A stretch of DNA of 64,000 nucleotides, taken from NCBI GenBank assembly GCA_010093605.1, contig MU004190.1, positions 868,001-932,000 of the forward strand. Reading direction: 5' to 3'. Position 1 is the stretch's first letter. Each line of letters starts with the position of its first letter. This DNA comes from Lophium mytilinum. Its lineage: Eukaryota. Under the pieces are notes generated by a model, which was not told where the DNA came from, made no database searches, and saw only the letters and a list, made by a program, of their open reading frames with translations. The position numbers and the translations under genes were made by a program. Positions 1 to 64,000 of the stretch are shown piece after piece.

Positions 1-262
1 TTACTTGCAGAGGATACAACCTTGCGCATTTTGTGCGTACTCTGCATTGAAGGCTTGAAGCTAAGGCATGAGAGCCTTGATAAAGGTTGAGCTAGCCCCA
101 GCTTATAGAGGCTGGAGGGTGCTTGTTTGGCCGAAGCTCTAATAGCAGTCTTCGGGCTTCTCTTTTTCGTGCTTCTCGCATCCTTCCTTATCATTCGGAG
201 TCGCGAACGGAGACCCTTCTGCAGAACGTGATTGTTTGGATTGCAACGCGCACTCTGAAGCT

Positions 263-1286
263 ATGGAAAAAAGGTGTTTCCTGTGGATATGCTTGGGACT
301 GGGATGGACTGTAGGAGTTGGAGCGCAAGCTATGGCTGCGTGCGCGGTGAGTCCGTCTCGATTGCATACTTCATTGCACATCACTGAGCTGGAAGCTGAT
401 CAATTCGCGCCTACAGCAAGGCTGCGTAGGCATATCGACGGCTAGCTGCAAACCGACAGATTACACCTGCATGTGTAATAGTGCCGATTACATCTCCAAG
501 CTCACTGGATGTATCTACGAGGAATGCGATGAGACAGAATCAGCAGCGGCGAAGGAGTTCTTAGAGGAGCTGTGCAGTGGTACCTATAGCCCCAGTCCCG
601 AAATCTCTCACCAGCGTATACTGATGGCATATCCAGGCGCTGGATCCCCAATCACCATATCCTCCAAAGGCGCCACCGCCAATTCCGACGACACCTCTGA
701 CAACGAAGCCTTGGAGAACGATTGGAAAGGCATGGAAGACCACCCGCTCGAGCTGCGGCAGGAAACCGAGCTAGGCACCTTCTTCGAAACCGGTCAAACG
801 GAAACTGGATTCCCGACCGAGACTGGCATTACTACCTTACCGACGATCACTGACACCTTCACTACAGCCTTCACCGGAACGGGCACTATCACAGGCACCG
901 CCAGGACAGGCTCTCCAACGACCGGCAGCCGCACAATTGGTAGCCCAACAACTTCCACATCCACGCCCACCCCGAACAACCGCGGCGGCGGCGGACTCAG
1001 CACCGGCGCAAAAGTCGGCATTGGATTGGGCGTCCCGCTCGGCGCCATCATAATAGCAGGTTTAGTAGGTCTTGGGTGGTTCCTGAGGCGACGAAGCAAG
1101 AACAAAGCTGCTGCTGTAGCTAACTCGCAGCCGGAGATGGTGGGCCCGGCTAAGCTGGGTGGAGCAAGCCAGTCTGTTGGCGCAGAGCTGCCGACGAAGG
1201 GGAACACGCATGAGATGCCGGCTGGAGCGTGGATGGGACAGCCTCAAGGTCAGTTCGCGCCTGCGGAGTTGGGCGAGAATAGGTAA
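263..1286 (+). CDS. CFEM-domain, Ser/Thr-rich single-pass membrane protein. Exons 263-346, 417-579, 637-1286; the second intron is in frame and tentative.
   Basis: Signal-like N-terminus MEKRCFLWICLGLGWTVGVGAQ. Intron GTGAGT(347)..CTGAT..CAG(416) joins ACA|QGCVGISTASCKPTDYTCMCNSADYISKLTGCIYEECD..ELC, a CFEM Cys pattern. Thr-rich stalk, then GLSTGAKVGIGLGVPLGAIIIAGLVGLGWFLRRR transmembrane segment and an AELP/HEMP/AELG tail. Confidence 0.8.
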
Positions 1287-1751
1287 GGGTATGTGTAGAG
1301 GTCCCGTGTATGTGGGTGTGGAGGGCGATTGCGCGTTTCGAAGGGCAGGTAATCGTAGAGCGTTTTGCATATACCTAGAAAGCCACTAAATGAATGTAAG
1401 AGCGTACTGACTTTACCAAGGAACAAATTTGCTCTGCTCTTGAACCATCATACTCTCTAGATAGTCTGGCACTGGAGAAGGCAACCAGCCAGATCTATCA
1501 GAGAACCGCGCTTTCAACATCAGATTACGCGATTTTTTTTCGTGTATCTGGCAGTTAGTATCACTGCCGAGAGTGAGGCCGAGATGAAGGAACAGACAAA
1601 GCTAGCTTTCACTTCTGAGGACCTGATGTTGAATCAAAGGAGACGGATATCTATCTTTCTGAGCTATACACTCTAAACTATTAGCCTCATCCCAAGTAGA
1701 GCTGGCCGAACTCACCGAGATCTTGATCCTAGCCAAAGCAAGCCTCCCCAA

Positions 1752-2811
1752 TCAATCAAAATACCCCGGGAAAAGCCAGTTCAGCTTCTCAACCGCCTCC
1801 TTCTTCCTCCCATCCTTATGCGTAATCCCGCCTGCCCACTTCATCTGCCCTTCCAAATGCCTCGCCTTCACCTGCTCCCCATGCTCCTCCTTACTCAACT
1901 CATCCAACACAGCCCCCACAAACCTCCTCGCGTTCTCCGAATTCGCCTTCATATGCCCCATCACCATCTCCACATTCACATCCTCGCTATCATGCCAGCA
2001 ATCATAATCCGTCGCCATACAAATCATCTGATACCCCACCTCCGCCTCCCTTGCCAGCTTCGCCTCAGGCAACGCGCTCATATTAATCACGCTCCCGCCC
2101 CACGCACGGTACAGGTTGCTCTCCGCGCGCGTCGAGAACTGCGGGCCCTCCATGCATATCACGGTGCCCTTGTCGTGCAGCCGCACGCCCTCGCCCTCGA
2201 GGCTGTGTCCGCAGCGCCGCACGATCTTCGCGAGCCCTTCGTCGAAAGGGTCGCCGAAGCCGACGTGGCCAACCATCCCGCCCTCGAAGAAGGTGAAGGG
2301 CCGGATGCCCTTGGTGCGGTCGATGATCTGGTCCGGCACGACGAAATCGCGTGGGTGGATTTCTTCTTGCAGCGAGCCGACGGCGGAGAAGGCGATGATG
2401 GTGCGGACGCCGAGGGCGCGCAGGGCGGCGATGTTGGCGCGGTTGGGGACTTCATGGGGGGCGATTTCGTGGTGGAGGCCGTGGCGGGAGAGGAAGGCGA
2501 CGGGGATAGGGGCGCCGGAGGAGGGAGAGGGGTGTTGGAGGATGGAGATGGGGGAGGACGGGGCGCCCCACGGCGTGGTGGGAGTGAGAGTTGCGGCGAG
2601 GGTGAAGTTGGGGAGGCTTTGGAGGCCTGTCCCACCGATTACGGCGATGTGGACGGGGTCTATGTGTTGTTAGATGGAGTATATATGTTGGATTGAGGTG
2701 CGAGGTGAGGTATTTCATAGCTATAGCTCCGTTTGGCGGGGTAATGATGACAAAAATATTGTGAGAACTTGAGAATTACGTACCCGCGTAGGTAGTTGGA
2801 ACGTCAGCCAT
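1752..2811 (-). CDS. MEU1: S-methyl-5'-thioadenosine phosphorylase (MTAP). Exons 2811-2784 and 2659-1752.
   Basis: Spliced product MADVPTTYADPVHIAVIGGTG; LSRHG, CMEGPQFSTRAES, INMS.LPEAKLAREAE and MATDYDCW motifs of the PNP/MTAP family. Confidence 0.95.
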
Positions 2812-3301
2812 CCTTCTATGCGGAATTGTAATTGAGCGTGCAAACTTGAATGAAGTCGACGGGAGACGGGTTGGAAAGCGAGCGGTTCGTGTCAATGTCA
2901 GCATGGGAAAATTCGGGTGAAGGAGGGGCAGGGGCTCGGATACACGTCGATTAGGCAACCCACGTGTCAAGCTATTTACCCCCCGAGCAATTAGTACCTA
3001 GTTTTAAGGACCAAACGCATAGCTCCCCAGCCGAGACATTTTGGTAATCAGAAAATTACAACGACCTGTAGAATCTGGAGTAATTGGCCGCCTTGTCGCT
3101 TCGCCATGAGCACAAGTCTTGACAATATGACCACAAGGAAGTGGGCAGTTTTTGAAATGGCACAGGGAGCTGTCTTTCAACAGCCCTGAAGGCAGGGAGA
3201 CTTTAAGAAGCGAACTATGTGAATAGGGCTAGATAGAGAAAGCAAGTTTTACTGAATGAAGGCCCATTGATCCGTTTATGATAAATAGTATCTTCCTGTA
3301 T

Positions 3302-4222
3302 CTACATCCCGGACATCTTGCGCAAGGCCGCCTTCCAGATTGTCTTCATTCTTCTGCCCATCCAGGTCAGAGCGATTGCTGGACTTAGCATTGCGTTATA
3401 GAGCACGAGATCTCGACGGACCAAAGGACGCCTCGGAGTGCACATCCGCAACCATGTGGGTTCTTGGCCTGGCATCCGATCAGACAGCCAACTGATGCGC
3501 ACCTCGCGAGGCCTAGGAAACAAATCAGAGAGAAAAAGAGGCCTGTATAGCAAGATACAGTATTCGAATGGTTCCTCTTCGTCTTCCGGCCAGACAGTCT
3601 TACAATAGTAACCAAATGACCAGCGGAGATACGTAGGACCAGCCGCCGTTACGAGGCCTTTTTCGCAGAAATAGTCCCAACTATCTTGGTCAGGCTCCTC
3701 TTGGTCAGTTTCCGAGTAGCTTTTCGGAAGAATCAAGGTTAACCTCCGAATGTTTGGGAATACAGTCGCAGCATTTGCTATAAAGGTCGACATTCTTCTT
3801 TCAGGTATGGCAATCCTCGAGTTCTCCCAGCTTCTATGAGGTACGCTAATAGTCGGGTTTTCATCTGGGAAGTAGACAAAGGCCATGGAGGTTATAGCGT
3901 TGAAGGACTCGGGTCGCAGTACCGAGGACAAGGAGACAAGCTTGTCGCGGGCCCATGATGTGGTTGCGAAGGTGATCATACTGAATGCAAGGATATGAGC
4001 TTCAGTGTATACGCCGCGACAGGTGAGGAGGAGAGAAAGACTGTGGGACTCGGAGCAGGCGAGGTTGTCGAAGTAGTGCGTGTATATCTTATTGCGAAGC
4101 TCTGCAGGGAGTTGGAAGAATGGGGACCTGGATTGAGACTTTGGCGGCTGTTTTGGCAGGGGACGAGGTTCCGATACTTGCACAGGTTTTCGCCATGTCT
4201 TGCTGATGATATGTTTGAACAT
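3302..4222 (-). CDS. Hypothetical protein with an N-terminal F-box-like motif
   Basis: 306-aa ORF with SPFFQLPAELRNKIY..LSLLLTCRGVYTEA, typical of expanded fungal F-box-like families. Confidence 0.7.
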   Translation of the reverse strand: MFKHIISKTWRKPVQVSEPRPLPKQPPKSQSRSPFFQLPAELRNKIYTHYFDNLACSESHSLSLLLTCRGVYTEAHILAFSMITFATTSWARDKLVSLSSVLRPESFNAITSMAFVYFPDENPTISVPHRSWENSRIAIPERRMSTFIANAATVFPNIRRLTLILPKSYSETDQEEPDQDSWDYFCEKGLVTAAGPTYLRWSFGYYCKTVWPEDEEEPFEYCILLYRPLFLSDLFPRPREVRISWLSDRMPGQEPTWLRMCTPRRPLVRRDLVLYNAMLSPAIALTWMGRRMKTIWKAALRKMSGM

Positions 4223-4706
4223 GGTATGTACAATTCGGAGAGCGCTCTGCTGTTACAGAGATGCCAGGTGTAATGTTGATCGTCTAGATCGTGAAAGAGG
4301 CCTGATGGCCGATTTACAGGTCGCACAGGTCTTTACTTTCGCTCTGGATAGTAGTGGAACCCAATAATGAAGCTGGTAATGAGTCGTGCGAAATAAACAA
4401 GGCTGAACTTCAAGGCCCCCGCACGATGCCGCCAGTACGATAGTTTAGTCTGAGATGAGACCGGTAGAGTAGTTTAGAATGTCCAAGTCTACTCATCCCT
4501 CACCGGGCTCAGGCCACCCTCCTCTCTCCGTCAATCTCGTCCAAGACATCCACCTTACACTAATATGACAGCAAGTCAAATATTGCAGGCATAGACTGCC
4601 ATGACGCGTGATAGATGCCTTGCCTCCAGAGCCGCCACAGCTTCAATAGGCTCCAATGTCTCACCGGCGCACTCCGTCTCAAACATTAACTCGAGGGCTG
4701 CACATA

Positions 4707-5055
4707 CAGTAAAACCTGGTTATAGTGTTATCGGGTTATAGTGATATTCTCTATAGAGTGATAAATTTCGGCTGACCGTGGGTTTTTGTATGGGGTATAG
4801 TAATAAGCTGGTTACTATGGTATCATAAGCCCCCGCTCACCAAGATCACTCTAACCAGAGGGGAAATTTGTATGGGCAGGTGGTCCGTGGCACCTCCAAC
4901 CCCCTTCAACCCCCCTTCAAACCTCCCTAATTTTGTGTTTTCAGGAGGCCTGTGGCTTACAAATCACCAGCACGTGACATTGGATACAGTGATACTCTCT
5001 ATATAGTGATACACCCCCTCGGAAAAACCCGTATCACTATAACCAGGTTTTACTG
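4707..5055. mobile_element. Non-autonomous Tc1/mariner (pogo-like) MITE, 349 bp
   Basis: Perfect 21-bp terminal inverted repeats CAGTAAAACCTGGTTATAGTG (4707-4727 and 5035-5055), flanked by TA on both sides (4705-4706, 5056-5057). Internal TATAGTGATA-like subterminal repeats; no ORF. Confidence 0.92.
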
Positions 5056-5777
5056 TACAATGCTTCTCTAGCTTCCAAATGGAACCCGTCATCAGGTCTC
5101 TCGAGCACGTCTATCCACTCCAGTGGCCCGATCACGCTTCAACGACGGGCCCACTAACGTCGGGCCTAGCGCTGATAGCACTATGGACGCGTGAATGATC
5201 CACGACCTAAAGCCTCAGCTAACCAGTTCTTCTAGAAAGCGCCACAGTTTTTATCTTCTTCTGCCAAGCCCCGATTTCTAGCAAGGGACCCTTAGCCACA
5301 GAATTGTTTCAGTAACAGCTTTAAGCGCACGCTAAGCTACTCATACACATCGATCGTCGAGCCGCCCCTGTTTAAGGTTCACTGCAACCTGTTCACCGGT
5401 CCAAAAGGGGGCTGCAACTGCATCACTGCTGAGGCAAAAGCACTGAAAGCGGTTGCAGTGGAGCATCGTGATGTATCTATCGAGTAACCACGCTTAGGTA
5501 GGTGTGAGCCTGGACCCGATTGATTCTCAGCCTCGCGCAAGAGACCGCACCTCACATTTTGTCTACTTATAAGCTGTCTTTTCCCTTCAAGATAGAGATT
5601 TCTCCAATATATTTCTCTACTTGCTCTTACTTCGCGTCTCCGCACTCGCTATTCTCTCCTGGTCTTCGCCTGAACTCGTAGACATTATTTTCTCCCGTAA
5701 CGCATCGCTTTTACTCATATACTGGGCACAACAGAACCAATTCGTAAATATCAACCACATTTTCTGTGAAACACAAC

Positions 5778-6975
5778 ATGGTACCATCAAAGTCACTCAT
5801 TGCATCGTTCATTTCTGTCATCTTCTCTTCAACCATCAAGGCTGACCCCGCTTGCTACGACTCGGACATTACATGCCCAAAAGCTACCATCCAGGCGCCT
5901 TGGAATGATCTCTGTACTGGAGCCGTTCTCCGCATTGATTATACGAAGATTTACCCTCAAAACATTTCCATTTCCAATGTCTTCAGCGGAAATAGATGCA
6001 GTGATTATGGCGAAGGAATCTCAGGCTACGTATTTGGAGCCTTGCAAGTAAACCATCTCCGTAATCATACAACACTGCAGGCTTGCTAATACGTCGTTTT
6101 ATACTAGCATACAAAGCATTCAGACAACCTGCACACCTCTTAATCAATGCGGAGCAATGAATTCCAGCTTCCCCACTGGGAGCAACAGTCAGATCCTCAA
6201 CTTTGTTTGCACTGGAGCAGGATGCATCGACGAGAATGTGGGAGGGAATGTGGGCATTGTTGCTTCTACTAGTGGGTCTGATGTGGCTCCTGACAATAGT
6301 GCAATTGTTGTATCTCCTGGTACCAGCGAAGTCGTTGCGCCCATTCCTACGGCTGAGGCGGTGCCTGTTCCTAGCAGCTCGGCGATTGATACGTCGTCGG
6401 CGGTGCCCTCGCCACCATCGTCGGCTGTGCCTTCACCACGGCATCACCGTAGGCGTGGACTACACTACTCACTCGACGCCCAGCACGCGGATCGACTGCG
6501 CTGGCAGGACAGAGGTGTGGGTTCTCGTTACTCGTATCTACACGCGTCATGCTGTCTCGTTGGCGTTTACGAATATGCCGAAGGTGGCGGTGGATGATGG
6601 GTTGTATGAGAATGCGTGCACGCCTTCGCAGGCGGGCGTGGATCATCGCGGGTTTGCGCTGTTGAATGAAGATCCGTGGTTTCGGAAGCCGGGGCGGGCG
6701 GCGAATGCGGCGCTGACTTCGTTGTATTCGGTTGCTCCAAAGTGGAGACGAGATGGCGGTGCGGCGGCTCGCAACGACACGGGAGAGCGCCAGATGAGAT
6801 GGAGATGGATGTGGATATGGAGGGCGACGCTTGGCTCGCGGAGTTGGTGCCTCGAGCGGTGCCTGCGGAGGCTTTAGCGATGATTACGGGACTCAGCCCA
6901 CGCGTGGCTATCGCGGCGTCGACTGAGCGCGCTGCTGTACCAGATCTGCCCAAGGAGACGGGAGGAGCGCGGTAA
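5778..6975 (+). pseudogene. Secreted Cys-containing effector-like gene with a GC-AG intron (6044-6107) and probably two frameshifts (about 6438 and 6790); as read it ends at 6597
   Basis: Signal peptide MVPSKSLIASFISVIFSSTIKA. Donor GCAAGT, branch GCTAAT and acceptor TAG join it in frame to FIQSIQTTCTPLNQCGAMNSS. After an S/P linker, protein-like sequence continues in two other frames. Confidence 0.55.
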
Positions 6976-9900
6976 GCGCGGAAACGGAGACCATGTCGAC
7001 AGCCTGTATGGACTTCCGCTCATGTTTCTAAATCGCTTCGACACGTTCTCGGAAGTCTGGACTGAGTGACATCCCTATTACTGCACTTCCTCGCCGCCCT
7101 ATCAAGGCCTTTCTTCAACACGACACCATAGAGTACCTCACGCGACGCATAAGACTCGAGCACACTCTTCCACGACGATATCGCTACTGGAAACGCATAT
7201 TTTATACTTTAGGTTATAATAAAAACTGCAGCATCAAGACCCCGACCACCGCGCCGCAAGATCTCAAAAAGAACTCATGGACATTTGAGCTAAGCTACGT
7301 TTTCCGGCATGCAAAGAAAACAAGATCTGATGAAGCAAGCGTCTGATTCGATTTGAGCGCTCTAGAGATGGTATTAAAACACGATGTTGCTCGGCCGCTC
7401 ACCTGAGTCTGGCCTCCGATGAAGTGGTAGTACGCTCAACTCTACATCGCGCGAAACTATCTAGGAAATATGTAACGTGAGTCACAGCTACGAAAACCAC
7501 AGCGCAACTAGTCTCTATGCGCAGAACCGTGTAAACGGGCATGAAATAATTCTACGAAATGGATGTGACTGTGTTCGAAGAAAGGAAGGCGCAGCCGGAT
7601 TTCGAAGCAAGGACGTCCATCCTTCGACTCCTTCAACTCTAGGTTCTAATCTGAGGATGCAAGGAACTACGGATGTTGGGAGTGGGGTCTTGAAACGGGC
7701 TTCATTTTATTCGATCCGAAGAGAGTTATAAGGAGGCGTCGTCCTCTGTTGGTATGTTGTGTTTTTTGGGAGGGGAGTTCTGTGAGGTGGAGCGAGGGCG
7801 CTAGTACTCCGTATTCGACGTCTACTTACCGCGACTTCCGTTGGACGACAGCCACGACTTTCATCACTAGCATCAAGCAAAATCATTTGCAAGTCTATAC
7901 AGAAGCATGTCCCTTGGTTTTTCGGCGAGTTTGACATCCGCTACTTCGTCGAGGCTTCGGCGACTTTTGACGAAGCAAGGATGCCAATACGCTACCACGA
8001 CATCCTTTAGTCGACGTCGCCGATTCTCAAATTCAACCACGAACAACACCCACGAGAAACACCTAAAGCTTTCCGTCGAAATCTATGTAGCTTGGGAATC
8101 TCACTGCGCAGCTCACAGAGTAGAGCATGGCAAGCACGCTTGTGCACTACCACGACACGCATCGGATGACACCTACATTATTCGACTCCAACCACGAACA
8201 ACGTTCGCAGGACTAGTCAAGACATTTTTCGTCGATTTCTGAAAAAGGCCCGAAGTCCCCTCCTTCCCAACGAGCGAGTCCTGCACGACTGAGATGGTAC
8301 AATAGTGACAAGTCATGCTTTTCGGATCCGCCGACCCGGTGGTTGCAGGCACTCACCTGGACATGGAATGCAACCTCACTTTCTCTCGCAGACGGTTCCG
8401 CAAATTTCTTTCCAGACCTCGATGGACCGCCAGACATGGCTTGCAAGGAAGGTTTTATTTTTCGCTGAGCGTGACTCGAGTCTTGTATCAGATGGCGACA
8501 TCTCCGGCCAAGAGGGCGAACGTTGGGACCCTACTAGGAAGTGCGTCTACAAGTTGTGCTTAGCCGAACAGAGTGATGCAGTCCGCTCACGTGGAGGTTC
8601 TACAGAAGAATGGGTGGTGGTTCATCGGAGTCTTGTCGGGACAACTCTGGGTGGTTGGGCTGTGGCTCGGAGTTCTTTCCTCAGGTCACGATGGCCTCAG
8701 TGGGCCCCAAGCTAGTCTTCGGCGGATCTGTCGCTCGCAGAAGCTTCGCGGAAGCCAGAGAAGGTCAGTCGAGGCCCGTAAGCCGTCAACGTTGCGGGAC
8801 GGGACGAAGCTGATAAGTGATAAGCCGAGCGGACTCACCATTAGACTCTCAGGGCATGAACCTGTTCCTTCACATCGGCCCTCGAGACGGCAGAGCAAGA
8901 GTGGGCCGAACAGGCATCTTTCAAAGTAAACAGATGGAACCAACCGGCGGCAAGCAAGAAGCAGAAAAGCAAGAATTTCGCAGATATCTGATTGGCGGGC
9001 AGCGGTTTCTGTTATCCAACAATTCTCCACCACGTTGAATCGGCGTGCCGATGAAGAGTCTTCGGCTCCCGCATGTCGGTGTGCCTTTAGCCTGGTCCGG
9101 TGCAGGTGGTTTGTGAACTGAGAGACCCGACTGGACGAAGAGGGCCCTTTGATGCGGGTGGATAAGGACGGGTTAACAGCCGTTCAATCGGCGGGCGATC
9201 TGGGGACGGCTGGGCCTGCGCTAGCACAGGGCTGCGTGGCATGCCGGTAGAAATGCCTCGCTGTTGCTGCATCGCGACATCATCCAGTGCCGGACCTGCA
9301 GAGTCGTGCAGGGTGGCATCTCACATGCGCCAACTGGCCAGCTGGGCACGGCTGCGCAGGCGGTATGCGACATGCAAACTGAAAATACAGACAAAATACT
9401 GGGCAAGAGGGTCGCAAAAAGAAGGAGTTGGTGGGCAGTTTACGCGAGAGTGGTGTTGATTCGAACCGTGGTTGGAACTTCCAGAAAAGCTAGACATTTT
9501 GTCGCGTCGGGGCGAGGAATTGGTGAAACGAGCTCGTCCAGACACCTTCTGGCAGGCGGCCAATCTCTTCAAGAAGAACAGGCGACCCACCAATCATTTC
9601 GGCCGCGACAGCCCTCTCCACTCAATTGCGCGGCCTCTGGTCGTCGTCAGTCGGTCGGGATCCCCTCAGTCGGTGGTCCATCGGCGGTCGGCTCGGGAGC
9701 GACACTGGACTGTCACGGCGTGGTCCACGGTTCCGCTGCCAGCAGCCGGCGCCCAGATCTTGGAACGCTGTCGCCGGGTCAGGGCAAATGGCCAGCGCAC
9801 ACGTGGGTTTACGATATGGCAGCTTGGCAGCTTTGGGTGGTGGTGATGTGCTGGACCTGAACTTCCCACTCTGCTTGCGCGCCCATCAGATGAAACGCTC

Positions 9901-10429
9901 TCGGCCGCCGAATGCGCACAAGCGGTTCCTGACAGGCACACCAATGAGGCACTGCGTGGGCGCCTCCGCCCCGTTATTTACCCCTGTCTGGGTGTGGGAC
10001 AGTAAGATTGCCCAGCAAACAAGAGGCTAAGAAGATGACTCTGCAGGGGGGGTGCGGCACGGTGGCTTGCACGGGTCGGACACTGTGGACTCTGTGCGCC
10101 AGCTGCCGATCGCTCCTCAAGCGCCAGGGGCCGAGAAGAGTAGAGTGCCTGGCGCCCCGTTTCCTGCTGCTCTTCTTCTCCTTCACCTCGTCCGCATCCG
10201 TCCACTACAAAGCCTCTCTTGTCCTTCTGTATTCAGCCCGTATTCGCGTTCACTCCTTCACGCGGATATTGTTGCTTTTAGTCACTCACTACCACACTCA
10301 TCTTCGGATCAGACCAGTCATTTACCTGCTTCACTGCACTGAACAGTACACTGCAACGACAGCTCACGACTCTCCACTGTACAATCAACTCCAACAACTG
10401 TCTATACAACACTATCGACGCCATTCGAC

Positions 10430-11502
10430 ATGCGCTCAAACACTGCTTTCGTGCTGGCCACCCTCGCCATCGGCCAGGCCGCTGCTGGTCACCTCAAACA
10501 TAAGAGCTTCCACGCTCGCCGCAGCAACCTCGCCCAGGACAAGGTTGAAATGTGAGATCTCCTGCGAATCCTGATGCCATGAACATCCTACTAACACGCC
10601 ACAGCGATGTCGGCAAACGCGAAGCCGTCAACTACGATGTCTCCGACGTCGACTGGACCAAGGCCCTCGAGCACGTCGACTGGTCCAAGGTCAACTACGG
10701 CGGCGCCTCCTCCACCCCCTCGCCCAGCGTCGCAGCGCCCTCCTCTTCCGCCGTCGCTATCTCCTCCGTGGTCTCCGTCGCAAAGGTAAAGGCCGAGGCG
10801 ACCCCGACCCCGACGCCTACCAGCGCGCCCGCCTACACGCCCTCCGCGACGCCCTCCTCGTCCTCCCCCGCCGCCGCCGCGTCCTCCAAGGCCTCCACTC
10901 CCTCCCTCACCGGCGCCATCCTCGAAGCCGCGGACAAGGCCAAGCTCCTCGCCCTCGGCTTTATCGGCGAAGGACTCAATGAAGGCGCTGCCTCCGTCGG
11001 CAGCGACGGACCTTACGTCGCCGACGTCTCCAACACCTCCGGCGAGGACCTGATCTTCGTCTGCTGGGCGGGCGCCACCTCGTGGGTCAACGCCCACGTC
11101 CCCGCCCTGACCGTCTCCATCGCATCCGGCAGCTCCAAGAGCATCTCCTTCACCGACTCCTTTTCGGGCGCGTGCTCGGCCGTCTACGAGGACACTGAGC
11201 TCGTCAACGGCCAGGTCAGCAACACGTGGCTCGAGGCGACCTTTGGCGCGTGGGGCACGTATGATGTCTCCCGCGAGGTCAACATGAGCGGCCACTCCAT
11301 CTCGGCTGTCGGCCCGACCTGCACGTCTGATATGAACACGTGCGTCTTCAAGTGCAACTCCGGCAATAGCTGCATGTCGGCGGGCAGCTACTCGCTGCAC
11401 AACTGCGGCAGCGGCGCGGTTGGCACTGCCAGCGATGGGGGTGCGAGCGGTGGGTGCCAGGGGCTTGGAAGCGCAGCGACGATCAAGGTCACCTTGTCGT
11501 AG
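10430..11502 (+). CDS. Secreted Asp f 4 allergen-like protein. Exons 10430-10551 and 10605-11502.
   Basis: Signal peptide MRSNTAFVLATLAIGQAAA, H-rich HARR segment, KR site, S/T/P linker, then a C-terminal domain with NGQVSNTWLEATF..YDVSREVNMSG..CTSDMNTCVFKC. Confidence 0.8.
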
Positions 11503-13677
11503 ATGTGTTTTGCATGAAAGAGTTAGTTGGATTGTTAGGGGCAGGTTGGCCGGTCACGATGGTGCGGGTGTTCATTTCTGGCCGTTTGTGAAGGCTGCAT
11601 TTATTGTCTATTTTGGAATTGGGCGGCGATGCGATCGAGCGGGTCTAGCGTTAAGCGGTCTGCGAGAGAGCGGAAGCGTTGTTTTTCCTGCGCGGGTGGG
11701 TGGTGGGCGATGTTAGGGTATATATGGCTTGTTTTTTCGAATGGAAAATCTGTTAAAATCAAATGCCCTACTTCTTCGACTTGGTGGTATTGCGACTTGT
11801 TGTTATTGTTAGTAGTCTAAAAGGGGTAGTGGTGTTGCGGATGGAGGTCAGGTTAACGTCGTGGAACCCTCCCGGCGGGTGCGCAAAACCACGTTGCGTT
11901 CCTTCCCTGTGGGACGTGGAATGCTGTGGTTCTGGTTCCATTGCCAAACCAAAAGCATCTTGCTATGTTCTCCTGAACCCCAGCAGAACCAAGGTTCATA
12001 ATCCCCCTAACCGTTCGCAACCACGAACACTGAACCACGGTTCACTTCTCCAAACCCGTGCTCCCTTGGTCCCTGAACTCCGCTCCCTTTCCACCCATCC
12101 TACCCACATCATCACTTCCGCTCACGGCACCCACCCAAGAATAGCCCTCGCCCACAGAGCCGAAGGATGAGGGATGCCGTGACATGTACAGGGGCATGGG
12201 GCTGGGGACGGGGGTGGATGTATAAATATATTACCTCGCACAGCCTCATCCCAACACGCCCGGGTACGCAAACGTCAGCGTTCGGGGGATACTGCTTTTG
12301 TCTTTTTCTCCTTTTTGGTTTTCTTTTCCATGTTACCGGATCCTAGCTGTGGTGGTTATGGGTGGGGGGGAGTGATGCGAGTCTGTTCTTCTCGTGCTGT
12401 GGATGGGTGTTCGATGAGGAATTAACACTCACGCACTGTAGCACAACCCAGCCGCGCACCACGACACAGGACACGTCACTTATATACGCTACGTTTGCAT
12501 CGTCGGTAACCGTTCGAGGGGGTTGGGGTAGCACGGCGGGGGAGGACTTGCCCGTTGGATGCTTCGATTCTATCTCGTACCACCATTCCAACGCCAGAAG
12601 TTGTCGAGAGACTGCACGCCGTACTGCACTAGCTACCGCGCTTTTCGTGCTTCTAGAAGTCTACGGATTCGGGATTGGGTTTGAGATGTCTGAGTAGGGT
12701 CCGATCTGGCTTCTATGCGCTGACGGAACAGCTATTCAGTCCAAACCTTAAAACCTCCGCTTCCAGCATGCGTATGCGCCCAAACAAGACAACCCCACTA
12801 ACAGCGCACGACTCTTCCACAAGACGTCTCTAGTTCGACTTCAATCTTAAGACGACGAAGCTCGTGTGCGCCTGCAACCATCCCCTCCTTCCCTCTTCCC
12901 CAGCACGAGAGACTAAACTCCAGGAAAACTACTACACTAAAGCAACCGATCTGTGCTACATCCCATCAACACCTCTAACACAACCTCCCTTCCTATTTCT
13001 CTCCTCCGTGAATCATCAATGCTTTGAACGCCTTACAAGCTTGAGAGCGTATGTAGAATCCCACGCGTCTCCCCAACGCAGGCAAACTCACTCGTTCCCC
13101 GCAAAATGAAAACATTCTGCAGTCATTGGCCCTCCTGCATTTTGGTGACGAAGCGCGGCGTAGTAGAGACATGCGTTGCGCGGCGTGTTGCGTAAGATTT
13201 AGGAAGGTCGGGAGGTTTTAAGATGAGGGCTGCGTCACCTCCATCAACTACCCTCGTGATATATCAATCCTGACACTAGTCCTCCGTACGGTGACTATTC
13301 TGCATCAATTCACATCAACTTGCAAAATCCGAGATGGAGTCGCTCAAACGCTTTTCATAGCTATCTCAGAGACAGCGCCGCTGGGCACCATCCCTCCCCT
13401 CCCCTTCCCCTATCCACTCTACCCCCCAGGTATCAAAATCACCCAGCCCGTAGGCCGAGCCCAAAACTAAGAAAAAATGCTTCCGCTTCTCGCTCGCACA
13501 TAAAGAGGAAAACAGACGAAGGTATCCTATCAAAAGCCGCCGCGCCACATGATGCATGAAATAAAGTCGTAAAAACCCCTGCCTAGACCAGCTGCCAGGC
13601 CCTCTAGTGCTTCCGATCCAACCCACGTCTCCTCTTCGATCATCCAGGAAGAAAAGATCGAAGTGGGACGGGTCGGA

Positions 13678-15954
13678 CTACCACTCCCGCGCATGCGTCT
13701 TGGAATAGTATCCGTCAACAACGTCATCGTAGCTTGGTTGTCGCTGTGGCTGTTGCTGCATCGGCCCCGCGGTCTGGCTCCTCGCTGGTTGTGTCCACCC
13801 AGGCTGCTGGAGTGGTGCTGTCGCGCTCCGCTGCGGTGGCACAGACCCCGGCCCGCGGTTTGGCAGCGGGTTCGACGCCTCGCGGCGCTGGATGGCGGCT
13901 TGCAGGACTGAAGGGAGAGCGGCGGCGTTAGGGTTGGAGCGAGGGGGAGGGGTGGCGCTGTACGGGACGTAGCCGTTTGCGCCGTTGTTCGGGGGTGTTG
14001 GGATCCCGGGGATCAGGCTTGGGAGCGGGCCTTGCTGTGCGGGTGTAGGCGCTCGGAAGGGGTCGTAGTCATCGGTGCCTTGGTACGGGTTTTGGGGTTG
14101 GCTGCGCTGTTGCTGGTGGCCCGGGCCAACGGGGGAGATGTCAACGGGGCTCATCTCGTAGGCAGGGCCTTGAGCTGGAGCGCGGCGGTCGAAGGGGGAG
14201 AAGCCAGGGTCGGCGAGGGGAGAAGGGCCTGGGCCACGGCGGCTTGCGGTGCTGAAGGCGGTGTTTGAGCGTGGTGGTTGGCCTGGGCGGGAGTCGGTGG
14301 CACTCATGGGAGAAGGTGAGTTGCGGCCATCCGAAGTGTAGTTGGTGTTGATGCGGGATGGAGGACCGAAGGAGTTCTCCGGTCGCATGGGCATGCCGTT
14401 GGAGGGTGCTGGAGAGCTTCGGCCTTGGGACGTGGGGGAGTATGGACGCTGAGGGCCTGGTGATCCCGTCATTCCCTTGTTCATCAGAGGCCTTGAGAAG
14501 TAGTCGGCATTCCGATCTAGTGGAGGCAGTGACGGAGCAGGCGAAGCTGATCGACCTCCGTATCCCATGTCGCTCGATTGGCTAAGAAGAGGTGCATTGG
14601 AGCCGTAGCTAACATTTGAATATGCGGATGATTGGGTCTCCGACCGTGACGGCGGCATAGGTCGCTTGACGTCCTCTGGGAAGGACGGCAAGGTAGGTGC
14701 TCTCGACGCTCCAGTCCTGCTAGTATTCATGGTATTGCTCCGAGAGGTGTACGGCGGTAGAGTAGTCGTTGTCTCCACCGAATATATGGAGTCTTTGTCG
14801 CCGTCGCTGCTGAGAACTGGCAGCGTAGGTACTCGCTGAGGCTGATCTGGTCGACCGCCTGTTTTCATCGACTTCTGCTCCTCTTTCCTACGCTTGGCAT
14901 CCTGCTTCTCCAATGCCTTCTTAACCTTCTTACCAACAATACGATCTAGACGAGCGTCAATTTTTCGTTTCAGGTATATCGACAGCCTCCCATCGCTACT
15001 CGGGATGTAATGCCACAAGAACATTACATAAAGTACGACGGCAACCAAGAGCGATAAAGCTGCTATCACCCAAACGACGAGCGTAAACAACATGGAGCCG
15101 TAGACAGCCACTTCTGTCCGGTTGTTTTGGGCAAGATGTGAGAGGTTGATGAAAAATTGTTGAAAGTTGGAATGGCCATCAGTAGATTTGTTTTGTCCAT
15201 TGGGGATCAGGCTGGCTTGCATGACCGCCCATAGAGTAAGGGCATTGATGACCGCTCGAGGTCCTTCGGCTACGATTATGACAAGAGCACCTGCAAGTCC
15301 ATGTTAGCAACGTGCTAAAGCACAAGATCTAGAGGAACAAACCTTTGAACTGGAAGTACACAAAAAGCGCAATATAGTCGGTGCCCTTTTTGCTCTTGGT
15401 CAATTCGGCAAAGACGAGGAAACGCCTCCATCCTTGGCCTCCTGGATTGACGCGCATGCTCTGGATGACAACAGCAAGAGGGTCGAGATAGCAATTGGCA
15501 ACACCGCCAGAACGGATGACCCTATACGCCCGAATCCAATCGAATGCTAGCAGCACGTATGAGGCGATGATGCTGCCAACAAAGATCCATTTGGCAATGT
15601 CGATGGGAATCGTCGGCTTGATCTCGCTAGACCATTTGTTGAAGGCGAGTAAACTGATTGCGGTAAAGCCATCGGAGACATAGGCGCCAGCCATGATGAA
15701 GGAAAGAAGCCATAGCCAGCCATAGGAGAGGGGAGTAAGGCATGAGGAACGGTGGAAGTCATCGAGGGTCTAGTCAAGTTAGCAGATGATCAATTGATAC
15801 ATGCAGGACGAATAGCATGAATGCTCAATTGCCGGAACTCTAGAGCCCTTGTCTTTCTAATAGCACTTATTTCAAGATAATAACGTACAATGTAATCCCA
15901 CTTCTGCTCCTCGGTCACGATGAGACCCTTCTCGCGGTCTCCACAGCAGCCCAT
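13678..15954 (-). CDS. KCH1: Kch1/Prm6-family low-affinity K+ transporter (vacuolar/pheromone-regulated membrane protein). Exons 15954-15889, 15769-15343, 15290-13678.
   Basis: MGCCGDREK..EEQKWDYI|TLDDF, GWRRFLVFAELTKSKKGTDYIALFVYFQFK|GALVIIVAEGPRAVINALTL and LFLWHYIP-like motifs, followed by a long P/S-rich cytoplasmic tail. Confidence 0.88.
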
Positions 15955-17849
15955 GATGAGAGTTGTTTGGTATTATTAGGTATATGAATCCGGTCCACGG
16001 CAATCGTCGGGGATTAGGCCAGCTCAGCTGGGCGTCGACTGGCGACGTCGTTGGTAAAGAGGGTGCGGTGCGCGTGGTCGTCAAGACATCCAGTCGCGAC
16101 GGATGGTAGATGGTGTGCAATGCTTTTGTGGTGACAGTCCAGCTGTTCACCGCCAGCAAAAGTGGTGATGGAAGACGGCGGTCAGGTGTTCTTGAGGTTC
16201 CAAGAGTAGAAGTTTGGCGCGCAAGGAGTGTGTGTCGGAGTTGGCAAGTCTAGAGAATGTGCATAATGGGGCGGATTCCTGGAGCGTGGCTGGTTTGATG
16301 CGCCCTATGCCCGCAGATGTTTCGAGGAGCCGTGTGTTGATGGCTGCTGAATGGAGCGGGTGTTTGCCAATGGGACAATAAGCGCGGTATGGTATTGTGT
16401 CGTCTGGTGAATAGCGGTGGGTGGGACGCAATGGAGCGGGTGGTGAAGGAGCGGCGGGTCCGGCTTCTCAGTGTCGGAACAGAAGCAGCGCAAAGCAAAC
16501 TGTAGGTCAAATGCGCAGCATCGAGACAGCGGGTGGGTTCACAGGCGTCTATGCGATTGACATAGCGGGCGCTGAGGGGTGTTGTGGCTGCGGTGGGTGT
16601 TGGGAGCAAAAGGAGAGGCCGTGGTAGTACAGGGTCCAGCGGAACACGCTCGGATGCCTCCGCGTTTGAGATCAACCCACAGCCAGCCCGCTCGCCAATC
16701 AGCCCGCAGCCTCCCCTTTGCTGAGAGGCCATCCGGCTGCCAAAGTGGGCGTGTTCCTGCGCAAGGCCTGCTTCAAGAGGCCCGGGGTCCCCGCCCTGGC
16801 CAAACCGCTGACAGGCTGGCCGAGAGATTGGGGACAAATCTGAGACCTGCCGTGTCCACCACTCTTTTCGCGACAGATATGAGGAGCACAAGCGCCTACC
16901 TACATCTCACTACCCGTCGACTATTTCCATACTTCAGAACAGACGCCAGAACGCAAGGCGGCGAGGACTTGTACGCCGCCTCCGCTACTTGTGGCGTGCC
17001 TCGGGAATCTGGACATCACCATTACGCCCCAACGTTTGAGGTTTAGGATGCGCAAATCCCGCCTCAGCTCAGCCCACTGTGGATCGAGAAGGTGAGGCGC
17101 ATGTATCAGCCGCTAAAGCTATTTCGATGCCATCTTTGCACGTCATCTGTCACGCGATGGTAGCTTTCGTAGATCTCAGGGTAAAAATCTCATAGAAACT
17201 AAATTTACTTGTTCAGATTCTCCTTGCCCACTAAACCTCATTTATGTTCATTTTCCCCGTTGGAAAGCATCTCAATCTTAACCTGGATTTGAATCCCGCT
17301 CTGACTTCGCCTGCATAAAATCATTTTTTCTTTGTTTTGCTCCTCCCTCTAATTCACCATCTTATCTCTATTAGCTTCCATTCTAACTTCTTCGTTCTTT
17401 TCATTTTCTAGCACCATTGTCGAGGTCGCTCTGACAGTCGCAAAGAGATGGTAAAATGCTAGAAGGCAGTCACTGGCTCTTAGCTTCCGGAAAACAGGCA
17501 TAGGTGATAAGCAGACATTTCAAAAAGAGGTTAAGACATGTAGAACTTAAGGCTCATTCGACACCTTTGGAAACGACATAAGTTCTCCAATGCGCACTAG
17601 GCAATGGGGGGCCTCCTGACAGTGCTAGGCTACAAGCAGTCACGACGAAGGCCGTGTCTGGTTCAAAGGTCTGCAGGCAAACATGAGTTTTCTCCAATGA
17701 GTAATAAATCAAGTGAGGCTAACGCATGTGTAGGCTGTGTGGCCTTTTCATAGACTTGGATAAAGGGTTATTGTAAAAAGTATCAGAACCTCTATACGGC
17801 CCTTCCTCAATGCCCTATCTTGACCTTCAAAAACGTGTAATGATGGTAC

Positions 17850-17982
17850 AGCATGTCCATGCGCCGTTCGATGTCCTCCGCTAGCCACCAGTTTAGCATC
17901 TTTGTACGACACGGTGATATGGTCGGCTTCGACCCTCTTACCACATTTCTTCACAACTATCAACTTGGACATCGCCGTTACT
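17850..17982 (-). pseudogene. Partial second copy of the HGY-family core domain
   Basis: Encodes TAMSKLIVVKKCGKRVEADHITVSYKDAKLVASGGHRTAHGH, a direct repeat of about 18195-18330. No matching N-terminal exon seen. Confidence 0.65.
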
Positions 17983-18042
17983 GATGACAGTTCATATACC
18001 CAAGAAACCAATCGTAGCATGACAAGGACTCGCCGTCGCTCT

Positions 18043-19035
18043 TCAGAACGGAGGGTTACTGAGGTCGATATCCATAGTGGTCGAGTCCATGATCCTAGGC
18101 CATCGGTCCTTATGCTCACGACGATGCCGCGCGTCATCGTCATGCGGCCAGCCATCCGATGTCGCATCAATGACCTCGAACGACCTCGGGCCTTCCACAT
18201 ACCCATGAGCCGTGATGTGTTTGCGGCGAGCCACCAGTTCAGCGTTTTTGTAAGACACGGTAATGTGGTCCGCCTCGACCGTCTCACCATGTTTGTTCAC
18301 GACTAGCAACTTGGACATCGGGGTTGCTCTTGACTGGTGAATTGGCCCGCTGGGATGCGTTACCTTGTGTTTTGATGCAAGATTAGGTCGGGGACAAACA
18401 TACCGAATCATCATGGTTCGCACACTCTTGTCCAGGAATTGCAGCGTGTAGAAAGCGGCTTTTGTCAAGCCAGCCTTTTGTCTTGGAAGGGGCGTCCCCT
18501 CGTACCAAAAGAAGACGAACTGTTGGATGTTTGGGGCGCGGGGAGGGGCGCGCAAAGGGACTACTGCAGCCAGAGGAGGTGCGCGCAAAGGGACGACTGC
18601 GGCCTGCGGTCGTGCTGGACCGTATAACACAACTTGTCCATGCTGGTCGTAGCCGGATACGGCCTCGTGCTGCTGTTGGGCTGGCTCTTCTTCTTGCCCA
18701 TACTCCTCATTTCCGACAGGTTGACGGGAAAACGTGGGAATCTGCCTCGACAACATGGTCGGCTGCCCATACCCCGCCTGCGGGTACTGTATTTGGTTGT
18801 ATTGGCTGGACATGGCTGGTTGATAGCCAGGCTCGAACGGCTCGAATGTCGGTCGTCGTTGATCCTGGCTCGAAGGACCAAACGAAACATGTTGGCCATT
18901 TGTGGAGTATTCACGCATCAGGGATGTTATTGTGATAGGCATAGGAGGACGCCCATCTTGTTGAAGATGTAGTCCATGTTGTGCGGTCCAGTGCAACGGC
19001 TGCTGAAGCAAGTCGTTCGGGTTCAACCGTGACAT
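18043..19035 (-). CDS. Uncharacterised HGY-family protein 1, about 312 aa, with a Q/P-rich N-terminus. Exons 19035-18404 and 18349-18043.
   Basis: Long ORF. An in-frame 54-nt intron GTATGT(18403)..CAG(18350) gives VRTMMIR^GPIH..DHITVSYK..HITAHGY..WPHDDD..WP. Probable upstream 5' intron at 19122-19071. Confidence 0.75.
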   Translation of the reverse strand: MSRLNPNDLLQQPLHWTAQHGLHLQQDGRPPMPITITSLMREYSTNGQHVSFGPSSQDQRRPTFEPFEPGYQPAMSSQYNQIQYPQAGYGQPTMLSRQIPTFSRQPVGNEEYGQEEEPAQQQHEAVSGYDQHGQVVLYGPARPQAAVVPLRAPPLAAVVPLRAPPRAPNIQQFVFFWYEGTPLPRQKAGLTKAAFYTLQFLDKSVRTMMIRYVCPRPNLASKHKVTHPSGPIHQSRATPMSKLLVVNKHGETVEADHITVSYKNAELVARRKHITAHGYVEGPRSFEVIDATSDGWPHDDDARHRREHKDRWPRIMDSTTMDIDLSNPPF

Positions 19036-20069
19036 TCTGGAAGTTGCACCATCGGATATCTGTTTCAGGGCTGGCAATTGTCAGAACTAGGTGAGCATAT
19101 AATATGTTGATGGTTGACTGACCTAGATTGACGATACACAGGAAGTCCACAGATCAAGTGCGCTCGCTAACTAAGAAAGCTCGTTCTCCAATTCCTGGGT
19201 TCATTCCAGCAATGTGGAGAGCTAGAGTGGATAACTGAAACTTCGATATGTTGTCGAGTATAGAAGAATGCTAAGCGCTGCAGATCATCCAATACGTTAC
19301 CGCGACGGAAACGTGAGAGCTGGGTAGTTGTTCTCCCGTCGAGTGATGTTGTCGTTCTTCTGTAAGGTAGGCGACAGCTTGATTAAGAGAGTTGTAGAGT
19401 CGTGGACCAAATGGTGAACGGTACTTAAGTAATGGGGGCAACGGCAGCCGCTGGCCATAGGATCCAGCTATGGCTGGCATCAGAATCTCGTCGAATATTG
19501 TGGCTGTTGACCGCGAGCGAAAATGCTTGGCTGCCATCTCTGTGGTGAATAAAGACGCTGCAAATTCCGCTCAAATTACACCATAAGTAAACGCCTCATT
19601 CTTCCAGCAATCATTGGCTCGGGGAGTAGATATAGTCAACGGTATATGGAGAGGTACTTGATATGAAGACGCCCATCCCAAGCCAGACTAGCACCCCATA
19701 TATAGGTAACATCCAAAGTTTGTCGGATGATTGCCCCCATTTGCTCGTCAGGTCACTTCGATTACACCAAACTTTTCTCAACATCCATCATGTACTTCTG
19801 AACTTTCTCGGGGGTTCAGAAGAGTTCTCTAATTTCCAGAGCCCCCCAGTGAATTTTGAGGAGACGAAGTACTTGTTCAAGTCGTCAGGCCAAATTCGCA
19901 CTGCCGCGAACGAGAAGCCAAAAAAGCACCTCGCGGGAACAACAACTTTACCACCACCTCACCATCCCCTCTGGCGCAGCTCAGATCTCACACCCTGAAG
20001 CTCTCATCAACCTAAGTCCGCATCAATCACGAAAATCGGTTCTTCAAGGTTCCAGAGCAGCCGCCCAGC

Positions 20070-21606
20070 ATGAGTGCTCTGCAGAAATTACACTTCGTGT
20101 ATAAGCAAGCAATGGAGGAGGGCGCAGAGTGGCTCGAAGGCTACCAGTCCGGAGGGTTCCATCCTACCCTCCTCGGCGAGTACTATCACGAGGGTCGCTA
20201 TAAGGTTATCCATAAGCTCGGCCATGGCAGCTACTCTACCGTTTGGCTCGCTTGCGATACCGTTGATAGGAAGAATGTGGCCTTGAAGATCCTAAGCGCT
20301 GACAGGCCCTCCCGCAACCGCGAAACCGAGATCATGCGCCTCCTCACATCCGAGAAAACGAAGGATCAGGGTAAGAAGCATCCGGGTAGCGCTTACGTTT
20401 TGTCGATCCTGGATGAGTTCTTCATTGAGGGTCCGAATGGGAAGCATCTTTGCGTAGTCACGCCCCTCGCAGGAGGCAGTGTATCCTTCTCAAAAGAATG
20501 CGCTCGGGAAAGCCCAGGGAAGTTCCCTCTCTCTGCATCGAGATCAATCGTAGCTCAGATCGCTCTTGGTCTTGAGTATATTCACTCCTGCGGCATTGTC
20601 CATGGTGGTAAGTGTTAAACTATTCATTACCTGGTGAGCAGTCAAACCAACCCCTTGACTCCATCGGAAAGCCGTTAGCTAACATTCAATAGATCTGCAT
20701 TGCAACAACATCTTCCTAGAGATTCCGGGCCTAGATACTGTCTCCGAGACCGAGATTTACTCGTACATCGGCGAACCTCGAAAGTTCCCCATCGAACGCG
20801 TAGACGACCTTCTCCTCGGACCCGAGACCCCAGCCTACTATGTGTTACCAGCCATGATTGAACTGATCAGCGATGAAACAGTCCACAACCCCAAGATTGT
20901 CATTGGTGACTTTGGCGAAGCTTACTTCTCCACAGACGCCCGAGACCGCGGTTACCTAAACACTCCTATCAAACTCCGTCCCCCGGAAGCTTTCTTTAAC
21001 GAATACCTCGGGGCCAAAGTTGACGTGTGGACGCTGGCATGCACAGCCTTTGAAATACTTGGCACGCATGGGCTTTTTACTGAGGAGGAAGACTTGTGCA
21101 TTGCTGAGATGATAAACCACTTAGGTCCGCTTCCAGAGAGGTGGTGGGAGACGTGGGAGGCTAAGGATGAGTTTTTCTATCCGAGCGGCGCTCCTAGGGA
21201 TATCCCTCAGTTCAAGTCATTGGCTGAGCACATGCTGGCGATGGGGCGAGGCCAAACTCCCGAGGCTTCCGAGTTCAGCAAGGATGAATTCATCGCTCTG
21301 GAAATCCTCTTCAAGAAGATGCTCACGTACGAGTCCGTTGATAGAATCACTTCCAGCGAAGTGGTGGCTTCGGACTGGATGCAGAACTGGGCGGTTGGGG
21401 ACTTGGCTGAACCAGCTCCTCGGCAAGCGTTGCAAGCACTCCTCGAGGGTTGCCGAGAGTTTGGCCCGATTTTTAAAGAGCAGGACAAGAAGTTCCTAGC
21501 CAAAGTGGCCAAGATGAAAGCTCAAAAAGCTAGGGCAAAATGGACAGAGCGCCAAGAGAATAAAGCGGAGGTGAGGGAGCCTCCAGACGAAGCTTCCTCT
21601 CATTGA
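20070..21606 (+). CDS. SRPK-like (CMGC) Ser/Thr protein kinase 1. Exons 20070-20607 and 20693-21606.
   Basis: YQSGGFHP, HKLGHGSYSTVWLA, VALKI, GPNGKHLC, HG^DLHCNNI, DFGEA, RPPE and DVWTLAC motifs. Confidence 0.92.
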
Positions 21607-22289
21607 TATTGAGCACCAGAGCTGGGCCTACGGAGACTGGAACTGGGATATCTTCACAGAAAGGTGGCGAAAAGGGAATAAGGCCCATGCTGGAACTCTG
21701 TGGTTTCAGCGATGAGGTAAGTATTCAGGGCATTCGCAGGTATGTATGCCATTAATCATTTTTGAATTTCTTTGCGATTCCGTACTTTGGTAGTAAGCAA
21801 TTCCGCATGGTAGCAAAAAGCAAGATCTCAGTATCACCGTGAGGTCCCCAAATCTTCAGATAATCTGTCAGTGTCAGTCTCATTCCGCCCCCCACTATCC
21901 ATTTTCTCTAGGTCCTTCGTATCCTGGCATTCCTTCGATCAATTTATCTTCTGGTCATAGTTTTGAGGACCTCCGAGGCTCCTGGGTTTCTACGATTGCC
22001 GCAGATGTGCCAGAAACCGATGTCTGATACAAAGTCTTCAGCAAAGACATCCATTAACGAGGAGGACATTTTCGTCGGCGACACCCGGGAGGTCGTAAAG
22101 AGGTGCTACGCGTACTATTCCCCAAGCTAAAAGAAATAGTTTAGCGGAATTCAGTGATAAGCCACAGACGCCTTCGAGGACTTAGGGATGTATATCATAG
22201 GGTACAATTATGGTTCTTGATTGTAGGCTCCTGAAACAACTTCTTCAATTGGAGGGTCGCATCTTATCGAATCTTCTAGCAGCTGGTTT

Positions 22290-22719
22290 ATGGCCTATAG
22301 GACTTCAATTTACAGCGCATTGAAGCAAGTTGATCGGAGGACCCCTTCCAGTCGCAAGAAGGTGAGAGTCCTCGCTGCATTAATCGCTAATTTGCGATCT
22401 ATAGGGTTACGTTGTGATCAGGTTCCAGAAATTGCTCGCAAGATCTCGGGCGCTGAATCCCCCTCTACCGGATTTGAAATGGGTAGGCAGGTCCAGGAAT
22501 ATCGCTGGAATCGCTCTAACAGTCGGAAAAAGACAGCAAAGGGCTAGGTTGGAAGATGAGATTCACGAATTACAGGAAATCACAGACAAATCCGAAGTCA
22601 GAATCTTACGGAGACAATATCGAAGGCCGCAGCACGTAGGCTTTCCAACTCCAAGCGGTCGGTGGAGGGAGTTCCGGCATTCCACGACTATGGACATCCA
22701 CGACAATGGCAGTGTCTAG
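22290..22719 (+). CDS. Possible small spliced gene or gene remnant (intron 22362-22404)
   Basis: GTGAGA..GCTAAT..TAG joins ORF 22290 in frame to ORF 22414 (RKK|GYVVIRFQKLL). Further intron-like signals upstream; no recognisable domain. Confidence 0.3.
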
Positions 22720-23062
22720 TTCACAAACATGCAGATGAAGGCAATGGTGTTTCAGTGATTGATGTAAGCCAAAGAGGCTCGTGCAATCAAAGCCACGTTG
22801 TAGGTAGGGTTGGGGTGCGTTGGGGAAGGGGTAGTGGGGCGTAGCTGATATTGTGCAGTAAGCAAAGGGGACTTTGAACCTGTCGTCCCTCGCCACCAAA
22901 GCCCACGCTCCGCGATCTAGATCCAGCACCTATTGGCCGCTCTGCCGTCGTCTAAGTCGTGAATAGTCGTGTCAGTATATCCGCCGTAGCTGCAGCCCTA
23001 CTCTCCTCTACCATGTGTGTATTATGTAGGAGGCAATAGCTCCTCAAAGGCCTTCGACACCC

Positions 23063-23784
23063 TCAATGGCTTTGTCCGTGTCTAGACGCGGCTCCCCTGA
23101 TCTGGCCTCCACGGCTTGCGGCACCAACGATCGAGTACCCGGGGTCGTCGTCGTCGTCTTCTTCGGGGACCCAAACCCTCTGATCTTCGAATTCAGTGAT
23201 GTTGAAGGTCCTGTCTTCGGTGTGATGGATCCTAGTCCCAGGTGCTGGCCACTCGCCGTTCTCGTCATCGTTGTGAGGGCCCCAAATTCGACGCTGCCCT
23301 ACATAAGGAGAATTCTGACCATTCGTATAACCATCCATACTCATGTGGGTATTGTCCAGGATATCGCGTCCCTCCTTGAGAGAAATCGTAATGAGCCGGC
23401 ATTCGTCATCAGACTCCCCGTGAGCTCTAGTGGCTCGGTGGGTGATACTCCTTAATGCACCGTTAGAAGACTTAAGAACGTAACGCCGACTTATCATCTC
23501 TATACAGTGGCAGGCCATAAGCTTTTACACACCGGTTTACCAGTGATTCGAGGACAAGGCACTTCAGACGACGACAGGCCAGCGTATATAGTTACATGAC
23601 TAAGCAAGAGCCTGACATACCTAATGCAGATCTCTCGAACGTCAGGAAACTGTTCTCTAGCCGTATTGAAAGCTGCCTCGGCGTTGATGCGGTTCTGATC
23701 AGCATCGCGCGGGGGTTGTTCGACCCATAGTAAGCGAACAGTGACTTGTCGTTGCACTGCTCGTTTCCTCATGGCCCAGGGCAT
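23063..23784 (-). CDS. Uncharacterised HGY-family protein 2, 183 aa, with two conserved His replaced. Exons 23784-23621 and 23450-23063.
   Basis: Intron GTATGT..CTAAC..AAG joins DVREICIR^SITH..RLITISLKE..MDGY..WGPHNDD..WP; acidic tail. Confidence 0.8.
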
Positions 23785-24634
23785 GATGCTGTCACGTTGA
23801 TTAGTTTTGATGATAGTCGAGCGATTTCTCCGCGCTGGTGCACGAACTTGTTCTTGGATTGGAATAGAGATCTGCTACCTGGAGGCTCGCACAAGTAAGC
23901 TCGAGCTGCTTGTAAGGTTTGCAGTTGCAATCTCTTGGCTTGACTTGAAGAAGTGTGAGTGAGGTTCAGGACCGACCTGATCTCCTAGCGTTACGAAAGG
24001 CCAACCGGCACACCGCTGGCCGCGAGCAGATCTTACCCTGCGTCAGTCTTCCAAGAACAGCAATTAGCCGCTACTCGTTAGGGCCTCATACTAGTGAGTG
24101 AATGTGTCCCAATATCAGCGTCACTTCATTAACGACGCTAGATCATTGACTACAACATAGGCTAAGGGTTTTATTCCACGACCATGGATACTCACGACAA
24201 TAACAGTGTCTAGTTATAAGCATATAAATGAAAGTTATGTTACTTCTGCTATTGATCTAGTATAAAGAGCCTGACTTAGAGTCATACTCAAGTCTCTGGA
24301 TATCGTAAAGGGGAGTAGGGGTATTATGAATCAGTGTAGTGGGTATAGGGGACCTTCAACCTGCCGCCTTTCGCTGCCAAGTTTCATACGCTGTAATGCA
24401 AATCCATAGCCTGTTGGCCTCTCTGCCGTCGTCCAGGTCGCAAGTCGTTGTCGTAAGTCGTCGTAAGTCATCGTCGTGAGACCATATCCGCCATCAACCC
24501 TGTTAACCTCTTTGCCGTCGTCCAGGTTAAGAATCGCCTCGTCGTATCCGCATAGCTTTCACCTATCCTCGTTGGCCAAAGTTGGGTCTTTGAAGCTGCA
24601 ATAGCTTCGCAAAGACCCTCAGATGTCGTGTTTG

Positions 24635-25310
24635 TCAATAGTTCTGGCCGTACCTAGAGGAGTGTCCACCACGGTAAAACTCGTCCTCTTCGTCCGGCTC
24701 GTATGTAGCAACCCATATCGTTTCATTGATGGTGAACGTGTAGTCCTCAATCACATTACAATCCGAATCTCGTGGCCACCCGGTGCTGTCGTGGTGGGGG
24801 CCCCAATGTTGATCCCAATGCACCTCGGAAGACATCTGATCTCTCGTATAGCCGTGCATGTCCTTGTAGGTATTCCCGCTGATGTCCTGTGCCTCCTTCA
24901 CACGAATAGTGACATGCCAGCCGTTCGGGTCCGTTTGACCGTAGTATGACATGGTGTTGTGGTGGATGTTCCTAAATGCGCACAATTAGACGTGTGTTAT
25001 TACTTCTGTACAACCTCCTTCACCACTGCTTGGGGTCTCCCCACAGGCTATCAACAGATCAGACTGCATCTTGACTGACGGACCACTGAGCGGCCAGGCT
25101 ACCCCTTACAGTGGTGGCGATTGAACACATTCAACATCTGACTTACCTAATGACGATGGTTCGAACATCAGGATAGTGCCTCATGGCCGTGTTGTAAGCG
25201 GCTGCGTAGACGATCTCATTACGCCGCCGATCGCGTGTGGGATTGCACCACCACAAGAAACGAATAGTGCGGGACCGCTGCACTTGTTGCTGCCTATACA
25301 CGGTAGGCAT
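24635..25310 (-). CDS. Uncharacterised HGY-family protein 3, 166 aa. Exons 25310-25147 and 24971-24635.
   Basis: Exon 1 (absent from the ORF track) MPTVYRQQQVQRSRTIRFLWWCNPTRDRRRNEIVYAAAYNTAMRHYPDVRTIVIR, intron GTAAGT..CTAAT..TAG, then NIHH..DPNGWHVTIRVKE..MHGY..WGPHHD..WP. Confidence 0.82.
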
Positions 25311-27026
25311 GGCGTGAGATGCCTTTAGATAGGTTAGATTAGGAGTTCTGCGCTGTAATCAGAACACCTTGTTTGAAACATGTGTACTCTTGGATATGTC
25401 GGAGAACCACAAGCAGCGGCAAGACCGTGTACATCGATCAATGACGAGGCACAGTACTAACCTGTATGTGTTATAGAGCAGAAGCTTACTATCTGGAAGC
25501 TCGCCCAGGTAAGCTTGAGTTGTGGTTTGTTCGAAGATGTCTAGAGATAGCTTCAGGATCGACCTGATATACTAGACACATCAAAGACACGAGCAAATAT
25601 TGCCCGGTGTCAGTCCCACAAGAACCGCAATCATGCTAGATTGTGAATACAGTACAATAATAGCACCGCTCAGCTGACGACGCCGCAGTACCGGCGACCT
25701 ACATGAGCCTCCCGAATAGCCGCTTCTTTCCCGCCGCCAATGCCCTCTCTAGCAAGGAAGATGGCCTAGGTTTCCCGTAATGAAGGAAACCTCTCTATGG
25801 TGGCTCATAGAGGTCACACTCTGACCAAGCTTATCACCGGGCTCGTGGTATCCACTCCTAAATACCCGGGCTGGGTACAGCATAGTTCAGATACTGGATG
25901 TCTCTTTCTATGAAATTTCATGCACACGTAGCATGGTACCTAGTAACGTCGATGTCTAGTGCAAAGAGTTCTCCTACCTTCTTAGCGAGGAAGAATACGA
26001 AAAGTTTCATCGGCAGTAGTGTAGAACTCAATTAAGAAAACAAAAATAACATATATATCAAGTATAAGTCCAGGGCGAGGATGGTTCACTTATTAGAGTA
26101 GCAACACCACCCGTCCAGGAATAAATCGTACATAGGTAGTTTCAGATTCCGGAATACGGGAGATAAGATAGTTCACGTTAGAGAGGGCCAGATCATGCGG
26201 AGTTTGACGCAATATTTTCCTTGTGACCTTGGTTTGCCCTTCCAATGATGCCCTGTGACCTTACGAATATACATCCATCGCCCGAGGAACTCTTCATGAC
26301 CTCAAGTGTCGTATTGCTGTATGACCCACCAACAAGTCCACATTTCAAAGTTGCTGAATTGAATGGGCGCGCAGGGCATAGAGAAGGTGGCACCCTTGTT
26401 CTAAATACTTGTGTTTGCCACTGCTTGGGCTACTTCAATGCATTTTCGGAAATCCAAACAAGATCGGAGCCCACAACCTTGGGCAACATGAAAACTCGTT
26501 GGAAGCTCTCCAAGCAGTGGCAGGTAGGTGTGCATATGGTCTCCTGATGCTGCTACTTGAATTACCGGTGTAGCTACTTGGGCACTGGTGTACACAGACT
26601 ACTTGATTTCTCCGCACAAGATGCATTTATGGTTCTTCTGGCTTCGCTGGATTAAGCTCTTCAATACGGCTTTGAAGCGCTGATGGCTAATGAGTTCTAC
26701 ATACTTAAATTCGAATACATCTCTCCCTGCATTGTTTCCATGGTTCCAAATGTCGATATACGACACCAGTTATTTGTTCTCTAAGGCAGAGGCCTTCTAG
26801 ATGTTTGATCGTCAATGTTCCCACTTTTTCACGTCCAGCGTGAAGGGGTGAGGTCGGTTTGGAGTGGCTCGATACGGCTAGCGCAGCAAGCACGACTAGC
26901 GCGAAATGATCACTAGCCAATCACCAACATTTACGTTGCCGAGAGCTTCCTCATTCATAAACTCTCATTGCCCTGCAACTTACCTGTCGCAACAACACCA
27001 TACCCTCACCGAATTCAACGTCAACC

Positions 27027-28749
27027 ATGAGTGAGCAAACACCGGCCAAGAGCAAGCAAGTGAGTCCTCAAGGTCAAGAAATGCCTGACCAACCGCCCGA
27101 CGCGAGCAAAGTGGGGAAACCACGCATTATAGCAATCAACGGCATACCCTTCCACAGCAAATCCAGGAATACCACAGCTAGCTCGCAAGTTACCAAGCGC
27201 TGCCGGCCCGAGCCCGTTTATGTAGATCTTCACGACGGTGTTGAGAATGTCGAGCGCTATGTTGTCGGTGGGTATCATCCTACTCACATCGGCGACCTTT
27301 ATCACAACGAGCGCTACAAGATCGTTCACAAGCTTGGCCACGGCACCTTTTCCACCGTCTGGCTCGCTCGCGACATGGTTGAGGAGAAAAACGTGGCCTT
27401 GAAAATATCATGCGCTGATGTGCCTGCGGTGAGCCACGAAAGCCAGACTCTAGGATTGCTTAAAGCGGGACAATCCGACCATCCAGGAAGATGTTATGTC
27501 ACCTCGCTCCTGGACAAGTTTGGTATTGAGGGTCCGAATGGGAAACATCATTGTCTTGTGATGCCTGTTTCTGCCTGCAGCGCATCTAAGTCCAAAGATA
27601 AGCGTGACGGGGGCCATTTCATATTCCCGATGCCAGTTGCAAGGTCGATTGCTGCTCAGGTCCTCCTGGGTCTTGACTACATCCACTCTTGCGGCGTAAT
27701 ACATGGAGGTGAGCGCGCAGCGATTTTTTCACTTGATGATACTCCACTTCGTTTGTTACCACATAATCAAGGGCTAATGGTTGGTAGACTTACATACAGG
27801 TAATATCCTTATCGAACTTCCAGGCCTAGACCAACTTCCCGAGGACGAGTTGTACGCGCACCTCGGCGAACCCAAAAAGCAACCTCTCCGGCGTAGAGAC
27901 GGTCTTCCACTCGGATCGAATGCCCCGGCCTACTCGGTTTCATCCGCTATGTTAGTGCTCGGCTGCGGAACAGAGGTCAAGGACCCAAAAGTCCTCATCT
28001 CAGACTTCGGAGAATCTTTCCTTATCACCGATGAAGACTGCAAGGAGTTGCACACGCCTATGATTCTACGTCCCCCGGAGTCCTTCTTCGGAGAACGCAT
28101 CGGGCCAAAGGCGGATATCTGGACAATGGGATGCACCCTCTTTGAGATCCTGGGATGCGGTACACTCTTCGAAAACTGGTTTCCGGATATGAACCAGACA
28201 GTAACGGAGATGATCAGCACCCTAGGTCCAATACCAACGAGGTGGTGGGACAAGTGGTCTGCTGAAGGCAAGAGCATGTCTTTCAACCAGGACGGGACCT
28301 GGAAAGAAGGAGCTTTCGTGATGTCGTTGGCGGACCGAATGCGGACCATGGCTTCGAAGGACCCTAGCCGAGAGGCTGTGCCACCCGATTGTAGCGAAGA
28401 GGAGTTTGCAAGCCTCGAAACTTTGTTCAAGATAATGTTGACATACGAGCCTGCGGAGAGGGCCACAGCAAGCGACGTGGTAGCTTCAGAGTGGGTGCAG
28501 AAATGGGCGATTCCTGCAATCACGGAGCCTTCTTCCCCAGTCAGCCTCGACTTTCTAGCGGAGAGGCGTCGCGAATGGGTGGCCCTAGTTGCGGAACAAG
28601 ATAAACGGAGGGCAGAAACGCAAGAAAAGCAGGCGAAGAAGGACGCGCTGCGGGCCGAGGATGAGAAGTCGGGACTGTGCAAAGAAAAAGAGGTCCCAGA
28701 TTCTGAGCTTACCGAAAATGAACACTTCAAGCGGAATCAGGAAGCTTAG
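27027..28749 (+). CDS. SRPK-like (CMGC) Ser/Thr protein kinase 2. Exons 27027-27708 and 27788-28749.
   Basis: YVVGGYHP, HKLGHGTFSTVWLA, VALKI, HG^DLHTGNI, DFGES, RPPE and DIWTMGC motifs; same intron position as kinase 1. Confidence 0.93.
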
Positions 28750-28816
28750 GAGGAAGTGGAGAAGTTGAAGGCGGGAAAATTTCCGGACTAGGCTCAATCT
28801 GCTAACGACCGGAATG

Positions 28817-28854
28817 CAATTCTTGTACAATTCTTGTACAATTCTTGTGCAATT
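28817..28854. repeat. Short tandem repeat (CAATTCTTGTA)x3
   Basis: Read directly from the sequence, downstream of kinase 2. Confidence 0.8.
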
Positions 28855-29183
28855 AGCAGGCTACGAGTTCCGCATTGAGACCTTAGATGGGCCTCATCTC
28901 ATGGAATGGATGTGCTTAGGGGAAGTTCCAAAGCTTGATGTCGTAGTAGAATTATCCTAGCATCAGCGAACACATGAACTTTAAGGTCGTCGATAAAAGG
29001 CAGTAAACATAATGAAGTAATTCTCTAGGGTATCACGTTCGCACTGCCTACATATCATCGTGAGGTCCGCAAATATCTCATAATCCAGAGCACATAGCAT
29101 CCTCAAAGCCATACCCAGTCTACCTCCCATCCCCATTCCCCTTCACTCATGATCCATTTCATGCAAGCCATGCTAAGATATCA

Positions 29184-31098
29184 TCACCATTCAGGCGGAT
29201 CCAAGCAGCTCATTGACTTCGCCACACGAACCAACTCATCAGCCTCCTTCTTCGAAAGTGCAAACTTCATGGTGGCGTCATACACCATAACGCTCTCCCC
29301 ACTCACCTTCGCCACCTCAGATCGCACCATACCCTGATCGAATCCCTCGGCGTTTTTTCCGTCATCTACCCCATCCTCTACATCCCCAAAAAACATCAGA
29401 TCCTCTCCCTGCGACACCCACGTAGGGAAATGTCCTTCCCCAGGCATCTCAACACTGCAATCCTGATCCGACAGCAGGTCAATCTGATTCTGCGGTTTCT
29501 GATCACCCGCATCCCCATCCATTCCCGTCGGTTCCTCATAGCCGTCCGGTATCACCCACTCCACAACCTTCCAGTCCTTCGTCAGTAACGCGTGGCCCTT
29601 CATACAGGTAAGCTGCCTGCATGCCCCTCCCATTTCGCACTGCTGCGTCCGCGCGCGATACCGCACAGCATCCAGCAGTTTTGGATCTAGCACTTCTGAT
29701 GGACTGTGGTCCAGGAGACAGGTAGGCGCATTGCAGGCGCCGCGGAAATGGAAGTCGGGACAAGGGTTGCCTTGGGCGCTGTTATTGGCGTTGAGGGCGT
29801 CGAGGGAGGCCTTTTCAGAGTGCTGCAGGAGAGTGTCGAGGCGGTGGGCGGAGGCGTTGAGGGGGATGAGGTGAGAGTTCTCGGTATGAGGGAGCGGGAG
29901 AGAGTGATTGGAGGAAGTAAGGGTTCGCTGGTCGAGGGGGTTCGAGGAGGGTTCGGGGGTGTTGGGACGGTCGGGCGTGATGCCGGAGTCTGGTGGGAGG
30001 GGAGATTGGGTTGGAGGAGGATGGAACATTTTGCAATCTTTCCCCCATTTGCAGCTTCCCTATATACTTGAATGTCAGCATGAGGTTCTCGTGGTGGTGG
30101 CTGCTTCGAGCTGCTCTCGGCGTGACTCTATGTGTCCTCAAGTACTCAGATTGATTTTATGTCCGAGGCATTGGAAGTTGAAACTTGCCATCTTATAGAA
30201 CCAACACTCCTGAATGGGCACCGGGAACACTTTCTCGAATGCGAAACTAGCTGACGCACGCAGAGGGTGTCCATTTTTGACGTATATAGGTGCCACAATC
30301 GTAACGCGCTTCGTTGCCTTTATAGCCGATCGAAGGAGCTCGACGTATGGCTGGCCGCCAAGAAAGAAGATATGTTTGCATCGACTGTCTTTCAAGGACT
30401 GCTCGAAGATTTCTGATATAATGATGAATAAGGTGCCGCTCGTTTGGGGTGGTGGCTGTGTCTTACGTTTGACCTGTCGTATCTTCCTGCCAGTCGACCC
30501 AACATCCACGTAGTGGAACTGAGTATCGAATGCATTGAACGACAGAATGAATCGGTCCAGCGAGGGGCTTAGTCCAGGGCCGAGTAGTTCCCGTAGCTTG
30601 GCTACGTTCGCGTACACACGCACCCGGATGTCGTATTCCCCAGCGGGGAGCTTACGCGCTCTCTCTTGGACGGCAGCGTGTAGATACTCGGCGGCCAAAT
30701 TACCTCCAGAGTCTCCGGCTTGGATGAGGTTCTCATCAAACTAGAGCTGGTTCAGCATCTTCGTGTGGCGATGTTGGCAAGATTAGGAACTCACGCTCTT
30801 CCCGTGGTCATCTACTAGTACCAGCACGAATGGCTTCTTGACGCTCTTCAGCGGAGCCTTTGCGGCGGCCGAGGGCTTTTCGGGAGCCATCGTGTCTTTT
30901 GGCGGCAGCTTTACAATAATCTTCGGGGGTTCGGTCTCGGTAGTCTCGCACTTGCGAATGGGCTTAGATGGGTAGGATTAGTGGAAATGACTAGGAAATG
31001 AAATGACTTACCTGGAGGCTCCCCGTCTCCTGGGTCTTCGTGGCTTGCTCATCTCCTGACGAAGAGATAGCCACCGGACGCTTGCCTCTATTCGACAT
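29184..31098 (-). CDS. DUF7923-like (NYN/PIN-like) plus CCCH zinc-finger protein. Exons 31098-31012, 30962-30795, 30740-30467, 30412-30189, 30059-29184.
   Basis: PFVLVLVDDHG, FDENLIQAGDSGGNLAA, VRVYANV and FHYVDVG motifs. A GC-AG intron (30188-30060) completes CWFYKM|GSCKWGKDCKMFH. Further fingers CPDFHFRGACNAPTCLLDH and CEMGGACRQLTCMKGH. Confidence 0.8.
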
Positions 31099-32853
31099 CG
31101 ACTTGATCACTGGCTGGGTATCCAGGTGATACGACTGATGGTGGCAGTTTATCAAGATGATGAGAAGCAAACAAGAAGAGGTCGAGGAAGAGAGTATGTC
31201 CGTTCAATGGTTAGCTACATGACGAGAAGCGGTGTAACGCGAAGCGTGACTTTCGGGTTTCTGCCTGGAAATATGTCACAAGTGACCGGTCATTTCGGGC
31301 CCGATACCGGTGCTTTATGCGCAACTTTTTGTCGAAACAGGACTTATCCCATGGTCATTCTGTGTTGTCGGATTAATTTTATGTACACCAGCTTACCGCC
31401 GCGTTGTTCGTGGACTTCGATTGAAAAGTTACATCTCGATCGCTCTTATACGTCTCTTCTACAATTTTGCTAAGGCACTGAAGCGCCGGAATAAGAACAG
31501 ATGATACCGCTTGCCTGAACAAAAAAGGGGCCCCCCAGAGTCTCCCAAAGAGAGCTTGCTAGACTTGTCTTTGCAATCAGCTGAACGTTCTAAATCAAAC
31601 CTTCGCTCCCGAGCACGTCGGTTCTTCACCACCACATACTGTCGACGCTTCCCTCAGATACCTCAAGATCAAGCTTAGCACGTGAGCGCCTGGAAAGTGA
31701 GATGGCTCTTGGGGAGACTGGAAAGTGCGGGCACACGGCCAGGGACCTTTGTCCACTACCTACTAGCGCAGCCGCTAAACAGCCCGGGCGAGCACGTGGC
31801 GAGCAACTCAAGCGAGAGACCTCACGTGACAGAATAAACACAGCATTGAAATGCGAATGTACGAGAAGCTCATAATAGAAGTCGCGCTTGGTCACTGCAA
31901 GAAATCCTACATCTCCAGGATCAATAGCAACCTTTTTCCCGAAGAAATTCCCCAGGAGAATTAGCTGTGCCGGATTAGTGCTTACAAGCCTCATCAGCGT
32001 TCAGAATTATGATTCGAAACTTGTTAACAGCGAGAATAAAACGACAACTCAGGCTTTCTAGGAAGTCGTACTTATATCAGAAGGGAATTTGGTGCTATTC
32101 AATCGATAGCGGCGTAATACGAAGCTCTTTCCTTCCGGAGTCATTCGTGCGTATTCTTGACGAGCTTCAATGCGCTTGCAGTTTTTGAACTTGCACACTG
32201 TAAGCAGAACATGAATCATAATGCCGGACTTCATAATGACGCGCTCCTACAATCGTGTCTTCATGGCGGTGATGTCTCACGTCGTCGACCATGGCGATCA
32301 AGGTTCCGCCGCGCACGAGCCACCCCAGCCATGCCCGCCACATGTTTTCGTCCAGCCTCTCCCAAAACACCAACCACCACTAATTTGCGCAATTGCTAGA
32401 AAAGAAGCCGCCGGTCGCTGTAATGGCTTTCCTCTTTCATCCTGCTCACGCTGCACTCCCTAACACTGCCTATCCCCTTCCACCATCCGACTGCTATCCA
32501 ATTGTTACGCTGCCAACACCGCATCTGCACCAGCGAATAGTACCACACTGAGCTGGCCTGCCTCCCGATTCCCCACCATCGCTCTTCAACTTTCACGCTT
32601 CGCATCGCTATTATACTACACCGACAGCCTGCTTCGACCTTTGTATAAGACGTTGTCTTGAGTAACTGTATGTCAATCTCCACTGCATTCTTCAAAATCT
32701 CCAACTAACGCATTCACAGCTCCCACACACTCTTGCTCACACATCACTACCACCACTACACCCGCCAACTATCCATACTCCAACCGCCTCCACACTACAC
32801 CGGCACAGCCATCAACCTCTCCAACAACCGCCAACACCCACCCACCAGCAACT

Positions 32854-33000
32854 ATGAAGCGCAACATCGTCATCTTCCTCATCGTCCTCATCCTCTTCAT
32901 CCTCATCGCCCTCATCGCCTGGCTGATATACTACCTCCAAACACGCATGGCCGTCGGCGGCGGCGCCGCGAGCAGTGTGAGCGATGTGACGGAAGTGTAG
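32854..33000 (+). CDS. 48-aa single-TM micropeptide MKRNIVIFLIVLILFILIALIAWLIYYLQTRMAVGGGAASSVSDVTEV
   Basis: Strong C-ending codon bias, C/A-rich leader, and a 5'UTR intron GTATGT(32668)..ACTAAC..CAG(32719). Confidence 0.7.
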   Translation: MKRNIVIFLIVLILFILIALIAWLIYYLQTRMAVGGGAASSVSDVTEV

Positions 33001-33808
33001 ACCTGCAATCCTCGTCGAGTGCATGATTCATGATTGGGAAAGAAAAACGTTGCTTCTATTATCATGACCTGGACTTGTATTTACGCGAGAGGGATACGGG
33101 ACATGTGTTTAATGAGTTCGATACAGCGACACGCGCATACGGTTGGCGTTTGGGTTTGGGCATTGGATTGGATTGGGACGGATGGGATTGGCTCGGCGTT
33201 TTGCTTTTATATATATTGAGGTCGCCGAGGCGATTGATAGATACCCCGTTGGTTACGCGGGAGGACTGTATTTATGTATACAGGCATTGATATCTATATC
33301 ACATATCAGCTATTACATCAACCAAACATTTCGATAATGCTTCGAGTTTCACGTTGCTGGCGAGATTTCAGCTTGGAAGCAGAAGTAGTGTCGATGCTTC
33401 GATTAGCTACCGTACCTATGTAGGGTGGTCCGTCATTCCAACCGCTTTTCCAATCTTCCAGAACCGCAAGCCATCGTCGGCATATTTAGTGTACAAGATC
33501 GGGCGGGGTGGGAGGCCAAAAAGAGCAGAAGCTAATTGTGCAGCCGCAGCAGCGAAGATGAAAGGAAAACTTTGCTCTTGACGCCGATCTGCAAAGCGCA
33601 GGCCCATGCAGACTTGAATTCGAATCATTCAACCAGAGCCCCAAAGTTATCCACCCCACGCCTTTTGAACTGAAGGAAATAAGAAACGCAAATCGAAGAA
33701 CTGAGGCCGGCTTGACGCTGCAGGTTGGGTGGCTGTGCAGCGAATAGAAGGAGCATTGGACAGTGTCAGGCTGTGAATGGAAGCGAGCTGCTGTGAGAGA
33801 TGGGTCCA

Positions 33809-34897
33809 CTAGAGGTCATCCTCTTCCATCTCGTCTTCTCCAACAGGTTCCTGACTCTCTTTGAACACCCTAGTGAAAAACCGCGTTAGGATGGAAATGT
33901 CCTTAGATAGGATTTAGAACTAAATTTCAACAGGGGGTTTGCGCAAACTTACAAGTGGCGCTCGTAGTATTGAAGCATCTGCAGAAAAAATGTCAGCCAA
34001 GCTCAATGGAATGAATCATAGAATCATACCTTTTGAGGGCACTTCTTGTAGAGAAGTGACAAAGTATGTTGTGTCTTCCTCTCATCGTTCCACATAATGT
34101 ATCCCATCAACTTGGGCCCTCCAGTTTTGGCGTCAGTGGTCTGCTCCACTGACTCAACGCTGATAACAAGTTCTTCCCACAGCCCTTGCGGTGGTTCCCA
34201 TACTTGCTCCGACTTGATCTTGCTCTTCAAAGCCGGTGTGCTGTCGTCCCCGTTCTTTCCTCCCTTCGATTTCCTACGTCCTTGCTTGGGGGTTTTGCTC
34301 GCGACGGGGGTCCCAGACTGTTTCCGTTTCCTGCCGGAGGCAGATGTTGGTTCTCCTAGCTTCGGCCTACCGCCAATCTTCTTGTGATATGCTGCCAAGA
34401 GATCCGTTGCGCCCGTTCTATAAGATTGTCAGCGCAAGAATGGAGCATTTGGCGCACAACTCACAGGTTGTCTTCTGGTTCCCAAGTTCGGTCCGACTTC
34501 TTCTCATAGCCTAACCACTTCACCTCGTATTTGAGGACCTTGGTATGTTAGTGTCTGCCGTAACTAAGTGACTGGGCGTGCTCACTTCGTCATCGAACGC
34601 GTGGTTAAGAATAGCCTCGACTATGTATCTGAAAATGCATTAGTCAAAGACACGCGCGTGGCGAGGGCGCGAATGCATACTCCTCCTCTCCGACTTCATC
34701 AGAGCCATTCTCGTCGCCATCTTCCTCACCGTTCTCGTTGCCGTTCTGAACGTCAGATTCGTCCTTGTCGAATGGGATCTCGTCCTCGTTTCCGGAGACA
34801 GAAGCTTCTTCGTCGCTCAGGGCAGCTATTGCGCGACGCATTAGTGAGATATTCGCAATGTTGAGGAGGACGGAGGAGGGGCTGGCTCACGCGGCAT
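33809..34897 (-). CDS. HP1: Heterochromatin protein 1 (chromo plus chromoshadow domains). Seven exons: 34897-34891, 34825-34681, 34628-34586, 34538-34465, 34417-34030, 33978-33953, 33869-33809.
   Basis: Chromodomain EYIVEAILNH..KYEVKWLGYEKKSDRTWEPEDNL; basic hinge; chromoshadow WEELVISVESVE..YKKCPQKMLQYYERHLVF. Confidence 0.92.
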
Positions 34898-35294
34898 GGT
34901 AGCTGTTTGGCGATCGCGCGCGCGTTAAAAGCTGGAGGTGGTTTAGCTGAAGGGTTCACAAGAGATTTCGACGCATTAGCTCAATTGGCGCTGCAGTCGG
35001 GCAATGGCTGCGACGCGCCGGGAGTGATGAAGTGGTGGCTAGGGCTGGGGTGAAATGAAGTTGGCGAGCTTCCGTCGCGTAGGCAGATGGCGATTTATGC
35101 GATTAGGGCTTGGCAGCGAGAAAGTTCACGTCCACTTCAAATTTTGGAGCCGCAAACACCGCAACCCCATCCCACGCGTCGTGTGAACCGCAACCCACTA
35201 CTCTTTTGAACCATACGTCTGTTTGTGGTCGTTGATACCCTAGAGAGCTCCTTGAAAAGCGAGAGAAATCCCCGCAGCGGGGTCCGGTGCACAG
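34898..35294. promoter_or_regulatory. Probable bidirectional promoter between HP1 and CCT5
   Basis: About 400 bp between two divergent start codons; contains several CGCG/ACGCG elements. Confidence 0.55.
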
Positions 35295-38200
35295 ATGGCG
35301 ATGAGTATGTTACCCTCAGGCTCCAGCATAGCTCCGAAGAGCTCTATCCTGCTGGCATTCTCTCATAGTGAGCATAGGCTAACATGAGTTGCACCTAGAT
35401 CTTGACATGTCCAATGGTAGACCTATTCCCCTCCCATTACAGCCTCCCCGCACCACCTCGAAGTATAATACTAATAGGACACAGCGCAGGTGATGAAGGA
35501 CGAGTCAGGGCGGCCATTTATCATTGTCAGAGAGTGCGTGCCCTTCTGGGCAGGACCCTCAAATGTTGCAATATGGGTGGACTGCTAACAGGTTTGCAGT
35601 CAGGGCAAGAAAAAGAGGCAGCATGGGAACGAGGCGGTCAAGTCACATATCCTCGCCGCTCGAACAGTTGCGAATATCGTCAAGACCTCACTCGTACGCT
35701 AGTCGCCCGACAGACACTCAGGGCAAATTCTAATATGTGTATGTAGGGTCCAAGAGGGCTGGACAAGATCTTGATATCCCCCGACGGAGACATCACCGTG
35801 ACCAACGATGGCGCCACAATTCTCTCCCAAGTACGCATACACTTATCCGAATACCATGACGCCTCTGACCAAATAGATGGAAATATCAAACCATGTAGCA
35901 AAGCTGCTCGTAGAACTTTCCAAGTCCCAGGATGACGAGATTGGCGATGGAACAACTGGCGTCGTCGTGCTCGCCGGAGCACTGCTAGAACAAGCTGCAG
36001 ACCTCATCGACAAGGGAATCCACCCCATTCGGATAGCGGACGGATACGACCAGGCGTGCGAGGTGGCGGTGGCAGAGTTAGACCGGATCAGCGACGTCAT
36101 GCCTTTCTCCAAGGAGAACTCGTCCAATCTCTTCAAGGTTGCAAAGACGAGCTTAGGAAGCAAGATCGTCTCCAAGGCACACGACCAGTTCGCGCAAATT
36201 GCGGTGGATGCCGTGCTATCCGTCGCCGACCTCGAACGAAAGGACGTTGACTTCGAACTCATCAAAGTGGACGGGAAAGTTGGAGGCTCACTCGAGGATA
36301 CTGTTTTGGTGAAGGGCGTTGTTGTCGACAAGGACTTCTCTCATCCGCAGATGCCCTCGGAGGTTAAGAACGCGAAGCTGGCCATTCTTACTTGTGCCTT
36401 TGAGCCCCCGAAGCCCAAGACCAAGCACAAGTTGGACATTACATCCGTGGAAGAGTTCAAGCGTCTCCAGAAGTACGAATCCAATAAGTTCACCGAGATG
36501 ATCCAGCAGATCAAGGACACAGGAGCGAACGTTGTCATCTGTCAATGGGGATTTGACGATGAGGCCAACCACCTTCTGCTCACCAATAAGCTCCCCGCAG
36601 TCCGATGGGTCGGCGGTCCGGAGATTGAACTCATTGCCATTGCCACGAATGGCAGGATAGTACCCCGATTCGAGGATCTCAGTGCGGAGAAGCTAGGAAC
36701 TGCAGGTATCGTACGGGAGGTGTCTTTCGGCACGACGAGAGACAAGATGCTAGTCATTGAGGACTGTGCAAACACCCGGGCAGTGACAGTGTTCGTCAGA
36801 GGAAGTAACAAGATGGTATGTGTCGACTCCGCAGTATTCCGTTTGGATGTCCTTTTCCCGGGATAGGCTGCATCAAGTCATGAGGACTTGGAAGGATTCT
36901 TACTAACTGTGACCAACAGATCATCGACGAGGCCAAGCGCTCCTTACACGACGCCCTCTGTGTTGTCCGGAATCTTGTCAAGGATAATCGCATCGTCTAT
37001 GGTGGTGGTGCGGCAGAGATTGCGTGCTCATTAGCCGTTGAAGATGCGGCAATCAAGGTAAGCAATCAGCACCGATCTAGACATCAAATACGGCTTCACA
37101 TACACTGGGAACCCTGAGCATTGTTTCTGACACACCTATGCAGAGTCCTGGTCTGGAGCAGTATGCGATGCGCGCCTTTGCCGACGCATTGGACGCCGTG
37201 CCAATGGCCCTTGCCGAGAACTCCGGGTTGAGTCCAATCGAGACGCTTGCGGCTATCAAGTCTCGCCAGGCGAAGGAGAAGAATACGCGCCTAGGCGTAG
37301 ACTGCATGCAGACCGGGAGCAACGGTAAGCCTAAGTTCCAATCCTTTCCAGCCCTTAGCCCACGATCTCCATTGTACGTTGCAGATCCGTTCGAGATTCG
37401 AGTCAACGAGTTTCGGGCTTGCATGCAACTGTTCACCGCATTTCCACTTCCACCACATGCTAGTTTCCGGGCTTGTTATGCACCTCTTTTGACATATTAC
37501 TTCCTGGTTTTATGTTGCATTATCTTAACTGCGAAGCGCGCTCGTCACCAGTCCACTTCGACCCCCCACGTTTTATCTACGCACATTCGTCAATGTTATT
37601 GGCATTTCTGTTTACCTCACCTAATACCCATCACTGCCCTCACAGCTCATCATCACATCATAACATTCCTTTTCAAACAATGCTAATATTCGCGCGACAA
37701 ATCAGACATGCGCGAGCACTTCGTCATCGACCCACTCATCTCGAAACGGCAGCAACTACTGCTAGCGACGCAGTTGTGCAGAATGGTGCTGAAGGTACGT
37801 TTCAGAACTATTTATTTCAATACGTCATTTGATTTCGTTTCCTATTTTCCACGTCGGCCATGCATTGTAACCTTGGAAACCTACCCATGTATTGTCTCTA
37901 CACTCCGGCTCCTTGCATTACTACACCCCATTCTCTGCAAGCCACCTCTCCCGTTTCCCCCGATGATTCACGCAACGCAAAACACAAGCCGCGCAAACAC
38001 AAACACAAACACGGCAGCCGATGCACGCATACCCGTCCCGCGTACCGTGTTTGCGCTCGAAGCGACGCGCTCTCTACCCAATCCTCTTGCACTTCTTTCC
38101 CGTCTTTTTTCTCACCGCTACTTCCCCCACATTTTGTATCCGGTTCTCATCGCTGTCGTGTTCCTGTGACTGCGTCTTCGATCTTTGGCTCGGGTCTTGC

Positions 38201-38375
38201 TTCCGCTACTTCCCCGGACCCACTTCCCCGCGTTATCTTGTTTCCTGTCCTTGCGTTGTGCGACTCTGTTGTGTTACACGGGAGAGGGATAAAGAGGAAC
38301 GAAGACAGCTAACGATTTTGGGTGTGATAGGTCAATAACGTCATTATCGCCGGCAACGATGAGAACGAGTTTTAG
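35295..38375 (+). CDS. CCT5: T-complex protein 1 subunit epsilon (multi-exon)
   Basis: [74 protein letters not shown]; final exon [14 protein letters not shown]. Confidence 0.97.
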
Positions 38376-41300
38376 GTGTGGCTGGATTGGATCGAGATGC
38401 TGGACTTGCTACAAGGTAAAGTGCCAGCACTCAGGATGATGGGGGACCCGGCGCCACGTTCTTCGCCACAACACTAGCCTCTTACTGGGAGTCATCTTGC
38501 GTAGGAGTCTGTCTGTTGCTATTGAACGCTGGCATGGCTGCCAGCAACCCCCTACCCATAGATTCCCAAAACTCTGCCTAGATAACGTCGAGCGAAAATG
38601 TACTGTACAGACCGTTTGGCGTCTGTAAATGAGATACCTAGCCTATGAGGTTCGCAGTGATCGTGATCGTCGCATTCCTTGCATTCTAATATCTGTACAT
38701 ACAAAAAGTTAAGAGGGGATTCGGCCCGCTAGCGTCCCCGAATCTGCATTGAGGCGGACGACGGCGTATATACATGCTCGTTCCTTCGCATCGTTGACAA
38801 GACGAAAAACGAACCTCAAGATGTCTGACGTGACTATGTTGCGAATCTTGCCCTGTTCCCTCTGTGTGACCTGGAGCCTCTGTGTTATGTGTTAGGTGCT
38901 TCTCGTCGCGTGGAGGTGATTGGTGTCTTAAGTGGTATGTTAACATAGGTGCTTCTTGACATCGATTCCTACTTTCTATAAAAGCAAATAGTAGTTGATT
39001 TCGAAAAGCTGGCAGAGGGCTTTTTAGTGTTTTCGATACTGATGCACGACGGTGGTATATTACTAGGTCATGGAATGATGGTTATGAAAGCACGCGAGTT
39101 AGGTGATGTGTAGTAGAGAAGTTTTGGACGTAATGTCGCTTGATGGTCTTGATGGAGTTATGGCTGTTGATTGAAACTCTTCTAGAAGAACGGGATGTTG
39201 TGCGTGAATGGAGGTTTTGGAGATTCAGGCGAAAGCGATTCCATTGCCATTGAGTGGAAGGACTGGGTAAGGTGTGGTGGGGAAGGAGCTGAGGATGCAT
39301 GGGCGCGTTATATTCTGATATGTTTCCATAGATAGTAAAGTATATTTGAGTGGGAGGGGTGAAGGTTTCTTGGTGCTAGGGGTGAAGGGATATGGATAGA
39401 GAAGAGAAAGCTCAAAGGAGCACATTGGAGATGTCACAATGGCAAATGATGATGATCAAGCTGCGATATTGACGAAACCCTAGGACTGATTTGACTATAC
39501 CGTCGAAATTACTACGAATCGGATACGAATTTATATGAAGCTTGAGTTATTCATTTTCCAAATACCACTAGCATATTTACTCGAACAGGAATCCTCAAAG
39601 TATACAAAGGACACCACCTCCCATATTCTCCAATACCAAACGACAATCCATAGACGCGCTACTCACCCATATCTCTCCTTCCTATCTCTACATCCCATCC
39701 ACGCGCTCCTAAACCGCAACTCTCCTTCCCCAGCCCTCTACCCCATCTAACTCACCTCCCTCATCTCACCCACACTCCGCTTCACACCCTTCCTACCCTC
39801 CTCACCTGCCCTACCTCAACTCCGCTCCTCGCCCAACCCACGTGGGGTACCCTCCATTACCCGCCCCTTCCCGCCCTCCCATCAAAACAAACCCAACACA
39901 GGCGCAGATTGCGGGGAACTCCGCCACGCACGCAATCTGACAGTGCGAAAGCGGGTCGCTAACAGTGGGAAAGCGGGTCGCGCGAATACCGCCCTCCCCT
40001 CTGCCATCCACCAGGCACGTGGGCGTCGTGAGCGGTGAGTTAGACGTCGCCGCGACCCGCTTTTTGCGTGGGGTGGAGGGTCAGATACCGCGATGGCGGG
40101 AATGGGGACGGGGACGGTGAGCGAAACGGGATGGTGGGTTGAGATTGAGATACCAGCGGGCACAATTGCGATAGGTAGCTGCGCAGTTAGATTTGAATTC
40201 GGGGTAGGAGTTACAATGCGCAGATTGGGAGGCGGGGAGCGGTGAGGGGCGGTGAAAGGGTGGGCCGTGTTAGAAGAGGGAGATGAGTTAGTGGCACTGA
40301 TGATCCCGGAATGGGCTCGTCTCGAGATGGAGGGTTGATTGGGATAAACTGAGACAGTTGGAGGAAGGCAAGGTGGAGTGAGCGGAGCTGAGTTTGAGGA
40401 GGTTACATAGAGTGTAGTTTGAAGTCCGTAACTAGCCCGTTCCTAGCTAACCTTGTATTCATGTGGTCTACTAGGGCCTCACCCAGGACCCCGAGGCTGG
40501 CCACGCAGCGACAAAGCCGTTGGAGCTTCGACGGCCCGCTCAGCGTTTCGTGCATCTCCGCCACGAGCTGGCTGGCACGCCCGCTTGTGGGGAACGACCC
40601 AGAAATCCCCTCATGAGTCCCGCGTGGGATGTTGTAAAGGAAGGTCCAGGGATCTCGTAAGCGCTCACAAACGCTCCCATGTGCCAGCTACCTAGTTCTA
40701 GGAAGGTCGCACGGGCGCATTCGTAGGAGTGCTAGACGCGATTTACAAATACCTATCCCGTCTCGGGGTTGCGCGAGAAGGCCTCGTGGATACAGCCACC
40801 AGTCGCACAAGCAATCCGCTCCGCCCCTTGAGGATTCAGCCGGCGCGGTAAGGCCGGGGAAGCGCTGACGTAGACGTTAACGATGCCTGGTAAAGGCGAG
40901 GTACAAGACCCGAAGTCACTTCTAGAAAGGGAGTGCAGGCGGTCCGGGGCGGGCCTCGCCATCGCGTTACGGACCGCGAGAGCACAGTAAGACGGGACCC
41001 GTGGCGACGGCTCGCCCCCAGGCGTGCGACCAATGTTGGGTTTCTATTCTCGATTCTGGCTGAGTGAGGTGAGCTGAGAAGGGCCGCGGCAGCTCTGAGC
41101 CACAGTTAAAGTGGCACAGTACCCGTTCGCTGGGTCGCTGGGTGCTGCGCTGCTGAGGTTAGCAGGAGCGCCGGCGGTCAGACCCAACGGTAATCTAGGA
41201 ATCCGGGGAACAGCGCGGAGGTAGGTTAATTCAGGCTCTCCGGTTTATTAGCCAGATAGCAGATGACCACCCACCGCGAGCGCTCGTGCTGCCACGCGGG

Positions 41301-44300
41301 TAAAAACAGCCTGGGCGACTGGGAACAGATCCGTCGCTGTGGTTTCTCCCGGTCGGCGTTGGAGATGCCGGCTCCGGAGCTGAGGCTTCAAGGGGAGTGT
41401 TGCATTTTTTAATATCGGGTGGGCACTAAGGCTTGGCTGACCACCATGATTGAGGATAATGGGGAGTACGGGACTGAGACTGACGAGAAAGGGAGAAATG
41501 GAAGAGAGGGCAGCTGACGAGTAAGCAAACGCAGTGTCACCGCTTCCCGTGAAAGACAGCTCTGCCTACCTCAGCTTTGTTTTATCGTGTCTTTCGCGCG
41601 GTTGTCAAAGGGGAGAGTAACGCGACGGAATAGATGAAAATGACAGGGAATCAGCCAATAGGAACCAAGGAAGATGGGCGAAGGAAGCGAAGAGGTTGCA
41701 TGCACGAGCCGTGAATAGACTTGCCTACCTCACTCACCGTTCACCGTGAACTGGGACAACAATGCGGAGACAGGCGCCAGCCGCACTTTGCCTGCTCCTC
41801 GTCACAATTCCTTCCAGATGAAGAAGGAGAGTCGAACCTCACATTCCTTTTCGCTAGCGCAGACCTGATAACAAGTCGGCAGCAGCCATCGCTAACGATC
41901 CCCAGAAGGGCTCGCTGATCCCAAGGGTGGCGGCTGCTGCCCCCAGAGTGGTTGGGAGGGCCCATCCCTTTGTCTCACGCGCACCCATTTTCTCCGTGTG
42001 TGTGGCAGGGAACCCAAGTTCGTGGGACAAATTCTGATAAGGCACGTGGGGCCGCCTGCTGCATGAGGGGCGTTGGAAGCAGAAGCCCTCAGCGATGCTC
42101 ACCCCCACGCACCCTCGCAAGTCCACCGCCAAACGAGGCGAGGCGTTGCGGCTTGGAGGGGCACTGGACGTTGCCATGCCCGCCAGAAATCGCGTGCGCA
42201 TACCGTGCAGAATCAACGGGCCCGGGGCGTGCGCGAGGGTTTGCGAGATCCTACCTGCCAGGTTGGCGATGGCACCGTCTGAGAGAAAGAAAAACAGTAA
42301 TAACACAAGTGGCCGCAGCAACGGCAAAGCGGACGGAGAGTCACGCAAAGTGCTTCCTCGGTGCAAATGGAACACGGCCGAAGGTCGTGCTCATTGAGCC
42401 GTTGCCGAAGAAGCTGTCTGTGCGGATCAAATGAGGGGGAGAGCTGGGATGCCTGTAGCCACCCACCTGGTTGGAATTGGGGATCTTGTACATCCGTGCT
42501 TGGCATGCACAAAGGCAATAGCTTCGGGTGCTTGATTCGGGGCCACGAAAGCAGCGATTGGGTCATTGGAGCGACTGAGAAGTCTATGTCAGGCTGAGGA
42601 AGTAGGGGTTCATGCTGAGTTGCCATGTGTTCGACAAGAGCATCTTACCCTGCTACTGACTGCGAAGGGAGACGAGATGCATATTCTCCGCAGCCTTGCC
42701 CTTCTACCGATCCACGGCGAGTTGCAGAAACACTGCATGTGCACCTCGTTAAACAGAACATTTGTGAACAAATCGCGTGCTCGCAAAGTGCACCTATCCA
42801 TCCCCTGGCACCACCATCGGTCCCGACAACTGCAACCACATCCCGAACCCATCCACACGGTCTCTGCTTTGACCAGCCGCGTGCCCAACCCATCCTCCAA
42901 ACCCACGAGGCGAAATTCGCGGGTTGGCTCATTGGGCACCAACAATCTTGCAGCATCCGCTCTGACACGAACCCACCCACATCCGCGCCCCTGGAGCTGG
43001 GAGCTCCCAGAAATCAACGCAGGCCCACATCGCGATATCACCACCTGAATCGCTCAGGGCGAAGTCCCCAAAAGCAGCCGCGAATCCGCCGCGGAAGCTG
43101 CATCCCCCATCCCCCCGTACGCTAACTTTACCACCGGGCTTCGTTAGTGCGACGCCTCCGTGCAGAGGCTGGGACCAGCAATCTCGGGAGCCCGGGCACG
43201 AGAGCAAAACGGGGCAATGGAAACGGCGATGCCAGCCCCTTCGGTACGTGGGCGAGGGGGCGCGGCGCGGAACAGGGCAGCGACATTCCGACGGGAGTAC
43301 TGTTAGCAGCGGCCGTCGTATGGCGGGGGTGTGGGAGTGTGTGGATGTGACGAGATTGTGACGATGAAGGGTGAGTGCGTTTTGGCGGCAGCGGAAGGGA
43401 ACGGTCGGTCCATCCCGTGTGACTTGATACGGGTTACCGTCCGCTTGCCGCGGCAACACTGAGCAAAAGCAATAAATTCGGCAGTTGGATTGAGGCTTGC
43501 TTGCGTCTTCTTGCGACTTTGGGACTTTGGAACGGCGGAAATGCGGCGGTACCTGAGGACCCAAAAGGCCCCTAGATTACAGGATCGTGAGTGTGGAGCA
43601 AGCACGTTGTGTTTGATTGGCGTGCGGAAGACGGCACGCGGACAAGGATTCACAAGCGGCAGTCCCGTTCACGCCCCGTGCGCTGAGAACGGTTAGAGCC
43701 GCGCCGGAACCACGCTCTCGGGTCGAGCCAAGGCTCCGGGACGCTGGTAGGTGGTGGTTGGGTGGATGGAAACCCATGTTCATGTTGGAGCACCCCCATG
43801 TCTGTCGGCACCGGCATCGGGAGTGAGCATCTTGTCAGACGCCCGCACATCGTTTCTGCACCCCAAGACAGACGAGGCGCGATGCAATGCGCGCTTCCAT
43901 GGTGAGACTTGTTCGCTAGGAACTTTCCCGAAACAGCCCAGCCAAAATGAAGCCCTTCCACAAGAGGATGTCACTGCGCCATGCTATCGGCAACCTGGGG
44001 TTTATCGTGCTTGGCGTAACGATACAGTAATACGTGCCAAATTCTGTACCGAGTAATACAGCTCGGGCTTTGACGTTACCATCCGCGCGAGCTTGTCAGA
44101 GTATTCCAAGTGTATTCCAAGTGAAGGCTGAGGTGCCATGCGTATTACTGTGGCGCAGTCTCCTTCAGCTGAACGTGTCCCAGAGAGGAACAAAGTGACC
44201 TTGCTATTCGAAAACGAGGATCCAAGGAGCGTCTCACCGCTGGCATGCATTGCGAAAGTTGTGTGTTCCACGGCAGCTTGCGATCGCCGTTGCACCTCCG

Positions 44301-47300
44301 GAGTTCCCAATTCCTTACCCTGTGACCATCCGTTGGAGTATTCCACCAACACGGTAAGCAAGGGGACGCTGGCAGGACGAGAATATGAATTGATCAACCC
44401 AATGATATGGTGACGGATAATCCGGGGAAGTAGAGGATGTACCCTTCTCGAGTTCCACAACCTCGAATCTCGCATGCATTCAGAATACCGGTATAAGCAT
44501 GTGACGGTAGATATAGTAGAGCAGTAAAAGCTGGCTTAAAACAGTGCGTACTCGAGCACTGACACAGCACGCGGCTGTTCAGGCTCCTGTCTCGTGAGTG
44601 TGCAAATTCCCTCATGCTGCCCGAGGTCTTCCCCAGACAGCTCTCGCCCTGATCAGCGCATATGACTGCTGCCGTGGCCTCGAACATGCAGAAGGTTGCA
44701 GGGTGGTTGCAGTACCTAGATAGGACACGGAGTGACCGCGATAGCGATCGCGATCTTGACCGAGGTCGGGTTCCCGTAGGATAGAGAAAACAAGAAACCC
44801 TCTTTCGGCCGTGCGGACCGCGTCAGGGCAGGTAATGCTCTGTCTTGATCACAAGGTGAGGAGCGCAGCCTGGCAGCCTCGCTCTGGACAAGAATCCCGG
44901 CCCAGGCTACTTGCGACAACACAGCAACGCGGTTAATTCTTGGCCGGGCCGGATATGGACAGCTTTCTAGGATGCAACAAAGGGCTGGAGGTCATCTGCG
45001 AGGCATGGCGGCAAGATCCTGGAGATCGGGAGCAGCTATCGTCGTTTATTGCTCGAGTCGCAGCCTCTGTCGCAGAGGGGCCACGCAGTGCACTGGTTAC
45101 TGCCTGGCGACAGTCATTCTTGTGTACAACGCATCGCCCGCTGTGCCTGGGGAAGGATGGCGCAACAGGGAGCTGGGTCGCACATGATTCCTGTGCAGCG
45201 TGGCGATTCGCGAGCGAAGCAGATGACCAGCAGATGACCTCGACGGCAATAGTCTGGAGATGCTCCGCGTTACAGATCCACGCTTGTGAATGCCCCGCGT
45301 AACTTTGTCGGACCGTTGACTCGAGCTCGCAGTCTCCAGACATGAGGTCGGGTTAAAGTGTCTCAGAAACCAGAACGGAGCACGCTGCCTGCCGCACAAG
45401 CCTACCTTGGAGTTGACTTCGCGGGGCCAGGACGACTCTGGACTGTCAGACCGGTGGAATGGTACTTGCGATCAAGTCTGGGTGGCGTGTGCGATAAAGA
45501 CTACAATCGCGATGCTTCCGACGTTCTGGAGCTCGCTCGACTGGCACTGTTTGAAGCCTCTAGGCCAATCCGGAAAATTAGAGACTGATGTTAAACCAAC
45601 ATGCCACGATCTACCCCACGTTTGACTAGTGGTTGCTTCTCGCGGCTGTTCATGCCGTGATGATTGTTACATCGCGGCCGGTTATTCGTGATGCTCTGTA
45701 GCGCCCTGGACAGTGGTAGGGCTCGTCACGGGCAGCGTTTCCAGCACAATGATTGGCAACGGAAAGGAAGCCCGCCTGCCCAATGGAGAAAGTCACCAGC
45801 GCACGCGGGAATCGCCTCACGCCTTGTCCATATCGCTGACAGAGGATCCAGGGCTGCATGTGACACTGTCGACAGCGATCGCGCTGAGGCCTCGCTCTAT
45901 AGGATCCTTCAGGTCGCAACAAAGGCCGCAAAGTGGAGAGCGGAAGCGAATTTGGGCGCCCGAAGTGAGGCGAAAAGACGCGATTTAGGGTTGCAGAAAT
46001 GGCGATTCAGCAGCGATATAGCAGGCCTGCCATCGTCCAGCCAGCTGCCCGGGCAGGGAAGCAGGGTCCAGAGGTGGCTGCGAGAGTCAAGTCGGCCGCT
46101 GGAGCGGTGGAGCGGCATTCTGGGTGCGGCCAGTTCGGGCTGGTGCAGCGCATGGAGCACACGGAATTGGGCAGAGTTGAGCGCGCGGAACAGAGGCATT
46201 CATCCGCCCTGGGCGTCTAGCCGCATGGGGCTGCTGTAACAGAACGGCTGACTTAGCGGTATCGTCTTGAATCACGCGTCCGGACGGTATCGCTAGCGGC
46301 TAATGCCTGCAGAAGAGCGACATCAGGTGCGGCGGCGGTGACAGCTGGCCCTGGAGTCGCGGCCAGTAGCGGCCGTGAATCGAGCAGGCTGCCGTGAAGA
46401 GCATTCACGGCTCTGGTGAGTGTTGAGGCGGAACAGCCAGCGAAGAAACCGCGTCGTCCTCTGACCCGCTCAACACCAACGGGGTGCCGCCCCCGTGATA
46501 TGGCACAGTGGGATCGATCCTCTTTCGACCCTGTGTGCCTGCGCACGGGGCGACCAAGAAGCGGCTGTGATTCCAGAAGGCTGCGGCGCTGGCCGTGCTG
46601 ACTCGCCCGGGCTCTCTCCCCCAGAATGCCTCGTGATGTGCTGCGGTCTGGGCGTGGGGAGCAGCAGTCAAGTTGGCCCGAACAGCGCCCCTGACGTCCC
46701 CATCGCGGCAATCCACGCACAAGGGGGCCCGACTCGTGAGCAGCGCCCGAGCCTCCCACCAGCGCCGCCGCCACGACTCACATACGCCGGCCTTCTGCCG
46801 CCGCCGAGACGGGGGGAGCCTCGGGATGTCCTGGATGCAGATGTGCACAGAGCAGTGCTGTTTGCACTGGCAGCCCGGCAGCGGATAGACAGAGTGCTAG
46901 AGCAGCAGCAGCGACGGCCAGCGGAGGCTAGGTATTGTATTCCGCGCGAGCCGTAGCCACTCGGCGCCCGCGACGGCCAGCAGCAGAGAAGAGCGGTGTC
47001 TAGGAACATGGGCCGGCAAATGGAGCGCTGCAGAGAGTGACTTGGGCGGTTGTACCCCGAGCGCTGGCTGGCCTCTCTTTCGGGGGGCCCTCCCCCCAGC
47101 CGCACACCCCCATGCCGCGTCCATGCCCCATGCCATGCCATCAAACGCCTCTGGTCCCACAGCTCCGGTAGCAGGCGTGTGGAGGCTTCGTGGGTGCGAC
47201 AGGTCTCTCCCACCTTTATTATGTGGCACGCTCCCAGGCCTCCCATTCCGACAAAGACTGCCCCGGCCTTACACCACCACCACACCCCCTCGCCCTACCA

Positions 47301-47546
47301 CACAACACACCTCACCAACACACCAACACACACTCGTTCCCAGCCCTTGACGCCTGCACCCTTATGAACACGGCCAGACGCTCTGTTTGCGTGCCTTGCC
47401 CACTTGAACCTGCGGCCCACCGTGCTGCCCTGCCGCGGTGCCGATCTTGACGCAATCGCCTCCCAGCGACCGAACGCAGCGACTACTCGCTCTCTCCCTT
47501 CATAACCACCACCACGGCGTCGCCAGCCATCCTCAGCGCGCCCACC

Positions 47547-49331
47547 ATGCCTTTCTACTCGGAGAATCCCATTGTCCGCGTGGAGTCCGGCGCCATGCAC
47601 ACCATCGAGACGCGGAACGCCGAGAACCTCTTCGGCCTGTGGTCTGGTGAGTGCCATTCCTCGCTGTATCCAGTCCCCAACTAACGCGCCGCAGTATTCT
47701 CAAAGTGCTCAGCGGCCATGGAAGACGGGAAGCGCTACGAAAACATGTCCTGGCGATTGTGGAGCCGCGAAACGTTTTGCTGCGCGCCTGACCACGCCAA
47801 CCCCACCCCGTTCTGCCCGCAGTGGACCTTCACTGCGAAGCTTTCAGGTGACCTAGAAGCGCCCGAACTGTCTTCTAGCGTCGAGTCTGGCTGCTCTGAC
47901 GTGGAACCTTCGCAACTACACAGCTCAACCCGCTCCGACTCATCCTCAACGCGCCCGGAACTGCGACGGCACGACTCCGCAGAGAGCCGGAGTAGAGGGA
48001 AGGAAAAGCACATCACGCCCATTGACCTCGAGAAGATGGTCAACTCGATCAAAGAGAAGAAAGAGCTGGAGCCACTATCACCACTGCCCCCACAGCTCGC
48101 GCAGGCCCTCCCAACAAATGCCGTCCGATCCTGCGAAGACACCACCCCTCGACCCTCGTCCCCGCCACACTCACACGCACATATCGTCCCCGAATCCTCC
48201 ACCTCCACCGTTGCCACGGCGATGGGCAGCGAGTTCTCCAACATGAGCCCTCCCGTCGGCTCTGAGACCAGCACCTCGACCGATCTCAGCTCCCACAGCA
48301 TCGTGCGCGGCTTTTCGCGTGGCCAAATCTCGTCGTCTATGCGCTCCTCCACAAATCTAGTCACTCAACCATCCATCCTGAAGCCCTCGACTCCGCAGAA
48401 GTTTGAGCCCCTCAAGAAGAAGGCGGCGCCAATGTTCGTTCTGGGCGGATCTTCCGACGAGGACAACAACAGCTCGTTCGAGAGCTCGTTCCTGCAGAAG
48501 CGCAGCTCTTTGTCCGACGCGCTGAAGCGGCCAGCTTTCAATCGCAAGACGACGACCTTCAAGGAAGAGGTCATCACGCGGACGATCCAAGACCGCTCTG
48601 AGGAGAGCGAGGCCGCCATTGAGACCGACAGCGAGGATGACGACGAGGACGACGAGTCGGATGATAATGCCATCGAGGACGAGGACTACGAAGACGACGA
48701 TGACCAGTGGGAGGACGACGACAACAGCGGCCCATCCAGCGTCACCGACAAGGAGCTTTTTCGACGCGTTGACTCGAGTGCTAACCTGAGATCGCGCCGC
48801 TCGCTGCTCACGACACTGATGCACGAGGGCGACCGGGCCAAAGCACTCCAGAACGCAGCGTCGCAATCCACTCCCGCACTACGCAGGTCACGGACGTCCT
48901 CTCCCAACGGTCCATCCCTTGCCACCTCCCCACATGAGGAGCCTGGATTGATGATGCGCGCTAGCCAGATTCCTCGATCTAAGCCTATCATCATGACGAC
49001 CTCCAACACTCACCCCCCCGCATTGTCTCCGCGCACGACCCGACGCAACATGCTTCAGACCGAACTCACCGAGTCCCTTCGCAAACACCTGCTTTGGGAG
49101 CGCCAGCAGAAAAACGCCACCAATAACGCTGTCCTGAAACGACAACAGAGCGCTATCTCCAACCCAGCGCTTCGACGCGCGATGACTACCAACGACATCA
49201 AAAGCATGAAAGCCTTTCCCGGCGAAGCGACCGGAAAGCCATCGGCCTACCGGGACATGGCTAAAAACAACTCATCCTACAACGAATACTTCGACCAAGG
49301 CCTTCAGGAATACCACCAGAAAGGCTGGTAG
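47547..49331 (+). CDS. DUF1752/DUF3295 fungal regulatory protein. Exons 47547-47646 and 47695-49331.
   Basis: NLFGLWS^VFSKC..GKRYENMSWRLW (DUF1752 type); LFRRVDS, SPRTTRRNMLQTELTESLRKHLLWERQQK and terminal YHQKGW (DUF3295 type). Confidence 0.88.
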
Positions 49332-52300
49332 TGCTACCATCTCTGCATCGTCATGTGCTATTCTCAGAACACATGATCTTCCACTTTTCCCATCCACATG
49401 ATTTTCGGTTCCATCAGGCGGCATTTACGGAGTGCGTAACGACACACACATTCGGCGTCTGCAGGGTCCTCCCTTCACGGGCTCTTTTTTCCTTCACAGG
49501 CTTCACATTCGGTGTCTACATGGCTTGCGCGGGTGGTGGCTTAATGTTTTTGATTGTTCTTTTCTGCGCGCTGCTCAAAATCTGCTTTTTGATACCAAAT
49601 TTCAGGCACACAACTGCATGGCTGCCAACGAGGCTCACGAGTTTCTTTTTCTTCTCTTCTTTCCCGGTCTCAAGAGACTATTGGGATTCTATGGGCATTA
49701 TACGTCACCAGGCTCGCGCCACGGTATTCCTGCTTTTCACATGCTTTGCGCCCTCTCCGCATGGTTGGGCGGTGGCTGGATTGGCTGGGGCGCGGATTCT
49801 ACATCCGGTTCTTTGTACTATTACTCACCCAACCTTTTTTTCCACGTTTGTACTTTTATGGGCCCGAACAAAGCGGAGCGAGAGGTGGCTTGCGATTGTT
49901 TTTATACCCCCGTTGCGCAACAGGGAGGAGGAAGTTGGGGAGATGGGCATTGGGGAGAGAAGCATCATTACATCCAGTCCCCTTTTCATAAGGGGGTTTG
50001 GGTGAATTCAGGTACCTAATGCAAAAAAGCGGAATCACGTTTCAAAAATTACTACATTCTCCTATGGCTTGCTGCTACGTGAAGAAACTAACCGTTCTGA
50101 CTTTCTACATGTGATCAGATGATAGTACAAAGTTGAAGATGCAGACATGGATCCCCTTCCTCGATGTTCTCGAGGGCTCAGTCAGCCGAAACGATCCCTG
50201 AGAGCAACGGAGCGGAGGGCCGAGAACAATTTTCTAGTGGAGCACGTTTACTGTGGATACCCGCGATCCTACCATCAGCACTCCGAACTGCAACCTCGCC
50301 GTTCTTCCTAATCATCGCGAGGCCAAGCAGAGTTTTTTTCTTCTTTTCCTGACCCACTAACTCAACCATCCCTGCTCCGCGGCTCTCCGTCGAATACCCG
50401 TTTATATTTGTCACTACTACTCAACGGAAAACCGAGAAGGGTTTTGATACGAAGCCAAAGCAGGCTTTGTGTCTCAAAGAGCGGTAAGGGAAGTTGGGAG
50501 TTGGGGGGTGGGGTGGGCCATGCAAAGCCATGCAAGCCATGCAAGCCGTGGGAGCGCTTATGCACGCTTGTGCAAGGCGTGCTGGAGGGGAGGGGGGAGG
50601 CCAATGGGATGAGGGGCGGGTTTGCCGCGGCGAATGGGAGGGTTTGTTTGGTGACAATGAGGGCGGGAATAACAATGGGAGAGCGGCCACGAGGCGTGCT
50701 TTGGAAGGGTTTCTTTTTTCGAGTGATGGGACGGCTGGGCGGACAACGCGAGGGTTGGTTATAGTTGGCTTGATTAGGGGCTTGGATGAGTACAAAGGGG
50801 GGATTGGGGAAGGGTGATTGCCGGAAGGGAGAGAGGATTCTCCCGCGGCGAAATCTGCGCGGATAGCTGGCAGTGCTGGAGTGAGGCTTTGGAGGTATTT
50901 CGGAGGCTAGAGGGTGTAGATCGCAGGGTCCAGTGCGGCCGGATGGCTAGGCGGACGTGATGATGCGCGACGGCGATCGACTGACAGCAGCAGCATGTAA
51001 GTGCGAATTGGTTAACGCATGTTATGCAGCCTTATGACTCAGATCTGCTGGCCACGGTGTTGACTGGCGATAGCAACGGAGCAGAGTGCTGGGGTCGATT
51101 GGAGTCTGATGGGGTGTTGAGTATTGACTCGTCACGCTTTAGGGAGCTCAACAGCGACGTTGACTGATGACTGGTGGGGGAGCCGCTAAGGGGCAGAGAT
51201 ACTCCGTGGTGCGATATCATATCAGCAACCTAGATGCAGTGGTGCTGTCCCTTTTGCGGCGGTAACTCGTCAGTGATGGGCGAAGAGTGGGTGACTCTGC
51301 GACAAGTCTTCACATGAGCGCTACTCGACTCGGATCGCGCGACGAATTGGAACAGTGCCATAGCAGAACAGCTCAGACGATTCGATATCTGCTGACCCGA
51401 CGGGCTATCACGTCGCTGTCGCCTTGCCAATTGCTCGCGCCTCGAGGTCTGCCTGGCGACTGGAGCTCTGGTACTTGCATTACCCCAGCCGGGCTGATCT
51501 GGGGTATCTCAGCGCCAATCTATCAATATCGCCCCGGGGAGGCCCGTGTGCCTCATCCGCATCACTCATCGGGCATGCTAAAATAAACGTCCAGTGATAA
51601 CCATCACGATACCCCAACCCCGGTGGGCTGAGCGGCGAGCTGCACCGCCGTCAGGCAACGACGGTGACTGATGAATGACAGCGCCGTACGGACGGAGGTT
51701 TCGCTCAGGGAGGGCGATGCGCTGGCCTGGCTAGCCGCTGCGGAGAGGTCATCTGCTCGCGGGTGCGCTGGGGTGCGATGTGAGCTGGCGGCGGTGGCGC
51801 AGGCAGGGCGTTGAATGCTGCATTCAAGGCGTGCCTTGAGGCTGATGCAGGTGATGCCGGCAGCGAGGTCCGCACCGCTCGGGACAGCCGCGAGGGGCGC
51901 CCGATGCCATCTGTTGTCGCTACAGTATCACTTCGCCTTCGAACGTCACGATGGTTTTGTGACGAGCAGGAATGGAGTTGTTGGTTCTCGGCAAGCAAGA
52001 GCACAGCCGTATTGACTTTTAAATCCTCCGGACGCCTCGCGCGCTTCCCCGCGACCACTCCCGCTCTCCATCACCTATGGGCACAGCGCCAGCCAATTCC
52101 TCGCCCTTTCGTCACCTCCCATCGTCACATCTCCCCCTCATGCCGCGGGCTGCCGGCCCCCATTCGCCGCCTCCTCCTGATGCCGCCGTGTTGCGTATGC
52201 CGCGAAAGCCTCGCCCCAAACGCCCAGCTTCGCCCTCGTGGGGGTACGTAGCCAGCCCGACGTCAGGTGCTCAGCACTGCATACTTCTGTGCTCCGCGAC

Positions 52301-55300
52301 GCGCCGCCTGCTGTCACGATAGGCCAGCCACCGCTGCGAACGCGATGTGGTGCAGTTGACGTCCGGCGCACGCTGCAGCGACGATCGCAGCGCTGATTGT
52401 GGTTGCTGATGCTGCTTCCGCGGTCACGGATCCGGACGAGTTGCATGCGCCGCCATGCATGCAGGCAGTGGCCAGCCAGCCAGCTCATTTCGGACGACCC
52501 GTGGCCGTGGGTTGTCAATATCAACAACGCGTTGGCCTTGTCTGGCTCACGCGGGACTATCACGTCAGACTCCCAGTACGTGGAGATTTGACTCTCTGAC
52601 AGGCCCGAGGGCCGTTGCGGAGCCGGGACGGGATTGCTGAGGGGAGGGCCGGAGATTTTCGTTATTGGAGGAAGAAGATGGGAGGCTGGAGGGAGATGAC
52701 CTCGCGGCGATGCGTTGTCCTGAGACACGATGGAGGGTGTCTGGGGTTTCTCCGCCTGAGGACACCATCTTGCAACCCAAGGACACGAATGACGGTCTGA
52801 CTGCTGCATCGGGAAGTACGTGGAGGGCGGATGCTACCCAGTGTGAGGGATTGGTGAGTCGGGGCCGGGCCATTGCTAATGTCACAGTAAACAAGCAAGG
52901 AGATGGATGCTTGTTGATGGCGGTTGCGGCGGAATGCCACAAGACGCGCGCTTGTTGACTTCCGACAATAGTTGTAAGATACGTTACACAGATGGATGAC
53001 ATGAAGGAAGCCTTCGAGTTCTGAACAACTTTCTCATTTCTGGGCAGTTGCCTCTGATATTCGTTAGGGAGCATAGTTTCATGATTACATCATTTCAATC
53101 ACTTCAAGGCTGAGCAATCTCTACTAATCCGAAATGGCCGAGCATGCTTTCTTTATCTCATCACTTTCGTGAACCTGTAGATGTCAAGTCTTTTGTATGG
53201 TTTTCTCTCCTGGTATCAGTCCTCTCTTAAAGCTTACTTGATCACCATCTGATCACAAGCCAAGGCAAGGAATTCTTTCGCTGGTCATATTCATAATACT
53301 ATCGTTACACACACTCTTCTCTGCCTCTTTTGATCATTGCGACGATGGTCGACGATTAGTCTAGACGCGGCGAATCACCTCGCTGCTGCTTAGGCTCCTC
53401 AGGAATAAACTTTTCGGCGAGCATGAGCGCACGCGAACTTACGATAAGGCCTGTAAGAACGATTTAGTCTTGGAAATTTCCACCAAAGGTTCCGTTTCGT
53501 TGTCGGTTTAGCTCCTTCTCCTCACGAGTCCATCATCTGACTACTACAACTCCTGTCGACACCAAACTACCAATAATATCACCTAGGAGACCCTCCGCCT
53601 TGTCTCGTCTGCAGATCGTGAGATCTTCATTACGTGAACTCAAGGAGTCTGCACAAGCACGGTCTCGTGAACGAAGCTACAAAAACGAGGCTGTTTACGC
53701 CAGTTCTCGACTTCGGGGAGCTTCCGGTGTCGTGGGACATCACACCCTCGTCGCAACAGTTCTCGCTCATCACCATCAAGAGCAGGGTTGATGCTCGCAT
53801 TGAAATGGTCTAACCGGAGCCCTATCCGAAACTCATGGAGCAGCAAGGCGACTAGTGCTAGTGCTTCCTGCACTTCCAACGTTTTCTTAGGTTCGCCGTT
53901 ATGCTAACGTCTAGCGCATGCAGACACGAGTTCGGATGCTGTTCAAGGCAGTTCATGAGAGGAGATCATCTGCAATTCTCAGATGCAGCGGAACTCTGAC
54001 GTATTGAAGCTACTTTGACCAGCGTTGCGGGGAATATCGCCTTATTGGCTCTCGCCTCGACACTTCAAGAAAAGAGCAAGGAACGAGTCCATACACCAGG
54101 ACCAGAGCGGTCTCAAGCCGTGTGTTAGTTCGCGAGCGGTTCAGATAGCGGAATATATCTCATCAACACGAAACATTACATATCACGGGTCCCCCACGGG
54201 GATAATCGTGTACTTGACGTAGGCGGCTCGATGTCGCACGCGCTAGGTTAAGCTTCAACGCACCTCGACTTGGTTTCTGGGAAAATGCCATCCAATCATT
54301 GGTGCACGCGACACACCATCAAATATAACCCCAATCTGCGCAGGATGACCTTGTTCAGGCCATCAACCCCTTATCGAGAACAAGGCTTGAGCCTGGTTAT
54401 TAACGGAGGAGCTCCTCCTCACGCGACAGTCCCGGAAGGATTGCTGGAGTCTAGAATCCTCCCGGGAAATTAACTGTTTGGCCGTTGGGCCTACGTCATG
54501 CTACTCGCTTCTTCCCCGCAAAGCGTCTGGATGCCTGGCAGCCTGAATTTGACATGTGCAACGAATCTTAGGGCACGTGGATGGCTGGTGCAGATCCCGT
54601 GTCTCTAGCGAGATTCGGCAAGCTTCGATATCGGCCGGCTTGTCTGCCGGCTTCCATCCCTCTTGCCTCGGCGTGATTCTCGGGCCACCATGAACGATGC
54701 GTTGCCGATGGCCGGAATGGAGGACGGATGAGGAATTTGACTTCGAATATGCGGTTCTCAGCTGCCATGGGGAAGCCGGCACCTGCATGTGGAGATGACA
54801 GGTTCGCTCGGACTTTGGTCGCACGATGACAAGGTCGGCCGAAGGAAAGCAATAGGATTGAGACATCGCCATGGGAAGCATGTGGTGATAGCTTCACCGT
54901 TCAGCGGAGCAAGGCCCAAACAGAGGAGGTAAAGGCTGCATACTTTGTGAGTCGGCATCACGCTACCAATCCTTCGGTTTCGGCTCCTGCAGCTTCCTGT
55001 TCACGTTTCATCGCGACTCGTTCTCTCCATGTGAAGCATCAACAATGCTTGCAAGCACAAGCCTTTCCCCGTCTCCACCACCGCACGCGGCCATGTCGTG
55101 TTGTTGTCGTGTCTCCAAAGTTTCCGCATCAGGCAAGCGAGCAGTCTTCATGCGCCGGTTTAACTTCACCGCCAATCCGCCGCGCCAATTTCTGGCATGC
55201 CTGCTTCTGGCATCGCGCCCTTGCCCTACGGAGAAACATCGCTGTAACAAGAGCCCGGCGAGGCGAGCCTTGCTTGACTCGGATTTGAGTTCGCGCGGCG

Positions 55301-57855
55301 TCGCGGGGAACAACGTTGAGCTTCCTCGCGCAGGGATGCGCAGAGCTGTGGAGAGTCAGCTGTCGCGGCTTCGAGGTGGCTGGGACGCAGGCCGGAGGAA
55401 AGGCCGGTGAAGGGAGCGTTTCGGCAAGGGTGCTTTCCTTTACCCCGGATCTACGGGGCGTCCACGTTGTTGACGATGGGCGTTTGCGGCCATGATAGCC
55501 GAGGGATGGGTATAGGGCTGATGCTTGGGGAGTGTGTGTCAATCCTGACTACAGCGTGGCATTGATTGGGCATTGCTTAATGATGACCACTGCTCCGTAC
55601 TGCACCACGAGGACACGCAGAGTTTGAGGCTTTTTCGAAGAGGCACCTGAGCCTTTGGATTTCGCCAGAAGAAGCTTCTTCAGGTTGGTGGCAGAAGTTG
55701 GGCATCGATATCTACAGTACTCATCGTGTGATGCTCGAACCTGGGATTCGCGATCGCGCGTGTGACGTTTACTGGGGGCTTTTTCTGACGGCTCGCAGAT
55801 CATGAACCAGCACATGCAGGAACGACTGACGAAGCACACAGCACGCGGCTCTGTTGAGCCGGAAACTGGGATCGGGATATGTGGTATGAATCTTCGGACC
55901 TGCCAAAGGGAAATGGTCAAGCATTGTAGCATGGATGCGGCTGTTTGATAGCAGTGTTACATTTCCTTACCTCAGCCGTCATAATACTCGCGCTCTTGGG
56001 GCTCACTTTCACATGGCAACCCGCTCGTCTGCCGCTTCTGGACCCGGCCTACCGTGAGACCGTTGGCCACCGGCGTGGCGTCCACGTGCGTGGAGACAAA
56101 GGTCGATGGTACCCTAAAGACCGGTTTCCCCGACGGCACAGCAGCGAAGGCGACAAAAGATGGAAGTTTCAGCTTCAATGGTATGCTGACGCGCCATGGG
56201 TGGGGCTGATGCATTACCGAAGTCGTCAACGCACCCGCTGAAGGATCTGAATATCGTGATCCGACCTTTAGGCGGGTAGTCTTCTGGCTACATCCTTGAA
56301 GTAGGTGGATAAAACCCGCTTCTGATTGGAGGAATTTGGATCTACCTTCCTTCTTCGTACCCCTTGCTCCGTGGCTCCACGTTTTTTCAAGGAGGTGGTG
56401 TTCTAGAAATTTCCGAGGCGCGCGCTAGGTATTAGGTCATTGTGTTAGGAGATGGGGCGACGACGAGAATTACCGCCTCATGCGGCGCGCGATAAGGGAT
56501 GTTGCGGTTGTGTATTTCGACGAGGAAAACCCGAAACTGGACCGATCGTGGGAGCGTTCGTCTGGATGCGGCAACTCAATGGATGGGTTGCCGGGAATGG
56601 GAACAATTGTGGGTACGGGAAAGTCGTCATGGTTTGTGTACTATTCTTGGCCTTATTGCTACCAATCTGTTAATGTCTCTATTACTCCTTTACACGTCAG
56701 CTCTTTCGCCTTCTTCGGTCTGATCTCAGGGTCGAGATCTGAGATGTGGTGTCGATTCCATACGTAAATCATCGAATAGGGGACGTCGAATTGCCGCGGT
56801 ACGTAAAACCGCCAAGTCAAGGATATTGGATTCTCGATGATGAGGGCAAGAGGCGACCCGTTTGACTGTTCGCTGGAAAACTTTGCAGCTCACGTCAAAG
56901 GCGCAAGAATCGGTCCGTCAGATCCGAATCGAGATTTAGGATGAGGTACATCGTCGTAAGTACTAATGTATTAGGCCGCGGAGCCATTACAACGGAGCAT
57001 CACTCCGGCCTCCTTTCTTCCGTGGATCTTCTAGTGCTTCATCGTACCGTGGCTGAGCTGGTCCACTAGGGGTTCAATTCTGACCCTGTGACGACACTTG
57101 CGAATAAGAACTACGGGTGCTTCTATTGCCGCTCATGCATAAAAAGATCAGTGGAGTGGAGCGGAGCGGAGCGGGATTGTATTTTCACCAGTCAATTTAT
57201 TCTCCTCTCAGCCGAGTCGATGGACGATGTGAGGACTTCGTCTGCGCCATATCCGTAACGCATCGGGCGTTGTCCGTCTTTTAATTCGAAATCGCTAGTA
57301 TCAGATTGCAAAAGCTTCCATCTCTTCTCCTTTTTCTAGCCATGGAGTTTCCTGTCATAGCTATCCGTACGCTCTCCTGTAACCGCTTGATGGCTTTCAA
57401 TGTCCAATGTAAAGCGAGGGTATCGCGGAATCTACATGTATCTGCTGTTGTGGTCTAGGCCACCTTCCGAGTGTAGTAGGTCTTCAAAATACCGAAACTC
57501 CCTCTCTCTATGCGGAATTTTGAAAGGCCATGAGACACCTTAAGCAGCGGCACAGAAGTGTTCGGATATCTATGAAAGGTATTGTAATTAGACTTTCGTC
57601 GGCGACAAAACCACGTGCTTCCCTACGCTGCTTGCAAACCAAAAATCAGTCTTGCTAGTGCATAAAGAAACCGAGGCATGGTGTCGGAGACCGTCTGAAC
57701 ACGAGATGAGTCACGTGAAGGCGTAGTTCTGAGACATAAGACTTTATCGTTGAGCTCATAAGTTTTGGTACGAGATCACACATGCCTGGTGGCTGCTTGG
57801 AAGTATTACGACGGGGAATTGTTGAAAGCAAGATCGCATCGGCCACTTCCCGAAG

Positions 57856-57995
57856 AATCGGCGGTTGAACATGACCGAGCTGTGGAGGCTTCTGTTATTC
57901 TCTGGTAGGATGCACATTCATTACTACAAGTGGATGAAGGATCGCACCAGTCACTGTACACAAAATCGGTGGTTGAACATGACCGAGTCGTGGAG
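57856..57995. repeat. Imperfect direct repeat of about 32 bp at 108-bp spacing (AATCGG.GGTTGAACATGACCGAG..GTGGAG)
   Basis: Copies at 57856 and 57964. Confidence 0.7.
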
Positions 57996-59042
57996 TCTCC
58001 TATCATTCCTCAACAGAATGAACATCTCAATCGCTGAAAGTGGGTGAGTGTCTACTTTTGGTGGAGATGCTACCTACCTCTCCTCAAGTCGTTGACATAG
58101 CAAAGCGACACAGGTTTGTGCGCTCTCTTTCCCCGTTAGTCCCAAATTTACTTCCCGGGTTTGGATGGGACGCTGGGCCACCCGCACAAAACGGCGTAAG
58201 AGGTCGATCACAAGCGTTTGGGCTCGATCCAGTCTGTGTTTTCCTGACTTCTGCATTGTCTGGCTTCCTCATATACAACGAAGTAACTCAGGCAGTGGCG
58301 AGCAGGAGTTCAGGCGCTGTATTTGCCTCGACGCGAGTCATCAGTGTTGGTAGCTGCGCATTCGACTCAAGTCTCCTATGGGCGCTACTCTATCAGGTAG
58401 GTCAAGATTTCTCTTTAATGCTCTAAGTCATTAGGCTACCATCTACAACGATGGGTATGAGGATTTGGACTCCCAAACACCACGACCTTTTGATGGTATG
58501 GAGAATCTGCCAGCGGATGGAGGTTAGGAAGCCTATTCTATTCGGGGTTCTATCCCCGAGAGGTAGAGCAGGAAGGTGACGACTCTTATACGAAAAATGA
58601 AACAAAACTGTTCAATGTGTCAGCATCGGTGCTATCAGATAAAGGACGACAATTGCGCCATTCTTTAAGAATACTCAATCATGCGACAAGTTCAGCGATC
58701 AAAGGGAGCTTTTTAGTGAAGATCTAAAGGTGAGGAATACGCCATTCCGTTCTGCGTTATACATACCGAGCTCTATTGGAGCGTGCTGGGCGGTGTTAAT
58801 GTACTAATGTCCGAGCACTGCAGGCGGGGTCGAGCCCGCGGAAACTCCACGGTGCGATCCTTTTCAGCTACTTAGCGCTCACAGCCCCTGTGACTCTTTA
58901 CAACAATAAAACAATTGGAGGGCGCTGTCATTTCGATGTCCTGCATGTAGCCTTTCCCTCTGTTCAGGTCTATGTCTACATAATCGAACCTTATTATTCT
59001 CTTCATACTTCATTTTCTTCTTGCACTGCAGCCCATGCCCAT

Positions 59043-60788
59043 ATGGATGACTCAAAAGAACATCGCGGGACTGACCCGTCAATTGCGTCGAAAGACACAA
59101 GTCAACTCGACGATGCTGCATCTACACGAGATGTAGAAAAGCAGCCTGTCCCGGAAAACAACGCGATTGAGGACTCGAGTCGCGAAAAAGACCCGAACAT
59201 TGTCGACTGGGATGGTCCAGATGATCCCGCGAACCCAATGAATTGGTCATCAGGGAAGAAGGTTACGGCTGTAGGCATCGTATCCATGATTGCATTTCTA
59301 TCGTAAGTTCTGCATCTATTAGTCTCACCCGCATGACTCATAAAATATAGGCCGTTCGCCTCAACCGTTATTTCGCCGGCCAGCGGAGATGTCATGAAGA
59401 CCTTCCATTCCACCAACGAGACCCTAGGCGCCTTCGTAACTACGGTCTACCTCATCGGATACGTCTTCGGACCTCTCGTGATAGCTCCGTTGTCAGAGCT
59501 ATATGGCCGCGCTATCCTCTACAATATATGCAACTTTATATTCCTGATCTTCAACATCGCTTGTGCGCTTGCGCCCAACCTCGGCGCTCTTATTGTGTTT
59601 CGACTACTCGCTGGTATAGCTGCGTCTTGCCCCATCACGCTTGGACCGGGGACGGTTGCCGACATAGTATCGGTGGAGAAGCGTGGCTTGGCTATGACTG
59701 GTGTGTATATAGGACCATTGATCGGTCCAACATTTGCGCCTTTGGGTGTGTAGATTCATTGACATTGTTCGGCAACACAGACTGACAAAGTGTAGCTGCC
59801 AGTTACCTTGCCGAAGCTAAGGGTTGGCGTTGGATTTTCTGGCTTATATCCATCATGGTAAGTCTCCGGATCCTAAGGTATGACCCTTTTGCTGATAGGG
59901 CTACAGGCAGGTGCTATCTGGGTTGCCGCCATGCTATTCGTACGCGAATCGTACGCCTACGTTCTACTGAAATGGAAGACCAAGCGACTCCAGAAAGAAA
60001 CAGGAAACCTTCAACTTCGATCTGCTCTGAACACCGGCCAACCCCCTGCGGAACTTTTCAAAATCTCTATCATACGACCCCTCAAGATGCTGTTCATGTC
60101 TCCAATGGTATTCTTGTTGTCGCTTTACATGGCGATCATTTACGGTTATCTCTACCTGTTGTTTACTACTTACCCTCGGGTATTCCAAGGCCAATACGGA
60201 TTTTCCAACGGGGCCGTAGGGTTTGCGTACTTGGGCTCAGGGATCGGATCTTTTATAGGTTTGTTCTTCTGCGGCGCAACCTCCGACCGACTGCTGCTCT
60301 ACCTGACCAAGCGCAACGGCGGCACCTCGAAGCCTGAATATCGTCTTCCAGTTATGGCCATAGGCGCTTTTCTAGTACCGATTGGTTTATTTTTGTATGC
60401 GTGGACGACCGAGTACAAGAAGCATTGGATTCTCCCGATTATCGGCTCTGCATTCCTTGGTGCTGGGATTTTCACTATATTTGTAGGTTGCTCCGCACCA
60501 GCTCGCGGAAACCATCGCTGATTTTTTTTGTAGATGCCAGCTGGAACGTACCTGGTAGATGCTTTCACGGTTCATGCTGCGTCTGTCACAGCTTCTTCGA
60601 CTGTTATACGATCCCTTGTCGGAGCACTGCTCCCTTTGGCAGGCAACAAGATGTATGACGCCTTGGGATTGGGATGGGGAACGTCTCTTCTAGGGTTCAT
60701 TGCAGTGGCCTTCATCCCAATGCCTCTTATCTTATGGACTTTTGGCGAGCGCCTTCGCGAGAGCAGATTCTCTCAAGTCAAGTTTTGA
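59043..60788 (+). CDS. MFS multidrug transporter, DHA1 family. Exons 59043-59302, 59351-59745, 59796-59857, 59907-60482, 60534-60788.
   Basis: VDWDGPDDPANPMNWS, GPLVIAPLSELYGR, GWRWIFW, RESYA and PEYRLP motifs with multiple TM segments. Confidence 0.95.
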
Positions 60789-61294
60789 TAGAATTATCCG
60801 CAGGCAATGATCGAAGATAGCACCGCAGGAGGCGCGAACTCGTCTATATAAAACATTCATAGACTTTCTGTCGTTCATTCAATAGATTATTCCACTCTGT
60901 AGTTGTACACTATATCAAATCAATTACCGCATAACAAGAAGATCGAGGCGGTGGCTGAAGTGGGTTAGCGTGTATGTTTATGGCCTAGTAGGGTGGTAGA
61001 GAGCAACCTCATCATCACCTCAACTGTGAACTTTCGCCCATACACCAACACCTAACAGCATTCGCTATTGCTGAGTCGGAAATGTGATACTCGTCATTCT
61101 CGATTGCTTTAACTGGGCTATCTGATGATGGCCCCATTTTGGCTGACTCGAGACCTCGCCCTCATAAAGAAGTCGAACCCGCGGAAAGTCCGCGGCGAAT
61201 CCGTCACCAACGAAGGCCCAAAACCCAGCTACTCCTTTTACCACTCAACGCAATCACTTTCATCTTCAGTTTCCACGGAATATCCGTCACCATA

Positions 61295-63534
61295 ATGCCC
61301 AAATACCTACAAACGCATGGTGTTCCTCGCCAAAGGCCCGTTAGCTGCCGCTCTTGCAGGGCCCGAAAGCTGCGCTGCAGCAGAGATGCACCATGCACCA
61401 ATTGCGTATCTCGTGGGCTCCGCTGCGAACTAGACAATTCCTCGGGATCTCCGCCCAGAAGCGTGCAGACTCCAGAATCCGAAGTGGTTGAACGCCTTCG
61501 TAAGCTGGAGGAGCTCGTGGAAAGCCAAAGATCACAGCGAAACGGAAGCCCGAAGCCGATTTCGAAAAGCTCTAATAACCTTGGGCTGCAAAATCACATG
61601 TATAACATATGTCCCGCAATAGCACACCTAGACAAAGACGTTGCTTGGCTTGCGAGTATCTACAGCGGCCTGGAAGTCGCGGTATGTACTAGTCTACCTG
61701 TAGTAGTATTCCGAATCTGATAGCCCAAGTAGGAGAAGATGCCATCCAATAAGATCGTGTTCAGGATCTGTCCGATGCAGCACATCATGGAAGCGCAGTC
61801 TTACATTTTCCTTTCTCCTACAAGTATAGAGCCGTCAAGGTGTATTTGGCTGCCACTATACCACGAAGCTAAGATAATCCTAAACAAATTCACTGAAGAC
61901 ATCGACGGCGGTCATCATGTCATTCACACGCCTTCACTTCCATCCATTCTCGATGAACTCTACGCTTGTCTGAACCAGCAAGGCCAAGTCAAGGCGGGCC
62001 CCATGATTTTACTCCTTAGTATAATGGCGAGCTCTACCCATTCATGGGTACGACGCGATTGCGAGCGTGGCGTATTCTCTACATCTGCAGAAGCCAACAA
62101 ACAGTCGCCATCATGGATCAAAGCGACCGAAGACGTAATCGATATTGCCCACCGATCCACACGCGTATCGATAGAAGGCATTCAAGGGATCATCATCGCA
62201 TCGTTCGTGATGGGAAATATCGAAGGCTTCTCTCGGAAGTGCAGAGCAATGTATAGCATGGCTCTTCTATTAGCACGAGAGCTAGGACTACATTGTATCG
62301 ACCATCCATCCATGGCGAGTGCTGCAAAATCAGCCAATGCCGAGATGGGACGGAGGGTGTGGTGGTACTTGGCGGCTTCTGATTGGTATGTTCTTACGAG
62401 CTCCGGATTACAGAGCAATGTTGACGATTTTTCAGGCAGATGGCCGCGAGGTTCAACGGCGTCGCTCAAGGCGTGTATCAATGCCACGTGCGCCAGATGA
62501 TAGTCAGGAAACCTCTGAATATCAACGACGAAGACGTTACAGATGGCATGAATTGCATCGAACAACCACTTTCTCAACCGACCACCATGTCGTATTCATT
62601 GCAAAGAATTCGATTATCAGAGATATGCCGGAATATCGTTGACCGCACTCCTCTCATACATGCCGGCGTCCCCGGCTACGAAACTATAATGGACGCCGAC
62701 ACGGAGATACAAACGATTCTGAGTGAGACTCCACCATTCTTCTCCATGTCGGTTGAACAGATCATCCAGATCTATCAACTGGACCATCAACACGCCTCCA
62801 GGATCTTTTACCAAGGGTACTTGTTAAGCTCACTCACTCACGCCATGCATTGCAAAATTCACTTTGCGTATTTCACCCGCGGCTATGTCGATCCCTCATA
62901 TGCAGCCTCCCGGGAAATATGCCTCCGGTCCGCCCGCAAGATCATCCAGAACGAAACACGACTAGAGCAATCAGGCCTCTGTACGGCGGCACGCTATAGG
63001 GTTATCTTGCTCCTGCTTGGCATTTTTATGGCAACCATCGTGCTAATAATGGACATGTGCCACAACAAGTCGTCGACGCAGCGGGAGAAACAGCAAGGAG
63101 AGCTTGCCGACGCTTTTCGCTTACTTGAAGAAGCTCGAGAGGATTCGGAAACCGCCGTCAACTTCCTAGATTCGCTAATGCAAGTGCTGCGGAGGCATAA
63201 GATGCCCCGTCCGAAGCGTGCTGAGGAGACGCTGCTGGACTCTGACATGGGGAATGAGCCTCTCGAGACGGCAACAGGCGCGGTAGGGGCCTACAGCACT
63301 GCCAACAACCAGCCGTATAGCAACCCTGATATATTGCCTTTACCGACGGCCCCACCAAGCGTGTTGGCAAGCAACAATGCTAACATCATGGATATGGGCG
63401 GTGATGGGTTTACGAATGGGGAGGACATGTCGTCGTACTTCAACGAGTTGGCGGAGAGCTTTGAGCAAGGTGTCGACTTTGACTGGAACGACATCTTCGC
63501 CGGGCTCGATTCCTCGTATACGCAAGGGTTGTGA
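61295..63534 (+). CDS. Zn(II)2Cys6 transcription factor with a fungal TF middle domain. Exons 61295-61681, 61733-62385, 62436-63534.
   Basis: CRSCRARKLRCSRDAPCTNCVSRGLRC binuclear cluster; ARELGLH, EMGRRVWWYLAASDW and PLNINDED motifs. Confidence 0.93.
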
Positions 63535-64000
63535 GGGCAGCCAGACTGAGTTATCATTTTGGAGTTTGGATATGTAGCACGAGACATATCACGTGCGAGA
63601 GAGGGATTTGAGGTATATATGCTCTCTATCTGGTTCCATGGCTTTCGAATTCTTCGACAGTGTGGGCGGAAGACTCGAGATCTTATGGTGTGTCAAAAGA
63701 GATGGTTGCAATCCTTGATGCCTGGAGACTTCGAGTTGTGCTTGCGAGGAAATCAAGACGGCGCAAAATTCTTGGGTTGATGCTCAGCATCTCAATATCT
63801 CTTTGGTCATTGCCACAGTATATACCCTATCTTTTCGCTTAGCACTATCCATAATGGTACTCATCATCGTCGTTTCATAGACCCAGCACACCCACCCACG
63901 CCGAGCCATTTCACCGCCTCGAAATCCAAATTCGCAGCCATTCGGCTCCGTTGCTGTTGATTTGATCACCACGCCCGATCTTATATCGAAGTTGTTCCTC

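What the first reader, a model, noticed from the sequence alone, without database searches (positions are those of the whole stretch)
18043..25310. Unnamed small protein family visible only after splicing, with a conserved intron and a His triad
The spliced products align. HGY-1: FFW..KAAFYT..VRTMMIR^GPIH..DHITVSYK..HITAHGY..WPHDD..WP. HGY-3: FLW..AAAYNT..DVRTIVIR^NIHH..WHVTIRVK..MHGY..WGPHHD..WP. HGY-2: LLW..AAFNT..DVREICIR^SITH..RLITISLK..MDGY..WGPHND..WP. All three have a phase-2 intron in the same Arg codon and a His four residues later. An N-terminal helix followed by short strands carrying Arg and His residues would suit a small alpha+beta (BECR-like) RNase or a metal site; that is inference. 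I do not recognise a named domain.
Basis: partly seen in the sequence, partly recalled or inferred. Interest (0 to 1): 0.75.

Follow-up and report, generated by a model that had tools for sequence, protein, structure and literature searches.

The report
Fungal kinase-paired putative RNase toxin
Three small fungal genes belong to an unnamed family whose members keep turning up next to a splicing-kinase-like enzyme, which looks like a poison-and-antidote gene pair and could explain why filamentous fungi carry many extra copies of these kinases.

Summary
The three genes and their phase-2 Arg-codon introns are real. The same intron recurs in relatives from other fungi. The 'His triad' is not shared by all three: HGY-2 has lost two family histidines and HGY-3 one. 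The proteins belong to an unnamed, Pfam-less ascomycete family of about 135 aa with near-invariant R, H, D, HxT, K, H, HGY and WP. AlphaFold gives a confident helix-plus-sheet fold (pLDDT 96 and 84) with no clear PDB match. Its element order fits the published BECR-like RNase layout, but homology was not shown.

In 9 of 9 outside loci (7 distinct) and twice in this window, the gene lies beside an SRPK-like kinase, mostly head-to-head, among otherwise unrelated neighbours. The small gene is broken or lacks a key histidine in 4 of 7 loci, while the kinase reads open in 7 of 7. Best reading (about 0.5): a mobile two-gene toxin-antidote module with a His-dependent RNase neutralised by its kinase. 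No activity, binding or expression is shown.

The parts
18404..18813 (-). HGY-1 exon 1: Q/P/Y-rich N-terminal extension plus first strand and helix. Start at 18813 is inferred; in-frame ATGs exist up to 19035.
   Evidence: relative P0005 starts at the matching Met and is 70% identical over 207 aligned residues
18350..18403 (-). HGY-1 intron, phase 2 in the Arg codon, 54 nt, in frame and stop-free
   Evidence: spliced junction present in P0005
18043..18349 (-). HGY-1 exon 2; keeps all four family histidines, T, K, Y and WP (Glu in place of the family Asp)
17850..17987 (-). partial tandem duplicate of HGY-1 exon 2 (78% nucleotide identity), no exon 1, truncated after AHG
16752..18320 (+). spliced RNA contig on the opposite strand (intron 17669-17733); 3' reach to about 18320 inferred from record length; would be antisense to HGY-1 exon 2 and the duplicate
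20070..21606 (+). K1: SRPK-like kinase, 483 aa, intron 20608-20692, head-to-head with HGY-1; KLGHGSYSTVWL, HGDLHCNN, DFG
22679..22959 (.). 3' flank of HGY-2, 69-73% alike to the 3' flank of HGY-3 at 24173-24440 (mark of tandem duplication)
23063..23784 (-). HGY-2, 183 aa, intron 23451-23620; lacks the HxT and HGY histidines, probably catalytically dead
24635..25310 (-). HGY-3, 166 aa, intron 24972-25146; keeps R55, H59, D69, H74, T76, K80, H94, Y96, W120; H90 is Tyr
27027..28749 (+). K2: SRPK-like kinase, 547 aa, intron 27709-27787, head-to-head with HGY-3, 45% identical to K1; HGDLHTGN, DFG
   Evidence: (intron seen as a joint)

Best explanation
The window holds two copies of a two-gene module (HGY-1/K1 and HGY-3/K2) plus decaying extra copies of the small gene (HGY-2 and the fragment at 17850-17987). 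SHOWN: gene structures, family, conserved residues, fold class, kinase linkage, and uneven decay of the two partners. INFERRED: the HGY protein is an intracellular, metal-independent His/Arg/Lys acid-base RNase of BECR-like layout that is toxic to a cell or spore holding it alone. The divergently transcribed SRPK-like kinase is its cognate antidote, most simply by phosphorylating conserved Ser/Thr next to the active site (the R-S and HxTT positions or the invariant HxT Thr). The pair would persist and spread as a selfish or nonself-killing cassette, for example by spore killing or death after fusion with a non-carrier.
For: Linkage: a K1/K2-related kinase lies in 9 of 9 loci fetched by the HGY query alone, 7 distinct. 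Six are head-to-head at 0.63-1.3 kb; one is on the same strand about 2.4 kb away. About 0.002 such kinases are expected per 6.4 kb at this genome's density, a lower bound. Other neighbours differ from locus to locus and include a DDE transposase, an LTR gag and NACHT/ankyrin genes. The window copies are only about 25-35% identical to those loci yet keep the same layout.

Polarity: every HGY locus seen has a kinase, but 10 of 12 SRPK-like loci in this genome have no HGY nearby. No intact, motif-complete HGY exists in 4 of 7 outside loci, while the three-times-longer kinase reads open in 7 of 7. The partnerless sister kinase K3 has drifted catalytic motifs (HGDLSSNN).

Enzyme-like conservation among 56 proteins, gaps left out: H59 50/50, H74 55/55, T76 55/55, H94 56/56, Y96 55/55, K80 55/56, D69 53/55, H90 54/56, R55 48/51. 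dN is well below dS. Median pI is 8.6, Cys is rare, and N-termini are mostly not hydrophobic. Near-identical proteins occur across genera and orders (94% Aspergillus/Penicillium, 91% Tolypocladium/Diplogelasinospora). Precedents: Spok nuclease kills and its kinase protects (PMC6660238); TakA phosphorylates TglT (PMC7205606).
Confidence: 0.5

Rival explanations
1. Sensor-effector module: the kinase switches the HGY nuclease ON (Ire1/RNase L-like logic, recalled) as an antiviral or nonself cell-death response; HGY is inert until phosphorylated.
For: Same linkage and divergent layout; NACHT and ankyrin genes nearby in two loci; very long branches for the window copies; K3 decays without a partner.
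Against: Either gene should be lost first about in proportion to length, yet 4 of 7 loci lack an intact HGY and 0 of 7 have a broken kinase. The kinases carry no Pfam sensor domain.
Confidence: 0.2
2. HGY is not a nuclease but a phosphate- or metal-handling partner of the kinase (phosphatase, phospho-Ser/Thr reader or lyase, or a Zn site from H59/H74/H94 and D69) in a co-regulated signalling or RNA-processing pair.
For: Four near-invariant His plus Asp, Arg and Lys suit metal or phosphate binding equally well; no nuclease fold was retrieved; SRPKs act on splicing factors (PMC3591445).
Against: Patchy, cross-genus, transposon-flanked occurrence with frequent decay is unusual for housekeeping signalling. 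No phosphatase, lyase or 2H family matched in Pfam, NCBIfam or PDB sequence searches.
Confidence: 0.2
3. Linkage without function: one ancestral neighbour pair carried along in mobile or accessory DNA; HGY is an ordinary small enzyme.
For: The 7 outside loci belong to one subfamily and could descend from one block; L031 has a different layout and a more distant kinase.
Against: Every other neighbour has been exchanged, and the layout survives between proteins about 30% identical and kinases 31-46% identical, with saturated dS.
Confidence: 0.06

Closest known systems
BECR-like RNase superfamily (Ntox47, PF15657/BECR-like-Tox1, SRLase1; bioRxiv 10.64898/2026.08.28.747851 and 10.64898/2026.09.18.752725)
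   Same: Order of elements: extra N-terminal strand, helix, strand, extended loop, two further strands. Conserved Arg/His end the first strand and Asp/His/Thr start the next, flanking the loop. By eye, DxPH...K...H resembles the Ntox47 member P0093, and R-x-D / H-x-T echo SRLase1 R70-x-D72 / H97-x-N99.
   Different: No profile similarity detected. Eukaryotic, intron-bearing and stand-alone, with no delivery domain or immunity protein; it pairs with a kinase instead. It has an extra strand and a WP motif at the C-terminus.
Spok spore killers (PMC6660238)
   Same: Ascomycete; predicted nuclease killing plus kinase resistance; patchy spread and cross-species transfer.
   Different: Spok is one protein with a PD-(D/E)XK nuclease and an ELK-like kinase. 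Here there are two genes, a His-type alpha+beta domain and an SRPK-derived protein kinase. Spore killing is not shown.
TakA-TglT toxin-antitoxin pair (PMC7205606)
   Same: Two adjacent genes, with a kinase proposed to neutralise the toxin by phosphorylation.
   Different: Bacterial pair with an atypical kinase and a nucleotidyltransferase toxin; no homology. The mechanism is only an analogy here.
SRPK-like (SRPKL) kinases of filamentous fungi (PMC3445971, PMC3591445, PMC6001611)
   Same: K1 and K2 carry KLG[WFYH]GxxxSTVWL; the best PDB match of the linked kinases is SRPK1 (E 3e-44).
   Different: The catalytic loop is HGD[LI]HxxN rather than the HTDLKPEN of the genome's Sky1-type gene. The passages read give no partner gene and call the expansion not understood.

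Membership tests
BECR-like RNase superfamily | helix followed by beta3, extended loop, beta4, beta5; optional strand before the helix; beta1/beta2 reduced or absent | tested here: met
   P0012 model: E5-12, H20-37, E41-46, hairpin 47-65, strand to 73, E81-89. Judged from the order of elements only; the strand numbering is mine and no superposition was possible. Definition.
BECR-like RNase superfamily | conserved active-site residues at the C-terminal end of beta3 and N-terminal end of beta4, with recurrent His | tested here: met
   R47 (48/51) and H51 (50/50) end the first strand; D63 (53/55), H66 and T68 (55/55) open the next.
BECR-like RNase superfamily | profile-profile link to member families (E <= 0.01 in the paper) | tested here: inconclusive
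   hhalign against 5 PF15657-type sequences: score 10.8, 29 of 60 shuffles as high. Against 1 Ntox47 sequence: 11.0, 16 of 60. Templates thin; only 2 families tried.
BECR-like RNase superfamily | metal-independent RNA cleavage | not testable with these tools
   needs an assay
Canonical BECR (barnase, EndoU, colicin D/E5, RelE) | structural match to solved members | tested here: inconclusive
SRPKL kinases (K1, K2) | KLG[WFYH]GxxxSTVWL motif and SRPK as closest kinase group | tested here: met
   motifs; definition; PDB ranking (profile of the outside linked kinases, which group with K1 and K2)
SRPKL kinases (K1, K2) | intact catalytic Lys, Asp, Asn and DFG | tested here: met
   VALK, HGDLHxxN and DFG in both; the catalytic-loop Lys is His, effect unknown
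Spok family | single protein with PD-(D/E)XK nuclease, Cys cluster and ELK-like kinase | tested here: not met
   two separate genes on opposite strands; median one Cys; SRPK-type kinase
Toxin-antidote module (any) | tight two-gene linkage across genomes | tested here: met
   9 of 9 loci, 7 distinct, plus 2 pairs in the window
Toxin-antidote module (any) | toxicity of one gene rescued by the other | not testable with these tools
   needs expression tests
2H phosphoesterase, HEPN, phosphothreonine lyase (motifs recalled) | family profile or fold match | tested here: inconclusive
   no match in Pfam, NCBIfam, PADLOC, PHROGs or PDB sequences or in fold lists; the beta-rich model is unlike all-alpha HEPN

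The most novel reading that the evidence does not exclude
A widespread, horizontally moving two-gene toxin-antidote system of ascomycetes, in which a eukaryotic BECR-like RNase is held off by an antidote recruited from the SR-protein splicing kinases. This would account for part of the unexplained SRPK-like kinase expansion and define a new class of fungal selfish or nonself-killing elements.
Probability: 0.4. Interest if true: 0.9.

Novelty: new variant of a known kind. Interest (0 to 1): 0.78.

Why it matters
The SRPK-like kinase expansion of filamentous fungi is described as not understood (PMC3591445; PMC6001611). A conserved partner gene with enzyme-like invariant histidines gives one branch of those kinases a candidate substrate and a purpose that two plasmids can test. 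If the toxin-antidote reading holds, it adds a two-gene, kinase-neutralised killer to the short list of fungal selfish elements, and possibly a eukaryotic branch to the BECR-like RNases. Even if it fails, an unnamed pan-ascomycete family with a confident model and no clear solved relative is a clean target for structure and function work.

Tried and rejected
- Libraries: Pfam on window exons, on 28 family members and on P0004/P0005 gave nothing near a cut-off. NCBIfam, PADLOC and PHROGs on 56 members gave scattered single weak hits. PDB sequence searches were blank.
- Atlas: no usable hit for P0002; unnamed bacterial clusters at 0.90-0.91 below the recognition mark for P0012, not used.
- Complex prediction of HGY-3 with K2 in two pieces: no answer (score 0.04; alignments not used, partner fold uncertain). 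Not evidence either way.
- Expression: no RNA holder on record. One run guessed to be RNA, held as contigs, showed 9 joints, including the K2 intron, but none at the three HGY introns, where depth was 0-2. Not counted for or against.
- Prokaryote and viral relatives: one 19-residue match taken as chance, none in viral contigs, none in 401 genomes of one bacterial phylum.
- The search for named full-length kinases, meant to check locus-tag adjacency in annotated genomes, did not complete; adjacency in those genomes and fused forms remain untested.
- My first two kinase-integrity tests used patterns too strict: one search failed the control K2, and one search missed L027, L031 and L032. One search is the test relied on.
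- L032b failed the HGY test because its HxT His is Asn, not through a frameshift; it is counted as motif-incomplete.
- The second, 3' intron in NCBI's HGY-3 model seems unnecessary, since the unspliced ends of HGY-2 and HGY-3 align.
- EndoU, 2H, HEPN and phosphothreonine-lyase resemblances were recalled motifs with no support.
- Earlier scan findings: none.
Full report
Setting. The window is part of a 43.4-Mb, 49-contig genome with spliceosomal introns and fungal Pfam families. Protein searches returned NCBI models matching HGY-3 and HGY-1 under the name Lophium mytilinum, both 'hypothetical'.

The observation. Splicing at the three stated GT..AG introns gives long open frames only in phase 2, each inside an Arg codon with His four residues on. 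HGY-2 and HGY-3 are clear paralogues (score 284, shuffle maximum 67 of 2000). HGY-1 is distant but real (77 and 82 against 56 and 58). Independent support for the intron comes from the NCBI model of HGY-3, the spliced junction in the Mytilinidion relative P0005, and the same phase-2 intron in L027, L028, L029 and L035, 4 of 7 distinct outside loci. HGY-1 is one stop-free 345-codon frame with or without its 54-nt intron. The histidines are also not shared as claimed: HGY-2 has Leu and Asp at two of them, HGY-3 has Tyr at another, and the PH[DHN]D His is local to this window. A fourth, partial copy lies at 17850-17987. Own-genome searches with seven queries found no copy outside this cluster (only the best candidates are scored).

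The family. A profile of the window pieces found 44 cluster representatives at E <= 0.001 among 1.84 billion (one 4044-aa repeat protein was dropped as spurious). A second search gave 23 proteins, 18 of them new. Named members come from lichen fungi, Aspergillus, Penicillium, Paecilomyces, Scedosporium, Tolypocladium, Daldinia, Stromatinia, Microthyrium and one Lipomyces. Most are 130-155 aa single domains. Among 56 proteins, with gaps left out and HGY-2 not included, H59 50/50, H74 55/55, T76 55/55, H94 56/56, Y96 55/55, W120 55/55, K80 55/56, D69 53/55, H90 54/56 and R55 48/51 are kept. The rows were chosen by a profile, which inflates these counts. No Pfam, NCBIfam, PADLOC, PHROG or PDB sequence family matches. 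Selection is purifying: dN 0.36-0.42 at saturated dS between intact outside copies, and dN 0.55 against dS 1.16 between HGY-2 and HGY-3.

The fold. AlphaFold2 with the family alignment gives pLDDT 95.8 and pTM 0.88 for P0012, and 84.3 and 0.72 for HGY-3: strand, helix, strand, hairpin, strand, short helix, two strands. No solved or viral structure stands out. I could not read coordinates, so a single pocket is inferred only from strand alternation. The BECR-like superfamily is defined as helix, beta3, extended loop, beta4, beta5, with an optional strand before the helix and active residues flanking the loop, and is said not to retrieve canonical BECR structures in ordinary searches (10.64898/2026.08.28.747851). 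The HGY elements and conserved residues fit that description in order. My profile test against PF15657-type and Ntox47 sequences gave scores no better than shuffles (29 of 60 and 16 of 60 as high). It therefore looks like a BECR-like RNase, and membership is unproven.

The kinase link. In the window, HGY-1 faces kinase K1 and HGY-3 faces kinase K2 across 1.3 and 1.7 kb. HGY-2 is a tandem duplicate of HGY-3 with a duplicated 3' flank. A metagenome scan with 16 close family members confirmed 9 of 109 candidate stretches. All 9 (7 distinct, since L029/L030 and L033/L034 repeat) contain a K1/K2-related kinase. Six are head-to-head with 634-1303 bases between the HGY start and the kinase domain, and L031 is on the same strand about 2.4 kb away with a DUF7587 gene between. 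At this genome's density of about 12 such loci, 0.002 would be expected (a lower bound). The other neighbours share nothing: of 35 long ORFs scanned, hits included NmrA, DDE transposase, NACHT, ankyrin, Arf, acetyltransferase and LTR gag in different loci. The kinases are SRPK-like (best PDB match SRPK1, E 3e-44) with an HGD[LI]HxxN loop. The nine linked kinases plus the partnerless K3 group apart from the genome's other paralogues at 82/95, short of strong support (16 rows, three further genome loci left out).

Polarity. None of the 10 other SRPK-like loci of this genome has an HGY gene within the 4-10 kb flanks examined. In the outside loci an intact HGY model exists in 3 of 7. L029, L031 and L033 have frameshifts, and L032 has three copies: one with a stop, one lacking the HxT His and one exon-1 remnant. 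The kinase reads open in 7 of 7, with a GC donor needed in L029 and a contig end in L028. The window repeats the pattern: extra HGY copies lose histidines or are truncated while K1 and K2 are intact. This is what a toxin-antidote pair predicts, since the toxin can be lost freely but the antidote cannot be lost first. Assembly errors and relatedness among loci weaken the count.

Mobility. Clusters at 90% identity span Aspergillus and Penicillium. Measured identities are 94% for one such pair and 91% for Tolypocladium versus Diplogelasinospora, and the Lipomyces protein groups with Penicillium ones at 100/97. Two other cross-genus pairs measured only 79-83%. Horizontal transfer is an inference; I had no background orthologue control.

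Mechanism and rivals. I put 0.5 on RNase toxin plus kinase antidote, 0.2 on a kinase-activated effector, 0.2 on a non-nuclease phosphate- or metal-handling partner, and 0.06 on linkage without function. Conserved Ser/Thr residues lie beside the catalytic candidates (S56 80%, T61 and T62 92%, T76 100%) and are plausible phospho-acceptors, but S56 is not kept in HGY-1 or HGY-3.

Literature. Eight answered searches listed no paper describing this family or pair, judged from listings and abstract starts; subscription journals are mostly not covered. What I read:
- passages of PMC3591445, PMC6001611, PMC3445971, PMC6660238 and PMC3482391;
- abstract and outline of PMC7205606;
- passages and abstract of 10.64898/2026.09.18.752725;
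- part 1 of 8, sections 7 and 17, and passages of 10.64898/2026.08.28.747851, whose main text has no 'fungi', 'kinase' or 'ascomyc' and one 'fungal'.
The supplements and web resource of the last preprint were not seen and could list this family.

Verdict. The genes are real, the family is unnamed, and the conserved partnership with an SRPK-like kinase is one I found no description of. The toxin-antidote mechanism is likely but untested. Interest 0.78; new variant of a known kind.

Noticed in passing
window 16752-18320 (+): A spliced RNA contig (depth 15, intron 17669-17733) runs opposite to HGY-1 exon 2 and its duplicate, with no ORF over 95 codons from an ATG on its own strand; possibly an antisense RNA that silences HGY-1.
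   Followed up: partly
window 20634-20692 (+): The RNA contig for K1 uses a donor 26 bases downstream of the in-frame one, which would include a stop codon; only 20 letters lie on the short side.
   Followed up: no
L009:4400-6000 (G000:C10 about 933.4-935.0 kb, just past the window): K3, sister of K1 and K2 (99/98 support), has no HGY neighbour and drifted motifs (HGDLSSNN, KLGHSSYSLAW); possibly an orphaned antidote decaying.
   Followed up: partly
window 18556-18813 (-): HGY-1 and its Mytilinidion relative P0005 carry a Q/P/Y-rich low-complexity N-terminal extension absent from most of the family; could be a regulatory or aggregation-prone segment.
   Followed up: no
window 26500-26800 (+): A degenerate coding-like stretch between HGY-3 and K2 reminded me of a PDR-type ABC transporter fragment (recalled motif); a 38-aa piece gave no Pfam match.
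   Followed up: partly
L032:3300-4770: Three tandem HGY copies in 1.5 kb beside one kinase (one with a stop, one lacking the HxT His, one exon-1 remnant), echoing the window's decaying extra copies.
   Followed up: partly
proteins P0038, P0030: P0038 holds internal repeats of the HIT..HGY half; P0030 retains intron-like sequence at the Arg junction, suggesting frequent mis-annotation of this family.
   Followed up: no
all HGY-linked kinases: The catalytic loop reads HGD[LI]HxxN, with His in place of the usual Lys, and a phase-1 intron sits in the Asp codon in K1, K2 and 6 of 7 outside kinases; L033 has lost it.
   Followed up: partly
window 29187-30740 (-), 13429-16339 (-), 34027-34428 (-), 35877-37683 (+): Ordinary neighbours: CCCH zinc finger/DUF7923 gene, fungal potassium channel, chromo-shadow protein, CCT chaperonin subunit.
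   Followed up: no
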